64,000 nt of DNA from assembly GCA_000004985.1 (NCBI GenBank), contig GG738846.1. One strand, 5' to 3'. The DNA comes from Naegleria gruberi. Its lineage: Eukaryota. Every line of letters begins with the position of its first letter. The stretch's first letter is position 1. The position numbers and the translations under genes were made by a program. Below the pieces are notes generated by a model. The model had not been told where the DNA came from. It searched no databases and saw nothing but the letters and a program-made list of their open reading frames with translations. Shown in pieces: positions 1 through 64,000 of the stretch.

Positions 1-1427
1 TTTGAAAGCATCCAAAGATTGTTGCTTGATGAGGGCAATTTGAGAAGTGAATAATATGGCAACTTCAGAGACCATTCTTTCCTTAAATTCTTCACACTTC
101 TTGTGAACAACATCTGGAACGTATAATTTAGTTTGATCCATAAAGTGAGCAAGGGTCTTTTCAATAATGTCGTGAGATTTGCTTCCAAACTTGGAAACCA
201 ATTGCTTCTTCTTGAGAATTTCGCTCCATTCAATAATTTGTTCTTCAAAAGGTCTGTACAAGGCAGAGGAAATTTCATCACAACGATACATGGCCAACAT
301 TTCTTTTTGAGTTGGAATATCCAAATCCTTGTTAGCATAAATGACTTCCCAAATATCTTTAGCATACATTTCAAAATCGTCTATTGGCACTGACTTTTTA
401 TACTTTGGATTGAAAACATAGCCCTTAGCGTTTGGATTGACAAATCTATCTCTCATGAGCTCAATTTCCTTATTGAAAAGGTCTTCTTGCAAGAGCTTGT
501 GTGGAAGTGAAGTAAATTCAAAATCGAAAAAGTCTGTCACCTTAGAATCCTCAAATTGTGTTGGCTTCATGATATTACCCCAGAGCTTTTCAACATCCTT
601 GATCATTTGATCACGTAAAGCCTCTAGTGGTGTCATTTCTCTAATATGATCTCTAATAACAAAAAGTAAAAGTGTCTTGGAAGATCTGTAAAATTAAATA
701 ATTAACATCATATTAAAATAAGCACTTGAAAAAGATCAAAAACATACTTGTCCTTAGTAAATAACTGTAAATTCAATTCAAAAACAATACGAAGTAATGC
801 AAGGTTAGCTGCATTATATCTACCAATATCTTGCATCCACATATTTACAAGTAAAACTTCCGAAACTGCCAAAGCAAACAATGAAATCTTTCTTTCAAAA
901 GCCATATTATCATCTCCAGAACCTCTTTCCTTTGAGTCAGTTCCTTCCAAATCCATCAAGAGAATATCTTTATCCAATGTTTTGTTAGCCTTTGCCATAC
1001 AAACTCCTAGTGTAACTTGATAACGACCAGTACTTGCATCCATAGTTGGAAAACCAGCTCCAAAAAGTCTATTCAACAAGGTTGATTTACCACTACTTTG
1101 AGGTCCAAAAACAGAGAGAATATTATAATTATCTCCCTTTCCTCTCATATTGGTTTGACCAACAAATCTATCCAAAGTCTCACTATTTTTAAATTATCAT
1201 GTATATGAATCAATATTATTATCATCATCATATATTCCGAACAATTTCCAATATCAAAACAACAATAACATATATTTACAAACAATCCCACCAATAAAAA
1301 CTCACCTAAATTTTCCTTCACCATCTACCAATTGAACAAAATTAGCAGGGCGATTATCCGATGATGCATTCCCATCAACCTCTCTAGCTGTTGCTTCTGA
1401 TTGTTCGTTGTTATTGGAGAAGGTCAT
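1..1427 (-). CDS. SEY1: Sey1/RHD3 (root hair defective 3) dynamin-like GTPase, N-terminal part; the gene runs off the window start. Exons on the minus strand are about 1427..1306, 1182..748 and 685..1.
   Basis: The translated exons give MTFSNNNEQSE...QLVDGEGKF / SETLDRFVGQTNMRGKGDNYNILSVFGPQSSGKSTLLNRLFGAGFPTMDASTGRYQVTLG... / KSSKTLLLFVIRDHIREMTPLEALRDQMIKDVEKLWGNIMKP.... These match the RHD3/Sey1 P-loop (GPQSSGKSTLLN) and the downstream LLFVIRD block. GTGAGT and GTATGT donors and AG acceptors keep the frame across both introns. Confidence 0.85.
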
Positions 1428-1486
1428 TTTTTGCTGTTATGAAATTAAAATCAATTTTCCTTCTTGTTTTTATTGTTGTGCAAAAA

Positions 1487-1494
1487 TGACGTCA
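1487..1494. promoter_or_regulatory. Perfect TGACGTCA (CRE-like) palindrome inside the roughly 290 bp divergent promoter between SEY1 (minus strand) and the 1716 gene (plus strand)
   Basis: The octamer is read directly from the sequence. It lies between two divergently transcribed start codons at 1427 and 1716. Confidence 0.3.
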
Positions 1495-1715
1495 CAACAA
1501 GAAAGGTGAGAAAATTTGTTTTTAAATTTAAAGAGAGTGTATGGATTTTGATTAACGTGAAGCACATTTATACATGTCGTCATCTATTCGCCATATTGAA
1601 GAGATAGATTGATTTATTATTGCATATTACCATACCGGTTGAGAGTCAATTGAATAAGGTAGCAGCTGGTGCATTTCCCGCCACAAGTTATTATTCCACA
1701 TTAAATTTGAAAAAA

Positions 1716-3614
1716 ATGAACGATAATCAAAATGATGAAAAGGTTGTTGAGGAGGTGTTGAAAACAAAGGTTATTTCTCGTAGAAAAAGGAGAACAAAAA
1801 TTCTGATTCAACCCATTGAAGAAGAAGAAGAAGTAAAAACAACAACAATTGTACCACCACCTGTCGTTGTTGCTCGTAATGTTGAACAATCATCCTCCGA
1901 AGTTAAAGAGGACATTGATCAAAAGGAAAAACAGGAAATAGTGGTTCATCATCACAACAAAAGAAGGAGTACTGGTAGTAATAATGATATGGAATATGAC
2001 GATTCTAGTTGCATTGATATTTCAATAGTGAGTGATGGAATGGATAATAGTCTAGTTGAGGATGAAGTAATGGAAGATAAGACAGATGGTGTCTATTCGG
2101 AGGAAAATAATTCTGGTGGTGAAGAGGATGAAGATGAAATGAATAAGTACATAGATGAAGACGAAGAGGAAGATTCTGATGGCGAAGAAAATCATGAGGA
2201 CAAGCCAATTCAACATGAGGAGGAAGATGATGAAACTGCTGATAGACGGAGATCTTCCTATCCTTTTGTTGAATTATTGTTGGAGAATGAATTAGTCACA
2301 CCACCAATGATTCTTCCATATATTGAGAATAACTTTCATCCAATCTATCATTTGTGGAAACATGGATTTATTCACTTGAATATGAATAGTAATATAATAG
2401 ATTATCATATCAATTATTTGATGAAGTATGTCAAAAAAGTTGATGATTATGAGTATTCTATTATCGAAATTGATGTGAGAGAGTATAGTACCTTGTCTTC
2501 AGTTTTACACTCTCTATTAATCAAAATGTTCGACCACACAAAATTCAGAAAGGTACCTTCCAAGGTTTACTTCTTCTCTAAATTGAGTGAATTGACTGAC
2601 AAGTTTTGCATTCTTCTGAAAGGTATTAACGATTTTGAGTTATTATCAATATTTATGAATTTATTTAGGAATAGTTCTAATAGAATTTGTGTATTTTATA
2701 TTGATAACAAACATTTATCGTTTGATAATGTAAATATCAACTCTAATAATATTATCAATATATATAGTAACATAATTTATAATACAGTAAATTGTAATGA
2801 TATGGATGTAATCAAGTCCTATCTTGTGAATAATATTGTAGAGTTTAGTGAGTATAGGGAGATTTTTGAGGAATTTATAGAACTCTTCTTGAATGTTCAC
2901 ATGAGTATGGAAAAGAATATTATAATATTTATTAAAATAATTCCTAGATTATTCAAACATTGTTTGACTCAAGTCGACACGACGAATGAGATTACCTGTA
3001 TGAGTCTTTTCAAATTGGTGAGCAATATTTCATTCCATCAATTGATAGAAATGTTCGATGTGTACAATTTGAAGGAGCTTGCTGCTAGATCCCTAAATAA
3101 TCCATCTGACAAGAAGAATAATTTGGAAGAATTTTTGGAGAGTGAAAGTATTGGTTCAACCAGTGAATTAATTGAAAAGCACATTATTATTGCAGCCTAT
3201 GTTGCTAGCAAAAATTCGAAACAGTGGGATACACTATTGGATAATTCATTGAAACAAAAGAAAAAGAGGAAAAAATTAGACGAAACATCAAGTGTAAAGA
3301 TTAGCACCAAGACCAATAAGAAACAATTATTTGACATACCAAGATTGTTGTACATTTTCAGAAATATCATTAGCAATTCCCAACATGTAGATTCTCTAAC
3401 TGGTCCAATTGACTATATTCCACACATTTCAAGTCTACTGAGTAAGAATGTCCTCGAATGGAAACGAAAAAAGAATGAAATTTTACAATCCAATATGAAT
3501 AGTGGAGAGCACATGATGACACTTTCTTCCAAGTATTCATTTCCAATTGTGAAAGAATTGGCAACTGAATTGGGAATTAGCACACTCTTTGAACGTTATG
3601 TTGAAGAGGAATAA
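1716..3614 (+). CDS. Hypothetical protein with a highly acidic Asp/Glu-rich N-terminal half; no domain recognised
   Basis: A single long ORF. The ORF track begins at a TTG at 1620; the first ATG is at 1716 (MNDNQNDEK...). The protein carries D/E stretches (EDEDEMNKYIDEDEEEDSDGEE) and the codon bias is AT-rich. Confidence 0.6.
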   Translation: MNDNQNDEKVVEEVLKTKVISRRKRRTKILIQPIEEEEEVKTTTIVPPPVVVARNVEQSSSEVKEDIDQKEKQEIVVHHHNKRRSTGSNNDMEYDDSSCIDISIVSDGMDNSLVEDEVMEDKTDGVYSEENNSGGEEDEDEMNKYIDEDEEEDSDGEENHEDKPIQHEEEDDETADRRRSSYPFVELLLENELVTPPMILPYIENNFHPIYHLWKHGFIHLNMNSNIIDYHINYLMKYVKKVDDYEYSIIEIDVREYSTLSSVLHSLLIKMFDHTKFRKVPSKVYFFSKLSELTDKFCILLKGINDFELLSIFMNLFRNSSNRICVFYIDNKHLSFDNVNINSNNIINIYSNIIYNTVNCNDMDVIKSYLVNNIVEFSEYREIFEEFIELFLNVHMSMEKNIIIFIKIIPRLFKHCLTQVDTTNEITCMSLFKLVSNISFHQLIEMFDVYNLKELAARSLNNPSDKKNNLEEFLESESIGSTSELIEKHIIIAAYVASKNSKQWDTLLDNSLKQKKKRKKLDETSSVKISTKTNKKQLFDIPRLLYIFRNIISNSQHVDSLTGPIDYIPHISSLLSKNVLEWKRKKNEILQSNMNSGEHMMTLSSKYSFPIVKELATELGISTLFERYVEEE

Positions 3615-3758
3615 TAAATATCTATTTCAGTGCTATTACAACCCTTTGTCTAGAGAATACCACATAGTCAATCTCAATACCAAATATTGATTTGCAAAGA
3701 GTTGTGAAATTCACATTCATCCCGCCAAATTTACAATGTCAAAAAAACAATCAAAAAA

Positions 3759-6700
3759 ATGAATCCACCAAATAGCCCGTTTAATAACTCTGGACGTTCT
3801 CCCTTTCAAACGCCACCTCCTTCAAAATCTATTCTTTCATCACCTCTTTCTACTTCGGCTCGTATTTATTCTCAACCTTCAACACCAGCAACACCTTTAA
3901 TTCACCTATCATCACCTAGCAACCTTGGATATAATCATGTACCAATGACTTCACCTATGGTACAACGATCCTTTCCACCAATAAATTCATCATCGGAACT
4001 CAGATCACATAAAATTAGAGTATTGAGAGAAAATATTAACAATTTTTTAATGTTTAATAGTCATGAGGCTGATTTATTTATTCAAGATTTTAGAAAAACA
4101 TCGGATGCTTGGGAAATTTTGTTTGATTTATTATTGATGGAGTTTGGAAATCATGAAATTATACAAGTACGTTTTTAATTCCAAAATTATATAATTTAAT
4201 TTTTATTAGAAACCTTCTGAACAATTTTTAATTGCACAACTCATTTACCAAAAAACAATGCACAATTTCCATCAATTGAATGAAAACCAAATAGAGTGGG
4301 TGAGGAGATACTTGCTCAAGGCAATAGTTCTTTTTCACAACAAGTATATTGCTACACCCATTATTGACTATCGTAATATTGTCTCGAGATTGTGTCTAGC
4401 TCTTGCCATGCTCACATTGAATTGGATTCTAGTGTTGGAGGCAAATTTGGATCAAGTAGATTTGTTTGCAGAAATATTCAAGCCTTTCCAAGACAATATC
4501 TTGTTGGAATATAGTAGTGGAAATAGTAATAGTTTAGTTGTTTATGATACCTCACTTTTACTTTCGCCAAGCTCTCAAATTATTCACGTAAATTTGACTG
4601 ATTGCACTCTTGATTGGTTTGCATTCTTGTTGGAACAAATAGAGACCACTAGCGTCTTTAGTAATTCACAACAAGCTGAATTGAAGAAGGAGATGAGAAA
4701 AATGGAGACTAAAATATTAGAGTATATTAGTACGGTGTTATCTGAAAATTTTCCATCCAATTCGGGTATGTATTTCTGTCTTATAGAGTATTAATCAAGC
4801 AAGTATAGGAAAGGAAATGGAATTTGTGATCAATCTTAAAAAGAAATCGGTCAAGGTTCTACAGGATTGGGTTCGTTTTGGTATCTCACCAGAATTTATT
4901 TTTTCAAATAGCACACTTCTCCAAATATTGTTTGGATTGGCAGAAAGATGTGACGACCTCCTTTCTCCTTGCCTCGAATGTATTAATGATATGCTTCATA
5001 CTACCATTTATTTGAGTAATATTCATATTTTGAAACAATACATTCACAACTCCATTCCAATGCTGTGTTCTAAATATGAAAAATACTGTAAAACCATTGA
5101 AGAAGGTTTGTAGTGATGATTTTGTTATAATTTTAACATTCATCCAACATTTTTCACTTTTTCTATACAGATTTCAGTATGAATATTTGTAGAGATATTA
5201 TCAAATTGTTCATGGTATTTTCTGAAAAAATTAATGATTGGATCATTAATTTGGATGCTGTTGAACAGGCTGTAAAGTACAACACAGTACCGAATGGAGG
5301 ATTACTGGATCCAACAGCAAAACAATTGATAGAGGTTATCAATCAATTATCTTCAGGATCCGACCTTAGTCTAATCGAGCTTACTCATCCTTTCTGGTAT
5401 CATTTACACAATACTGATATTGATCTAATCAAACTCGGTTTGACTAGACCAGAACTCAAGAATATTCCTGAGACTGTTAGATCCCACCTATTACAAGAGA
5501 TTACTAAAGAACTCTCTCCATATCACATGTCAATAATGGAGAAAACCATCAACACTGCCATTGACAAATCCATTCAAACTATTGGATTGATAGATTATGA
5601 TACAGATGAATCTGAAAATTTTAGAGATTCTAGTAAGGAAGTCTTTCTTGCTTGTTATTATGGACTCAGAGGAAAGGTCATTGGAGCATGCGAGGAAAAG
5701 CTTGTTTATCTTTTCCAAAAACAAAGTATTTCCAACTTGCAACAAGGAATGGAACAACTTGCCCAACATTTGTCCAATAATGATCTAACTGAGGAATTTA
5801 TGGAAAAGGTTGCATGTGCCTTGATGAGCACTCTACCAGATCTTGCTCTTTTAGAATCTATCCTGTTTTCCATGAATTCATTTGGTGACCTCATGAAAAA
5901 GCAAGAATGTGAAAACTATTTTGCTGAACTATTCTCACAAATTCAATACTTTTCTGATATTGTAGCTAAACTCTCACAAACTGTATCAAACTTGATAACT
6001 CATCCATTCCATACACAATTCACTAGAATGATTACAACTTTGGTAAAGAATACTTGTGGTGGATGCAGAAACACACAGAATATTCTTATTAACTTGTCCT
6101 CTTACCTCCTAGTTCCATTATTTAAAGCCATCTCAAAAACAGTTGAGGTATTCTCAGATAAGATAGTAGCACTTGGAGAACAACCGATCATTTAGTGTAT
6201 TAACTTTCTCATGAAATCCATGAGTTCATTCCAACAAATTCTCAACTCTAAAGTGTAAGTAGTTTTTTACTTTAATTAATAATAACACAACATAGATACA
6301 ACAATTCGAATAATGTCAAATCAGTTATTTATTCTTCAGTTAGTTCTTTCAACTCTCTGTGTGAAGAAGGTTCAAAGATTTGCAGAAATGATACCAGCGG
6401 TAGAGCATCAGAGTTATTTTTCAATTTGGTAAAGAGTGTGTATGAATTTAAATTCTTGAATCAAATTGAGCACAGTCTATCACATCAAATGTATAGAGGT
6501 ATCAGCTTTATAGTTTCAGCATTACCTTCCCAACAACAAGAGCTGTTCACCCTAGTTTTTAATACTATTTTCGAGTCTATTGAATCACTTTTGAAAGAAA
6601 GGGAAGCCCTCTTGCAATATTCTCAAGGAAACCTCGAAGTTCTCAGCTCTGAAAATGCTCTCAACTCTTCGATCAGTTTGCATTTCGAATTGAGAAAATT

Positions 6701-8087
6701 GAAAACATTTTTGCATGCCTTTGATCCATCTGCTGATGAGCATCTTATTCCAAATATTTCACCACATTTTGACAAGATTTTAAGCTTGACCCTGAGAGTA
6801 TTACATTTATTTGTAAGAATTATTCCTTCCACTTGCACAGATATTAATCAATATTTAACCAATCATTGGGGAACACAAGTTGATCAACACTTGCTTTGCA
6901 ACCACATAACAGACTTGTGGAAGACAATGATAACCACTATTGGAGGTTCAAACCCTCTCGCCATTCCATTCCTTCACAAACTTCTCCGTGTATGCTCTCA
7001 ATTTTATTGCTTTGGTAAAGTGTTGGATTTGGAACAAGGTATTGACGAATCTCACATTGCTGCTTACATTCAACAAAATTCAGTATCTGAAATGGTTCCA
7101 ACATTTGAAGCAATGACAGCTCAATTCCAATCCTCATTCCTCAACTCTCAACCTTATCATTCAATCTTGGAACTTTTTGGAATAATATTATCCGGTATGA
7201 GTCAATCTCCATTCCCAGAAACTTTCATGTTATACTTTGTTCCAATCTTTGTTTTGACCTATAATCTGACCAATTCAGACATTTTCGATAAGAGATTATT
7301 ATGGCTTGCCAAGAAGAAGCAAAAATATGAAAAGTTTTCACCATTCCTCATTGATGTCTTTTCAGAGGATGAGAATGGAGATTTACTAGTGTCATTGTTT
7401 AGATATTTAAACTTTACCTGGAGACTTTATCCTACCAGATACTTGTCCAACCAAATATTCTATTCAATTTTAGAAACCAAGATAACTCAATTGTGTATCA
7501 AATATTTTGATTACAGATCAGAATATGGTGTGTTAGACAAATCCAATGCTGTAGCCGCACCTGTAAAATCAGTTTCGTATTACATTTCTGTCTATTTACA
7601 TGGACTATTGACTGAGAGGGTTAATTTTGAAGGTGAAGATGCCATAGCCCTCCAACAACTCTTTACAGAGACTATTTCAGAGCTTTACTATTCATTTTTG
7701 CCTCATCTTATTGAAAGATCGATTTTCTCTGATACACCAAACTTGGCCAACATTAACAAGATTTTATATTCATTCCAATGCTACAACAAGATGCATTTAG
7801 CGGCTTGTGTTAGCAACTATGTAGCTGGATCGAAATTATTGAATGAACTTGTAGAGAAGGGAAAACTGAGCAAGATGGATATTTCCGTCTTTACTCAAGG
7901 TGTGAGCAGAGCAAACAGTCAAACAATGATTGCCATCAGAAGAGTATTTACTGAATTTAGAGAACGAGTTGAAAATGCCAGATTACAACTTGAACAGGAA
8001 AAAGTTCCAGAAGAACCTTCCACACCAAAGAAAAAGTCATCGGCCAACGATCTTTCCTCTCCACTCAGTATTGGCTCTCTTTTTTAA
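3759..8087 (+). CDS. Importin-beta family nuclear transport receptor (exportin/importin-like), multi-exon. Exon blocks are about 3759-4166, 4297-4765, 4809-5105, 5171-~6195 and ~6340-8087, plus a possible short exon near 6196-6259.
   Basis: An importin N-terminal-like block (EADLFIQDFRKTSDAWEILFDLLLMEF...NENQIEWVRRYLLKAIVLF) is followed by long helical HEAT-like ORF blocks, all in the same orientation. Short GT...AG introns (about 130, 43 and 65 nt) join these blocks with frames preserved. The exact junctions in the 5.1-6.4 kb part are unresolved. Confidence 0.55.
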
Positions 8088-8236
8088 AACTGTACTTGTT
8101 TATAAATTGTTTTTTTGTAATTTTCTACTATTTTTCAATTGTGAAATAATTATCCTCCTCCTTAGTATCCAAACAAGAGACAAATTTGGAAGTATATCAA
8201 AAACACTTAATATTCCAATATGAAAATTAAAAAAAA

Positions 8237-9610
8237 ATGAAAATTCCAACGCAAAAGTTGATCCTCATCACATTGATGATGTTAATGATCATGACAATCA
8301 TGAATGGATTTTTCACACTTGCCTACGAATGGTCTCAACCCAATAGAAATCAATATAGAAATAGATACTTTCCCGAATCAATTTTTGAACACTACTCTCA
8401 TGATTCACAAGGTGGTTTTAATTTAATTCCAGAATCAATTTTAATTGTACCTCCGCTAGGGAGAATATTTGCAATTTCTACTACATCATCAAATATATTA
8501 AAATTTAATAATAATAATATTAAAAATCATGATGATGGTAACAATGAAAAGAAAATGAAGGATATTGGTAGGGATTATAAAAGCCATCTTGTTGAATTTA
8601 ATCAAAAGGAGCAATGGAAGATTCTTTTGGAAATACCGAATAATCTTGAAATGAAATTGAGTATTCCAGCAGAAATGGATAATTTGGGATTTTATTATAC
8701 AGTGATGAGGAATTTAACATCTGGAAATGATTTGATAATGAAATTTCATGTGGAGGGCAGCAGTAGTAGCAAATCATCCTTTCAAATTATTGCCAATTCA
8801 ACATTAATGCCAAGTATTGATTCAATTATTTGTGTAGATCCACATGATAAGATGTTCGTCTTGTCGAATGGAAAGTTGATTAATTACAATGTTATGAAAT
8901 CACACTTGATATGGGTTTCATCACTTACAGGAATTTCAAAGTCAAGTCAAATGCTCTATGATGAAGATTTATTATTTGTTTCATTTAGTGGAGGAATTGC
9001 AAGAATTAATATTGGAAGTGGACATGTGGTTGGACAAACAGAAATTAATCAATATGTAGTTGAATTGAATCCATCAATATTATCATTTGATGAGAGATAT
9101 ATTGTTGGATTTGAAAAGAAGGTTCAAACCTCTAATGCCTACTGGCTGCATATCGTAGATCAAAAGTTTATTACTAAGGGATCGCTCAGTTCAGATCTTT
9201 TGAAAGATAGAAATGGAAAGGTAATTGATTTGAGTAGGTGCTCCAATGTGATGAGTCAAGTGGATAGTATTCTATTCTTTTGTCATGTTTCAAATTCAAC
9301 CAATGAATATTCAATGTACAAGTTTGATATTTCAGAAGATTCACTCAGAGCAACACTCGGGTATCAGGTTGAGTTTCAAGCCAAATCATGTTCAAAACAA
9401 TTGGCAAGATTTGATCACTATTCTTATTTTGCCACTGTTTGTGATTCTCATATTTATGTCTTTTCAATGAATTCTCCACAAATTGTTAGAAAGCCACTCA
9501 ATATTAGAACGAATGAAAATACTCAAATTGTTGGTTCAACAGTGACGTTCTTTGTTCTGACTACAGAGGTGGATACGGTTAATGTTGAAGTTGTTCATGC
9601 AAAGGTTTAA
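8237..9610 (+). CDS. Hypothetical membrane or secreted protein with an N-terminal signal anchor (LILITLMMLMIMTIMNGFFTL); no domain recognised
   Basis: ATG-initiated 457-aa ORF with a hydrophobic N-terminus. Confidence 0.5.
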   Translation: MKIPTQKLILITLMMLMIMTIMNGFFTLAYEWSQPNRNQYRNRYFPESIFEHYSHDSQGGFNLIPESILIVPPLGRIFAISTTSSNILKFNNNNIKNHDDGNNEKKMKDIGRDYKSHLVEFNQKEQWKILLEIPNNLEMKLSIPAEMDNLGFYYTVMRNLTSGNDLIMKFHVEGSSSSKSSFQIIANSTLMPSIDSIICVDPHDKMFVLSNGKLINYNVMKSHLIWVSSLTGISKSSQMLYDEDLLFVSFSGGIARINIGSGHVVGQTEINQYVVELNPSILSFDERYIVGFEKKVQTSNAYWLHIVDQKFITKGSLSSDLLKDRNGKVIDLSRCSNVMSQVDSILFFCHVSNSTNEYSMYKFDISEDSLRATLGYQVEFQAKSCSKQLARFDHYSYFATVCDSHIYVFSMNSPQIVRKPLNIRTNENTQIVGSTVTFFVLTTEVDTVNVEVVHAKV

Positions 9611-9866
9611 TTAAAATAATTTCTTTAAGCTCAAATAAACATTCAAACATTTTCATAGCGAATATTCAAATAAACCTGAAGTGGAAACAAATAAAAGATT
9701 CAGAAATAATTTATATTTACTATGACAAATTATCATTAACAAGTTCAAAAGGAGGATACTTCATCTCCAAAGCAAATTGAATCAATAATAGGATTACCAG
9801 AAAATCCTTTCACAAAATTATTTTCAAAATTAATTTCAAAATATTTTCTCTGAAAAAGAAGGGAAA

Positions 9867-10493
9867 TTATTCATCATTAGAATCATCATGATTGACTTGT
9901 TCCTTATTAGTGTTAACATTCTGTATCTTTTTCTTTTTCAACAATCTATTTGACTTTTCTGGTATTGGAATGAAATTAACATTTTCCTTGAAATGCTTTG
10001 GATCCAATTTTCTCTGTAATTCTATAGAAGGTGTCATGACATGTTCTCCATATTCTCTCCTTCTCTTTTTACTTTTTTCAGTATTAGTATCAAATGAAAT
10101 TACTTCACCATCCGATGATGTAAATCTCTTCTCCTCACATTGTTTAAATTTCATCTTGGAAAGTTTCTTCTGTTTCTTTTTACTGACAGTCTCGGGATCG
10201 ATAAAGAAATCATCTTGTTCCTCCTCTTGTTTTTTATCATTAATTTCATTCAGGAAACTATCCTTTGAATCGATAGAATTTTTGAAAATGTCATCTTCCT
10301 CCTGTGCCATATCATTGTTATATAAATGTTTGTATCGTAAATACATGGATGGTTTTTCTGCATCACATAAATCTCTCTCTTTAAATCGTGAATATCCATA
10401 TTGATTACGTTCTTGTCCGATTTTTGAAAGAACATTTACTTTATGTTGAAGAAGTTGTTTTTCCGTGTGTTGAATATTTGGTCGTCTACCCAT
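9867..10493 (-). CDS. Small, highly charged (K/E/D-rich) protein, probably nuclear; unassigned
   Basis: ATG-initiated 208-aa ORF (MGRRPNIQHTEKQ...) with KKKQKK and KKRRRE basic clusters. Confidence 0.5.
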   Translation of the reverse strand: MGRRPNIQHTEKQLLQHKVNVLSKIGQERNQYGYSRFKERDLCDAEKPSMYLRYKHLYNNDMAQEEDDIFKNSIDSKDSFLNEINDKKQEEEQDDFFIDPETVSKKKQKKLSKMKFKQCEEKRFTSSDGEVISFDTNTEKSKKRRREYGEHVMTPSIELQRKLDPKHFKENVNFIPIPEKSNRLLKKKKIQNVNTNKEQVNHDDSNDE

Positions 10494-11401
10494 TTTTTTT
10501 GAATTTAAAATTTTTTAAAAAACTTAATTATTGTGTTGAAATCAAATAATATTATTATTATGAATCAATAAATAACTTTATAACCATATTATTAGTTGAA
10601 ATATTCAAATTTGTTGTATTTTTATTTATATTACAAAGTAATCTGGTTAGTAGTAAACATATCAATCATTTGTTTAGATATTCTTTGAAAGATCTAATAC
10701 AACAATAGAAGGAGTTTGTTTTTGCTTATCATCTATTAAGGAGTAATTTAGAAAAAAGTCAAATTATTAACCTTGTTTGTTCAACTAAATATGATTCCAT
10801 TCTACATGGGAGTTTTTTGAAGAAGGAGTAGAAAGTTTTGATCTGTTTCTAAAATATTTACAGTAAAACATAAATAGAATATCAACGACAACTTGTAGCT
10901 ACTCTGTGTTCCTTGACCATTGTTATTAAAATCTCATTCATATCAAGTACTACTTCAATAAAAACATAGTTACATAGTATTATCTATCTAACATGCTCAT
11001 CATACAGAGATTAAAAACATGCCAATTCAGCTGACCAATTCAAATGTTCACCATCAATTCAAATGGGCAATTTGATAATTTTGGGTATGAAGGGAGCGTA
11101 TTTTTTTGTGTATTCTCATTTACAGACTCATTTTACAGATAAGAAAAAAAACGCAACAACCCTTACACCTTCTTCTGTTTTACTTCACTCTGTTGAATAG
11201 TAATACCTTAAAACTGGGTGAAAATATTACTATTTGCGCGTCTTTTAAGGCATTCGCACGTGTTGTTGCTGTTAATATCATCTGTTAGTTGCAGCTTTAT
11301 TGTTACTGCCGCTGCTTATTCACTAATTTCAACATTGTACTATATACCCTACTGGTGCTGATTCGCTTAATAACTTTCTTCCACAGTATCCTTAATATAG
11401 A

Positions 11402-12250
11402 ATGGGAGTTTCACAATCAACATTTAGTTCTCTCCCTAAGTGTGTTTGCGACAATCAACTATCAATACATGAGGAAAACATGGATGGAGAGGCTCACTGG
11501 ATTGAAAGTTCTCAGAAATTCTGCCCTCAATGCAAACGCCTGTTGAAGAAGCAACCACTCAGAAAACATCAATCCTTCAGCGACTCACTTCTTCAGAAAA
11601 CAGAATCTGCATCTAGTGTATATCTCTCCTCATCTAAATCCCTTCCTTCTGTGAATAGAAATGGTCATCTCGTGCCGAGTACTCCTCCAAAATCTGCTTT
11701 AACAATCAAGCTATCTACACTTGCTTCATCAGACGATAATCGGCCTGTAACATGTCCTTCCACTCCGCCAAAACCCTCCAAGCTCTCGACAACAACTTCC
11801 TCCCCAATGACCTCTCCAAATTTCCCATCATTAAGAGGAAGTAGTTTTACTTCCCCACAATCTTCTTCCTCCTTTGATCATTACTCTTTTCAAACTAAAT
11901 TAGCCAGGTCTTCGAGTAAGAACCTGATGCTCCTAGGTGCAACACCAATTCCCATTGTTAAGGTAAAGAAAAAGCCTTCGTGTCACTCGTTACCAACCTT
12001 TTCACCTCCCCTCAGTCCACCAAAGTTGGAAAAACTTGAACCACCCTCAATGGAAGATGTTCAAAAGATTGCTCTTAATCTTGGAACATCTTTTCCAAAT
12101 CATGGCACAAAATCATTTCCAATCTATATTTTACCACCACAAGAAGCACCAGAATATTTCAATCCTAAAGGTAAAAAGTTAGGTGATCATCGATCTCAAA
12201 TGGAAGATAAGCAATTGAAACGAAGATTCAGAAGAGTAATTGTTCAGTGA
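11402..12250 (+). CDS. Ser/Pro-rich low-complexity protein with an N-terminal MGxxxS myristoylation consensus
   Basis: ATG-initiated 282-aa ORF beginning MGVSQS, with repeated STPPK(P)S motifs. Confidence 0.5.
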   Translation: MGVSQSTFSSLPKCVCDNQLSIHEENMDGEAHWIESSQKFCPQCKRLLKKQPLRKHQSFSDSLLQKTESASSVYLSSSKSLPSVNRNGHLVPSTPPKSALTIKLSTLASSDDNRPVTCPSTPPKPSKLSTTTSSPMTSPNFPSLRGSSFTSPQSSSSFDHYSFQTKLARSSSKNLMLLGATPIPIVKVKKKPSCHSLPTFSPPLSPPKLEKLEPPSMEDVQKIALNLGTSFPNHGTKSFPIYILPPQEAPEYFNPKGKKLGDHRSQMEDKQLKRRFRRVIVQ

Positions 12251-12436
12251 ATACTGTAGAGTATTTCAATATAATGAAAATGTAAATAAAACAATCTTTA
12301 AATGGATAATTCTTTAATTGAGATAAACATGATTTTAGAAAATAAGGCAATCTATTATTAATAAAAATCTTTGATCCATTGGAGTTGGAGGTTTGTGACT
12401 CCGTCCCATCACACTTCAATATTGTTAAAAAAAAAT

Positions 12437-14147
12437 ATGAAGAGATTTATTCTTGCACTCTTGTGCTTGGTTGCTATTGCTGCAATGGCAAGAGCTGAAT
12501 TGTTCCATGATGAAGATGCTCAACCTGCTCTCAACATTGATATTATCAAGAAGGTCAGAAGATCTGGTGCTCAATGGCAATCTGGTGTCAATAAGAAGTT
12601 TGTCGGCAAAACTGTTGGTGATGTTAAGAAAATGTTGGGTTTGAAGGTTTGTATTATTATTTTCTCTTGTTTTAATTATAATATTTTTATGTGTGATGCA
12701 ACGATAATTGTATATAAACTGTGACTGTCATTATTTTGGCACACATATGCTGATGATGAATATAACATTGTTCAAAATAATACATACTATGATAATTCAA
12801 CATGATGATGAAAATGATGTGATATTCTCTCACACTTTGGAATATACTTTGGAATATTATATGATGATGTTGATGATTTTATTGAATAATAGGGTATTAA
12901 ACCAACTATTAGATACTCTGATGATGAAAGAAAGTTGATTGAACAATACTATTTGGCTAATGGTGCTGCTTCTTCCTTGCCAGAAAGTTTCGATTCTAGA
13001 GAAAAGTGGCCAACTTGTATTCATCCAATTAGAAATCAAGAACAATGTGGTTCTTGTTGGGCTTGTAAGTTGTTTTAATTGTGTTATTTTGAATTTTAAC
13101 TGTGAAAATTAGTTTCTGTAAGTTTTGTTAATTAACAAATAAGAAACTTATTTATTCAGTCATCTGAAGTCTTGTCTGATAGATTCTGTATTGCTTCTGG
13201 TGGTAAGGTTAATGTTGTCTTGTCTCCTCAAGATTTGGTCAGTTGCAACTGGTATAACGCTGGGTATGTTTAATTTGTTGTTATATATTTATTCGAAATG
13301 TTGATGTTGTGATGGAATAGTTGTGATGGTGGTATTTTGTGGGCTGCTTGGATTTACTTGAAACATACTGGTATTGTTACTGATCAATGCCTTCCATATT
13401 CATCTGGAAATGGTGTCGCACCATCCTGTCCAAAGTAGTAAGTTTATTATAATCATCATATTCATCTTAAAATCTTTTCAAAGTTGCAATGGTACTAGTA
13501 CTCCAATTGACTCTGTCAAGTACAAGGCAAAGGACTGGTATGAAGTTGGTAGTATTGCTGGTTTCTTCATTAAGGTAAGTGCTATTTAATTACATCAGCA
13601 CACAACTAACAATATAATTCTAACAATTTTATTTATACTTTTCAATAATTTATTTAATAACAGGAAGAAAAGATCATGAATGAAATTGCCACTAATGGTC
13701 CTGTTCAATCTGGATTCAGTGTTTATCAGTAAGTAGAGAATGTTTAATTTTTTCCTCAGCTTTCATGTATATTCTGATTGAAATATTATAGAGATTTCAT
13801 GAGTTACAAGTCAGGTGTTTACACTCATCAAACTGGTTCTTTCCTTGGTGGTCACGCAATCAAGATTGTTGGTTGGGGTGTTGAAAATAATGTCAAGTAT
13901 TGGTTGGTTGCCAACTCTTGGGGTCCTGTAAGTTTTATTTTCTTTAAACATATTACTGGAATAATATATTAAATTATAATAATCAAATTAATCTACTACA
14001 GGATTGGGGTTTGAACGGTTTATTCAAAATCAAGAGAGGTGATAATGAGTGCGGAATTGAGGCTGATGTGTAAGTTTTTTAAAATTACTCAATAATTCTT
14101 ATAACATGAATTTATTGTATAGATATACTGGATTGGCTGATGTTTAA
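12437..14147 (+). CDS. Cathepsin B-like papain-family cysteine protease, 9 exons: 12437-12646, 12893-13064, 13170-13263, 13321-13434, 13484-13574, 13664-13728, 13792-13927, 14002-14069, 14123-14147
   Basis: The spliced product reads [18 protein letters not shown] (signal)...[33 protein letters not shown]...[13 protein letters not shown]...[50 protein letters not shown]... The catalytic Cys, His and Asn are present. Every junction has a GT[AT][AT]GT donor and an AG acceptor with frame continuity. The occluding-loop His-His pair is not evident. Confidence 0.85.
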
Positions 14148-14754
14148 ATTTACATTTTTAAAAATGATAAATAAATCCTGATTGTTTCTTGTCTCAAAAA
14201 CAGTTAAGAAGTTACCAAAAACCTTAGTTTTTGATAATTATTCTAAAGATAATTTCCAAAATCAAAATTTTCCTAATAACACTGATAATTTCCAATCGTG
14301 GAGATGGACCAAAACAGTTCAGTGGCATACTCCACTTGTTGGTGATAGAAAGATTTTCAATTTTATCATTCTTAATATTCCTCTCTTCACTCATTATTAA
14401 TCTATCGAGTCTGATAGTTTTTGTATGATTGAACTCCGTCTTCTATATCCTATCCATTTAAGGATCCACAACGAATACCTGCCTCCAAGTAACAATGTGG
14501 AAGCACCATGTAGCAAATGAAAGCTTAATCTCGAATTTTACACTTGCATTCGAGCTTTGTTACATCATTTGATCATCACCGGAAATTCGCTTTAAACCTT
14601 GTCCTAAAATGAACTGTATAGGATTTTGTAACCAACGATTACATGCATTACAGCCCGCCAAAATGCAATTCTAAGAAGGTTAAGGCGGGTGTAAGGCTTT
14701 TTAATAAATGCTCATTGCTACCACCTCAAAAACCGAACTAAAAAAAAATCAATA

Positions 14755-17700
14755 ATGAACAGGACGGTTAATATTGTTCTCCTTTCCATAGTTTCCGTTC
14801 TAGCCTTATTCTTCCTTTCTGGAGGTGTAAGTGCTGGTTCTGGTATTTACGAAGCAGCATGTAACACTACTGCTGACTGTGTTTCCACATTAGCTTGTGA
14901 TACTAATACATCCCTCTGTATTTGCGATACTGGTTTGGTTAGATATAATGATTCTCTCTGTGTTCCAGCCTGTACTTCTGATGCCAACTGTACTAATGGT
15001 GGTGTCTGTGATTTAACTTCTGGTACTTGTAATTGTACTGCCAATTATGATGGACCAACTTGTACTGATTCTCTAATTGTTCAAGGTAACAATAGTTCTG
15101 ATAGTAGTAACAATGCTACTGACCCATCAAGTCCTTCTGCTAATAATACTGACTCGTCTAATAGTACAGATCCATCAACTCCAAGTGGTAATAACAGTAC
15201 TAACAATGAAACTAATCCATCAACTCCAGGTGGTAATAACAATACTAGTAATGGTACAACTGATCCAACTAATCCATCTTCCAATAATACCGATCCATCA
15301 ACTCCAGGTGGTAACAATAGCACTAACAATGGTACAACTGATCCATCAACTCCAGGTGGTAATAACAGTACTGGTAATAATACCAATCCATCAACTCCAG
15401 GTGGTAATAACAATACTAGTAATGGTACAACTGATCCAACAAATCCAACCAGTAACAACACTAATCCATCTTCCAACAATACCGATCCATCAACTCCAGG
15501 TGGTAATAACAGTACTGGCAATAATACAGATCCATCAACTCCAGGTGGTAATAACAATACTAGTAATGGTACAGCTGATCCAACAAATCCAACCAGTAAC
15601 AACACTAATCCATCAACTCCAGGTGGTAACAATAGCACTAACAATGGTACAACTGATCCAACAAATCCAACAAGTAACAACACTAATCCATCTTCCAATA
15701 ATACTAATCCATCAACTCCAGGTGGTAATAACAGTACTGGTAATAATACCGATCCATCGACTCCAGGTGGTAATAACAATACTAGTAATGGTACAGCTGA
15801 TCCAACAAATCCATCTTCCAATAATACTAATCCATCAACTCCAGGTGGTAATAACAGTACTGGCAATAATACCGATCCATCGACTCCAGGTGGCAACAAT
15901 AGCACTAGCAATGGTACAGTTACTGATAAGTGTACTGATATCAATTGTGTACACGGTTCATGCATTGATGGTGCCTGTCAATGTGAAACTGGTTATACAG
16001 GTTCTCTCTGTGATCAAGCTATTACATCTAACAATACTGATAAGTGTGCTGATATCAATTGTGTCCACGGTTCATGCAGTGAAGGTGTCTGTCAATGTGA
16101 AACTGGTTATACAGGTTCTCTCTGTGATCAAGCTGTTACATCTAACAATACTGATAAGTGTGCTGATATCAATTGTGTCCACGGTTCATGCATTGATGGT
16201 GTCTGTCAATGTGAAACTGGTTATACTGGTTCTCTCTGTGATCAAGCTGTTACATCTAACAATACTGATAAGTGTGCTGATATTAATTGTGTACACGGTT
16301 CATGCATTGATGGTGTCTGTCAATGTGAAACTGGTTATACTGGTACTCTCTGTGATCAAGCTGTTGATCCATGTACCAACATTAAGTGTGGCAGCCATGG
16401 TTCCTGCTCAAAGGGTGTCTGTGTTTGTACTGACGGATACACTGGTTCGAACTGTGAAACTGCTCCAATTACTTGTAATGGTAAGAGTGAAGCTGAAGGT
16501 GGCTGTTCATTCCATGGTACATGTAGCGCCACTGATAAGTGTATTTGTAATGGTAACTTTGACTCTGCCTCTTTCTGTTCAAAGTGTAAGACTGGTTATA
16601 CAGGTTCTGACTGTTCTATTCCAGTTTGTTTCAATGTTCCTTCTACTTCTAGCAGTGTTTGTTCTGGAAAGGGGTCTTGCACAGCTCCTGATTCTTGTGT
16701 ATGTGCTTCTGGTTACTCTGGAAAGACGTGTTCTTCCTTCTCTTGTTGGGGTATTGATAAGTCCAACAGCACTGTATGTGGTGGTAGCTCTAAGGGTACT
16801 TGTGTTGGTCCAAATAAGTGTTCTTGTGTTTCCAACTGGAACAATCTTGAAAATACCTGTGTATCCTGCAGTCCTGCATACACTGGTGAGACTTGTACTC
16901 AAGCTACTTGTTCTGCCAATACAACTTGTAGTTCCCATGGTTCATGCGATGAAAAATTCAAGTGTGTCTGTTCTGGAAACTGGGATGGTGAATTCTGTAA
17001 TGTTTGTAAGGCTGGTTTTGTAGGTGATAACTGTGATATTGCTTGTTCTGCCTCTACTTGTAATGGTAATGGTGTTTGTACCAAGACTGGAGCTTGTTTA
17101 TGTGTTGGTCACTATGATTCTGCCCAAAAGTGTGCTGCTGGTAAATGTGCTGATGGTTTCCAAGGTAGCGCTTGTGACTATAAGGTAGACAGTTCCTCTT
17201 TCGCTTTTAACCAATTTGGTGATAGAATTATTGCCACTGTTTACACTAGTATGAAGAAATCTGTTAACTGTTCTCAAGTTTTCACATCAGTTGCTACCCT
17301 TGGTGCCGGTGTTCAATGTAACATGGACGGTGTCAGTAAGCTCGAAGTTGTTTTGGGGGCTGGTGCTACTGTAAAGCTTGGTGATTCATTGCAAGTTTAT
17401 ACACTCCTTGGTGATGTTTCTAATACTGTTTCCGTAACTGTTAAGGTTGGTAGCTTTGTTGCTGTCGCACCAACTGCTTATTTGACAACCGATAAGGCTG
17501 TTGTTTCCACTTGTGATACTGTCACTTTGAATGCATTTGACTCTGTTTCTACTGATCGTCGTCCATTGAACTTTGCTTGGACTTGCACTGCTGCTCCAAC
17601 TGCTGATGCCCAGACTACATTGAATAATGCTCTCAAGGTTACCTCAAGTGGTGTTAGACTTAACTTGGTTTCTCTTGGTCTTGTTGCTGGTACTTACACT

Positions 17701-20049
17701 GTTCAAGTCACTGTTACTTCATCATTCAGTGCCTCATCATCATCAAAGAGTGTCTCATTCACTGTAACTGCTAGTCCTGCCCCAGGTCTTTCTATTAAGG
17801 AAGGTTCAGTTGTTGAATATTTGATTGGTACTACTAGCATTATCACTCCAGTAATTTCCTTCCCAACATGTTACACGGGTAATGGTTCTGTTGCTTATTC
17901 ATTCGCTTATATCAACTCTATTGCCACTCCAACCATTGTAACTAAGGATAACATGGTTGTTATTGCAAAGACTAGTACTGCCATCTCTACTGTCGGTGAC
18001 TATTACATTGTTGTTACTGCTGCTGCTAATGGAGCTTCTGAAGTTTCCACTACTGTTAGAATTAAGGCTGTTGCAAAGCCATTAACTGTTACATTCAGTG
18101 TTCCAGATATGACCCAATCTAAGGATGATGCTGTTGACTTCACTGTCAATATTGTTGATCCAAGCGATACTACTGGTACTTTGGCCATTACAAGCACTTG
18201 TGTTGATGCTGATGGTAACACATGTGTGGCCCCAGCTGCTACTGAATCTGCCTCATTCTCAAAGTCCTTACCTGCTGGTAAATATACATTCACTACAACA
18301 GGTACAAAGGATATCAGAACTACAACTGCCAAGTTGACTATCACTGTTGTTGATACTGCAAAAGATAAGATTATTAGAGTTTCCATCACATCCAATACTG
18401 ATTTGTCCACTGTTGATCCAACCAAGGACTTGTACTTGACTTATAACACTTTGGATGCCTTGTCTACATCCGCCAAATTTACCTGGACATGTGACTCTGG
18501 TGACAGCAGTACTTCCTCTCTTTTGACAGTTTCAAAGGCTAACATGGTTCCTGGTGCTACCTACACTGCTTCGTTGAATATTGTAGATGGTGTCAAGTCT
18601 GGTTCTGCTATTGTTTCATTCACTGTTAATGCTCCACCAACAAAGGGTATCTTTGAAGCTTATCCACTTTCTGGTGCTGCTTTGAGCGATTCTTTCGATC
18701 TCAAGTGTGGTAATGGTTGGTCTGATCCACAATCTCCATTGAAATTCCAATTCTTATACTTGGATGCTGCATCTAACAATTGGGTTTCACTCACCGAAAA
18801 GACTGAACAACAAAGCACAAAGGTTCAACTTCCTTCACCATCTTCTGGTGACTCTTTGAAGGTTAAGGCTATTGTTTTTGATGCATTGGGTGCTTCAACT
18901 GAATCCGAGCAACTTTCTATCTCAATTACCAAGCCAAGTACTGCTGATGCCACTAAAGCTTTGAGTGGTTTGGCAGAATCAAAGGGCACTATAACCTTGT
19001 CAGCTGCTTCCTCTGCCATGTCTGTCATTGGTACTGTTGATTTGACAACAGCTACTGCTGAACAAAAGACTCAAATTGCTACCGCTGCCGCCGCTATTGC
19101 TGATGCTTTCATTTCTCAACAAACCAAGACTGAAGCTGTTACCTCAGTTTCTGCTGCCTCTGCTGAAAATAGCTTGTCATTCACAGCCTCCCTTGCTAGC
19201 TCAGTTTCTAAGGGTCTCGTTAGTGATGCTACTACTTCAAAGGTTGTTAGCAATTTGGCTTCCACTACTACAAAGGTTGTTTCTGCATCTTCTGTCAGTC
19301 TCTCTGATTCAGTTCTCGATTCTACCAAGAAAACTGCTGACAACTTCTATGGTTACATTTCTGGTAAGGTTTCTGCTAGAGTTCCACCAGTTTCTTCTTT
19401 GAGAGCTTTCAGTAAGGTCGATCTTGACAATTTGAACAGTGTTTACTCTAGTGTTGCTTCTTTGAAGACTAAGGATGCCGTTCCTGATGCTCCAGCTGCA
19501 ACCGTCACCTCAAACGGATTGACCACAGTTTCTCGTAAGGTCAATCTTGCTACTTTGGCCTCTGAATCTCAAGTTGTTTCTGGTAAGAATAAGATCACCT
19601 TCAAGAGTGCCATTGCTGCTAACTCTGCTTTGGCTAGTTTGAAGTCTGTCACTTATGCTGTAAAGACCACCACTTCCACTGTTACATCTGCTGCCTCAAA
19701 GTCTATCGATTTCTCCATTTCTAATGGTGCTTCTCCAGTTGCTGTTTCTGATTCTGCTGCTATTGCCGATTTGGTCTTTGAACTTTCTGCCAAGAGATCT
19801 GTTGCTGCTACTACTTACACATGTAACAAGATTACTAATGGAGTTGCTGCTGCTGATTCAACTTGTACTATTGTTGTTGGTACTGATGGTACTGTAACTG
19901 CTAGTGTCAAGAGCACTGGTGTCTATGTTTTAACTGCTTCCACCCCAGTTACTCCTGCTGCCACCAAGAGTGCTAAGGTCAATGCTGCTCCATCAATGGG
20001 CTTCTCTGCTTTGGTTGCCTTGATCGCTGCTGTTGTTGCTGCTTTGTAA
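14755..20049 (+). CDS. Giant (1764 aa) secreted, probably GPI-anchored surface glycoprotein. It has a signal peptide and a Cys-rich N-terminus. A hyper-N-glycosylated Asn/Thr/Pro repeat stalk follows, then multiple tenascin-type EGF-like repeats. Ser/Thr/Val-rich beta-sandwich units carrying F[AT]WTC motifs come next, then a conserved CGNGWSD...PLKFQF module. The C-terminus is a hydrophobic tail.
   Basis: Single ATG ORF. The signal peptide is MNRTVNIVLLSIVSVLALFFLSGGVSA. There are dozens of NxS/T sequons within NPSTPGGNNSTGNNTDPSTPGG repeats. The EGF spacing CxCxxGYTGxxC recurs. The C-terminus ends ...APSMGFSALVALIAAVVAAL (a GPI-signal-like tail). The reverse-strand ORFs over this region (15081-15965 and others) are repeat artefacts. 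Confidence 0.8.
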   Translation: MNRTVNIVLLSIVSVLALFFLSGGVSAGSGIYEAACNTTADCVSTLACDTNTSLCICDTGLVRYNDSLCVPACTSDANCTNGGVCDLTSGTCNCTANYDGPTCTDSLIVQGNNSSDSSNNATDPSSPSANNTDSSNSTDPSTPSGNNSTNNETNPSTPGGNNNTSNGTTDPTNPSSNNTDPSTPGGNNSTNNGTTDPSTPGGNNSTGNNTNPSTPGGNNNTSNGTTDPTNPTSNNTNPSSNNTDPSTPGGNNSTGNNTDPSTPGGNNNTSNGTADPTNPTSNNTNPSTPGGNNSTNNGTTDPTNPTSNNTNPSSNNTNPSTPGGNNSTGNNTDPSTPGGNNNTSNGTADPTNPSSNNTNPSTPGGNNSTGNNTDPSTPGGNNSTSNGTVTDKCTDINCVHGSCIDGACQCETGYTGSLCDQAITSNNTDKCADINCVHGSCSEGVCQCETGYTGSLCDQAVTSNNTDKCADINCVHGSCIDGVCQCETGYTGSLCDQAVTSNNTDKCADINCVHGSCIDGVCQCETGYTGTLCDQAVDPCTNIKCGSHGSCSKGVCVCTDGYTGSNCETAPITCNGKSEAEGGCSFHGTCSATDKCICNGNFDSASFCSKCKTGYTGSDCSIPVCFNVPSTSSSVCSGKGSCTAPDSCVCASGYSGKTCSSFSCWGIDKSNSTVCGGSSKGTCVGPNKCSCVSNWNNLENTCVSCSPAYTGETCTQATCSANTTCSSHGSCDEKFKCVCSGNWDGEFCNVCKAGFVGDNCDIACSASTCNGNGVCTKTGACLCVGHYDSAQKCAAGKCADGFQGSACDYKVDSSSFAFNQFGDRIIATVYTSMKKSVNCSQVFTSVATLGAGVQCNMDGVSKLEVVLGAGATVKLGDSLQVYTLLGDVSNTVSVTVKVGSFVAVAPTAYLTTDKAVVSTCDTVTLNAFDSVSTDRRPLNFAWTCTAAPTADAQTTLNNALKVTSSGVRLNLVSLGLVAGTYTVQVTVTSSFSASSSSKSVSFTVTASPAPGLSIKEGSVVEYLIGTTSIITPVISFPTCYTGNGSVAYSFAYINSIATPTIVTKDNMVVIAKTSTAISTVGDYYIVVTAAANGASEVSTTVRIKAVAKPLTVTFSVPDMTQSKDDAVDFTVNIVDPSDTTGTLAITSTCVDADGNTCVAPAATESASFSKSLPAGKYTFTTTGTKDIRTTTAKLTITVVDTAKDKIIRVSITSNTDLSTVDPTKDLYLTYNTLDALSTSAKFTWTCDSGDSSTSSLLTVSKANMVPGATYTASLNIVDGVKSGSAIVSFTVNAPPTKGIFEAYPLSGAALSDSFDLKCGNGWSDPQSPLKFQFLYLDAASNNWVSLTEKTEQQSTKVQLPSPSSGDSLKVKAIVFDALGASTESEQLSISITKPSTADATKALSGLAESKGTITLSAASSAMSVIGTVDLTTATAEQKTQIATAAAAIADAFISQQTKTEAVTSVSAASAENSLSFTASLASSVSKGLVSDATTSKVVSNLASTTTKVVSASSVSLSDSVLDSTKKTADNFYGYISGKVSARVPPVSSLRAFSKVDLDNLNSVYSSVASLKTKDAVPDAPAATVTSNGLTTVSRKVNLATLASESQVVSGKNKITFKSAIAANSALASLKSVTYAVKTTTSTVTSAASKSIDFSISNGASPVAVSDSAAIADLVFELSAKRSVAATTYTCNKITNGVAAADSTCTIVVGTDGTVTASVKSTGVYVLTASTPVTPAATKSAKVNAAPSMGFSALVALIAAVVAAL
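15100..15905 (+). repeat. Nested in-frame coding repeats built on a roughly 42 nt (14 aa) unit, encoding an N-glycan sequon-dense Asn/Thr/Pro stalk
   Basis: Recurring ccatcaactccaggtggtaataacagtactgg / gatccaacaaatcca blocks visible in the sequence. Confidence 0.8.
15922..16380 (+). repeat. Four tandem near-identical 123-bp units, each encoding one 41-aa EGF-like module (TDKCADINCVHGSCIDGVCQCETGYTGSLCDQAVTSNN)
   Basis: Units start at about 15922, 16045, 16168 and 16291. Only a handful of substitutions separate the units, which points to recent intragenic duplication or gene conversion. Confidence 0.85.
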
Positions 20050-20152
20050 ATGAACAAATAAACTTTTAAACTAATTAAAAAGAGTGATTGTTACAAATTG
20101 GCAAGGCTCAGAAATAAAAGGCAATGTGAGGAAATTGACAATTTAAATTTAC

Positions 20153-23100
20153 TTAAATCCAATTTTTCTTTGCATCCCGAGTCCAAATTTGTAGCAATTC
20201 GGTGGATCTGAATATTCTTAACAAGTTTACAAACATGGTTTCTTCCATTGCCAAATCCTTATCCTCTCTTGCCTTGTAAATATCTTGACAATAACATAAA
20301 ATCAAATCTACATTGTCCAAATCTTCAAATGTAATTCTTCCAACAAGATTACTGCTGTATAAACGAACAAACTGAGCTACAGCCAACACAAAAGATGTAT
20401 AGAAGGTAATAATACCAAAACTACTGATGGCAGAAATGACAGAATCAGCTGCTACAATATTAGTACTCTGAATAAAAAAGAAAGGACCTCCAGTTATGCT
20501 CTTCAAATTACCACTCTTTTCCAAGGGATAGAACTTTGTTGGTTGTGTACATGACATGAACCAAGAGACAAATCCTGGTGGATTATGCACAAGTTCAGTC
20601 CTCGACGAGTTGTAAACATTTGTTACAGTGAGAGAACAATTTGGCAAGTATCGACTTTCCATAACTGTGGCAGTAGCAAGCGCCGAGTACTTGTTCATCA
20701 TGTATGGATTGTAAGAGAGTGGAATATCAATGCTCTCTTTCAAATTTTCAGAATTGACTTTGGAAACATTATAATTAATCATTTGAGCCAATTGTTTTCG
20801 TTTCCAAGCATTCAATACAATACTTTGCCGAGTTTCCAATTCCAATTGAGTGGATGGACCACTTCTTTTCACAAGTAAACTCATTGTCAAGTTGAGTGCA
20901 AGTGTCTCATTGGCCAATGCTTCCACCATACTCATTCTACTTGGTGTTGAAATGAGCCAATACCTTTCTGAATATGGAGCAAGTGTAAAGTTTTGAATCC
21001 AAAAAGTAGGATCATAATTAGGGAATAATTTCAATCCATTTCCGTCATAGAAATCAACAAAGGTTTCCAAACTCTTTTCTGGATTAACTTTGAAATATTC
21101 ATTCTGATAGAATGGCTCAAAACCTTCAATTCCAATTGAAAATTGAATACTATTCACAGTGTTATAACTGAGAGCAGGATTGGCAGTTGAATAGAACAAT
21201 AATGGAAAGAAGATAATCATGGCAAAGACAATAAATAGCAAAAGACCACTTGTTGCCTTTGTAGTAAGGAAAATACGATTACCAAATCCTTTACCTTGTA
21301 AAATCTTATACTCCAAGTCGCATTTTCTCTTATAAAGTTGACTATAGACATCTTCCAATTTCAAATATTCATAAAAAGTCAATGTAGTATCAATAAATGT
21401 CCAATCCAACAAGGTCTTCAATTCAAATACGAATGGAATTGCTCTGTAAACTAAATAGACGTATTGAGCAATGTAATAGTAAGACTTGGTAAAGAATTGA
21501 GTATATCTTCTCTTTGGATAGCCAGTTCTGATTTGTAAACATCCCAAAAAGAGATAAACACACTTGATAAAGAATAAAATCTTGAGGAGTACCAAACCAA
21601 TAGTATTCTGATTTCTGGAAACTTCAACAAAGAAGGCAATGTAAACAATATGATAAATTAATACAACTAAAAAGTGGAATATCAACTTGCCAGTTGCAGT
21701 GGCAAACAAGTACAATACACGTTCAATACAAATTTCAATAAAGAATAGGAAGAGAATAATGACAAATGTTCCAGAGAGCTCATTAGATTTGATTGCTCCC
21801 AATGTTTCATCGGCAGCTCTACCACTCATACTAGAGAAACTAAAGAAGAAAAAGACAAATGCCAAAATTTCAACTGCAACAGTTACAACATAATAATCTA
21901 TACCAAGTTTGAATTGATCATTTGTTAAACCCTTAAAATGATTAATAAACTTGGATAGTCCTCTTCTGAAAATATTTGGCTTTTCACTGTTATCCTTTTT
22001 ACCTTTCTTATCTTCTTCTTGTTGAACATTGAATTTGACAGTCTTTTTGGACTCTTTCTTCTCCTCATTGTTTGTTGCATTGGATGGTCGAGGTGTTGCA
22101 GTCATGATATCATTGGTTACTAGCTCGACAGATGTTGCTGTGTTGGCTCTATTTCTTCCAGTAGTAGTAGTAGTATTGGTGAGAATTTGTGAATTGGATG
22201 GTAAAATCATTTGATCATCTCTTGGTTCAATGGTAGCATTTGTGGTTGTAATAATTGGATTATCTTGTTGTGTAGTGTTATTTTCTTGTTGATTGGCAGA
22301 GGCAAGTGCAGCTGCAGATAATCTCTTCTTTCTCGAATTGGTCTTCCATTCTCCACGATTTCTAGTAATTTCACGATGGAAAAAGATTGCAAGCATAATT
22401 AACAAGTACATGACAATATCAGCCAATAGAGCTGTACTTGGTTGCCATCCCAATAAGAAAATTGCTGGATCAGATTCAGTTGATTTGAGATTGTCAGGTA
22501 AACCAGATTGTACTAGATATAAAATATATTGAACACTAATCAATAGTTGAGCCAATATAAGCATGAGTTCCCAAAAGTATCTGTGAGGATATGGATATTG
22601 CATGGCTGCATATGTCAATGAAAAGAACGTAAAGGCCGTATTGAAATAAGTTGGAGCATAGAGTAAATTAACCAACATGGCAAAGTAACAAATGACATCC
22701 GTATTGCTGAAGAATAGTTTGGTAAGGGCTACGAGTAATTGTTTCAATTTCAATACAATTGGAACCCAATTGAATGGTTTCTTTTTCATATCGGGATGAA
22801 CTTTGGATTGTTCAAGTTTGAGTTGTAATAAATCATTCAACTCTTGTGTTGTAAATTCTTTTGATTTGAGATTTGGAATATCAGCTTGATCTTCCTTTTC
22901 CTCCTTTTCTTTTTCATCTTCTGTTAATTTAATTTCATCTTCAGGTTGTTGCTCCAATTCAACAAGTGTTTCAGTAGTGGTGGTAGTTTCATTCTTCTTC
23001 TTCCACTCCTCTTCCTTTTCTTCAATGTATTCATTGATGGCATCTGCAATAATTTCATCCAAATTAACTCTATATTTCTTCTTAATTTCCAATTCATCCA

Positions 23101-26100
23101 TCCAAGCAATTCCAATAAATATTTGAATACGATTAACAATCAAATCAGTTAACATGTAAGCGTAGTGACCAACATTGGCAAATACTACAGCAAGTAAACT
23201 CTTTGCTCTAAATAGGAGAGGTAACTTTGGAGTTGATTCCTCTTTCTTATTTTCTTGAGAACCTTCTTGAGCAATTTCTGGAGCAACTTGTTGAATGACC
23301 TTACTCAATGCCTCATTGACAGAGTCATTTCTAGCATGTTTGGATATAATATTCAATTGTTGTTCCAATTTTGAAGATGGTGCACCTAAAACATCGCCAA
23401 GAGCAACAATTCTATCATGTGGAACAATCTTGGAAAGGATATTCTTCATTACCTTTTGAACCTCCTCTTTAGAAATATTACTTGGAAGGAATTCTTGGTT
23501 TGGATCAGATGGAAGATCCAACTGACCACGCTCGAAATGCACAGGTCTTCTCTTTGCTGAATTATCAACTACTAGAGTGGAGCTCTTGTAATTTTGTAAA
23601 TTCTCCAAAGTTGAAACGACTTCTCTCATCTTTTTCTGGAATTTATGCTCTGCCTTCTTCAAGCACTTTTTCATTAATTGTTCTTCCTTATTCAGGTTAG
23701 AGACAATCTTTTTTCTAATCTTGGCTGATTCCTTATTCTCCAAATCCAATAAATCACTCATTGCAAGTGCTAAAATAGCGCGTTCTCTTTCAATCTTTTC
23801 TGAATTCTTGGCATATGCATTGACTACCTTTTCATATTCTTCTTTGAGCATGTGCTTTCTATTGTAGAAACTTTGGAAATCAGAATCCTTGTTCACTTCA
23901 TGGAAACTTCTGAGTGCTTGTCGGTTGGCATCTCTTCTCTTTTCTGAAAAGAGTCCCTCTGCAAACCTTGATAAAATTTGAGCAGCTCTATAAGCTTGAT
24001 TTCTTCTGTACTTGGTGGCCCGTTCTTGACTTTCTCTGTATAGTAAATTAATGAAATGAATGTAATCCTCACTTTCGAATAATAAAATTTGCAAGTAATA
24101 GAGGCAGACTACAATAATTTCGGTGGTAAAACTTTCAAGGCCTCTTGCTTTAAGACCAAATAGGAGGCAAACATTCTTTACCCAACCACTTGTATCATTT
24201 TCGTTACCCCAATTAATAGGATCTCCCAACAATACAATTGGAATTTGATAAATTGCATCAATTACAAATGTTAAATAATAAAAAATACCAATTCCTCTCC
24301 AGAATGGAACTGTTCTCCAATACAATCTATTAAACAAGTTCAAATAGAATAAACAGAGAATCATTTGACCTAATTTGATAACATTTGAATCGATGGCTGC
24401 ATCAATAAACATGACAATCAAGACTATAAAACAAAAGAATCTATAAACTATCAACTTGATCCAATTCCACAATTTCTTTTGTTGATCTGGTGTTGTAAAG
24501 TCTTTGATTTTTTGAATTTTTCCTGTTTCAATGTTACGTTTGATTAAACTGCTTGTATCCAAGTGGACAATAAGTGCATTATCTAATTTCTGGGTTCTGG
24601 AAAGGAAGGATGAAACAATTTCACCTCTCTCACGTTTTGGAAGTTTTTCAGGTTGAGAAACTTCAATATGTTGCAATCTTGCATACATTCCTTTGAAGAA
24701 TACTCGTGCCTGCAAGGCCATAAAGAACATCATCAAGTAGAGAATGACTACAATGTACGTATTGCTAATTACTCCTCCAGATGTAGAGGTCAAATTGAGA
24801 ATAATATACTTGCTAAATATTGGAATATTCATCATGGCTTCGTAAAATTGCATTGAACGAACTATTTGCAATCTAAAGAAGAAGAGAATTAACATGTTAA
24901 TTTCAACAACCATTACTAAAAAGATCCATCCTCTTCTCAAAATTGTACTATTCTTTCCAGTAAAGAAACAAACACCAAAAACAATCAAATAAATGAATCC
25001 CCACAATGTTTGAATCAATGAAAGTGATCCTAACAATAGAGTAAAGAGAGAAATTTCAAATCCATAATCATCATAAAAGTGATTACAATAATATTTGAAA
25101 GATGAGAATAGCTTTCGTAAAAACTTGATAATCTTTCTCTTGTAGAAGGATTTAAAGTTTTCTTCTTCAGTTAAATCAGTTGGATGATCTTCATCAAAGT
25201 TCATCTTTTCAAATTCCTCTCTACTGATATAGATGGTATTTCTATTTCTCGCCTTGGATTTTCTCTTGTCAGCTGATGATGAAGGTCTCAACTTTTGAGC
25301 AAAACTAGCCATTGGATCATTCTTGCTTTTAACATTAACTTCTGCCTCTATGAATAAACATCCCTCATCATAGAGACCTCTACTCTTCATGGATCTCTCC
25401 CAACGATAGGTAACCTTTTGGAGGAGAGATGCAACAAATACCAATAAACTAGACCACAATACATTTCCAATGTGATGTCCTTCTGTTGATCTAGCATCTT
25501 CAAGTCCAATATAACCCAACCAAGTACAAACACCAGTGGAACGACCAAAATTCTCAACTTGATGTTGAACAATTGCTCCCAATGCACTATCACACAAACC
25601 ATTTGTAAAGAATGGATGTTGATAAATATACTTGATTGTCATGATAAATCCACTGTAGAGAGCTATCAAGAACCAAATCTTACTAGCAATAACAGGTGCA
25701 GGAGCAAATACAAGAACTAAAACCAAATAAATCAGACCAATAATATTTGGATTAAAGTTGGAAGCCAAGAAGAGGAAAATAATCAACAATTTAGGAGTAT
25801 GCATAACACAGAAACGTTTCATGACCAAGAAGCATTCCAATAGGAGTGAATCTATTTGCTCACTGAATATAATTTGTTTCTCAATTTTCACATGAGATGA
25901 TTCTTGAATAGTTTCAACAATTTCGTCCATCAATGATGGTGTATGTTCATGAATGTGTGTTGGACCAGTAGTAGTAGTAGGTGGTTGTTGCTGTGGTTGA
26001 TTTGGAATAGTTTGTTCTTGTTCTTTCTTTCTAATTTCTTCTTGTTCCTGCACTGTCTTGATTCTTTGTCTTCTTCTGCCAATAACAAATTGGAAATATT

Positions 26101-29100
26101 TCAATTGAACAATAGTCAATATGGCAATGATCGTGAAAGGAAGTAAACTGACATTCTTGTATTGGTACTTGTATAGACCAATGCTCTTTGGGGTAAGATA
26201 TCCGTAATATGAAGGAATTTCAATTGACTTGTCCAATTCATGTTCTCTGATAAGTTGCTTTGCTCTTTCAACTTCTGGCAAGATACTTTGAATGTAGGCG
26301 TACAGGGATGGGAATTGATAAGCATACTCTACAACAAATACCAAAGTAGAATAGAAAACAAAGACGTACCACAAGCCAACAAAGAATTGGAATAATCTGT
26401 AACCAGCTTTTGTGGAATTTGAATTGTGAACTGAGAGAACATTTAAACAGAAACATGCCATAACAATCATTAGGAATATGAATCCAATAAATGATGCTTC
26501 TTCTTGAAGGAAAATTACCAAAAAGACTGCAAAATAACTTGCCAAAGTTCCTAAAAAGTTTAACAATTCAGTTTCTAAAAAGATCTTATCCCAAACAAGA
26601 ATTAATTTTTCAAAGAATGTGTGCAAGTATGGATTCTTTTCTTTTGTAAACATATCCCATTGATCAAAACTAGTATTAACATTCACATTACCAACTGTCT
26701 TTACATTTGAAATATGATATTGAATACTGGTCAATGTTAGAATGAAAATGTGCCAAATAAGTCCTTTCCAAAACACTCCAAAACTACTTGTACTAATTTG
26801 ATTTTCAATTGTAATAAATGATGGATTAAAACCTATAATTTCATACGGTAAATCAACAACTTCAGGTGCGTACCACACATTGAAGAAGTACAAGGCAAGA
26901 ATAACAAATTGACAATATAGAACTAATAAAATCCATGTTTTTCTTGCAAAGGATGGGAAAATGAAATAGACAGCACAAAATATTACTTGGAAAATGTTAA
27001 ATTCACAGTGTGAAAAAGTAACTTACAATAAATAGCATGAAGTAAATCAGCATTTTCAGATGTCAAATCGGCAAAGTAGCAAACAATCAAACTCAAATAG
27101 AAACTGTTTCTCACAAAGAGAATGAGCAATACTTTCCAAATATAGTCAAAGAGTATAATCTTAATAGTTTGTAAAATCAACTTGATCTTAACCCAAACTC
27201 TTTTAGATGTATTTTGTGGTTCACACTCAACCTCTCCCAAATTATTGTCTGCTTCATCATTGATTTTATCCAATTCAGTCATGTCAACATTAGTTGGGTC
27301 TCTAATAGAATCTGAGAATACTGAATCATGAATAGATTGATCACCCATTGCAGGAGACATTATAACATCCAAATCACTATCTTCCTCATTGGTATAATAG
27401 ATGGATCTACGTTTAATATCCATAGAAGTTGATCTGTTACTATTAACAGAATCATTTGGAACAAGGGGAGCTGTATCATCCATTCCATAGTTATTATTGA
27501 TAGAACGTTTGTGGAACCAATATTTTGTAGATTTTAAAAATGCTAAACGTTATTCGAGTATTTGAATAAGAAAACATACCTTTTCGTTGAGAACCAGTCG
27601 AAGCAGCAGCAGTATTACTTGTTGATACTGTTTTTTTATGTCTCTTCAATAGCTTGGATACAGCACTAACTCTTACAGTCAACCCCATAAATAAGGACAA
27701 GATTAATTGACCAAAAATGACTGCAACAAGAACAATAGATCTACCACTATCACTAACATCTGTTAAAAAAGCTCCAACAGTTGTTCCTACAATGGCTCTA
27801 TAGAGAATTCCTTGAAGAGGATAAAACAATACTCCTCCACTTCCAGATGGATTAAATTCTTTTAGTAAAAGTAGTATGTGAAAAATTAAATAAATAATTA
27901 CAATTAAAACATACCATTTGCTGACATTTCTGTGGTTTGTGGAATGTATGATGCAAAATTTGGCATTTGGAAAACATATTGAGCACAAATATAAAGCAAA
28001 CTATAAATGAAACAGAAAGGTAACAGAATTACCATGACCTTATTGGTTTCAAATCTTGGTCCTGGTGATAAAACCATACCAAGATAAAGGAAAAGTAAAT
28101 AGGGAAGTGAACACAAACTTGGAACGGACAAAATGATACAAATCAATGCAATCATCAATGCATAGAGAATGAACTTTTGCAATTGTTCATATAAGAACAT
28201 TCTAAACTTGTAAGATGATTCATAAATGGAATGTACACCACCTGCAATTCCACCCATTGAAGTGTGTTCATCAATTTCTATTAATCTTCTCTCTTCAGAT
28301 TTATAGTACAAATCCTGAAGATATTCCTCAGAGTTTGTATCCAAATCTTCCTTATTAGAAATCATGGTTGGCAAAAGTGTTAAAAACTTTTTAACTTGTC
28401 TTTGTAGTTCTCTTTCTTGTAAAACTTTTGCAATATATTGACAAACAAAGTTACAAGCCAAGATGAATGTAATTAGAACAAATGTGATGAAAACATATCC
28501 AGTGTAGAACTTTTTGAAAAATTCAAATGATTTCAAATTACCATCAATATCAAAAAATCCAGCCATTTTACCATACGGATTTTGTAAAATCATTTTAGAA
28601 AAGTAACCAGTTGAGGAGATTGAATTGGTTTGGAAACGTGTTAAAAAGTAGAAAATGAGCAAGAGTATAGAATAAACTTGTGTAAATATAAATAATCTAA
28701 TGATGAATTGTAATAGTTATGAAAATTATTATAATTATATATTAAATTTAAAATAAACATACCCAATTGAAATAAAAGTCTTCAAGCTACCAAAACTGGC
28801 AAGTGTAATAATTAAAAAACTCAATAATAAATAAGGAATTCCTACAAAACTTGGATAAAAACTTGCAGTAATCATCAAAAAGAGTGCGAATATAATCAAT
28901 TTCAATTCATGAATATTGACATGTTTCTTTTCAGTCTTTTCCTTTGGAGGCATTGATCCAACATGAGTTACTGAAGTTTTCAATTCTTGTACAGAACATG
29001 TCAAGAGCTTTGGATGTTTAGTAAAAACACCAGGTAAATCCCACATGTACATGGTAGCTCCCTTAACTTTAGGAATTGATTCAATTTGTTGTTTCTTCAA

Positions 29101-30282
29101 AGCTGAATCATCCAATTTAGTATTAGAAGTAGAAACCTTAGTTGTCACAACATCATCCACTTGCATGGCATACATGGTTTCATTCTGACCTTCTCCAATA
29201 TCAATTGTTGTTATTCCTGTATCAGTGGATTTAACAGTTTCTACTTTACCACTCATATTAATAAGGGAAGATTTAAAAGTTGACGGTGTTACTTTCTTAA
29301 TTTTTAAAGAAACACCTTCCTTTTCTAATTTTAATCTTCTTCTCCATAAAACTGAAAGGAAAATAAAACAAGTAAATGAGAAAATAATAACAAGAGCATC
29401 TGGAATGACATGAATTAGAATGAATGAAATGTCTTTCCCTTTCAAACTGTTAATTAAATACATAGTAATTGTTGTTGTTAATATGATAACATAATGAAAA
29501 CAAACCTCACAAATCCAATATCTGTCAAAACATCTGTCAAATAATTATCATTAATAGAAACAACACTGACAACAATAGTACCAATAAAATAACAAATAGA
29601 AACAAGTAAAGATATTGACAATGTACTAAATCTCGGAATCATCATCCAAATTCTGTTAATTCCAACTTTTTGAAAATATGGATAAAAACTTGGTGTTAAA
29701 TTGTGTAAAAAGAATATTAACATGTATGTTAAATTAATAAATGATGGTCTAATAGCAAAAGCTATTATTATTGTAATATTAAATAAATTGTAATATATCA
29801 ATTAATTATAATATATTTAAAAGTTAAAATAACAAATACATACACACTAATAATGACAAGTAAAACAATACACAAATAATGATAGATATAATTTCTAATA
29901 CAAGTGTTTTTCCAATAACTTCATCTGTTAAATTTGTCATTTGGTCCAAAGCATTGAACGATGTTTGACTTTGTTCAATACTTGATTGATCATCAGCAAT
30001 GTCAATGTCTCCTCCTCCTCTAATACCACCACCACTTGTAGTAGTTTGTATTGTTGAGAGAATATCCGATTTACTATCATCCATTATCAAATCATCATCT
30101 AATAATGATGGTGAAATATCATTGTTATTATTAATAATGTTATTATCGTTATTGTTGTTATTGTTGTTATTGTTGTAATTAAATGTTAAATAGGAGGGTG
30201 TTGTTTCATCAGCACTGTTACCTAACATGGAGGATCTTCTCCTCTGATTATCATTGTTGTTGTCAGTAGTGATAGTATTCAT
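20153..30282 (-). CDS. PIEZO: Piezo-type mechanosensitive cation channel, multi-exon, roughly 3200 aa. The last exon is a single 2246-aa ORF (20153-~26913). Upstream exon blocks sit at about 27483-27020, 27858-27494, 28662-27915, 29463-28735, 29801-29478 and 30282-29824.
   Basis: The C-terminus matches Piezo pore and CED hallmarks: RTGYPKRRYTQFFTKSY, AIPFVFELKTLLDWTFIDTTLTFYEYLKLEDVY, and the terminal LILCYCQDIYKAREDKDLAMEETMFVNLLRIFRSTELLQIWTRD (compare human ...LYAKLIFLYRSPETMIKWTRE). The upstream minus-strand ORFs are all polytopic and hydrophobic, like the Piezo N-terminal repeats. Two junctions were checked: a 56-nt GTATGT...AG intron at 27914-27859 and a GTAAGT intron near 27020-26914, both frame-preserving. 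The remaining junctions are not individually resolved. Confidence 0.8.
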
Positions 30283-30630
30283 GATGATGAGAGTGTGTAC
30301 TAATAATCACCACAAAATAATGTCACTCAACAATTGAAGAGTATGTGTTACACGACAATATCCGATTTAAATAACAACACACACACCGAGTGAATGAAGG
30401 AGGTTAACAAATGATGATTTTTTAATGAGGTTATCCAAACAGGAGACCTAACTTGTTGTGTGAAATGAATTGGACAATTTAGACCGAACAACGATGGAAT
30501 TGGTGAATTAGCTGCAAATAAGTGGTGTTACATTCAATTTTCAAAGGAGTGAATTGTGTGATTTATTTTCAATCCGACCACCACAGAGAGATTAAACTCT
30601 TTTCACATAGAAATCATAAGATATTATTCT

Positions 30631-33600
30631 TCAATAATTAGCAGCTGCTGCCATAGAATATGTTGACTGACCATTAGCAAGTGGAATATTCATCATGGAA
30701 CGAGCATATCTAGTTTCTGCCACCTTAATCTTTTGTGATTTTTCATCCTCAACTCTGTATCTCTTCCGACAATACACTGCAATTACAATAAGAATTATCA
30801 CAATAATGCAACAACACACCAACAAGATTGCTCCAACAATTGTAATGGCAACTACTCCTAAAAGAGTCCAATCGAATGAATAGGTGGTTGTTGCTTTCAT
30901 TTGTCCAATCAATATAACATTACCCAACTTGTTACAGGTACAACTAATTGATGTTCCTGTGTAGGCTTTGACACTACAACCAAACACAACTTTCAAAGCC
31001 TGATCATAGTAGGCACAATAAGTTTTCGAATAATTGAATGAATCTGAAATGTTTCTCAATGGGAATGTATAAACAATGGTAGAGTAGTCTACCATATTAT
31101 TATTAATGTTATCTTCTCCAAAATCTAAAGAAATTGAGAATGGTGAAATAACATATGGTGTAATGATAAATCCACTTTCGGTAATGGTCATTCTATCAGC
31201 AATTTTAAAAATGTCCTTTGTTGTCAAAACTGAATAAACAATATTGCTTTTAGAAAAAGCCTTTGGGAAAACATCGCCAATAAATGAAACAGATGAATCT
31301 TCTCCCAAGTCAATTTTGATTCCCTTGTATTGTAATCTTGGTACCTTTGCTGAAACTAATCTAAATGTTGTGGAAATGAATTGGGATGGATCAGTTCCAA
31401 TAATTTTGTTTCTCATTAGGAATCTAGAAGACTTTTTTGCTAGGGCCACAGCAGATATCATATTGTCTTCTTCACCTCTGAATGATCTCCACTCAAAATA
31501 TTTGAACATTGATTCTAAAGAGTAGTGGATCAGTAATTGAACATTTTTTGATGGAATGATTTCTTGAGTTTCAGTCATTCTGGTGAGTGTTTTATCGAGA
31601 AGGGAAATAGTGTTGGATACAACACTTGTTGCCACAGAGGTATAATCTCTCAACATTGAATCAATGGCAACAAGAATCAAATGTAAATGGTAAATGTTTG
31701 GATCTGGGTGCATAATTAGAGCAGTTTTCAAGTCTGACATTAAACTGACCAAATTATCTTGAAGTTCTTTGAAATCGGCAATTTTCATTGAACAATCTGA
31801 TCCATAATATCCTTCAATACATGTACAAACACCTTCACTCACAACACCGTTCATACAAGTAGTTCTATTTGGGTTATTCATATTGGCTGAAATTGACCTC
31901 ACAATAGCACTGGCAGTGTAGAGATTTAAATTCCAATTTCCTTCAGAATTTGAGTAAAGATCAGTCCAAAATGAAACTTTTTCCAAAATATTCTTTTCAA
32001 AAGACATTGGAAGGATGGTCACTTTAGAAGTAATTCCAATTTTGGCCATAGTTTTAGTGTTAACAACATCCAAAAAGAGTGAAAGTTCATTCCCTGCGTA
32101 TGGAGGAGGAAGAACTGCTGAATAAGTCTCTCCCAGGACTGAAAGAGGAATTTTGGTAAATGTCCTTTCTTCCAAGAAACCATAAACTATATCCAGTGTT
32201 TGATTTTTTAAACATGATGAGTCACAAACATAACTAAACTTTGTTTCCATAAAGATACCAGTAGATTGTTGAATTTGGCAAGAACACAGAGTTGGATTCT
32301 TTGCAACTTTGAAAGAATAAGAGGTTGTTGCAAGCCTTCCACTAGAATCTGCAATTGTTACTGCTAACATGTTGTCAGTACCATCTGTTAAAGAATATGC
32401 AGGAAAAATGACAAAATCACTCGTAGAAGGAGTTGAAGATTGATCACTTAACTCGACACCATTCAAAGACCACTTCCTCGATGAGATTGTATCTAACATT
32501 GACTGAGAATAAATTTGGTAGACAAATGCTTCATCTGTTGTTATGGTCGTTCTTTTAGGAACCGTATCTATGACACTGATAACTGGTTTGTCTGAAAGTA
32601 CCATTTCAATAGAAGATGTTGCTGTTCGTGAACCTTTCACAACCATTAAAGTGAGAATGAATGAAGAACTGGTTAAAACAATGTCCTTAGTGAGATCGAA
32701 TGAGGTGGATTGTGTTTTACCATAACTATTCAATGCTGTTTGTAAGGTTGTAGAACATGCTGGATCGCATGACCATGTCCATGTACTACTTTGGGTATTT
32801 AACATATCGGGATCATAATACTCCACTTCAATGTGGGCTGTTGTTGCTGATACCAAATATTGAATTACTCTTAACTGAAGTTCAGGAGAGTAGGTTGTTA
32901 TCTCTAAATCATCATAAAAGTAAAATGATCCATCAAATGCAGGTGTTCCAACTCTAAAGACATACTTTTGATTACCATAAGAGTACAGTCTATTGATTTG
33001 TAAATTAGAATATGTATCTGTTGTAAAATCTACAAAAGGTCCATAAATTTGTTTCCATGAAATTGTAAAATTGTATTCTTGCTTTGCCACGCAGGAATAA
33101 TCCAAGTTGGTAATTTGTTTTCTGAAAATTGTTGGAACGTCTGTGGTGGCGAGAGTTCTATTATTCTTTCCAACAATTTCTATAGCAGGTGGAGGAAAAC
33201 CCAAATTCACAACAGTAATAGTCTTTGGAATACTCAAAACTCCAGTAATAGCATCTTTAACCGTGAGGGTAAGATCGAAGCTTCCATACACTGTAACTTC
33301 TGTGGTTGTAAGGTTGAGAAATGGTGTTGAGTATTGTTTCACATAACTTGTTTTAGTTTTGTGTTGTATAGTCCAAATATAAATAAAAGGATTTCCATAT
33401 GAAGGTGTGCTCATTTCTCCATTAATAACTATAGGTTGGCATTTGTGAAATTCAGTTAATGTATAAGAAAGCATAGCAATAGGTCTTTGTTGTTCAAATT
33501 CACAAAAAGTTCCATTGTAACCATTTTTGCATTGGCATTTATCAGGTTGAAGACAAGATCCCCTCCCATTACAGACATAAGATGTGTTACTATAGAGAGT

Positions 33601-34089
33601 TGAATTGCAATAGTAATATTTACAAGTATATCCAGAATATCCTTCATTACACAAACAATTATTTGGAGAGTTGCACTTTCCAAAACCACTGCACACTGTT
33701 GGGTTATTATAACTCTTACCATAACAAGTTAGAGTACTATTGCAATAGGTTCCAACCCATCCATAAAAACAAGAACAACTTTCATTTTCCACACAATTTC
33801 CATTCCAACATGGAAACGTTAAACAATTAGTCGATGATTGAATTGTTTGATTGTTACTTGTCGGTATTGTACTGTTCACCACACTGGTTTCATTGCTACT
33901 TATTGAATCGTTGGTGTTTTGCACCAATCTCTCCGAATGAAGTATTTTGTTAATTCGTGATGATATATCATTCGTCTGCAGAGTTTTATCTGTCGATGAT
34001 GTAAATGTTGTCTCTAAATTTAGGAGTAAGACTAAGCAAGCGATGATAATAAATAGAAAAGGCTTAATTGTTAGTTGTGATGATTTCAT
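30631..34089 (-). CDS. Type I transmembrane surface protein. It has a signal peptide, N-terminal tenascin-type EGF repeats, a roughly 900-aa Ser/Thr-rich beta-sandwich ectodomain, one TM helix and a short cytoplasmic tail.
   Basis: ATG at 34089 (MKSSQLTIKPFLFIIIACLVLLLNL...). The track start at 34125 is a TTG. EGF signatures include CWNGNCVENESCSCFYGWVGTYC and CNGRGSCLQPDKCQCKNGYNGTFC. The TM helix is LLGVVAITIVGAILLVCCCIIVIILIVIAVY, followed by the tail CRKRYR...AAAANY. Confidence 0.75.
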   Translation of the reverse strand: MKSSQLTIKPFLFIIIACLVLLLNLETTFTSSTDKTLQTNDISSRINKILHSERLVQNTNDSISSNETSVVNSTIPTSNNQTIQSSTNCLTFPCWNGNCVENESCSCFYGWVGTYCNSTLTCYGKSYNNPTVCSGFGKCNSPNNCLCNEGYSGYTCKYYYCNSTLYSNTSYVCNGRGSCLQPDKCQCKNGYNGTFCEFEQQRPIAMLSYTLTEFHKCQPIVINGEMSTPSYGNPFIYIWTIQHKTKTSYVKQYSTPFLNLTTTEVTVYGSFDLTLTVKDAITGVLSIPKTITVVNLGFPPPAIEIVGKNNRTLATTDVPTIFRKQITNLDYSCVAKQEYNFTISWKQIYGPFVDFTTDTYSNLQINRLYSYGNQKYVFRVGTPAFDGSFYFYDDLEITTYSPELQLRVIQYLVSATTAHIEVEYYDPDMLNTQSSTWTWSCDPACSTTLQTALNSYGKTQSTSFDLTKDIVLTSSSFILTLMVVKGSRTATSSIEMVLSDKPVISVIDTVPKRTTITTDEAFVYQIYSQSMLDTISSRKWSLNGVELSDQSSTPSTSDFVIFPAYSLTDGTDNMLAVTIADSSGRLATTSYSFKVAKNPTLCSCQIQQSTGIFMETKFSYVCDSSCLKNQTLDIVYGFLEERTFTKIPLSVLGETYSAVLPPPYAGNELSLFLDVVNTKTMAKIGITSKVTILPMSFEKNILEKVSFWTDLYSNSEGNWNLNLYTASAIVRSISANMNNPNRTTCMNGVVSEGVCTCIEGYYGSDCSMKIADFKELQDNLVSLMSDLKTALIMHPDPNIYHLHLILVAIDSMLRDYTSVATSVVSNTISLLDKTLTRMTETQEIIPSKNVQLLIHYSLESMFKYFEWRSFRGEEDNMISAVALAKKSSRFLMRNKIIGTDPSQFISTTFRLVSAKVPRLQYKGIKIDLGEDSSVSFIGDVFPKAFSKSNIVYSVLTTKDIFKIADRMTITESGFIITPYVISPFSISLDFGEDNINNNMVDYSTIVYTFPLRNISDSFNYSKTYCAYYDQALKVVFGCSVKAYTGTSISCTCNKLGNVILIGQMKATTTYSFDWTLLGVVAITIVGAILLVCCCIIVIILIVIAVYCRKRYRVEDEKSQKIKVAETRYARSMMNIPLANGQSTYSMAAAANY

Positions 34090-34266
34090 TTTTTTAACTG
34101 TTAAACTGCTTTTATAAGCCGCCAATTCCTTGTGCTTTTCTAAGTGGGCTCTGGAACTTTAATTTACAGTTTCTTTTTTTGGACTTGTGAAAGTCCATTA
34201 CAACTTTTACCATTAAGGCAGTAAGGATATATGCACCATTTGAATATTTTCATAATTATTTGTGAA

Positions 34267-34340
34267 GCCGTCATAGCTCAGTTGGATAGAGCACAGGACT
34301 TCTAATCCTGGGGTCGTGGGTTCGAGCCCCATTGTCGGTA
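34267..34340 (+). tRNA. tRNA-Arg (anticodon UCU, reads AGA)
   Basis: GCCGTCATAGCTCAGTTGGATAGAGCACAGGACTTCTAATCCTGGGGTCGTGGGTTCGAGCCCCATTGTCGGTA folds as a cloverleaf. It has a 7-bp acceptor stem with one GU and one mismatch, a GCTC/GAGC D-stem and a CAGGA/TCCTG anticodon stem. The loop CTTCTAA has U33 and A37, and there is a GTTCGAGC T-loop. A TTTT terminator follows. Confidence 0.9.
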
Positions 34341-34419
34341 TCATTTTATGTTTTTTCTTTTGATTATCAACAGTTTTCAGAAAGAGCAGGTGAAAAAGTG
34401 AAAAGATCAAAAACAAAAA

Positions 34420-37400
34420 ATGGTTCAAAACTTGCCATGCCTAACTAAGAGGCAAATACCATCGTCATCTTTTATTCTCACCATGAATTCTCTTGTAATA
34501 CTCCTCTTTTTATTAATTGACATATCACATCAGCAAGAAATCCTTAATTGCCACGGCTTTCTCTCCAATGATACAATGGTCTGCAGTGGACACGGAACGT
34601 GTATAGCCAATAACCATTGCTCATGTAGGCCTGGTTATGGTGGTGAACAGTGTCAAGAAATTTCATGTTTTAACAATTATCCAAGGATGGTTCAATGTAG
34701 TAATCATGGAGAGTGTATTGCCCTCGATACATGTACATGTTACGATTTATATACAGGTCCAAATTGTGAACAATGTAAACAACCATTCCATGAAGGAGAA
34801 CATTGTACTCCCATTCAATGTTTTGGTGTTGAATATTCAGTGAAGAGTGTTTGTTCTGGTAATGGTGATTGCATTGCATCAAATAATTGTTCTTGTCGTG
34901 ATGGTTTTGTTGGTGAGAGATGTGAACAATTCACTTGTTTAAATTCAACTCTGAATAATACAGAATCAAACAATTCAGTGTTGATTCCATGTTCTGGACA
35001 CGGAGAATGTGTCAAAGCCAATAATACATGCAATTGTTATTCGGATGTTTTGTATGGTTTTTGGGCTGGTGCAAATTGTGATTCTTGTAAATCAGGTTAT
35101 GGGGGAACAGAATGTAAGGAACAAGTTTGTTCCTCATTAACAACTTGTAACGGTAGAGGTGAATGTACACAACATAATGAACCAAAGAATAATGTGAAGT
35201 ACTTCTTTGCTGGTTATCAATTAATATCAAGGAGTGCAATTCGTGCTCAAAATTTCAGAAATTTAACATTAGAGGGAAGTATTGCAACTGAAGGAGGTTT
35301 CTCAGTTCAAGTTTTGAGATCAGCATATGGTCAAGTGAATGTAAGAAATGACATTTCAAAAAATATGGTCAACTCTGCTATTTCTCTCTATCAAGAATTT
35401 TCATCTCTTGATTGTGATCAAACCATGCAACAATCCATTCCAAGTGGAGGTTTAAATCTAAAAGCTGGCACTTACTGTTTCCCACAAGGGTTAAATGGAG
35501 GAGGAAAGATTTCTGTTTCTGGAAGTGGAAGAATTGTCTTGATTTTAAAAACCAATTTGAATTATGGCTTCACTGTTGAATATTTAGATGGTGCCACAGT
35601 TGATAATCTATTCTGGGTAGTTGCTATGGGTAGTTCCATTAGTGGTAAATTCTCTGGTAATTTACTGACAGTTGGTCAAATTAATGTTAATAATGCATTC
35701 ATTTCTGGATCAATTATCAATGTAGGATCTTCTGAAATGAACCTCAATGGAGCTTCATTCGGTCCAATCTACTCCCCTCCTGTAGTAGATCCTTGTAAAT
35801 GTTTCGGTAATTATGCTCCTCCATACTGTGAATCATGTAGTGCTGGTTTCTTTGGAGACAATTGTACTCTCTCATGCTCACCAGAAAGGAATTGTAATGG
35901 AAGAGGTCAATGTTCACAAACAGGTTCTTGCTTATGTGGACCAAGATTTTCTGGTGCCTATTGTGAAGTGTGTGCAACAAAATGGATTGGAAAGAATTGT
36001 GACTACTTGATTGGAGACAGAGCCATGTTGAAAATAAGCAAATTGACTATTCAATATGCAAATCCATCCAAATCTACCCAAATAGATTGTTCTTCGATTC
36101 TCCTTGACGAAACTGTAAAAGAATTAGGATCCTCTCCTCAATGTTATTGGGATGACAAGTCAACCAATAGTTTCGTAATTGATTTAGGATTTGGGAATAC
36201 CATATATGCTGGATCCATTCTCAAATTCAAACTTGAAAATGGAAACTCTGCTCTTGTCACTGTCTATACAGATCCAAACTCAACCAACAATCCCCCAACT
36301 CCAATTCTAAAAGTTTCTTCTAAAATCTCAACATGTGCCCGATTAGAATTGGATACCTCATCTTCATATTCTCCAGATAAGAAATCTATTAGTTACAAAT
36401 TTGAGGTGACATCAACTCCAAATGAAAATTCAATGGTAGTTTTGAGAAGGGAATTATCACTCTTTGAAAATCAAGCATTTTTCAATATAGCTGCTTCCAA
36501 ATTAGCTGTTGGATCCTACAGCATCAAACTAACTGTTTCTAGTCCAGTAACTGGAAGTGCTTCAACTCAAGTAACATTCGAAATCATCCCAGTTCCTCCT
36601 CCAATCATTGATATTCCTGGAGGTTTATCTCAATCATTCGTTTATGGATCTGTAGTTGTAATTAATCCTCAAATTAGCGTTGCAGGATGCTCTAATAATG
36701 ATGGTTCCATAATTTACTCTCCTGCCAAATATCAAGATTTTTCCTATAATTGGGAACAAGTTTCAGGAAATGCAACCAAATTTTCACAAGAATCCTATAA
36801 TAGAATTCTTGTCATTTCAAGTCTACAAAATGAAGGAAGTTTCAAATTAAGTGTCTCGTCCTCAACTGGTTATTCTGATCGAGTGACAGTTGAATTGAAA
36901 TTGAAAGAGAGTGAATTGGTTTTGAAAATAAGAAATGGTAATTTCCTCTATGGAAAAGTGAACCAAGCAATGACTGTTGATTTTTCTCAATCCTATGATC
37001 CAACTAAAACTTTGGAGAAGGAGGAATTCTCAATTGTTTGTATTCCTTTGGGAGTTCTTGCTGTTTGTCCAATTTCTGAAATCTATGCCAATGTGAATCA
37101 AGAAAAAATGTTCACAATCGCAGAGAATTCATTGGTTGCAGGTTTGTATCAATTTACCATTTCCTATTCGAAAGGACGTCGTTCCAAGACTGAAACAGTT
37201 GTTGTGGAATTGGCTGAATACGTCTTTTTGAATGTTTTCATCAAGATGGCCACCAATGATTTCCTTCCAACATCTGTTCCTTTGGGAATGAATGTTTCAT
37301 TAGAAGCAGTTTCTCCACCAGATATTAGAAATGAAGTCACCTACATTTGGAGTTCCAGGACGAGTGGATTTACTCTGAATGATCAAACAACAATATCAGG

Positions 37401-37824
37401 AATAACCGGACCATTTTTAACCATTCGTGGTGAAGTACTCCAACCAGATACTTTTTATACCATCAGATTAGACGCGCAGTGGAATAAGTTGAATGGTTTT
37501 TCAGAATATTATCTTGCAATTAATACTCCACCTAAACCAGGTTATTTTACAGTCAATCCATTACAAAGTAAATCTGGTATTGACACTGTGACGCTTTCAT
37601 GTAGTGGATGGTCGGATGATAATACACCACTCTCCTATCAATTCTTTTTCAATGATGCAAAAACTTCAAGTTGGCAAGCATTAACTGGAAAAGTTTCCAC
37701 CAATCAGGTCAATGTAATGTTGCCTCCTGGTTATGGATCTTCTTCTCAATTAACAATTAAGGCAAGAGTTTATGACTCTACAGGTGCATTTAGTGAAATG
37801 CAACAAGTTGTAATGTCCAGTTGA
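34420..37824 (+). CDS. Secreted multi-EGF protein with an embedded ice-binding-like (DUF3494) right-handed beta-helix domain (aa ~255-450, nt ~35185-35780) and a C-terminal GWSD...PLSYQF module. It is a paralogue of the C-terminal part of the 14755 gene. No TM helix or GPI tail is seen, so there may be an undetected 3' exon.
   Basis: The signal peptide is MNSLVILLFLLIDIS (ATG 34420, alternative ATG 34483). About 7 EGF repeats (CSCRPGYGGEQC and similar) are present. The IBP-like block is LKAGTYCFPQGLNGGGKISVSGSGRIVLILKTNLNYGFTVEYLDGATVDNLFWVVAMGSSISGKFSGNLLTVGQINVNNAFISGSIINVGSS. It mirrors the fungal/bacterial IBP consensus L.PG.YKW...DTWIFQI...GGAQAKNI.W.VAGAV......F.G.ILA.T...KTG...NGR.L. 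The C-terminal block is CSGWSDDNTPLSYQFFFNDAKTSSWQALTGK, against CGNGWSDPQSPLKFQFLYLDAASNNWVSLTEK in the 14755 gene. Confidence 0.75.
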   Translation: MVQNLPCLTKRQIPSSSFILTMNSLVILLFLLIDISHQQEILNCHGFLSNDTMVCSGHGTCIANNHCSCRPGYGGEQCQEISCFNNYPRMVQCSNHGECIALDTCTCYDLYTGPNCEQCKQPFHEGEHCTPIQCFGVEYSVKSVCSGNGDCIASNNCSCRDGFVGERCEQFTCLNSTLNNTESNNSVLIPCSGHGECVKANNTCNCYSDVLYGFWAGANCDSCKSGYGGTECKEQVCSSLTTCNGRGECTQHNEPKNNVKYFFAGYQLISRSAIRAQNFRNLTLEGSIATEGGFSVQVLRSAYGQVNVRNDISKNMVNSAISLYQEFSSLDCDQTMQQSIPSGGLNLKAGTYCFPQGLNGGGKISVSGSGRIVLILKTNLNYGFTVEYLDGATVDNLFWVVAMGSSISGKFSGNLLTVGQINVNNAFISGSIINVGSSEMNLNGASFGPIYSPPVVDPCKCFGNYAPPYCESCSAGFFGDNCTLSCSPERNCNGRGQCSQTGSCLCGPRFSGAYCEVCATKWIGKNCDYLIGDRAMLKISKLTIQYANPSKSTQIDCSSILLDETVKELGSSPQCYWDDKSTNSFVIDLGFGNTIYAGSILKFKLENGNSALVTVYTDPNSTNNPPTPILKVSSKISTCARLELDTSSSYSPDKKSISYKFEVTSTPNENSMVVLRRELSLFENQAFFNIAASKLAVGSYSIKLTVSSPVTGSASTQVTFEIIPVPPPIIDIPGGLSQSFVYGSVVVINPQISVAGCSNNDGSIIYSPAKYQDFSYNWEQVSGNATKFSQESYNRILVISSLQNEGSFKLSVSSSTGYSDRVTVELKLKESELVLKIRNGNFLYGKVNQAMTVDFSQSYDPTKTLEKEEFSIVCIPLGVLAVCPISEIYANVNQEKMFTIAENSLVAGLYQFTISYSKGRRSKTETVVVELAEYVFLNVFIKMATNDFLPTSVPLGMNVSLEAVSPPDIRNEVTYIWSSRTSGFTLNDQTTISGITGPFLTIRGEVLQPDTFYTIRLDAQWNKLNGFSEYYLAINTPPKPGYFTVNPLQSKSGIDTVTLSCSGWSDDNTPLSYQFFFNDAKTSSWQALTGKVSTNQVNVMLPPGYGSSSQLTIKARVYDSTGAFSEMQQVVMSS

Positions 37825-38351
37825 GTTTTTTTTAATCAGATAAAATCAATGTCAATGTACACTGCCCCAACATTGTCCAAATAAGAATGCATTAAAAAGA
37901 CTCTAATTCTAATTGAGATTTCTGCATTTTCAAATGTGTCCAAACACGATTCTTCCTTAGACAATATGTTTCATTTGGTAACTAGCACATCCTTAATTAT
38001 CAGTGTCGGTTGCAGAAAAACGGTTGGAGAAAGGAAAAAAAATCGATCAAAATCTACAACAGCAGCTGAGTCCTTCCAAACAGACATATACTCTCTTCTG
38101 ACCACTCACTCTGACTGAAAATTACCTTACTCTCCTACTAAGGCACCACTCTCTTTTTGCAAATAGCAATAACAGAAACAACAATATTACGGAGAGTTGT
38201 GTTGCATGAGGAAAATTTTGATTGTTTCAAAAAAACTCATATTGTGTTAATAGGAATTAAGCAATCATCATCAAACTCACTTCGGACACTATAATACTAG
38301 TAATAGAAGTATTTAAAATTTCAGAGTGGAAATACAAACGATTTACAAAAT

Positions 38352-41111
38352 ATGGGAGGAGGAAATTCAAAACAAAAACTACAAGTGGAAATGACTCTTG
38401 TAGATGATGAATCAAAAATTGATCTTCTCATTGATCATACACCAAATCCTGCAAAGGTTGGAAGCCCCCTTCCTTTCGTTAATAATACTTACACATTGAG
38501 AGCATCCACACCAACCTCAAACCTTCCACCAGAACCTACCATAACAATCAGCACAACAAATTCTCTCACCACTGATCTTAAACCGTACCTGCCCAAACAA
38601 AATTCCAAAAAGAATACTAACCCAAGAACTAACAAAACCAATAGTAACCCTTCCGAATCTAATTTACTTCCTAAAATTACACAACAACGTCAATCTTTTG
38701 ATGCTTCTATGCTTCAATCTGGGAGAAACTCTCCTGCTGGTGAATCTTCAACTATAGTAACTAATAATCGAGCAAAATCAAAATCAAACTCTAGGGTTGT
38801 GGATGTTCCTTCTCCGTCTGTAAACAATAACTTGTCACCAGCAGTTACTTTGGATGACAGATCAACCCTACTAACAGGATACAAGACACATAGTACTCAA
38901 TCACTAATGTCCTCAACTAGTATCAAAGATAGTGAACTATTGAATTTTCATGGAGATGTCTGTATTGAAAATAAGGCTCATCTAGTGAGCTTGGTAATTA
39001 GCAATATGGACGATATGGTTTTTATAATAACTGATTTGAAAAATAATTATTACATTTATGAAACTTCATACCCGAGGTTTTTACAGAAATTCTTTTCTGG
39101 TGAAGAAAGCGCAGCCTCCCTTCCACCCTATAAGAGGCATAGAAGAATGCTCGATATGATTGGTCTGGCATTCTCATTTCAAACCTACAGTGTTATTCCT
39201 GAGTCGGCCGATAACAATATCAAAATATCCCTTACCTTGAAATATCAAGCTGACAATATTGACAAGACAGTAGTGTTCAAGCTGATAAAGCATGTTCCAG
39301 ATTTAACTGATCCATCTAATAGGCTGATACACTCCACTATTTGTAAATTAATTATTGGTCTGTTTGGAAGTTATCACAATTCGAGAAAAGACAAAACAAA
39401 TATCCTAAGACAAACAATTCCAACCATGGCACTTATCACGGAAGTTGGAACAAATGCACAACAAGAAGATGAAGAGGAGGAAGAGGAACCTGAATACAGT
39501 TTGAGATCAGATAAATCTGAAGATGATCTAGTAAATCTTAAAGAAACCAAAAGAGAAGAAAAATCAAAAATGGATGAACCACCAAAACTCTCATTTTCGA
39601 TGGAACAGTCAGGAGAACAAGAAGAATCCAAGGTTATCAAAGTTAAAAAATTAGGTGTAAAACCAGCTAAAAAGTTTGTCACTGTCACAATTGATGAAGA
39701 GCCAGACTTGATTACCACTACAGAAATGGTAGTCTTTTTGAGAAAGCTACAAGCACTTCTATCTTTAAGAGATGATATTCCCTTCGATAAGAATAAGTTT
39801 TCTCTCATCATTAAAACCATAGCTAAGAATTCAGATATTGTTGAGGACGAAATTAAGGATACAAATCCTGATCTAGAAGTTTCAGCCTTCTTGAACGCAT
39901 TTGTAAAGCCTAGAGCAAAATCAAGGGAAAGGGCTGGGTGGAGAACAATTGCAAATCTCATTAGAGTTGGTGTTGTTTTCAAGCAACAAACTCTTCAAAC
40001 AACTGTCAAGAATATTAATGCAATCGATAGTAACCCTGGATTGGAAGAGAAATTGAAGAGTATAGATCGATATGACTTTGATGTGTTTGAATTAAATGAA
40101 GCATCGAGGGGAAAGCCACTGTATGTGATATTTACCTATTACCTTCGTCGATTTGGATTGTTGGAACATTTCAATATTGACAGAGAAGTCTTGCATGCAT
40201 TCCTTAGAGAGATTGAAACTCACTATGGGTACAATGCCTTCCACAATAGCATTCATGCTGCTGACGTACTTCAAACATTCATGTACCTATTAGATTTGAT
40301 AGGTATGATTCCGTTCCTTACTCATGAGGAATTGTTGGCTGTCATATTGGCAGCTGCCATGCACGATTTTCAACATCCAGGAACAACAAATCAATTCCAA
40401 ATCCTTTCATCCTCTGATTTGGCCATTACTTATAGTGACAAGTCAGTATTAGAGAGCCACCATGTTGCCTCCTTCTACAGAGTCCTCCAACAAGAGAAAT
40501 ACAACATTCTGAAAACACTATCAGCCAAACAAAGAAGGCAAATCAGAGAAATTTCAATTGGTCTGATATCAGCAACGGATTTATCATTCCAAGGAAGTTT
40601 TATGAATCAATTACAAGCAGTTTATGATGTTTCACATGGTCACATTGATTTAATGTCTGAAAAGTCTCTAGTTCTAAAACTTTGCCTCAAATTGGCCGAC
40701 ACTGCAAATACCTCAAAACCTCTCTATCTGCACTTTTCCTGGATCTCTCGGCTACAAAGAGAATTCTTCATCCAAGGCGATAAGGAAAAAGAGTTGGGTA
40801 TGGATGTTAGCCCTTTCATGGACAGAACCAAGTGCAACTTTACAAAATGTCAAAATTCTTTTATTGAATATGTGACCTATCCGTATGTGGCTTTATTCGC
40901 AAAATGCTTTAAAGAAGCAGCTCCAATACTGGAATATTCAAAACAAGTCAAAGAATATTGGTCGAATAGTGTGGTAGTTAGTACATTCGAGGAAGTTGAA
41001 CAAATGATTAGAAATGAGCTTGCAAAGGTTAATAAGGTTGTGACGCAGTCACATTTGGGAGCAAACACGTCATTCAACACGACACCAAGAGAACAAGGGA
41101 CAGAAGAATAA
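38352..41111 (+). CDS. Class I 3',5'-cyclic-nucleotide phosphodiesterase with a long Ser/Thr/Asn-rich N-terminal region and an N-myristoylation motif
   Basis: The start is MGGGNSKQ (MGxxxS). The C-terminal catalytic domain has YNAFHNSIHAADVLQT and HDFQHPGTTNQFQI (the PDEase_I HD signature HDxxHxGxxN), plus SVLESHHVASFYRVL. Confidence 0.8.
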   Translation: MGGGNSKQKLQVEMTLVDDESKIDLLIDHTPNPAKVGSPLPFVNNTYTLRASTPTSNLPPEPTITISTTNSLTTDLKPYLPKQNSKKNTNPRTNKTNSNPSESNLLPKITQQRQSFDASMLQSGRNSPAGESSTIVTNNRAKSKSNSRVVDVPSPSVNNNLSPAVTLDDRSTLLTGYKTHSTQSLMSSTSIKDSELLNFHGDVCIENKAHLVSLVISNMDDMVFIITDLKNNYYIYETSYPRFLQKFFSGEESAASLPPYKRHRRMLDMIGLAFSFQTYSVIPESADNNIKISLTLKYQADNIDKTVVFKLIKHVPDLTDPSNRLIHSTICKLIIGLFGSYHNSRKDKTNILRQTIPTMALITEVGTNAQQEDEEEEEEPEYSLRSDKSEDDLVNLKETKREEKSKMDEPPKLSFSMEQSGEQEESKVIKVKKLGVKPAKKFVTVTIDEEPDLITTTEMVVFLRKLQALLSLRDDIPFDKNKFSLIIKTIAKNSDIVEDEIKDTNPDLEVSAFLNAFVKPRAKSRERAGWRTIANLIRVGVVFKQQTLQTTVKNINAIDSNPGLEEKLKSIDRYDFDVFELNEASRGKPLYVIFTYYLRRFGLLEHFNIDREVLHAFLREIETHYGYNAFHNSIHAADVLQTFMYLLDLIGMIPFLTHEELLAVILAAAMHDFQHPGTTNQFQILSSSDLAITYSDKSVLESHHVASFYRVLQQEKYNILKTLSAKQRRQIREISIGLISATDLSFQGSFMNQLQAVYDVSHGHIDLMSEKSLVLKLCLKLADTANTSKPLYLHFSWISRLQREFFIQGDKEKELGMDVSPFMDRTKCNFTKCQNSFIEYVTYPYVALFAKCFKEAAPILEYSKQVKEYWSNSVVVSTFEEVEQMIRNELAKVNKVVTQSHLGANTSFNTTPREQGTEE

Positions 41112-41113
41112 AC

Positions 41114-41875
41114 TTATTTTCCTCTTTTTTTCCAATCAATAACTAGCTCATCATCACTGGATTCAGATTGATCATTTTCCACTTTTGCTACTTCATCACT
41201 TGTTCCATTTGTGGGTTTTCCTTTCAATAATTCTTTTTGTTTTTTCAATTCTTCAATTTTTAAAAACTCTTCCACTTGTCTCTTCATTTCCTCAGAGTCC
41301 TCTCTTTCATCTTGTTCTTTTTCTAGGGCCTCAATATTCTTCTCTGTCTTGGTTTGTTTAGCAGGGAGAGGGTTCTTCTTATCCGATGCACTATTGATAG
41401 ATTTCTTTACAACTGAGGATTTCACAAGTTGTGCAAATCCTTTATCTTTAAATAATTCATCAGTCTTGTTGTTCAATTCCTTGTATCCATCTCGAATACT
41501 CTTTAGATCCTTCTCCGATGGAGCAATATCAAAAAATCCAGCAGGAAGAGGTTTTAAATAGGTAGAATCACTGCTCTCTGATGATTTGACAGAATCCGCC
41601 ACTTGAAGAGAAGCTCTAATAGATGAATTTGCTACTCTATCCACATTAGGTTGATTTGGTCCTGCAGAGGCTGGATTAACAAGTTTCTTCTTCGCAAGAG
41701 GATAAGAAGTGAAATCTTCCTCCGATGTAGTAGATCTTTTCTTTGACTCTTGTTTCCTATTGTTACTTGATGCTGATGATTGACTATTACCACTTCCTTT
41801 TGCTTTTGGTTCCTCTGCTGCAAAACTTCCAACCACTTTTGCTTTTGTCTTTGCAAAGGGATTTGTCTTTTTCAT
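41114..41875 (-). CDS. Small Lys/Ser/Glu-rich charged protein, unassigned. It is convergent with the PDE gene, with only 2 nt between the stop codons.
   Basis: ATG-initiated 253-aa ORF (MKKTNPFAKTKAK...). Its stop occupies 41114-41116, and the PDE stop occupies 41109-41111. Confidence 0.5.
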   Translation of the reverse strand: MKKTNPFAKTKAKVVGSFAAEEPKAKGSGNSQSSASSNNRKQESKKRSTTSEEDFTSYPLAKKKLVNPASAGPNQPNVDRVANSSIRASLQVADSVKSSESSDSTYLKPLPAGFFDIAPSEKDLKSIRDGYKELNNKTDELFKDKGFAQLVKSSVVKKSINSASDKKNPLPAKQTKTEKNIEALEKEQDEREDSEEMKRQVEEFLKIEELKKQKELLKGKPTNGTSDEVAKVENDQSESSDDELVIDWKKRGK

Positions 41876-42076
41876 TTTTTAAATATTTTGAAGGTGAAGA
41901 ATTATTTCGTGTAATGCTTCTTGCACATGTTAAACTGTTATTGAAAATAGTCCCTTGTTGAGCCAGAGTCTAGAAACTTTATCATGATGGAAAGTTGTTA
42001 ATAATTCTACCAAAGCAATAAAGCAATGCATGAGATTTATTTAAAATAATAAAAAAAAATAAAATTGCAAAAAAAA

Positions 42077-42583
42077 ATGTCTTCATCATCGATTCGTAAT
42101 CCAACTGCTTTAGCCTTGAAAAGCATTGGTTCATTGTACGGAAACCCTCACGTGTTGAGAAAGAAATTTTCGCTTCGTATGATTAAAAAGATTCACTTTA
42201 ATTATTGTCCATTGATGTTGAAGGAAGTAAACAAGGGAGCTAAGGATTTTTATGATAGATGTTGGGCACCAAAAACAAAAACCACAAACCCAGATTGTAG
42301 TATTTCGATTGATGTATATGATAATAATGCTGATTCTAAACCACCATCTCTAATTATTGAATTTGAAGATGGTAGAAAATTGGACTTTTCCGATGTGAGT
42401 TATGTATCAACAGCTGCTATCATGGAAGCTATTCAATTAAAAAAGAAAAAGATTAAGAAATATTATCAAACTGTCGGAAAGGATTATTATGAAACTGAAG
42501 ATGAAGAAAATCCATTAGCTTTACAAGATAAAAAGGACGAAGAAGAAGCTATGGCAGGTGCCAAGAAAAAGAAGAAGAAATAA
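42077..42583 (+). CDS. Small basic protein. It is possibly a mitochondrial ribosomal/NDUFA2-type L51_S25_CI-B8 domain protein.
   Basis: ATG at 42077 (MSSSSIRNP...); the track start at 42065 is a TTG. KDFYDRCWAPKTKTTNPDCSISIDVYDNNADSKPPSLIIEFEDGRKLDF fits the ...NP.v.i.....P.l...y.dG pattern of the MRPS25/MRPL43/NDUFA2 fold. The C-terminal tail is K-rich. Confidence 0.4.
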   Translation: MSSSSIRNPTALALKSIGSLYGNPHVLRKKFSLRMIKKIHFNYCPLMLKEVNKGAKDFYDRCWAPKTKTTNPDCSISIDVYDNNADSKPPSLIIEFEDGRKLDFSDVSYVSTAAIMEAIQLKKKKIKKYYQTVGKDYYETEDEENPLALQDKKDEEEAMAGAKKKKKK

Positions 42584-42798
42584 TTCTAATGTGGATATCG
42601 TTAGAGATGATAGTATTGTTATTGGTCTACTACTTATAATGGTACTATTGTTATTTATAGTTATCGTTAAATAGGTTTGAAAAACATTCAATAATAAAAA
42701 AATATATTTTAAAAAACAGTGTTATTATTAATGAATTTGCTGTTAAATTAGAAAAGTGTTGGGAAATAATTATAATAATTCAATTTGTTGCTTGAAAT

Positions 42799-44262
42799 TT
42801 ATTTCAAATTAGAACTAAAATGAACATATTTTGCTTTGGCTGATGACTTGCTCTTGATGGATTCATTTTGGGTCCTGTGATTTGATCTTTGTTGAACATT
42901 AGAACACCAATACATGTTCATAATCTTATTACCACTTGTGAGGTATACATCTTTGGTACGCATCTCATTCAAACATTCTCTCAATTCATTGATTAAGTTT
43001 TGACAATACTGATCATTTGAAGTAATACTCATAGTAATGGTATTGATCGCTGTGTTAATAATTAATCGAGCAGCATCAAGTTGATTGGAATCGGCTAAGG
43101 CCTTTGCTTTCTGTAATGCTTCAGTTTGTAGGAGTCTATTCTTTTGGAGGTCTATTAAACGATTATCTGTTAAATTGCCACCAACTGTCATTTCACCTCT
43201 TGTAATATGGGTGATACATTGAAGAGCTTCCTTTTCAATCTTTTCGATATTCATGTATTCTAATTGAATATCTAATAATTGTTGCTTTTCAATTCCACAA
43301 GATTCTGCCAACAATTCCAATTCAAACAAAATATCTCTATTTTCTTCATAGTATAAATCTTTCAATTTGATATGAATCTCCTTATTAGGAAGTATTATTT
43401 CTTGCTTTACAAATCCATATTCTGAATTTAAAATTCTCTTCAGCAATACTCGATCTGAAATGCATTTGAATTTGAGTACAATATTTTGGGCAAATACAGA
43501 GATTAAACCTCCCAAACAATCTGAAAATGCTTGGGGAATTTCATCTTCTGATTTAATGTAATAGTACAAGCCTCCTCCAACTTTACAAATCTCTGTCAAA
43601 CAATTTGCCGAATGTTCCTCTCCAAAACCAAAAGTAAATACACTAGTATTATTTGAATTGATTGACATGTTTGAAAATGAATTAATTAAATTATTGACGT
43701 TTGTTTGACTTGAAAAACTAGTATTTTGCAAATTCAACTTGGTATATAATTTTTCTACAATATTTACAATCTTATCTTGTTGTTGCACACCAACAGTTGG
43801 TAATCCATCAGTGAAAAGTAGAATTGATGTTGTAGGAGAAATATTACCTCCTCTATTTGCCAATATATCAAAGGCTTCAATAATGGCTCCACTAATATTA
43901 GTAGTTGTACCCAACTTGATATTATTTACACAATTCATTGCTTGTTTCTTACCACCATTATCCATAGAGGTCAACTTTAAAGTGGTTGAAACGTTTGCAT
44001 CAAATTCAACAATTCCTAGCCTGTCTCTTGCTTGCATCTGATCAATCATGAATAATAATGACTTTTTAACCAACTCAATCTTATCACTCATAGAACCAGA
44101 TTTATCAAGGACAGCAATTATATCCAAGCTCGATCTATTCTCCTTCTCAACATATATTGGAGCTTTAATAGATGCCATACCAAACATATTTTGTGTTTGA
44201 TTATATTTGACCTGATCATATTCAAAGGTACAACTGAAAGAAACGCTTGGTGGAATGAGCAT
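42799..44262 (-). CDS. von Willebrand factor type A (VWA) domain protein with a roughly 280-aa C-terminal extension
   Basis: A MIDAS motif is present in DIIAVLDKSGSMSDKIELVKKSLLFMIDQMQARDRLGIVEFDANV...TNISGAIIEAF. The first ATG is about 44262; the track start at 44319 is a GTG. Confidence 0.65.
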   Translation of the reverse strand: MLIPPSVSFSCTFEYDQVKYNQTQNMFGMASIKAPIYVEKENRSSLDIIAVLDKSGSMSDKIELVKKSLLFMIDQMQARDRLGIVEFDANVSTTLKLTSMDNGGKKQAMNCVNNIKLGTTTNISGAIIEAFDILANRGGNISPTTSILLFTDGLPTVGVQQQDKIVNIVEKLYTKLNLQNTSFSSQTNVNNLINSFSNMSINSNNTSVFTFGFGEEHSANCLTEICKVGGGLYYYIKSEDEIPQAFSDCLGGLISVFAQNIVLKFKCISDRVLLKRILNSEYGFVKQEIILPNKEIHIKLKDLYYEENRDILFELELLAESCGIEKQQLLDIQLEYMNIEKIEKEALQCITHITRGEMTVGGNLTDNRLIDLQKNRLLQTEALQKAKALADSNQLDAARLIINTAINTITMSITSNDQYCQNLINELRECLNEMRTKDVYLTSGNKIMNMYWCSNVQQRSNHRTQNESIKSKSSAKAKYVHFSSNLK

Positions 44263-44580
44263 TATTAATTTATTCTTTTTTTTTGATTTTGAAAAACTCA
44301 GCAGAACTGTTAACAACACTTCAATGATTATTAATAGGTACTAAGTACCAAGTTCCATCAACCAGAAAATATACCTTATTCCAAGCAAGGTTTTGTTCTG
44401 TTTGATTGGAATTTTATTGGAGAGAATTATTTGGCAATCTGTTGGATTTCTTAGGAAAAATATATTCAGCGGCTGAGGGTGATGGGAAATTCTTATTCAA
44501 GTATCTGGACTTGTCGTAAAAAAAACTCAATCATCTTCTTCGTTGAAAACTTGAAACACCAAGTCTCTTGGTGTTGGTCT

Positions 44581-44815
44581 CTAATCTGTATTATCTGAAA
44601 GCATTAATGGTAGGTATTTTTTCAGTATTTCATTATCTGTCTCAAGATTATTCAAGAGATTGAGTACCAAAGAATGATTTTCCAAATTATCTAATCTTTC
44701 CTTGTTTAAAACTTCCAACATTACTAATCCAAATGAGTAGACATCACTTTGAGGAGATACTCTTCCGGTAATCTTTTGTCCTTTATATTCAAAATCTTTT
44801 TTTCTTTCAGGAGAT
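44581..44815 (-). pseudogene. Orphan protein-kinase C-lobe fragment covering only subdomains VIII-XI. It is a putative gene relic or pseudogene, or a mis-joined terminal exon.
   Basis: The minus strand reads (Y)RSPERKKDFEYKGQKITGRVSPQSDVYSFGLVMLEVLNKERLDN...LSDNTD*, which contains the APE-like SPE motif and the canonical DVYSFG(L/V)V subdomain IX motif. It is preceded by an AG acceptor, but there is an in-frame stop immediately upstream. No catalytic-core exons (VAIK, HRD, DFG) lie in the 250 bp before the next gene. Confidence 0.45.
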
Positions 44816-45106
44816 CTGTATCATATTGTAATTCGAAACATGATTAAACAAAATTCTATTGAACTTACCTCTAGAAAAAAAGTTACTACAGGAAAAGTTA
44901 GAATTATTAAATTGGTTTTGTTGGTTTTTATTTTGTTTCGTTATATATTTTGCAATTCACTCACTATTTGTGTAAACTCAGCTGCCATGGATCCCACATC
45001 CATTTTCGTATTCTATTAAATCATTAAATTCTTCCCAAACATCATCTGTTTCCACCGGAGTTGTTTTAAATTGTGTGGGGTTAATAATGGGAAAAAGTTA
45101 CAAAAA

Positions 45107-45922
45107 ATGTCGCACCAAATAACACAAGTACCATCATCAACCACAGAGTCCTCTTCGACATGGGAAGAAGACAATGATTCATTTTCGGAACAAGCTAAAC
45201 ATAAATATTTGGTAGATTCTAATGATGATAGTAACAATGTAATGATCAATGCTCATTACGATCACGATGATAAATATCAATGGAGTATTCCCGATGTTGA
45301 AGGTGGAGCCTATTTAAATACGTTAGAATCAAAACTTTACAAATTAACTAATGGAAGAGGTTTGGGAAGGAGTTTGAGAATGGGTACTGGTAGTAATAAT
45401 ACTACTAGTAATCAAAAATCAAAAAAGAAAATTGAATATAGTGATGGATGTAAGAAGTGCGTGGATTATTTCGAGGAGGAGATTGATTTAAATGTACCAA
45501 AGGAAGAGTTGATTGGAGCTGCTCCTCTATTAGAGGAATCCGAACTTTTGCATGATAACACAGAGGAATCGAATGAAGCTGTGGGTTTTGAAGATTTGCA
45601 AATCAAAGAACTTGAAGAGGAATCGTGGCATCAGGATTATTCAATTAATGAGGAAGAAAAACAAGTAATCTATGACAAGAAAACTGGAGAACTTAAATTG
45701 GATCAAGAGGAAAATACAGTGACTGGTGCTGAGACAGACAATATTTCCAAAATTGACATGTCAGATGATGATGAAAGTGAAAGTGAAGACGAGGACGATG
45801 ATGAACAAGATGAATATGGTACAATGGAATTGCATGATGATGAGGAAGAAAATCATTTTGAATCTTATCAAACTTCGAATGTGACAAATAATGACGATGA
45901 CTGGGAGGCCGAATTTCCATAA
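45107..45922 (+). CDS. Acidic Asp/Glu/Ser-rich hypothetical protein
   Basis: ATG at 45107 (MSHQITQVPS...). It contains long acidic runs (DDDESESEDEDDDEQDEYG). Confidence 0.5.
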   Translation: MSHQITQVPSSTTESSSTWEEDNDSFSEQAKHKYLVDSNDDSNNVMINAHYDHDDKYQWSIPDVEGGAYLNTLESKLYKLTNGRGLGRSLRMGTGSNNTTSNQKSKKKIEYSDGCKKCVDYFEEEIDLNVPKEELIGAAPLLEESELLHDNTEESNEAVGFEDLQIKELEEESWHQDYSINEEEKQVIYDKKTGELKLDQEENTVTGAETDNISKIDMSDDDESESEDEDDDEQDEYGTMELHDDEEENHFESYQTSNVTNNDDDWEAEFP

Positions 45923-46059
45923 AATGTATATGAACAGATGAAATGTAAATAAAAATGTAACTTTATCAAGTTGTGAGCGTCCACGAACAATTCGTTGATA
46001 AATATTATCACAACTATTATTTGGAATAGTACAATTTCAACCATTATTAAGATGAATGT

Positions 46060-48685
46060 TCAGTTTAGAACCTTATTTAAATCCAAGCATTTATGAAGAA
46101 GGTAAAGAGCTACTTTGTCCTCTTCATAATACTTCTCTTGATAGGAAGACTGATGGAACTGAAATAGATCAATTGCTTCATCAAGGTCTCCTTCAAAAAA
46201 TTTGGCACATGCTTGGTTGTGGTGTTCCCAAGAATCTTTGAGACCACTGCTTGACTGTCTCCATTCTTCAGAATCTTCCATAGAGGTAGTTTCTCCTACC
46301 TGATACAACCTCGTTGGAAAACTTACTCTATCTTGTTTTGGTGAAATAATTGGAGAATTACCTTCATCATCTGCAAGCAGCTTTTTTTCTCCCACAAATC
46401 TGAAATTGTAACTATCCTTATTCTTTTCAAAAATTGACTCTGAAACAATGAGAGAAATTTCCAATTTGCTTGCATGCTTAATCAACAGCTGTAAATTGTG
46501 TAAATAACTTCCAAATATTGCATAATTCTTAATTTGAGAAGTCCCAACGTTACCACAAACACAGTGTTGTGAAAGTAACGAGCCTCTAAATGTAAACTTT
46601 AAATTTTGAATATGCGAATTCTTCCACTTCTTATCTCGAGTTGCTTTTAACCTTCTCAATATTTGATAAACAGAAAAAGTTGCTGACTCTTCATGTGAAC
46701 TCGATTCAATGATAGAATTCCAAGTAATAGTTATGTAATTATTCTCAAAGCTTCCTATTTGCCCATTGGTGGCTTGCGCAGTTTTCTGTATGATAACAAA
46801 ACAGTCATTGAGAACAGAAACAGTCTCATCAAAATCAAGAGCTGACAAGAAGTGATCCAAACCTTCAAAATAAATCATACCACTTGTTACTCTTCTCTTT
46901 TCCAATCCTAGACAAAACAATCGTTCTAGTTTTGGAGTAGTAGCTGCTGCATCTCTTGTTATCACAGATATTTGACCATTTACACTTCCTGAGGTCGATG
47001 TCAAAGAGTGTTGTCTTTCCAAGATCATTCTTCCTATTGTTGACTTTCTTAAATTGACTTCCATATCTAGCTTTTGAAGAATATGTGGCGGAAGGAATGC
47101 TCTGTAATTTTTCAGCCTTGTCAACATGGTTTGGAAATGCTTTTGTAAAATGTTGACCTCTGCCAATGATGACGGCCTCATCTGGATGTCTTCAAGTCTC
47201 ATGTTTGAAATTGATTCGAATACTGTTGTCAATTGTTGAAATGGGCGGAAGAGAGAAATGCTCGACACGACCCCCATCACTGCACCCACAATGGCAATAA
47301 TCAAACTTGACAGAATACCAACAATCAAGGCAATAAATAACTGACCAACATAGTCCCATTTTGGAACATTTAGCACTAGCAGCCAATCCACTCCTGCCTT
47401 ACAAAACCTATTCATGCAAATAACACTGTCTTCATTTGTAAAAAACTGGTACTCTCCACATTTGAGAGATTTCAAGTTATTATTCATAGAAGTGTAGATT
47501 AATTTGGAAACAGATCGTATCTTGGGTTGTTCAAAAGTTAGGGCAGTCATTCTTGTCTCTGTTCTATCTTGATTGAATTTAGAAACTGGTATATCAGGAA
47601 AACTTGCTATTATTGTTACATTTGAGGATTTCATTATACCACTACTTACAAACAACAATATAATTCGTCTCTATTTCAATAGCAAAAGCTACAGAGCCGC
47701 TTATAGCTTCAGTGACTGATTCAATGTAATTTGAAATTGACGATACACTGATATCAATTCCAAAATACCAATCATATGGTAGTTTTGAGCTATTGTCAGG
47801 ATGTGAATTGACACAACTCATAAATGTTATAGAAGGTAACGTTGGGTCAGTGTAAGACCTCGAAAATTGAGGCTTATTGGGGGAATTATTTGCAACACCC
47901 ATGATTTTAGACATATCAAATGGTCCCAGTATGACATCAGGAACATCCTTATTCTTGTAGTCACAAAATCCCTTATTTAAAAAATCATCACAATACCAAT
48001 AATATTGTCCAGTCTCATTAATTAACATTTGAGTTGGTTTTCCTCCTAATACTAACACTCCCAAATTCCCTCCCAGAGTGTCTCTTGGAAAAGTTTCTTT
48101 TAAATTGAAATGTTTCTGAAAAACTTACCCAAAATAAACAGTCACCATTAAGGTTGATAAATACGTAAATGCACTCTTATAAATCCTATATGTCAAAGAG
48201 TAGGCATTCTCAGTATTGTTATAATTAAAATCCTCCCACATTATATTCTTTGTTGTATCTGAAACAACTAGAACCTTATCAATGGTTTCATCGGTGAAAT
48301 TTACAACTTTTTCAATTTGTTGCCTTAATACATCCTGACTAAATTTTGAAACACTCGAACTAAAACAAGAAATCCATATTGTAGTGAGTAATAGAGAAGT
48401 AACAATTACTAAAGAGACCATAATTACTATTAAAACACACTTGATGGAGTATACAGTCCTCGTCTCTCCATTTCCTCCCTCATAATTTCCACCACTATTA
48501 TTATTATTATTATTATTATTATTATCCTGAATATATATTGAGGAAACTTTTTCATCATTCCCAGTTTCATTCCTAGAGGAATAACTTGCTTGCTCTTCCG
48601 ATGTATTAAATTTAATGCTAGCAATGTTGGGCAGTGAATCACGGTCATCATACGCAAGAACCTTATTATTTCTCATGTAATACAT
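46060..48685 (-). CDS. Receptor-type class III nucleotidyl-cyclase homology protein (ACG-like topology). It has a cytoplasmic poly-N N-terminus and a first TM helix. A roughly 330-aa extracellular sensor-like domain follows, then a second TM helix and an intracellular cyclase homology domain with degenerate catalytic residues. Three exons: 48685-48129, 48083-47650 and 47606-46060.
   Basis: The introns are 45 and 43 nt (GTAAGT...AG) and preserve the frame. The TM helices are VLIVIMVSLVIVTSLLLTTIWI and LFIALIVGILSSLIIAIVGAVMGVV. The CHD blocks are VTSGMIYFEGLDHF (compare VTILFSDIVGFT), IGSFENNYITITWN (compare IGDAYM, second metal Asp replaced by Ser) and FRGSLLSQHCVCGNVGTSQIKNYAIFGSYLHNLQLL (compare RIGIHTGPVVAGVVG...YDIWGDTVN). 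Confidence 0.6.
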
Positions 48686-48950
48686 GTAATAATGGAGATA
48701 TTTGGAATGGTGTTTTTTTTATTCGTACGAGAGTTTGATTGCTCAAAGAGACCAACTTGAGCAGACTATATTTGGGAATTAGCACTTTCACTTTGCATGT
48801 TAATTTAAAGTACACTCTAAAACATTCTTCGCGAATTATATCTTTTTCTGATACCCAATGCCATTTATAATTGTTTTCAATTCAGCTACCCTATTTTCAA
48901 TTTTCCTTCTTGGTCGTATAAATGGAATCCCTTATATTTTGAAAGTTTGC

Positions 48951-50654
48951 TTATTTATTGTTTTTAGAGTCTCCCCCTATAAAATTCCTAAGCGTGCTAA
49001 TCCTTTGCATTAGCCTCTTGGCTTCTAAAAAATCGTCATCTTCATCACTCTCCTCTTCAAAAAGATCGAATTGTGGGGCTGTTTTTGTTATTTTTTCAAT
49101 TTTAGGTTCACTTGGTCGCAGAGATGGTTTGGACGTGTTGTGACTTCTATTCTTATTCTCTATTGAGGAGAAATAAGTTGAACTACTATTGTCACGAAGA
49201 AGTGAAGGCACTTTTTCTACTGCCTTCGTTGGTTTTGACATTTTTGGTTGAGAATCACCACGTAGTTTAGAATTGTTCAAGCTAGTTTGTGGCCTTGAAG
49301 ATAATGTTGTGGCTGGAGGCCTCTTCTCAATATTTGATTTCTCTTTCGGGAGAGTAACACCTTTTCTTTGAGCTAACAAGTCTCTGAATGAGGATGTTGA
49401 AGGTTGTTGTTGTACATTGTTACTTTGACTAGTTGTCACAGCAGGTTTCTTGTAACTTCCAACATTGGATATTGTAAATACAGAATCATTGATGAGTCCT
49501 AAATTTTTTTTCAATTGAGATTGAGCAGTGTTTGCAGAGTCTTTTTTGGAGAGAGACTTGCTCCTGTTTTCAGCATTTGATGAATTGAATCTCACCTTCT
49601 TAGCACTGGCAGATCGGTTTAGGATGGGGTTAGTTGCCTTAGTATCGATACTCTTATTGGTCTGAAGCATTGATTTTGAAAATTTCTTAGTTGAAGAGAA
49701 ATCTGCTGATGTTTGTAGTTTTTTGACATCGCTATTGTACACATTTTGGTTTTTTTCAACATCGTCCATTAGTCCGGCTAAACAAAACGCTCTGGAAGAA
49801 GTTTCCTTTGTTGCACCCTTCTTTTTAACAGAAGTGATTAATTTCCTCAGATCATCTGGTTTCATCACATTCTTGGACTGGGTTGGGCGATTTGGATCCT
49901 CTCGCTTAAGTCCAAGTCTATGGTTCTCGTTCCTTAATTTAATTCTCTCTTCTAATTGTTTTTTGAAAGACATGTCATGAGAATCATTTTCGTTATCAAT
50001 ATAAGAAGTTTGTTTCGGTATCAAGGTATCGAAATGATGCTCCAACGTTGGGCGTAAGTTGATAGAAGTTCTTATCGATGAAATATTGTTTGACTGTTGA
50101 GTTGATTTTGATGAAACCTGTTCATCCGGTTTTTGGGGGATTTTCCTCTTGAAATCGCTTAGCTTACTCACTGTTTGTTTACGCTTATCTACAGTTTTAG
50201 GATCAAGGGTCATCTTTTGCAAATTACTAATTTCCTCCAAAAAGTTTTCAGACTCTGCAATAAAAGAATCCTCCACTCTTGATGGCTTGTTAACATTTGA
50301 AAACAGTCTATCATATTCCAAGTTATTTGGGAAGGAATCATCATTACAATTGTAATTTTTAAATCTCGGAGAAGGAGGGGAAGGTTGTTGATTGTTTTGT
50401 TGCTTTTTTTCTCTCTTCTCCAAAAAGGCTTGAAATACATTATTTCTCTCTCTTCTGTCCACCCTCATTGTCTCCTCTTCGTATTCATGATGTAAATCAG
50501 AGTAGGGATCAGTGTTATCGTTTTGAAAATCGGAGGAAATGAGGTTTGATAAACGAAGATGAGAAGCAGCTGTTTTTCTTCTCGAAATGTTGTCTTCAAT
50601 CCTTAATATAGAGTTAAAGAGATCATTCTCATCATCCAAATCCTCGAGATTCAT
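48951..50654 (-). CDS. Ser/Asn/Lys-rich low-complexity hypothetical protein (567 aa)
   Basis: ATG-initiated ORF MNLEDLDDENDLFNSILRIEDN...; no recognisable domain. Confidence 0.5.
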   Translation of the reverse strand: MNLEDLDDENDLFNSILRIEDNISRRKTAASHLRLSNLISSDFQNDNTDPYSDLHHEYEEETMRVDRRERNNVFQAFLEKREKKQQNNQQPSPPSPRFKNYNCNDDSFPNNLEYDRLFSNVNKPSRVEDSFIAESENFLEEISNLQKMTLDPKTVDKRKQTVSKLSDFKRKIPQKPDEQVSSKSTQQSNNISSIRTSINLRPTLEHHFDTLIPKQTSYIDNENDSHDMSFKKQLEERIKLRNENHRLGLKREDPNRPTQSKNVMKPDDLRKLITSVKKKGATKETSSRAFCLAGLMDDVEKNQNVYNSDVKKLQTSADFSSTKKFSKSMLQTNKSIDTKATNPILNRSASAKKVRFNSSNAENRSKSLSKKDSANTAQSQLKKNLGLINDSVFTISNVGSYKKPAVTTSQSNNVQQQPSTSSFRDLLAQRKGVTLPKEKSNIEKRPPATTLSSRPQTSLNNSKLRGDSQPKMSKPTKAVEKVPSLLRDNSSSTYFSSIENKNRSHNTSKPSLRPSEPKIEKITKTAPQFDLFEEESDEDDDFLEAKRLMQRISTLRNFIGGDSKNNK

Positions 50655-50911
50655 AATTAAAAGCTTAGGAAGAAATTAATAATGATGAAGCTCCTGTTGT
50701 TGTGCTTTTATTTTTTTAATTATTAATGTAACGCTTGTAATGAGAAGGCGCCAAATCAAAGAGAAATAAACACCGTGGATTTCTCGTTATACTAATGTTT
50801 TATATTCTAGTTTTTGGATGAACATTTCAACCTAACAATTTTTTCTCTAAAGTTTTAGTTTTCAAAATTCTTAAATATTAGACAAACAGAGTTTTAGAGA
50901 TAATTGTGAGT

Positions 50912-52491
50912 TTATTGTTGATGTGAGGGTTTATATTTCATGCCACAAATGAATCCAATCCTAAATCCCTCAACGATCAAATTCAAATCATGAGTTGAAC
51001 GAACGGGCAGGCCATTAAAAATAGCAGCCATATCACTCTCAGCTTTGCAAATTTCTTGTAAGAGTACCAGAAACTCTGGTAAACTATTTGCACTGGTTAA
51101 TAGGTGACAGTTTTGGAGAATACTTCTTCCATCACCCAAGTGGAAATGTGGTTGATTTACAGTGGTGATATTATTATTGGTGATTGAGTTTGCAAATGTT
51201 ACATGTTGGGTTGGCCTCTGAGATGTTGAGGATAAGTATGCTCCTGTTTCATTATTTGATGAAGTATGATCGTTGGGAATTTGATTAAAATGTAAAAGGA
51301 TATTCTTAATGTAATTGACTTGGTCTGAACTAGTATCATTGATTAGGGAATTGAAGGTTTGTGAGCTAGATGATGATGGTTGATTTGGATTTGTTGTTGG
51401 ATTGAAACTGTACATTTGATTAATTTGACTTGGTTGGGAGTTTTTGAAAGGGGATGTTGCTTTTGAACCACTTGAATTTATCACTTCCTGCTTGACATCC
51501 TCATTTGGACCACCACTATCACTTGTTTCACTCTCCGAATTTGATCCTAGTTCAACATTTGCAGAGCTCATACCTTCACCAATTGGAATGATTCCCTTCT
51601 TAACTTGTTGTCTATATTTCTGGAGATGAGATTTGATATGTGTGGTGGTCAAATCAGGGAGATTCATCAATTCCAATATTTCCTTTGGTCTTGCCTCATT
51701 GAGTCCTAGCTGAGACACTGCTTTAACAAATAGATCATGCAATTCATTGGTCCAAACTAACCTCTTCTTATCGGCATGCTTTCGTTTAAAATCAGTTTCC
51801 ATGTGATAAAAGAGAGAACTCTCCATTGTGGCAGAACTTGATCCAACATTTCCCCTGGAAGACTCTGCTTGTTGTTTCCTCTTCTTATTACTGGAGAATC
51901 CTTGTTGTGGTGGATTATTCATGTTGTGAAATTGAAAGGAAGTTGTTGGAGGAGTGCTATTACTACTGCTTGCACATGTATTATTCACACTCACATTTCC
52001 ACTCGATTGAAACAAGAACATGTTGTTACTAATATTGTTGGCATTATTCAAATCCGTCATGTTAGATTGGTGTTGATAATTACTTCTACTACTATTGTTC
52101 CCGTTACTTCTTGCATTGTTAGATGGTGGATGGTGTTGTTCACCAAAGGTGAATTGTTGCTGTTGTTGATGATAGGGTTGTTGTTGTTGTTGTTGTTGGT
52201 GTTGAAAAGGGGAGGTGTGTGCAGGTGTTCTTTGAGGCATATCTTTTGTGAGTTAAATTGTGCGCCGAGTTAAATTAGATCAGGAAGAAGTTTAGTAATA
52301 TAAAATGCATGCAATAAAATGCCAAGTTGGTATTAATGTTGCAACACAGTAGGAAAGTTGACTTACCAAATTGAGAGAAGGAATTGTCTATAGTAGATTG
52401 AATGTGGTTTGGTTGAGGGGAAATGTAAGAGATGTTATTATTATTGTGATAATCAACCAGGAAGTTAATTAATTGGTTTGTGGTAAGGTCC

Positions 52492-52524
<33 letters not shown>

Positions 52525-52595
52525 CCTATTATTTTTGAGTAGTGAAATGGTGAGGATATGTTACTAGGGTTTTGTGGTTCGACCAATGATAACAT
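50912..52595 (-). CDS. Myb-like SHAQKYF-class (GARP-type) DNA-binding transcription factor with poly-Gln tracts. Two exons: 52595-52367 and 52242-50912.
   Basis: Exon 1 reads MLSLVEPQNPSNISSPFHYSKIIGQQQQQQQQQQQDL...SQF, ending at a GTAAGT donor. The phase-1 junction feeds into exon 2 as D MPQRTPAHTSPFQHQQQQQQQ.... The Myb/SANT block is KKRLVWTNELHDLFVKAVSQLGLNEARPKEILELMNLPDLTTTHIKSHLQKYRQQ. Confidence 0.75.
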
Positions 52596-52999
52596 GTTCT
52601 CTATGCCTAAATAAAACAAATAGATATTATACACGCACATCAATTAGTTAGATCACTTACACACATATCAGTTGAACTGCTTTTGTATTTAAACAGAAGG
52701 AGGGTAATTGATAATTCTGAAATTTCTCGACCAGATTGAATCAAAGTTAACCTGTTGGATTATGAAAGTATGTTGCAGATTCTTTTTTTTAAACATGGAT
52801 GTTTGTTGTGTGCCGTGTTGGTTAAGAATGAATTTAAGCTCAAATATTACCTGGAGAGAATATTAGTGTACTTAAAACGAAATTAGCAAACAATCTCTAA
52901 GAAATTTTTTCTGACCAAATTTGTACAAGTTACTGAGCATTTACGGTTGAGGAAGTTTTCATGTGTGGATACGAATACAAATAAAGATTTATTTGAGAT

Positions 53000-53520
53000 A
53001 TTCGTCGAAAGATTCAGTCGTATGCCGGCTACGTCACGCATGTACAAATGCCACTACTCCTCAGGTACATGGAAAGTTTGTATGTGATTTGGAATGGGAA
53101 TAGGGCTTCTTCTCAATCTCATCTCTTGAGCTCCATACGCCTTGGAGATGAGTTTGACAATTTCAAAATCAATTCTAGATGTATTTAGAATACATGCATG
53201 ATTCATGTACGGTCACATGCCAGTGATAATCATGTAGTGCTGATGTACGCAGTACCTCCTATGATTACCATTTGGTACATGCTGACATGTCCCATGTGAC
53301 CATCAATTTGTCTGTGTCTGAATTATTGTTGATTTTGGTGATGGCCCATTCCTCCTCTAGAAATATTCTTCCAATTTGGACCACATGTATTACTAATGAA
53401 GAAATTGTACAAGAATGATGACATATGTCTTTGTACCCTACCTAGACAGAACATGTGTTTACATGATCATGATGATCATCACCATGTATCGACATGTGTT
53501 TACATGATGTGTTGTAGTTT
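53000..53520. other. Compositionally distinct, GC-richer intergenic island dense in CATG/ACATGT/GTAC palindromes. It carries a 17-bp direct repeat and a short hairpin. It could be a regulatory cluster, an ncRNA or a degenerate mobile-element relic.
   Basis: acatgtgtttacatgat occurs twice (about 53452 and 53493). There is a hairpin tctcatctc-N22-gagatgaga near 53115-53155. An overlapping 136-aa His/Cys-rich ORF (53396-53806) is of doubtful reality. Confidence 0.3.
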
Positions 53521-54013
53521 GTCCTCCCATGATTTTTTAATCATCAAAAAATTAGGAGAAAAATTCCACCATAACAAAAATACACGAAGCCAATTTCAAC
53601 GTTGTTTTAAAACAACAATAAGAAGAGAATATTCTTCAACGTTACTTAAAACATTTTTTTGTTTGGTAGACAACAATGGAATGAACACGGGTCAATGGCA
53701 TCCATTCAATAACGCATTGTACAATTTTGTTAATAGCGAAAGATATCCAATTAAGCCAGATACAATCTTGTCAACAGATTATTTCTCTTCTTTAAATTAT
53801 TCATGAAATCGAATGTGTTGAATAGAATTCAAGGTGGTGTCATTGTATAGGGAAGAATTAATTCATCATTCAGAAAAGGAATGAAATAACTCTCATTCTT
53901 ACAAAAATTTCTGAATGTGAACATTATAATCAATCATTACAATCAAAGCGAAAACTTAAAAGTCTACCTGGCCACAGATCAACGACAAATATCATAACCA
54001 AAAAAAAATTGTC

Positions 54014-55205
54014 ATGTCCAGATTATTGCTTGGTGTGTTGCTTGTTGCCATCATCTTGACTTGTGTTGCTTGTCAAGAGCATGTTGAAAAAGAGGGATGG
54101 GATGGTGTTGGCTTTTTCCTAGGTGAGAAATCTGCATCTCAACTCCAAATGGTATGTCAATATTATTATTTCACATCACTAATTATTGTATTATATATAT
54201 TGAACTCTCTAGACAAAAAGAAGAAGTGAAATTCTTTCAATTTTGAACAAACCACCACAACCTTCCAACAAGATTACATCCACTAATCAATCCATTAGAG
54301 ATGTCATTGCTAATGCTCAACTTCCAACATCATCTACTATTAAATTCCCAAATAATAGATTCCCTTCATGCACAAAACAACATTGTAAAAAATTCTGTCG
54401 TCATGGTTTCCAAACTGATGCTCGTGGTTGTCCAATGTGTGCATGTAAACAACCTTGTCCAACTTATAGAGCTTGTAAAAGAAAATGTGAGTTTGGCTAT
54501 GTTCTCGATGCAAATGGTTGTAATAGTAAATGCCAATGCAAAGAAGCTCCAGCTCTTGTCAAACCTAAACCAATATGCCCACAATATTTGTGCAGACGTC
54601 ATTGTCAATTTGGATTCAAAATTAATGAAAAGGGTTGCAGAACTTGTTCCTGTAATGAAAAACCAATCAAACCTAAACCATTAAGTATTTGTCCACTTTA
54701 TAGATGTAGACGTCATTGTCAATTTGGATTCAAAATTAATGAAAAGGGTTGCAGAACTTGTTCCTGTAATGAAAAACCAATCAAACCATCAAGTATTTGC
54801 CCACTTTATGGATGTAGACGTTACTGTCCATATGGATTCAAGATTAATGAAAAGGGATGTACTACTTGTTCCTGTAATGAAACGCCAAATACCACAAAGC
54901 CATTCCCAATCAAACCAATATGCCCACAATATTTGTGTAGACGTCATTGTCAATTTGGATTCAAGATTAATGAAAAGGGTTGCAGAACTTGTTCCTGTAA
55001 TGAAAAGCCAAATACCACAAAGCCTTTCCCAATCAAACCAAACCCAATCAAGCCAGATTTTATTAGAAGATTCATCCAAAATCAAACCAAGCCACTCAAG
55101 TTAAACAATGGCCAAAAAATTGAGACATTGTTTACCAAACCAGCTGTGTTGAGAGCTGAATCTGCTCCAGTCAGAACTTTTCCAAGAAGAGGTGGTAGAA
55201 GATAA
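54014..55205 (+). CDS. Secreted tandem antistasin-like domain protein: a signal peptide plus about 7 six-Cys antistasin-type modules, putatively a serine-protease inhibitor. Two exons: 54014-54151 and 54213-55205.
   Basis: Exon 1 is MSRLLLGVLLVAIILTCVACQ...SQLQM with a GTATGT donor. A 61-nt intron ends at tctctag. The modules fit C-x4-C-x3-C-x-FG[FY]-x5-GC-x2-C-x-C, for example CPQYLCRRHCQFGFKINEKGCRTCSC repeated five times. Two N-terminal variants are CTKQHCKKFCRHGFQTDARGCPMCAC and CPTYRACKRKCEFGYVLDANGCNSKCQC. Confidence 0.75.
54570..55060 (+). repeat. Intragenic tandem duplications of roughly 120-nt antistasin-module units with near-identical nucleotide sequence
   Basis: atgcccacaatatttgtg[ct]agacgtcattgtcaatttggattcaa[ag]attaatgaaaagggttgcagaacttgttcctgtaatgaaaa recurs at about 54575, 54925 and, with variants, 54690 and 54805. 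Confidence 0.8.
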
Positions 55206-55261
55206 ATTGTTGATACAATAAAATATCTTTTGACATTGTTAAAGTTACAAAAATTTGTTGT

Positions 55262-56443
55262 TTATTGCAATTGCTCAATGAGTCCTTGATTATATCCACA
55301 ATCACCTGTTGTACCTCCTTGTTTACCAGTTGAAACAATTTCAAATGTGAGTTTGATTGGCGAACCGTGTGCCAATAAGATGTTGTTTGAATAGTACTTG
55401 GCCCTTCTTCCGTCAGTCCATTCGACAGTAATGTCAAGAATTCCATCCCTAATAAAACCAGAGTATTTCTTCTCAATTTGAACTCCACTGTTCTTATTGG
55501 ATCCTCTGACATTGTCACCAGTTGGGTTGTCATCTACATCTATTAATACTTCCCACCCAGGTACTTCTGAATTGGTACCTTTTCCTTGGAATTTGGTCCA
55601 AACAGTTTTACCATAAAATCTGAATTTTCTTGTGATGACTTGTTGGACTGGTGGCATGACAAGAGGTTGTGATGGCATTGGCATTGGGTTATATTGGAAT
55701 TCACCGACTGAGTAAGGTGGAGGTGGTGGTAAAATAGAGACAGGAACTACATTTGGTGGAGGTTGATTCATCATGGTTTGCAATTTTTGTTGATATTGTA
55801 AATTAATTTCCTTTTCTTTTGCTAATTCCGAATTGAGCGAATCAATTTGTCTCAACATTACTTCAATATTTTGCTTTGATTGTTGATTTTCAGCAACCAA
55901 TTGCTTATTCATAGAGACTAATCCCTCTGAATCAATTTGGCTTCTCTTCATTAATTGTTTAATTTCCTCCCTCTCGAAGAGACACTGTTCAGCCTTGTGT
56001 TTTTCCATTTGCAAACCATTGCCCTCAAATTTGCATCCATAAACACAATTCTCACATTTTAATCTTCTTCCCTTACATTCCTTTTCAACGTGATCCCAAT
56101 AGTTACATCTCTTAATTGTCTTCTCGCAACAACCATTGTCATTATTAGGACAAGTAACTTCCAAATTATTGACCACTCTATTTACAAAATTATTAAATAA
56201 GAACGCTTCGAATCCAACCGGAAGTTCCTTAGCATCGAGCCCACATTTTGGACAACAACTACAACCAGCTTCCTTCATCCATTTATCCAAACAATCAAAA
56301 CAAAACATGGATCCACATTTTCTGCACTCTCTATTGTTATTTAAAAAATCAGAGCAAATTTGACATTGAAGCATTACCCCGATATTCTCAGCGGTAGAAG
56401 AGTTGTACAAGACCTTGTCCTTAGGTACAGCACGTGTAGCCAT
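55262..56443 (-). CDS. TRAF-like E3 ligase-type protein: N-terminal RING finger, TRAF-type zinc fingers, a coiled coil and a C-terminal beta-rich domain
   Basis: The start is MATRAV.... The RING is CQICSDFLNNNRECRKCGSMFCFDCLDKWMKEAGCSCCPKCG. The TRAF-type Zn fingers are CPNNDNGCCEKTIKRCNYWDHVEKECKGRRLKCENCVYGCKFEGNGLQMEKHKAEQC. A Q/E-rich coiled coil follows. Coordinates are from the ORF track. Confidence 0.7.
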   Translation of the reverse strand: MATRAVPKDKVLYNSSTAENIGVMLQCQICSDFLNNNRECRKCGSMFCFDCLDKWMKEAGCSCCPKCGLDAKELPVGFEAFLFNNFVNRVVNNLEVTCPNNDNGCCEKTIKRCNYWDHVEKECKGRRLKCENCVYGCKFEGNGLQMEKHKAEQCLFEREEIKQLMKRSQIDSEGLVSMNKQLVAENQQSKQNIEVMLRQIDSLNSELAKEKEINLQYQQKLQTMMNQPPPNVVPVSILPPPPPYSVGEFQYNPMPMPSQPLVMPPVQQVITRKFRFYGKTVWTKFQGKGTNSEVPGWEVLIDVDDNPTGDNVRGSNKNSGVQIEKKYSGFIRDGILDITVEWTDGRRAKYYSNNILLAHGSPIKLTFEIVSTGKQGGTTGDCGYNQGLIEQLQ

Positions 56444-56638
56444 TTTTTATTGTATTAAGGAAGAAAACACAGAATTTTTTACTGCAAATGAAGAGAATTG
56501 GCGCTCTTGTCTATACACGTCAAATTCCCTGTTCACTGTGATTACAATCACAACGTCTTTCTCAAGATACAGCAATTGATTGTAAGTTAAATAATATTGC
56601 TACCACACGTACAGTTACATTTGTTTATTCAATCTTTT

Positions 56639-59200
56639 CTATTCCAGAATGATGAGATCATTTTGATTACACAACGAGGTCAAATCAAATGATTCACCCA
56701 CTAGTTGTTTTTGGATGGCAACAAGTGGCTCCATAGAATGTATTCTGGCAAACATAATTTCCTCAACTTGATGAGTAAATGTATAGTGTTGCTGTTGACA
56801 AGCATTCTTTCCTGTTAGAATTTCTACAACAACAGATGATGTTGGACTTGGTCTTACTGCTGTGTTCAAATCATTGTAACCAATATTCGTGAATTGATTA
56901 CAAAAGTGTGCAATATCCCTCTCTCTAATTTCCTTAATGATGCAAATAATAGGTTCTTTAGAATCGCGTTCATGTAATTTCACATAATTGCCCTCTTCAA
57001 ATATCTTTCCATTAAAATCTGCAGCAGTAAATCTGACATGGAATGGATTTTTCATTCTTACTGATTTGATTCTTCTCTCTCTCTTCATCTCCAAGTCTGA
57101 CAACTGAGCCAACTCGTTAGGAATGGCAAACAAGCTCTGTACCGATGCATCTTCTATTTCCTTAAAATCAAAATTCTTGAACACATAATCTGAATAATAG
57201 TGTTTTTTGGAACGTTTCTTTTTGGTAGTAAAAGTTTCCAAATTTCCAATGAATATCTTGTGATTGATGGAGGACAAATCAACTCGAATAGTTTTGGACG
57301 TGGCATTCAATTTTTTAGGATTGTTTGCATCTGGAATATATTCAGTGCCCAACATTTCCTTACTCTCTGTAACATAGTCCTTATAGTACAATTGATCAAT
57401 ACGAAGAAATTTTGAAGAATCTGTGAAGGGTCCAGAAACTGTCACAACATCTCCCACAAAGTACTGATCCAATTTCCATTCAGAAGAGTCTTCATATTTT
57501 CTCTTCCCACACAAGATCTTTTGTTTGGACAAACGTACAAAACATGTTTTTTGTTGATTGCTCTTTTCTTGCTTGAGGAAATAGTCACCTGTTGTTAGAT
57601 TGGACAAATCATCAAAGGTGGATTTTGGCTCGTCAATCATACTGGTATTGAATTGTTGAAGTGAAGTATTCATGAAGGAGGTTGAGAAGGAACGTTCCAG
57701 CTTGTCCAATTTAATCTTCTTATGGGAAGTATTCATTACTAGTGAGGTATTCAGAGCAATATTACTGGAATTGAGTCTTTTACTTGCTGCTGAGGATGAG
57801 ATTTGTTTCTTCTTTGCAGATTGTGTTCGAATGTCGAGAACGCTTGCATTTGTATCCTGTATAATGAGTGAATCATCTTGTTGTTTCACATTGGAGAACC
57901 ATTTCGAAGCCAGATTATTCGAAGAATCAAATATCCTTCTAGACCTGGCGGGATTTGGAATGACTGAAGGTGTAGGTGTAGGTGTATAGAAAGGAGAAGT
58001 TAGGGAATCATCCAAACTGGCGACCAATGGTGGAATGATGAGATTTGGCTTCCTTGACTTGTTGGTTGGATTTTCTGGAAGTTTTGTAATTTTCAAATCC
58101 TCAAAGTTATACTCTGATGATATGATCATTTGAATGACAGAGTCCTTATTCAGAATTGGGACCTTCTTAATATTAAAGTAATCTAAACGTTGTTTGCTAA
58201 TTTCTGATGTATCCCTCACAAGAACAAAATTCCTACTGCCTTGTCCATGTTTTGAAGAGTAGGTGGCAATGTCACCAACAGTGGCACCACCCGACTCGAG
58301 AACCTTCTTCCACGAATCGATAAATTTCACATCACTACAATTAATCTTTACAGAAACGCCATAGAGTGGTCGTTTCTCTTTTGGTAACATTTGGAATGTT
58401 GGATTGAATAGTTGAGCTTCCTCTCTAAATATACCATCAGTTGTTGTAAAAGATCCTCTAGCTAGCAAGTACTTATCCACATCTGTTGTAATTATCGATT
58501 TTTGATTCAAGCTGTCAATAATCCACTCCTTTTTTAAAAGTGGAATATTTAACATGAGAGCTGCCAAATAACTTGGTCTTGGTTTTGGGCTATCAGAAAT
58601 GAGAACCAGCTTGTCATTCGCCAATTCATTCAATCCCTCAGAGTACCAAGCAAAGTCTTTTTTAATACTTGCCATCTTGCCACCATTATCCTTGACAAGT
58701 TTAGAATATTGCTCCCTTTCTTCTGGTGTAAAATCAGGAGCAATGATGTAAAAACCAGTGAATAAGCCACAAGGGGTTTCATCCATATCCTGACTACTAC
58801 TGCTATAGATAATATCCAAATCATTATCCTTTAGCATTACAGATTCCTCCAAGACTTGGGATGATTCCTTTCTGATGGATCTTCTTCTCCTAGCTACTGT
58901 TCTCTTATTTGTTCTTGAACGGTAGCAGAAGCTTTCACATAAATCATCAGAAGATCCATGTGATGATGATGATGATTGGGTATTGCTACCCTGTGATGAT
59001 GAGGCTGATGATGAATAATAGTCCAACTTCTCAAGAGTTTGTTTAATTTCTTCATTATCAGAATCATCACCACTATTACCGAATAATATTGGTGAAGAGG
59101 GATCATCAATGATGGTTTTTGCTATTGGTGACGCAAATATTGGAGAGGCTGGTTCAATAGGTTCCAACATTGGATCTATTGGCTCATAGTCTTCGAACAT
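56639..59200 (-). CDS. BRCT-domain protein (853 aa) with an acidic N-terminus, a Ser-rich linker and a C-terminal roughly 300-aa region with tentative BAH/Tudor-like character. It is probably a DNA-damage or chromatin factor.
   Basis: The BRCT-like block is FTGFYIIAPDFTPEEREQYSKLVKDNGGKMASIKKDFAWYSEGLNELANDKLVLISDSPKPRPSYLAALMLNIPLLKKEWIIDSL. The C-terminal domain is not confidently assigned. Confidence 0.55.
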   Translation of the reverse strand: MFEDYEPIDPMLEPIEPASPIFASPIAKTIIDDPSSPILFGNSGDDSDNEEIKQTLEKLDYYSSSASSSQGSNTQSSSSSHGSSDDLCESFCYRSRTNKRTVARRRRSIRKESSQVLEESVMLKDNDLDIIYSSSSQDMDETPCGLFTGFYIIAPDFTPEEREQYSKLVKDNGGKMASIKKDFAWYSEGLNELANDKLVLISDSPKPRPSYLAALMLNIPLLKKEWIIDSLNQKSIITTDVDKYLLARGSFTTTDGIFREEAQLFNPTFQMLPKEKRPLYGVSVKINCSDVKFIDSWKKVLESGGATVGDIATYSSKHGQGSRNFVLVRDTSEISKQRLDYFNIKKVPILNKDSVIQMIISSEYNFEDLKITKLPENPTNKSRKPNLIIPPLVASLDDSLTSPFYTPTPTPSVIPNPARSRRIFDSSNNLASKWFSNVKQQDDSLIIQDTNASVLDIRTQSAKKKQISSSAASKRLNSSNIALNTSLVMNTSHKKIKLDKLERSFSTSFMNTSLQQFNTSMIDEPKSTFDDLSNLTTGDYFLKQEKSNQQKTCFVRLSKQKILCGKRKYEDSSEWKLDQYFVGDVVTVSGPFTDSSKFLRIDQLYYKDYVTESKEMLGTEYIPDANNPKKLNATSKTIRVDLSSINHKIFIGNLETFTTKKKRSKKHYYSDYVFKNFDFKEIEDASVQSLFAIPNELAQLSDLEMKRERRIKSVRMKNPFHVRFTAADFNGKIFEEGNYVKLHERDSKEPIICIIKEIRERDIAHFCNQFTNIGYNDLNTAVRPSPTSSVVVEILTGKNACQQQHYTFTHQVEEIMFARIHSMEPLVAIQKQLVGESFDLTSLCNQNDLIILE

Positions 59201-59441
59201 TTTTTTTGTTTTTAACAGACAATTAAAGCGGGAATTATTCTTTCCAAAGAAGTTGTTATGTGGGGTAATGTGATGGCAATGTTATACTAGTAACAGGGCC
59301 AACACAGTTTTAAATTAAAATTAATAAGAAACGTAATCCAGTATGTGGGTGAAGAAAGTGAAATAAATTACCATCATTGCAAGAGTAATAATAATTATAA
59401 ATTATCATCAAAGACGTTAAATATTTTTGAAGTTAGAAAAA

Positions 59442-59948
59442 ATGGACGGAAACAATTATTACTCTCCAACAGCACAATCACCAGGTGCTACCTATGCTTC
59501 GCCACACTATGTATCACCATCATCATATACACCAGGTGGTGTACCAATGTCTCCTAATGCCACATCTAATCCTTTCCAACCTTCATCTCACCAACAACAA
59601 TTGCAAGAAAGCTTGCCATCTTTGAATCAACCATCTAGTACTACTGCTAAGCGTGAAAAAACTGTAGCTGTTGTTTATATTTGCGGACATTGTGCTGTTT
59701 TGAACACTATTAAACAAGGTGATGCTATCCGTTGTAAGAATTGTGGTTATCGTATCATGTACAAACAAAGAACGACGAGAAGTAAGTGTTATTTGTGTTT
59801 TGTATGATGACTAATTTGATTGTTATTGTTTTGTTGAAAAATAACGTTGTTTGGATTGATTTAAAACTATTTCTAAATGTAATGAATTTTATTGTGGAAT
59901 TTTATGGAAATTATAACAAAATTAGAGATCCAATTTGAAGCTAGATAA
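59442..59948 (+). CDS. RPB12: RNA polymerase I/II/III common subunit RPABC4 (Rpb12/Rpc10) with an unusual roughly 60-aa Tyr/Ser/Pro-rich N-terminal extension. Two exons: 59442-59781 and 59926-59948.
   Basis: The zinc ribbon is [43 protein letters not shown] donor, a 144-nt intron and an aaattag acceptor lead to K-IQFEAR*, matching the conserved Rpb12 C-terminus (yeast ...RTKRMIQFDAR). The N-terminus [27 protein letters not shown] resembles Pol II CTD heptads. Confidence 0.75.
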
Positions 59949-59984
59949 ATTATTGTAAATAAATTATTAATTTAGAATTAATTT

Positions 59985-62261
59985 TTATTTCTTTTTAAAG
60001 AGCGAGAAGGTTGACTTTTTGTTATTGGAATGAGTTTCCTTTGGATTGGCACCTTCTTTCGATTTGATAACACTGGATGGAGATGATTGCTCACTTCTAG
60101 GAATAATAGTTGTCAAATAATTGAAAACTTTGCGATTTCTGATGAATGAATTCATTTGTGACATGAATTTCAGAGCAATTTGATGATCCTTGGAGTTGGA
60201 CTTGACAATAATAGTGGAAAGATATAATTTTGGTGTCACTTGACACAAGTAGTAGGTGGTCAGGGTTTTTGGATCTGAAAAGTAGAAGGCCTCTTCTGAA
60301 ACTTCCAAGTCAGCACTATTTTCCATAATGAGGGAGAGTATGTTTGGCCAATAGGTGTACATAAGAGTTTGCTTTGAGATTTTGTTTTCATCTTGTGTTT
60401 GAGGATAGTGAAAGATGCATGGGTAGAGTTTGATACCACTTAGAGTAATATCATCCGGATTCTCTAAATTTCTCAACCTTAACATGTATCCCTTCTCTGG
60501 GTCAGTTTCTAATATAGGTGATGTATCTAAATTGTCATGGGATGCATTGTAAATCAAACAAACTGTTTCAGGTTTGATAATTTCATTAAATGATTTTATC
60601 CATTGGATATAGTCCACTGCAAGTGTTGGCGACATGTTTGAAGCCATAGATTGGTTATTTTGGTTTGAAGTCATTTGACTAGATTGATTATTGACGATAT
60701 CATGGAAAATTAGAGTGAACTTTGATTGACTGAATCCAAAAATCATGGTCATCCATTTGTATAAATTTGTCCTGCTTAAATTATTCATAGTTTGGCCATT
60801 TGTATGGTTCATATTATTGTTCAAATTAATTCCATTATTTGATAATAAATTTTGGGAAGAGGAATTGAGTTGATTGGAGGAAATATTGCCAGTTGAAGAG
60901 GAGTGAAATTTTTCATTGTTAATTTGTAAATGTTGTTGTTGCTGGTGTTGCTGTTGTTGGTCATTTTGGTGATGAACTAGCAAATTGTCTTCACTCAATG
61001 ATCGACTTAATGTACTACTTGTGGTAATAGTATTACTACTTGCAGGTATTGAAATATTCGAGCTCTGGGGTGTATTAATATTGGATTGTGGGTTGAGAGT
61101 ATTGGAAGATGGTTGTCGTGCAATAAATAGCTGATTCCATTGTTTGAATAGACTTTTAGTCCTCCATAGTGTAAAAACAGATTCCTTATATTTGTAATTA
61201 CAAATATTGTATTCACATTCGAATAGAGATGTCAAGGTATTCAATTCCATGTTAATACTTTGGACAATTTTCTCGAAAAATGTATGATTAATTCTATTGA
61301 TATATTTAGATTTCAAACTATTGATAATTCTGACATAGTTATCATATTTTGGTGGATGTTTGTATCTGGAGAGAATTCTATAAAATGCAATAATTTCCAA
61401 TCTCAATTGAATAAGTACTCTAAAGTCCTTAATCAATTGTTTGCTCAATATAAATTCCTTATCAATCAGATTCAAATTATATTTTTGAACACCATTTGTT
61501 GGTTGAAGTACTTGTTTGTAATAAATATAATCAATATTTGCACTCGGATTACTATTCATTGATGGTGAATTATTATTTTGGTCCATCATCATCATCATCA
61601 TGAGTAAATGGTCACTCGATTGATGGTCATGATTATTGTAAATTGAACTGTCCACATTATTATTGTTATTATTGGTAAATTCATACGGAGCATTCATAGA
61701 AATTAGAGACAAATTACTCGATAAAAGTGAATAAAGGGAATGCAAATCTTGTTTTTCATTTGGTGAATAATTAGCATCATAATATAAAGTCTCGCATTGA
61801 ATAAATCTCCTCAGGCATCCAATAATTTCATCCTCTATTTGTTTATACTTTGAATTCCGATTGACAATTTGGGAATTTTGATTTGTTGAATTTTTAATCA
61901 AATGGTTGGCTTGAGAAAAATCCAATTGAGACATGTAGTGAAAATACAAGTAAATATTTCCATACTCGGAATTATTTTCAATATTATTATTATTAACACC
62001 TAAATTGAGTTGTGTTGACGATGTTGACGTTATTGATGAAGATGAAGAATTGTGACTCATACTACCCTGTGTACCAGTCGTTGATATAAAATGATGAAAA
62101 AATCGTTTTGATTGTTGTTCATATTGTTGATCAAGAGTTGAAGAATAGGCTACAGAGGATGTAGAATTAGATGAAATGGACGATTGTGGAGTGGAAACAT
62201 TGGAATGTTGGTGGTGATGATTCGGAGTTGTGGGTGTTGGTGGATGATTGTTATTATTCAT
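59985..62261 (-). CDS. Asn/Gln/Ser-rich hypothetical protein (758 aa) with a structured C-terminal roughly 250-aa region; unassigned
   Basis: ATG-initiated ORF MNNNNHPPTPTTPNHHHQHS... containing poly-N, poly-Q (QQQQHQQQQH) and poly-M (MMMMMMD) runs. Confidence 0.5.
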   Translation of the reverse strand: MNNNNHPPTPTTPNHHHQHSNVSTPQSSISSNSTSSVAYSSTLDQQYEQQSKRFFHHFISTTGTQGSMSHNSSSSSITSTSSTQLNLGVNNNNIENNSEYGNIYLYFHYMSQLDFSQANHLIKNSTNQNSQIVNRNSKYKQIEDEIIGCLRRFIQCETLYYDANYSPNEKQDLHSLYSLLSSNLSLISMNAPYEFTNNNNNNVDSSIYNNHDHQSSDHLLMMMMMMDQNNNSPSMNSNPSANIDYIYYKQVLQPTNGVQKYNLNLIDKEFILSKQLIKDFRVLIQLRLEIIAFYRILSRYKHPPKYDNYVRIINSLKSKYINRINHTFFEKIVQSINMELNTLTSLFECEYNICNYKYKESVFTLWRTKSLFKQWNQLFIARQPSSNTLNPQSNINTPQSSNISIPASSNTITTSSTLSRSLSEDNLLVHHQNDQQQQHQQQQHLQINNEKFHSSSTGNISSNQLNSSSQNLLSNNGINLNNNMNHTNGQTMNNLSRTNLYKWMTMIFGFSQSKFTLIFHDIVNNQSSQMTSNQNNQSMASNMSPTLAVDYIQWIKSFNEIIKPETVCLIYNASHDNLDTSPILETDPEKGYMLRLRNLENPDDITLSGIKLYPCIFHYPQTQDENKISKQTLMYTYWPNILSLIMENSADLEVSEEAFYFSDPKTLTTYYLCQVTPKLYLSTIIVKSNSKDHQIALKFMSQMNSFIRNRKVFNYLTTIIPRSEQSSPSSVIKSKEGANPKETHSNNKKSTFSLFKKK

Positions 62262-62427
62262 TTTTTAAAAAAAACAAAACCAATTCAAAAAAATTGTTTC
62301 TTTCTTTCAATTCATAGTTTTTATTTCATATCATTTTAAAGGAACAATTTCATAAAGAAAACATTAAAAATTGAGAGGATTAAAAATTGATAAGAAATAA
62401 ATTAAAATTGGATTAAAAAAACTTGAT

Positions 62428-62889
62428 ATGGAAGAACAATTGCCGAAAAGCTATGACGTATTTTCAAAAGAATACCACGTGGAGGATTATAATTTATATT
62501 TAATTTATTTGGATATTGTTTATAACAAAAAGTTACCGAAACATGATTTTAATGAAGTGATTGGTATCAAACAGTGTAATATTCAAATTATGATGGATAT
62601 TTGTTCATTAAATTACATGGTATGCAGAATGACTCTGCCCATCACTACAAACATAGATGAAAATATGAAAATTACAGATGTTGATTTTTCACAAATTCAC
62701 TCTTTGGATGAAATCAAGTGCGAAATGAAGAGCTTTTCATTTGTTCCAATACCTATTCATATGAAATTATCTTTTCATCAATATCATTCAATTGTGAAAG
62801 AAATCAAGAAGGAAAATTCAGAAATTGATTCTATTGTCATTACATTTGTAGATGGTGATGGTACTTTATTGTATTATCAAATGAATTAA
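62428..62889 (+). CDS. Small hypothetical protein (153 aa), unassigned
   Basis: ATG-initiated ORF MEEQLPKSYDVFSKEYHVEDYNLYLIYLDIVYNKK.... Its TAA stop (62887-62889) overlaps the stop of the convergent gene. Confidence 0.45.
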   Translation: MEEQLPKSYDVFSKEYHVEDYNLYLIYLDIVYNKKLPKHDFNEVIGIKQCNIQIMMDICSLNYMVCRMTLPITTNIDENMKITDVDFSQIHSLDEIKCEMKSFSFVPIPIHMKLSFHQYHSIVKEIKKENSEIDSIVITFVDGDGTLLYYQMN

Positions 62890-64000
62890 TTGACATCTCC
62901 ATGGTAAATGACATTCAAGCATACAGAAATAGAGCCACTCGGGTCTGTAGCAAAACCAAACTTGTTAAGAAAGTGCTGTTCAAACCCATTAGGAATTGCA
63001 GTATATGATAAATCTCTCAACTCTGTTGAACCTCCAACAAATGAGCTTCTGAGATTATTTCGAATTGAACCGGTTGGTTTCCACGTATTTACAGTATAAT
63101 TGTGATAGCCAGGAGTTGATGGAAGAGCAATGAAGCCATATCCCTCAACTCGATATCTATCCCAAAAGTCTTTTGAGGTGACCTGGAAGAATAATTTAGG
63201 CATTGGTGTTATATTACTACATAGGCAATTAAAATTGAAAGGGAAGGAAAAGTTGGCTTCATAATAACTCTCGTATTCTTTGGTGATTTCTACAGCAGTT
63301 CCCATCTGTGTGGAGGTAATTAGTTTCTGTGACATTGGATCTTCAAAAACAAAATTAGAAGGCATATCAAGATAGTATCGAATATAGTACTTTTCAGAGT
63401 CGAAATCTCGCCCTGAAAGAATATTTCCTGAAATTGAAACACGTATTCTCTTATCTTTAGGTGGGTGATTAAATTCCATACCTACTAAATTTCTTTTCAT
63501 GAGAAGTGATCTTTCTTGAAGCTGTTTAAGAATTTTCTTTCTCATCTCATCTACCTTTGTATCCTTTTTGTAATCATTGTAGAGTGAAATGGTATATTCA
63601 TATACAGCTCCATCGTCAGTTCTGAAAATGTATCTATTTTCCTTTGGTTTTAACAAGAGATCAATATCACCAATTTCATTTTGATATCGTTTCAAAAAAT
63701 CGCTGGTTGGTTCCTCTTTTTGATTCTCTAATGGTTTCACAGAAAATCCTGGTTTCATTAAGAAACTCCCATCTGGTAATGATTGAATTATACATATTGG
63801 ATATTCCTTTCCTTTCCATGCACCATTCTGCATATCTCCCACACTTGTCATTATGTACATTGTTTGGGATTTTGAGCTTAGTGGTTTTTTTGCATTTTTA
63901 AATATTGGGTATGGAGTTTCAGAAGAGCAAGCTATTGACTGATGGACATTATCAGTTTCAAAGTCATCAATTTCTACATAAGTGAATAGTTTGTGTTGAA
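62886..64000 (-). CDS. MKS1: MKS1-like B9-domain ciliary transition-zone protein. The C-terminal part and stop are in the window; the N-terminus runs off the window end.
   Basis: The B9 domain is PKLFFQVTSKDFWDRYRVEGYGFIALPSTPGYHNYTVNTWKPTGSIRNNLRSSFVGGSTELRDLSYTAIPNGF. Compare B9D2 [61 protein letters not shown]. The reading frame stays open upstream of 63860 to position 64000 (...IDDFETDNVHQSIACSSETPYPIFKNAKKPLSSKSQTMYIM...). This N-terminal extension favours MKS1 over B9D1/B9D2. Confidence 0.75.
   Translation of the reverse strand, partial: QHKLFTYVEIDDFETDNVHQSIACSSETPYPIFKNAKKPLSSKSQTMYIMTSVGDMQNGAWKGKEYPICIIQSLPDGSFLMKPGFSVKPLENQKEEPTSDFLKRYQNEIGDIDLLLKPKENRYIFRTDDGAVYEYTISLYNDYKKDTKVDEMRKKILKQLQERSLLMKRNLVGMEFNHPPKDKRIRVSISGNILSGRDFDSEKYYIRYYLDMPSNFVFEDPMSQKLITSTQMGTAVEITKEYESYYEANFSFPFNFNCLCSNITPMPKLFFQVTSKDFWDRYRVEGYGFIALPSTPGYHNYTVNTWKPTGSIRNNLRSSFVGGSTELRDLSYTAIPNGFEQHFLNKFGFATDPSGSISVCLNVIYHGDVN

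Follow-up and report, generated by a model that had tools for sequence, protein, structure and literature searches.

Rpb12 (RPABC4) is a zinc-ribbon adapter between the second-largest subunit and Rpb3 in the nuclear RNA polymerases, and tends to be regarded as a very small, unvarying piece of the structure. It is common to Pol I, Pol II and Pol III, an arrangement that we assume for Naegleria from knowledge of the family. The gene considered here lies at positions 59442–59948 on the plus strand of a 64,000-nt stretch of Naegleria gruberi DNA (34% GC), referred to below as the window, and raises the question of whether so small a subunit carries a genuine N-terminal tail in this lineage and, if it does, what kind of tail it is. 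A sequence-only reading of the locus had likened roughly 60 extra N-terminal residues to degenerate YSPTSPS repeats of Rpb1's C-terminal domain (CTD), and had suggested that they could provide a phospho-regulated docking surface on a subunit shared by all three polymerases. In the literature searched we found no description of the Rpb12 tail. The yeast counterpart of the tail is known to be dispensable.

Gene identity and structure

The locus is the N. gruberi RPABC4/Rpb12 gene, which consists of exon 1 (59442–59781; codons 1–113 and the first base of Lys114; 40% GC), a 144-nt phase 1 intron with the ends GTAAGT...TTAG (59782–59925; 22% GC), and a 23-nt micro-exon (59926–59948), giving a spliced coding sequence of 363 nt and a protein of 120 aa. 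The sequence-only reading had placed the gene boundaries and the intron length exactly, and the peptide that it quoted corresponds to residues 7–38. It had also placed the end of the protein on a separate exon, as we find, but that exon, described as seven codons, contains the last two bases of the Lys114 codon, six whole codons (IQFEAR) and the stop codon TAA, and supplies the conserved C-terminus of the protein.

The assignment to the Rpb12/RPABC4 family, also proposed earlier, was borne out by every sequence feature tested. Pfam PF03604 (Zn_ribbon_RPAB4) matched residues 79–110 over profile positions 1–32 of 32, with E = 2e-15 and a score of 56.6 bits against a gathering cut-off of 24 bits. 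This segment (59676–59771) is a CX2C...CX2C zinc ribbon with cysteines at residues 81, 84, 98 and 101, was modelled with a pLDDT of ~86, and is the same ribbon as that of yeast, human and plant Rpb12 (ABC10-alpha, RPABC4, POLR2K) and of archaeal subunit P (Rpo12). Spliced residues 74–120 aligned through the final residue with solved Rpb12 chains from plant, fission yeast, budding yeast and human. The protein closes with the basic segment YK(K/Q)RT(K/T)R-x-x-Q/V-F/Y-E/D-A-R that is expected of the family, and the basic RT(K/R)R...QFEAR C-terminus aligns with the solved chains end to end.

The exon-1 translation matched P0001, the NCBI entry 'predicted protein [Naegleria gruberi]', at 100% identity over 94% of the query. 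The public gene model reads through the GTAAGT donor, ends in ...SKCYLCFV and omits the micro-exon; the seven residues that close the conserved C-terminal segment are therefore absent from it. Judged by the alignment with the solved chains, the C-terminus in the public record is wrong.

Translation of the N-terminal extension

Ahead of the ribbon lies an N-terminal extension of residues 1–72 (59442–59657, plus strand), supported by codon usage, structure-prediction confidence and positional homology, and predicted to be disordered. It could be an annotation artefact, with 5'UTR or a spurious ORF extension mistaken for protein sequence and with the true start at M36 or at a non-AUG codon near the ribbon, and the databases supply precedents for such an error: in most of the animal and plant Rpb12 entries that show a long 'extension', the additional sequence is plainly an upstream ORF called in error, the genuine MD(S/T)QKD... 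start being internal, and these entries were left out of our comparison. The properties of the N. gruberi locus and of its relatives make an artefact hardly credible here. The ATG at 59442 is the first in-frame ATG, with an in-frame stop 8 codons upstream, and it lies in an A-rich context (AAAAATGG), as do the start codons of all species compared. A codon-usage log-likelihood ratio trained on 13 long ORFs of the window gave codons 1–72 a score of +38.3 bits in this frame, and the other five frames scored between -15 and -43; the chance of 75 stop-free codons at the local base composition is about 0.003.

The sequence-only reading had itself allowed that translation might begin at a Met just upstream of the ribbon, or that the upstream region might be untranslated. 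There is no such Met, since M36 is the sole Met between residue 1 and the ribbon in N. gruberi, and a start at M36 would still leave ~43 extra residues. P0003, a homologue from an uncultured heterolobosean, has no internal Met at all ahead of its ribbon. All three full-length homologues start MD..Y(Y)S(S)P, and homology extends fully to residue 1 of the tail, which also argues against a non-coding upstream region. The contig encoding another relative, P0005 (locus L085), has no intron and a terminal A-run 25 nt past an AATAAA signal, and is probably a spliced, polyadenylated transcript; if so, that transcript carries the entire extended ORF. On the basis of the first in-frame ATG, the in-frame codon usage and the absence of an internal Met from P0003, we dismissed both a 5'UTR and an internal start. 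This sequence evidence indicates that the extension is translated and does not belong to the 5'UTR.

Between the Rpb12 ATG and a divergent BRCT-domain gene on the minus strand, whose start codon is at 59200, there are 241 nt of intergenic DNA (59201–59441; 27% GC), which are presumed to contain a shared promoter and a short 5'UTR.

Length, composition and motifs of the tail

The first ribbon cysteine of the N. gruberi protein is residue 81, so that 80 residues precede it. Solved Rpb12 chains have a total length of just 46–76 aa, and most environmental Rpb12 genes encode 16–42 residues ahead of the first Cys, the background for tail length being 80 Rpb12 loci recovered from JGI metagenome contigs. 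The extra 50–60 residues are therefore real, much as the earlier estimate of roughly 60 had it, and the tails of N. gruberi and Willaertia magna are 2.5–4 times longer than that of known Rpb12.

The extension is polar, with 20% Ser, 15% Pro, 10% Gln, 8% Thr and 7% Tyr, and it is nearly uncharged, with only 4 charged residues among the first 71; among the tails compared, Ser, Pro, Thr and Tyr together make up 47–56% of the residues. AlphaFold2 assigned residues 1–70 a pLDDT of ~50 with no secondary structure, compared to ~86 for the ribbon, and the tail is thus predicted to be intrinsically disordered. From N- to C-terminus it is laid out as a cluster of [ST]P sites, an [NS]PF motif, a Gln-rich polar linker, and a short basic patch that enters the first strand of the ribbon. 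The cluster spans residues 6–38 (59457–59555) and contains six [ST]P sites (S8, S13, S20, S25, T30 and S37), five of which lie inside Y-x(0,1)-[ST]-P motifs (YYSP, YSP, YASP, YVSP and YTP). A Q-[ST]-P-G core, of which Q12, P14 and G15 are invariant in three species, occurs once per tail. The [NS]PF motif, N43-P44-F45 in N. gruberi (59568–59576), is a candidate short linear motif, and is present as one copy, placed after the [ST]P cluster, in all six of the clade members. The [ST]P, Tyr and NPF content is conserved in the tail of the Naegleria clade and absent from the Rpb12 of model organisms.

To quantify these motifs we compared each tail with its own shuffled sequences, and the Tyr/Ser/Pro richness noted by the sequence-only reading was upheld by the counts. 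The first 45 residues of the N. gruberi protein contain 6 [ST]P sites compared to 2.2 expected from shuffles (p = 0.004), and the tail contains 5 Y-x(0,1)-[ST]-P motifs compared to 0.4–0.5 expected, a count equalled in 0 of 2000 shuffles. When the species were tested separately, [ST]P was 2–3 times more frequent than in shuffled sequence, and five of the seven tails gave p <= 0.005. The three full-length homologues each have 4–6 aromatic-x(0,1)-[ST]-P motifs compared to 0.4–1.0 expected, an enrichment of 4–11 times (p from 0 to 0.014). None of 14,036 windows of 45 aa drawn from 22 neighbouring ORFs matched the motif counts of the tail, the maxima being 4 [ST]P sites and 1 Y-x-[ST]-P motif, and the tail is therefore not ordinary N/Q/S-rich low complexity of this genome. 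Typical N. gruberi low complexity was accordingly dismissed as a candidate, given that the neighbouring ORFs are N/Q/S-rich and that none of their windows came near these counts. Tandem Repeats Finder reported no repeat at a score of at least 30 in the DNA of the tail, and a recent origin of the sequence by slippage was also dismissed. The [ST]P sites of N. gruberi all lack a Lys or Arg at position +2 or +3, so they represent only minimal kinase motifs.

The abundance of Tyr in such a context raises the possibility of an aromatic-sticker low-complexity domain of the FUS/EWS/CTD type, whose weak multivalent Tyr association would help the polymerases to enter transcription or nucleolar condensates, with phosphorylation of [ST]P sites dissolving the contacts. 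The tails have five to seven Tyr in a near-uncharged polar context of Ser, Pro, Gln, Gly and Thr, along with predicted disorder, and one published source documents phase separation of the CTD that is reversed by phosphorylation (PMC11393077). Set against this, the tail is short and its aromatic residues are few, with 5 in N. gruberi and just 1–3 in the more distant relatives P0006 and P0008, and we regard a sticker domain as very unlikely.

Conservation among relatives

A comparison of orthologues, which the sequence-only reading had called for, showed that the extension is not confined to N. gruberi, since it is also found in W. magna, P0003 and P0005. The W. magna protein (P0002, 163 aa) begins MDYSYSSP... 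and has a long S/T/P/Y-rich tail that places 123 residues ahead of the first Cys. P0003, encoded at loci L001 and L002, begins MDYYSSP... and also has a long S/T/P/Y-rich tail. On L001, the product of the gene adjoining that of P0003 is 50% identical to a protein of N. fowleri and 64% identical to one of W. magna, from which we take P0003 to represent a third lineage of Heterolobosea. Searched by profile, with the exon-1 translation as the query, 1.84 billion representative proteins yielded four further metagenome-derived proteins with S/P-rich tails (P0005, P0006, P0008 and P0014). Among JGI metagenome contigs, a scan for close relatives with the N. gruberi protein gave no match, and a profile scan recovered the 80 loci mentioned above, all of them ordinary Rpb12, and no new extended members.

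Shuffle-controlled Smith-Waterman comparisons of the tails alone gave z-scores of 4.6 for N. gruberi and W. magna, 6.7 for N. gruberi and P0003, 6.3 for W. magna and P0003, 8.0 for P0003 and P0005, and 3.2 for P0006 and P0008. Thirteen positions (M1, D2, Y6, Q12, P14, G15, P21, P26, P31, G32, P44, F45 and P47) do not vary among the three full-length homologues. These alignments indicate that, within Heterolobosea, the Naegleria/Willaertia clade has kept the residue order of the tail and not merely its composition. In P0006 and P0008, the more distant members of the clade, Tyr has given way to Phe or is missing, which leaves the [ST]P sites and NPF as the more deeply conserved features.

The gene structure is shared as well. 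The intron has a common position in N. gruberi, W. magna, P0003, P0006 and P0008, together with a K[IV]QFEAR micro-exon, and the same position and K[IV]QFEAR end were observed at loci L001, L003, L086 and L089. Apparently, an intron at this position is also present in many fungal-like environmental Rpb12 genes.

Long or S/P-rich N-termini also occur beyond this clade. P0014 is encoded by an intronless gene that lies ~1.4 kb from an Spt5 gene on locus L004, and the protein ends in MMVFNAR. Its tail gave z-scores of only 0.6–2.2 against those of the clade, with no consistent positional homology, and its S/P-rich tail is probably independent on the strength of these comparisons. That it is S/P-rich without positional homology suggests that such a composition arises easily. 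Short N-terminal tails that are mildly S/P/G-rich (MDSPSPSQ...) are common in environmental Rpb12 genes, and the Rpb12 of Batrachochytrium has a tail of 61 aa that is G/N/A-rich.

These observations bear on a less eventful account of the tail, that of a weakly constrained disordered spacer, which would be a tolerated lineage-specific expansion, polar, Pro-rich and soluble, without a specific partner or regulatory role. Within the clade the tail can be as short as 46 or as long as 123 residues, the recurrence in P0014 and the different composition of long tails in other eukaryotes such as Batrachochytrium are what one would expect of a spacer, and the corresponding tail is non-essential in yeast (PMC2680338). 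On the other side, the conservation depends on residue order (z = 4.6–8) even though flanking genes are just 50–64% identical, the invariant positions and the enrichment of [ST]P and aromatic-x-[ST]-P in species after species are not readily explained by a lack of constraint, the single [NS]PF is kept in every clade member, and the DNA has no repeats that would point to slippage. We consider a spacer without a role rather unlikely.

Comparison with the CTD and the Spt5 CTR

The likeness of the Rpb12 tail to the Rpb1 CTD is one of general character: both belong to a polymerase subunit as disordered tails in which Tyr, Ser, Thr and Pro abound and many Ser-Pro sites lie near Tyr, and both are nearly uncharged before phosphorylation. 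The differences concern architecture. The Rpb12 tail is N-terminal, belongs to another subunit, extends over ~40 residues, and has neither tandem heptads nor the YSPxSP unit. Its Tyr residues are at positions 6, 7, 18, 23 and 29 in N. gruberi, giving spacings of 1, 11, 5 and 6, and its [ST]P sites are spaced by 5, 7, 5, 5 and 7 residues, with spacings of 3–10 in W. magna, whereas [ST]P in the CTD alternates between 3 and 4; overall, the spacing of the motifs is irregular, at about 4–7 residues, in contrast to the CTD heptads. No 7-residue periodicity was found in the tail. The recurring unit is Y-x-[ST]-P, irregularly spaced, rather than Y-S-P. The pattern [YF]SP.SP was absent from N. gruberi, W. 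magna, P0003, P0005, P0008 and P0014, and P0006 has one instance (FSPHSP). Smith-Waterman alignment with (YSPTSPS)12 scored no higher than composition-preserving shuffles, with p = 0.30 for N. gruberi, 0.10 for W. magna and 0.22 for P0003; over all such tests p ranged from 0.08 to 0.48, and from 0.17 to 0.30 for N. gruberi. The earlier description as degenerate YSPTSPS repeats thus does not hold, and a degenerate heptad array was dismissed on periodicity, on the pattern of the unit and on the shuffle-controlled alignment score. What the tail has in common with a CTD array is a disordered, Y/S/T/P-rich composition and an excess of [ST]P; periodicity, the core unit and order-dependent similarity are lacking.

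Database searches gave a similar picture. The extension alone, searched against 5.8 billion proteins, matched only its own protein, and therefore has no multi-word similarity to any Rpb1 CTD. Among the best 150 of the 1198 matches in the profile search of representatives, those that spanned the extension were Rpb12 proteins exclusively. From these two results, the possibility that the extension had been copied from another protein, such as from the CTD of Rpb1, was dismissed.

A tail without heptads might still act as a true CTD mimic, with CTD kinases (the CDK7/9/12 orthologues) phosphorylating it and CTD-interaction domains and capping or processing factors reading it; it may then compensate for a repeat-less Rpb1 extension, and would make CTD-type recruitment available to Pol I and Pol III as well. 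Such mimicry is suggested by the Y/S/P/T-rich composition, by the one near-heptad in the N. gruberi tail (YSPTAQSP), by the five Tyr-proximal [ST]P sites, and by the expected exit of the tail close to the second-largest subunit's wall. The C-terminal extension of N. gruberi Rpb1 is itself described, in one source, as S/P-rich and without repeat structure (PMC3646058), which would leave room for compensation elsewhere. Against mimicry stand the absence of heptad periodicity and of [YF]SPxSP from N. gruberi, W. magna, P0003 and P0005, alignment scores with (YSPTSPS)12 that remain within the shuffle range, the prevalence of Y-x-[ST]-P over Y-S-P together with the loss of Tyr from P0006 and P0008, and the restriction of matches to the protein itself when the extension was searched alone. 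We consider true CTD mimicry improbable.

The C-terminal repeat region (CTR) of Spt5 offers another point of comparison. Motifs of the human CTR include GS(R/Q)TP...Y and a region of the form P-[ST]-P-S-P-x-x-Y, and the Q-[ST]-P-G and Y-x-S-P pattern of the Rpb12 tail may be no less close to these than to the CTD. The CTR is on a different protein and at a different location, and it is recognisably repetitive, whereas the Rpb12 tail is not. According to one source, it is a second tail of the transcription machinery outside Rpb1 that is phosphorylated alongside the CTD (PMC4787787). In our reading the Rpb12 tail is at most CTD- or Spt5-CTR-like in chemistry, and is neither a heptad-repeat array nor derived from one.

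Possible function of the tail

The explanation that we favor is a translated, clade-conserved, disordered tail with a role as a multi-site phospho-acceptor and carrier of short motifs, and as a whole we give it slightly better than an even chance. Its parts differ in strength: the structural and evolutionary statements about the Rpb12 tail are close to certain, and the phospho-docking function is tentative and somewhat less probable than not. According to this explanation, the eukaryote-specific N-terminal tail of Rpb12 would have grown in this lineage into a flexible segment with many proline-directed phospho-acceptor and short-motif sites. It would extend outward from the polymerase close to where the second-largest subunit forms its wall and protrusion. 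Multi-site phosphorylation of its 6–15 [ST]P sites would turn the tail strongly acidic, a sharp switch because the unmodified tail is almost uncharged. The phosphorylated sites could then provide pSer/pThr-Pro docking for readers of the WW or Pin1 type, and phosphorylation may alter how the tail contacts nucleic acid or neighbouring factors. All three polymerases would be affected if Naegleria shares the subunit among them, as other eukaryotes do.

Studies in yeast caution against assigning too much to such a tail. Yeast Rpb12 has a eukaryote-specific N-terminal extension of its own (aa 1–28); without it, yeast shows no more than a mild temperature-sensitive defect, and an rpb12-null strain is complemented by archaeal P, in which the extension is absent (PMC2680338; PMC13257274). 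For this reason the tail may matter little.

A bolder proposal is that the CTD-type phospho-code of heterolobosean transcription has partly moved to, or been duplicated on, Rpb12, so that kinases of the CTD/Spt5 type and pSer-Pro readers would act on all three polymerases through the tail. This is speculative and very improbable; if it were true, it would amount to a natural experiment on where a CTD-like platform can sit on the enzyme.

Significance

The lineage concerned consists of deep-branching eukaryotes and includes the pathogen genus Naegleria. For these organisms, a conserved, motif-bearing tail on Rpb12 would, if the subunit is shared, constitute a lineage-specific regulatory handle on all three nuclear polymerases. 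Next to the Rpb1 CTD and the Spt5 CTR, it would also make a third Tyr/Ser-Pro-rich tail that the transcription machinery has recruited, and may bear on how easily CTD-like chemistry evolves and on how important the heptad architecture itself is.

Genomic context of Rpb12

In N. gruberi, Rpb12 lies between two genes on the opposite strand. A gene encoding a tandem-BRCT protein of 853 aa (56639-59200, minus strand) is divergent from Rpb12 and shares with it a 241-nt upstream region, and the gene at 59985-62261 (minus strand), whose 758-aa product resembles KICSTOR C12orf66, is convergent with Rpb12, the two stop codons being just 36 nt apart. The sole other local patch resembling the N-terminal tail of Rpb12 was SPFYTPTPTPSVIPNP, at about residue 400 of the BRCT protein. 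Two very long ORFs of the window, of 1764 aa (14755-20049, plus strand) and 2246 aa (20153-26893, minus strand), served only as codon-usage or motif background.

In the uncultured heterolobosean, Rpb12 directly adjoins an RCC1-repeat gene (L001, 3077-5023, minus strand). The W. magna homologue of the latter, ABK040_010891, is located on the same 275-kb contig (JBEGDK010000059.1) as W. magna Rpb12 (ABK040_010802), but the two are not adjacent. No synteny was seen between the Rpb12 surroundings on L001 or JBEGDK010000059.1 and the N. gruberi window.

Extended Rpb12 proteins in metagenomes

P0014 is an Rpb12 encoded without introns on L004, a eukaryotic ENA metagenome contig of 225 kb, and its S/P-rich tail is probably independent of that in Naegleria. 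This tail includes the strings F-S-P-P-T-S-P and F-S-P-T-S-G-P, which are nearer to the CTD heptad than any Naegleria string. An Spt5 gene (NGN and KOW1-7) lies about 1.4 kb upstream of P0014 (region 615-6366). The extended Rpb12 ORF P0005, on the metagenome sequence L085, likewise has no intron, and a complete KN-type homeobox ORF of 388 aa is found just 80 nt upstream of it (45-1662 for the pair). L085 terminates in a poly(A) run following an AATAAA signal; it is a transcript, read-through or polycistronic, unless the assembly is chimeric.

The C-terminal micro-exon and its intron

In the intron and micro-exon region (59782-59948), the public N. gruberi model (P0001, 121 aa) continues past the GTAAGT donor, which gives it the terminus ...SKCYLCFV. 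The conserved KIQFEAR end, which derives from the 23-nt micro-exon, is consequently absent from P0001. The same error occurs in the gene calls of P0003 (the uncultured heterolobosean) and of the metagenome proteins P0006 and P0008.

At metagenome loci L027, L032, L034, L035, L021, L042 and L051, the Rpb12 reading turns to junk directly past RT(K/R)R. Because many such environmental Rpb12 genes, fungal-like and unrelated, show this pattern, their sequences suggest that the phase-1 intron ahead of the last seven or so Rpb12 codons is old and widespread, rather than specific to Naegleria.
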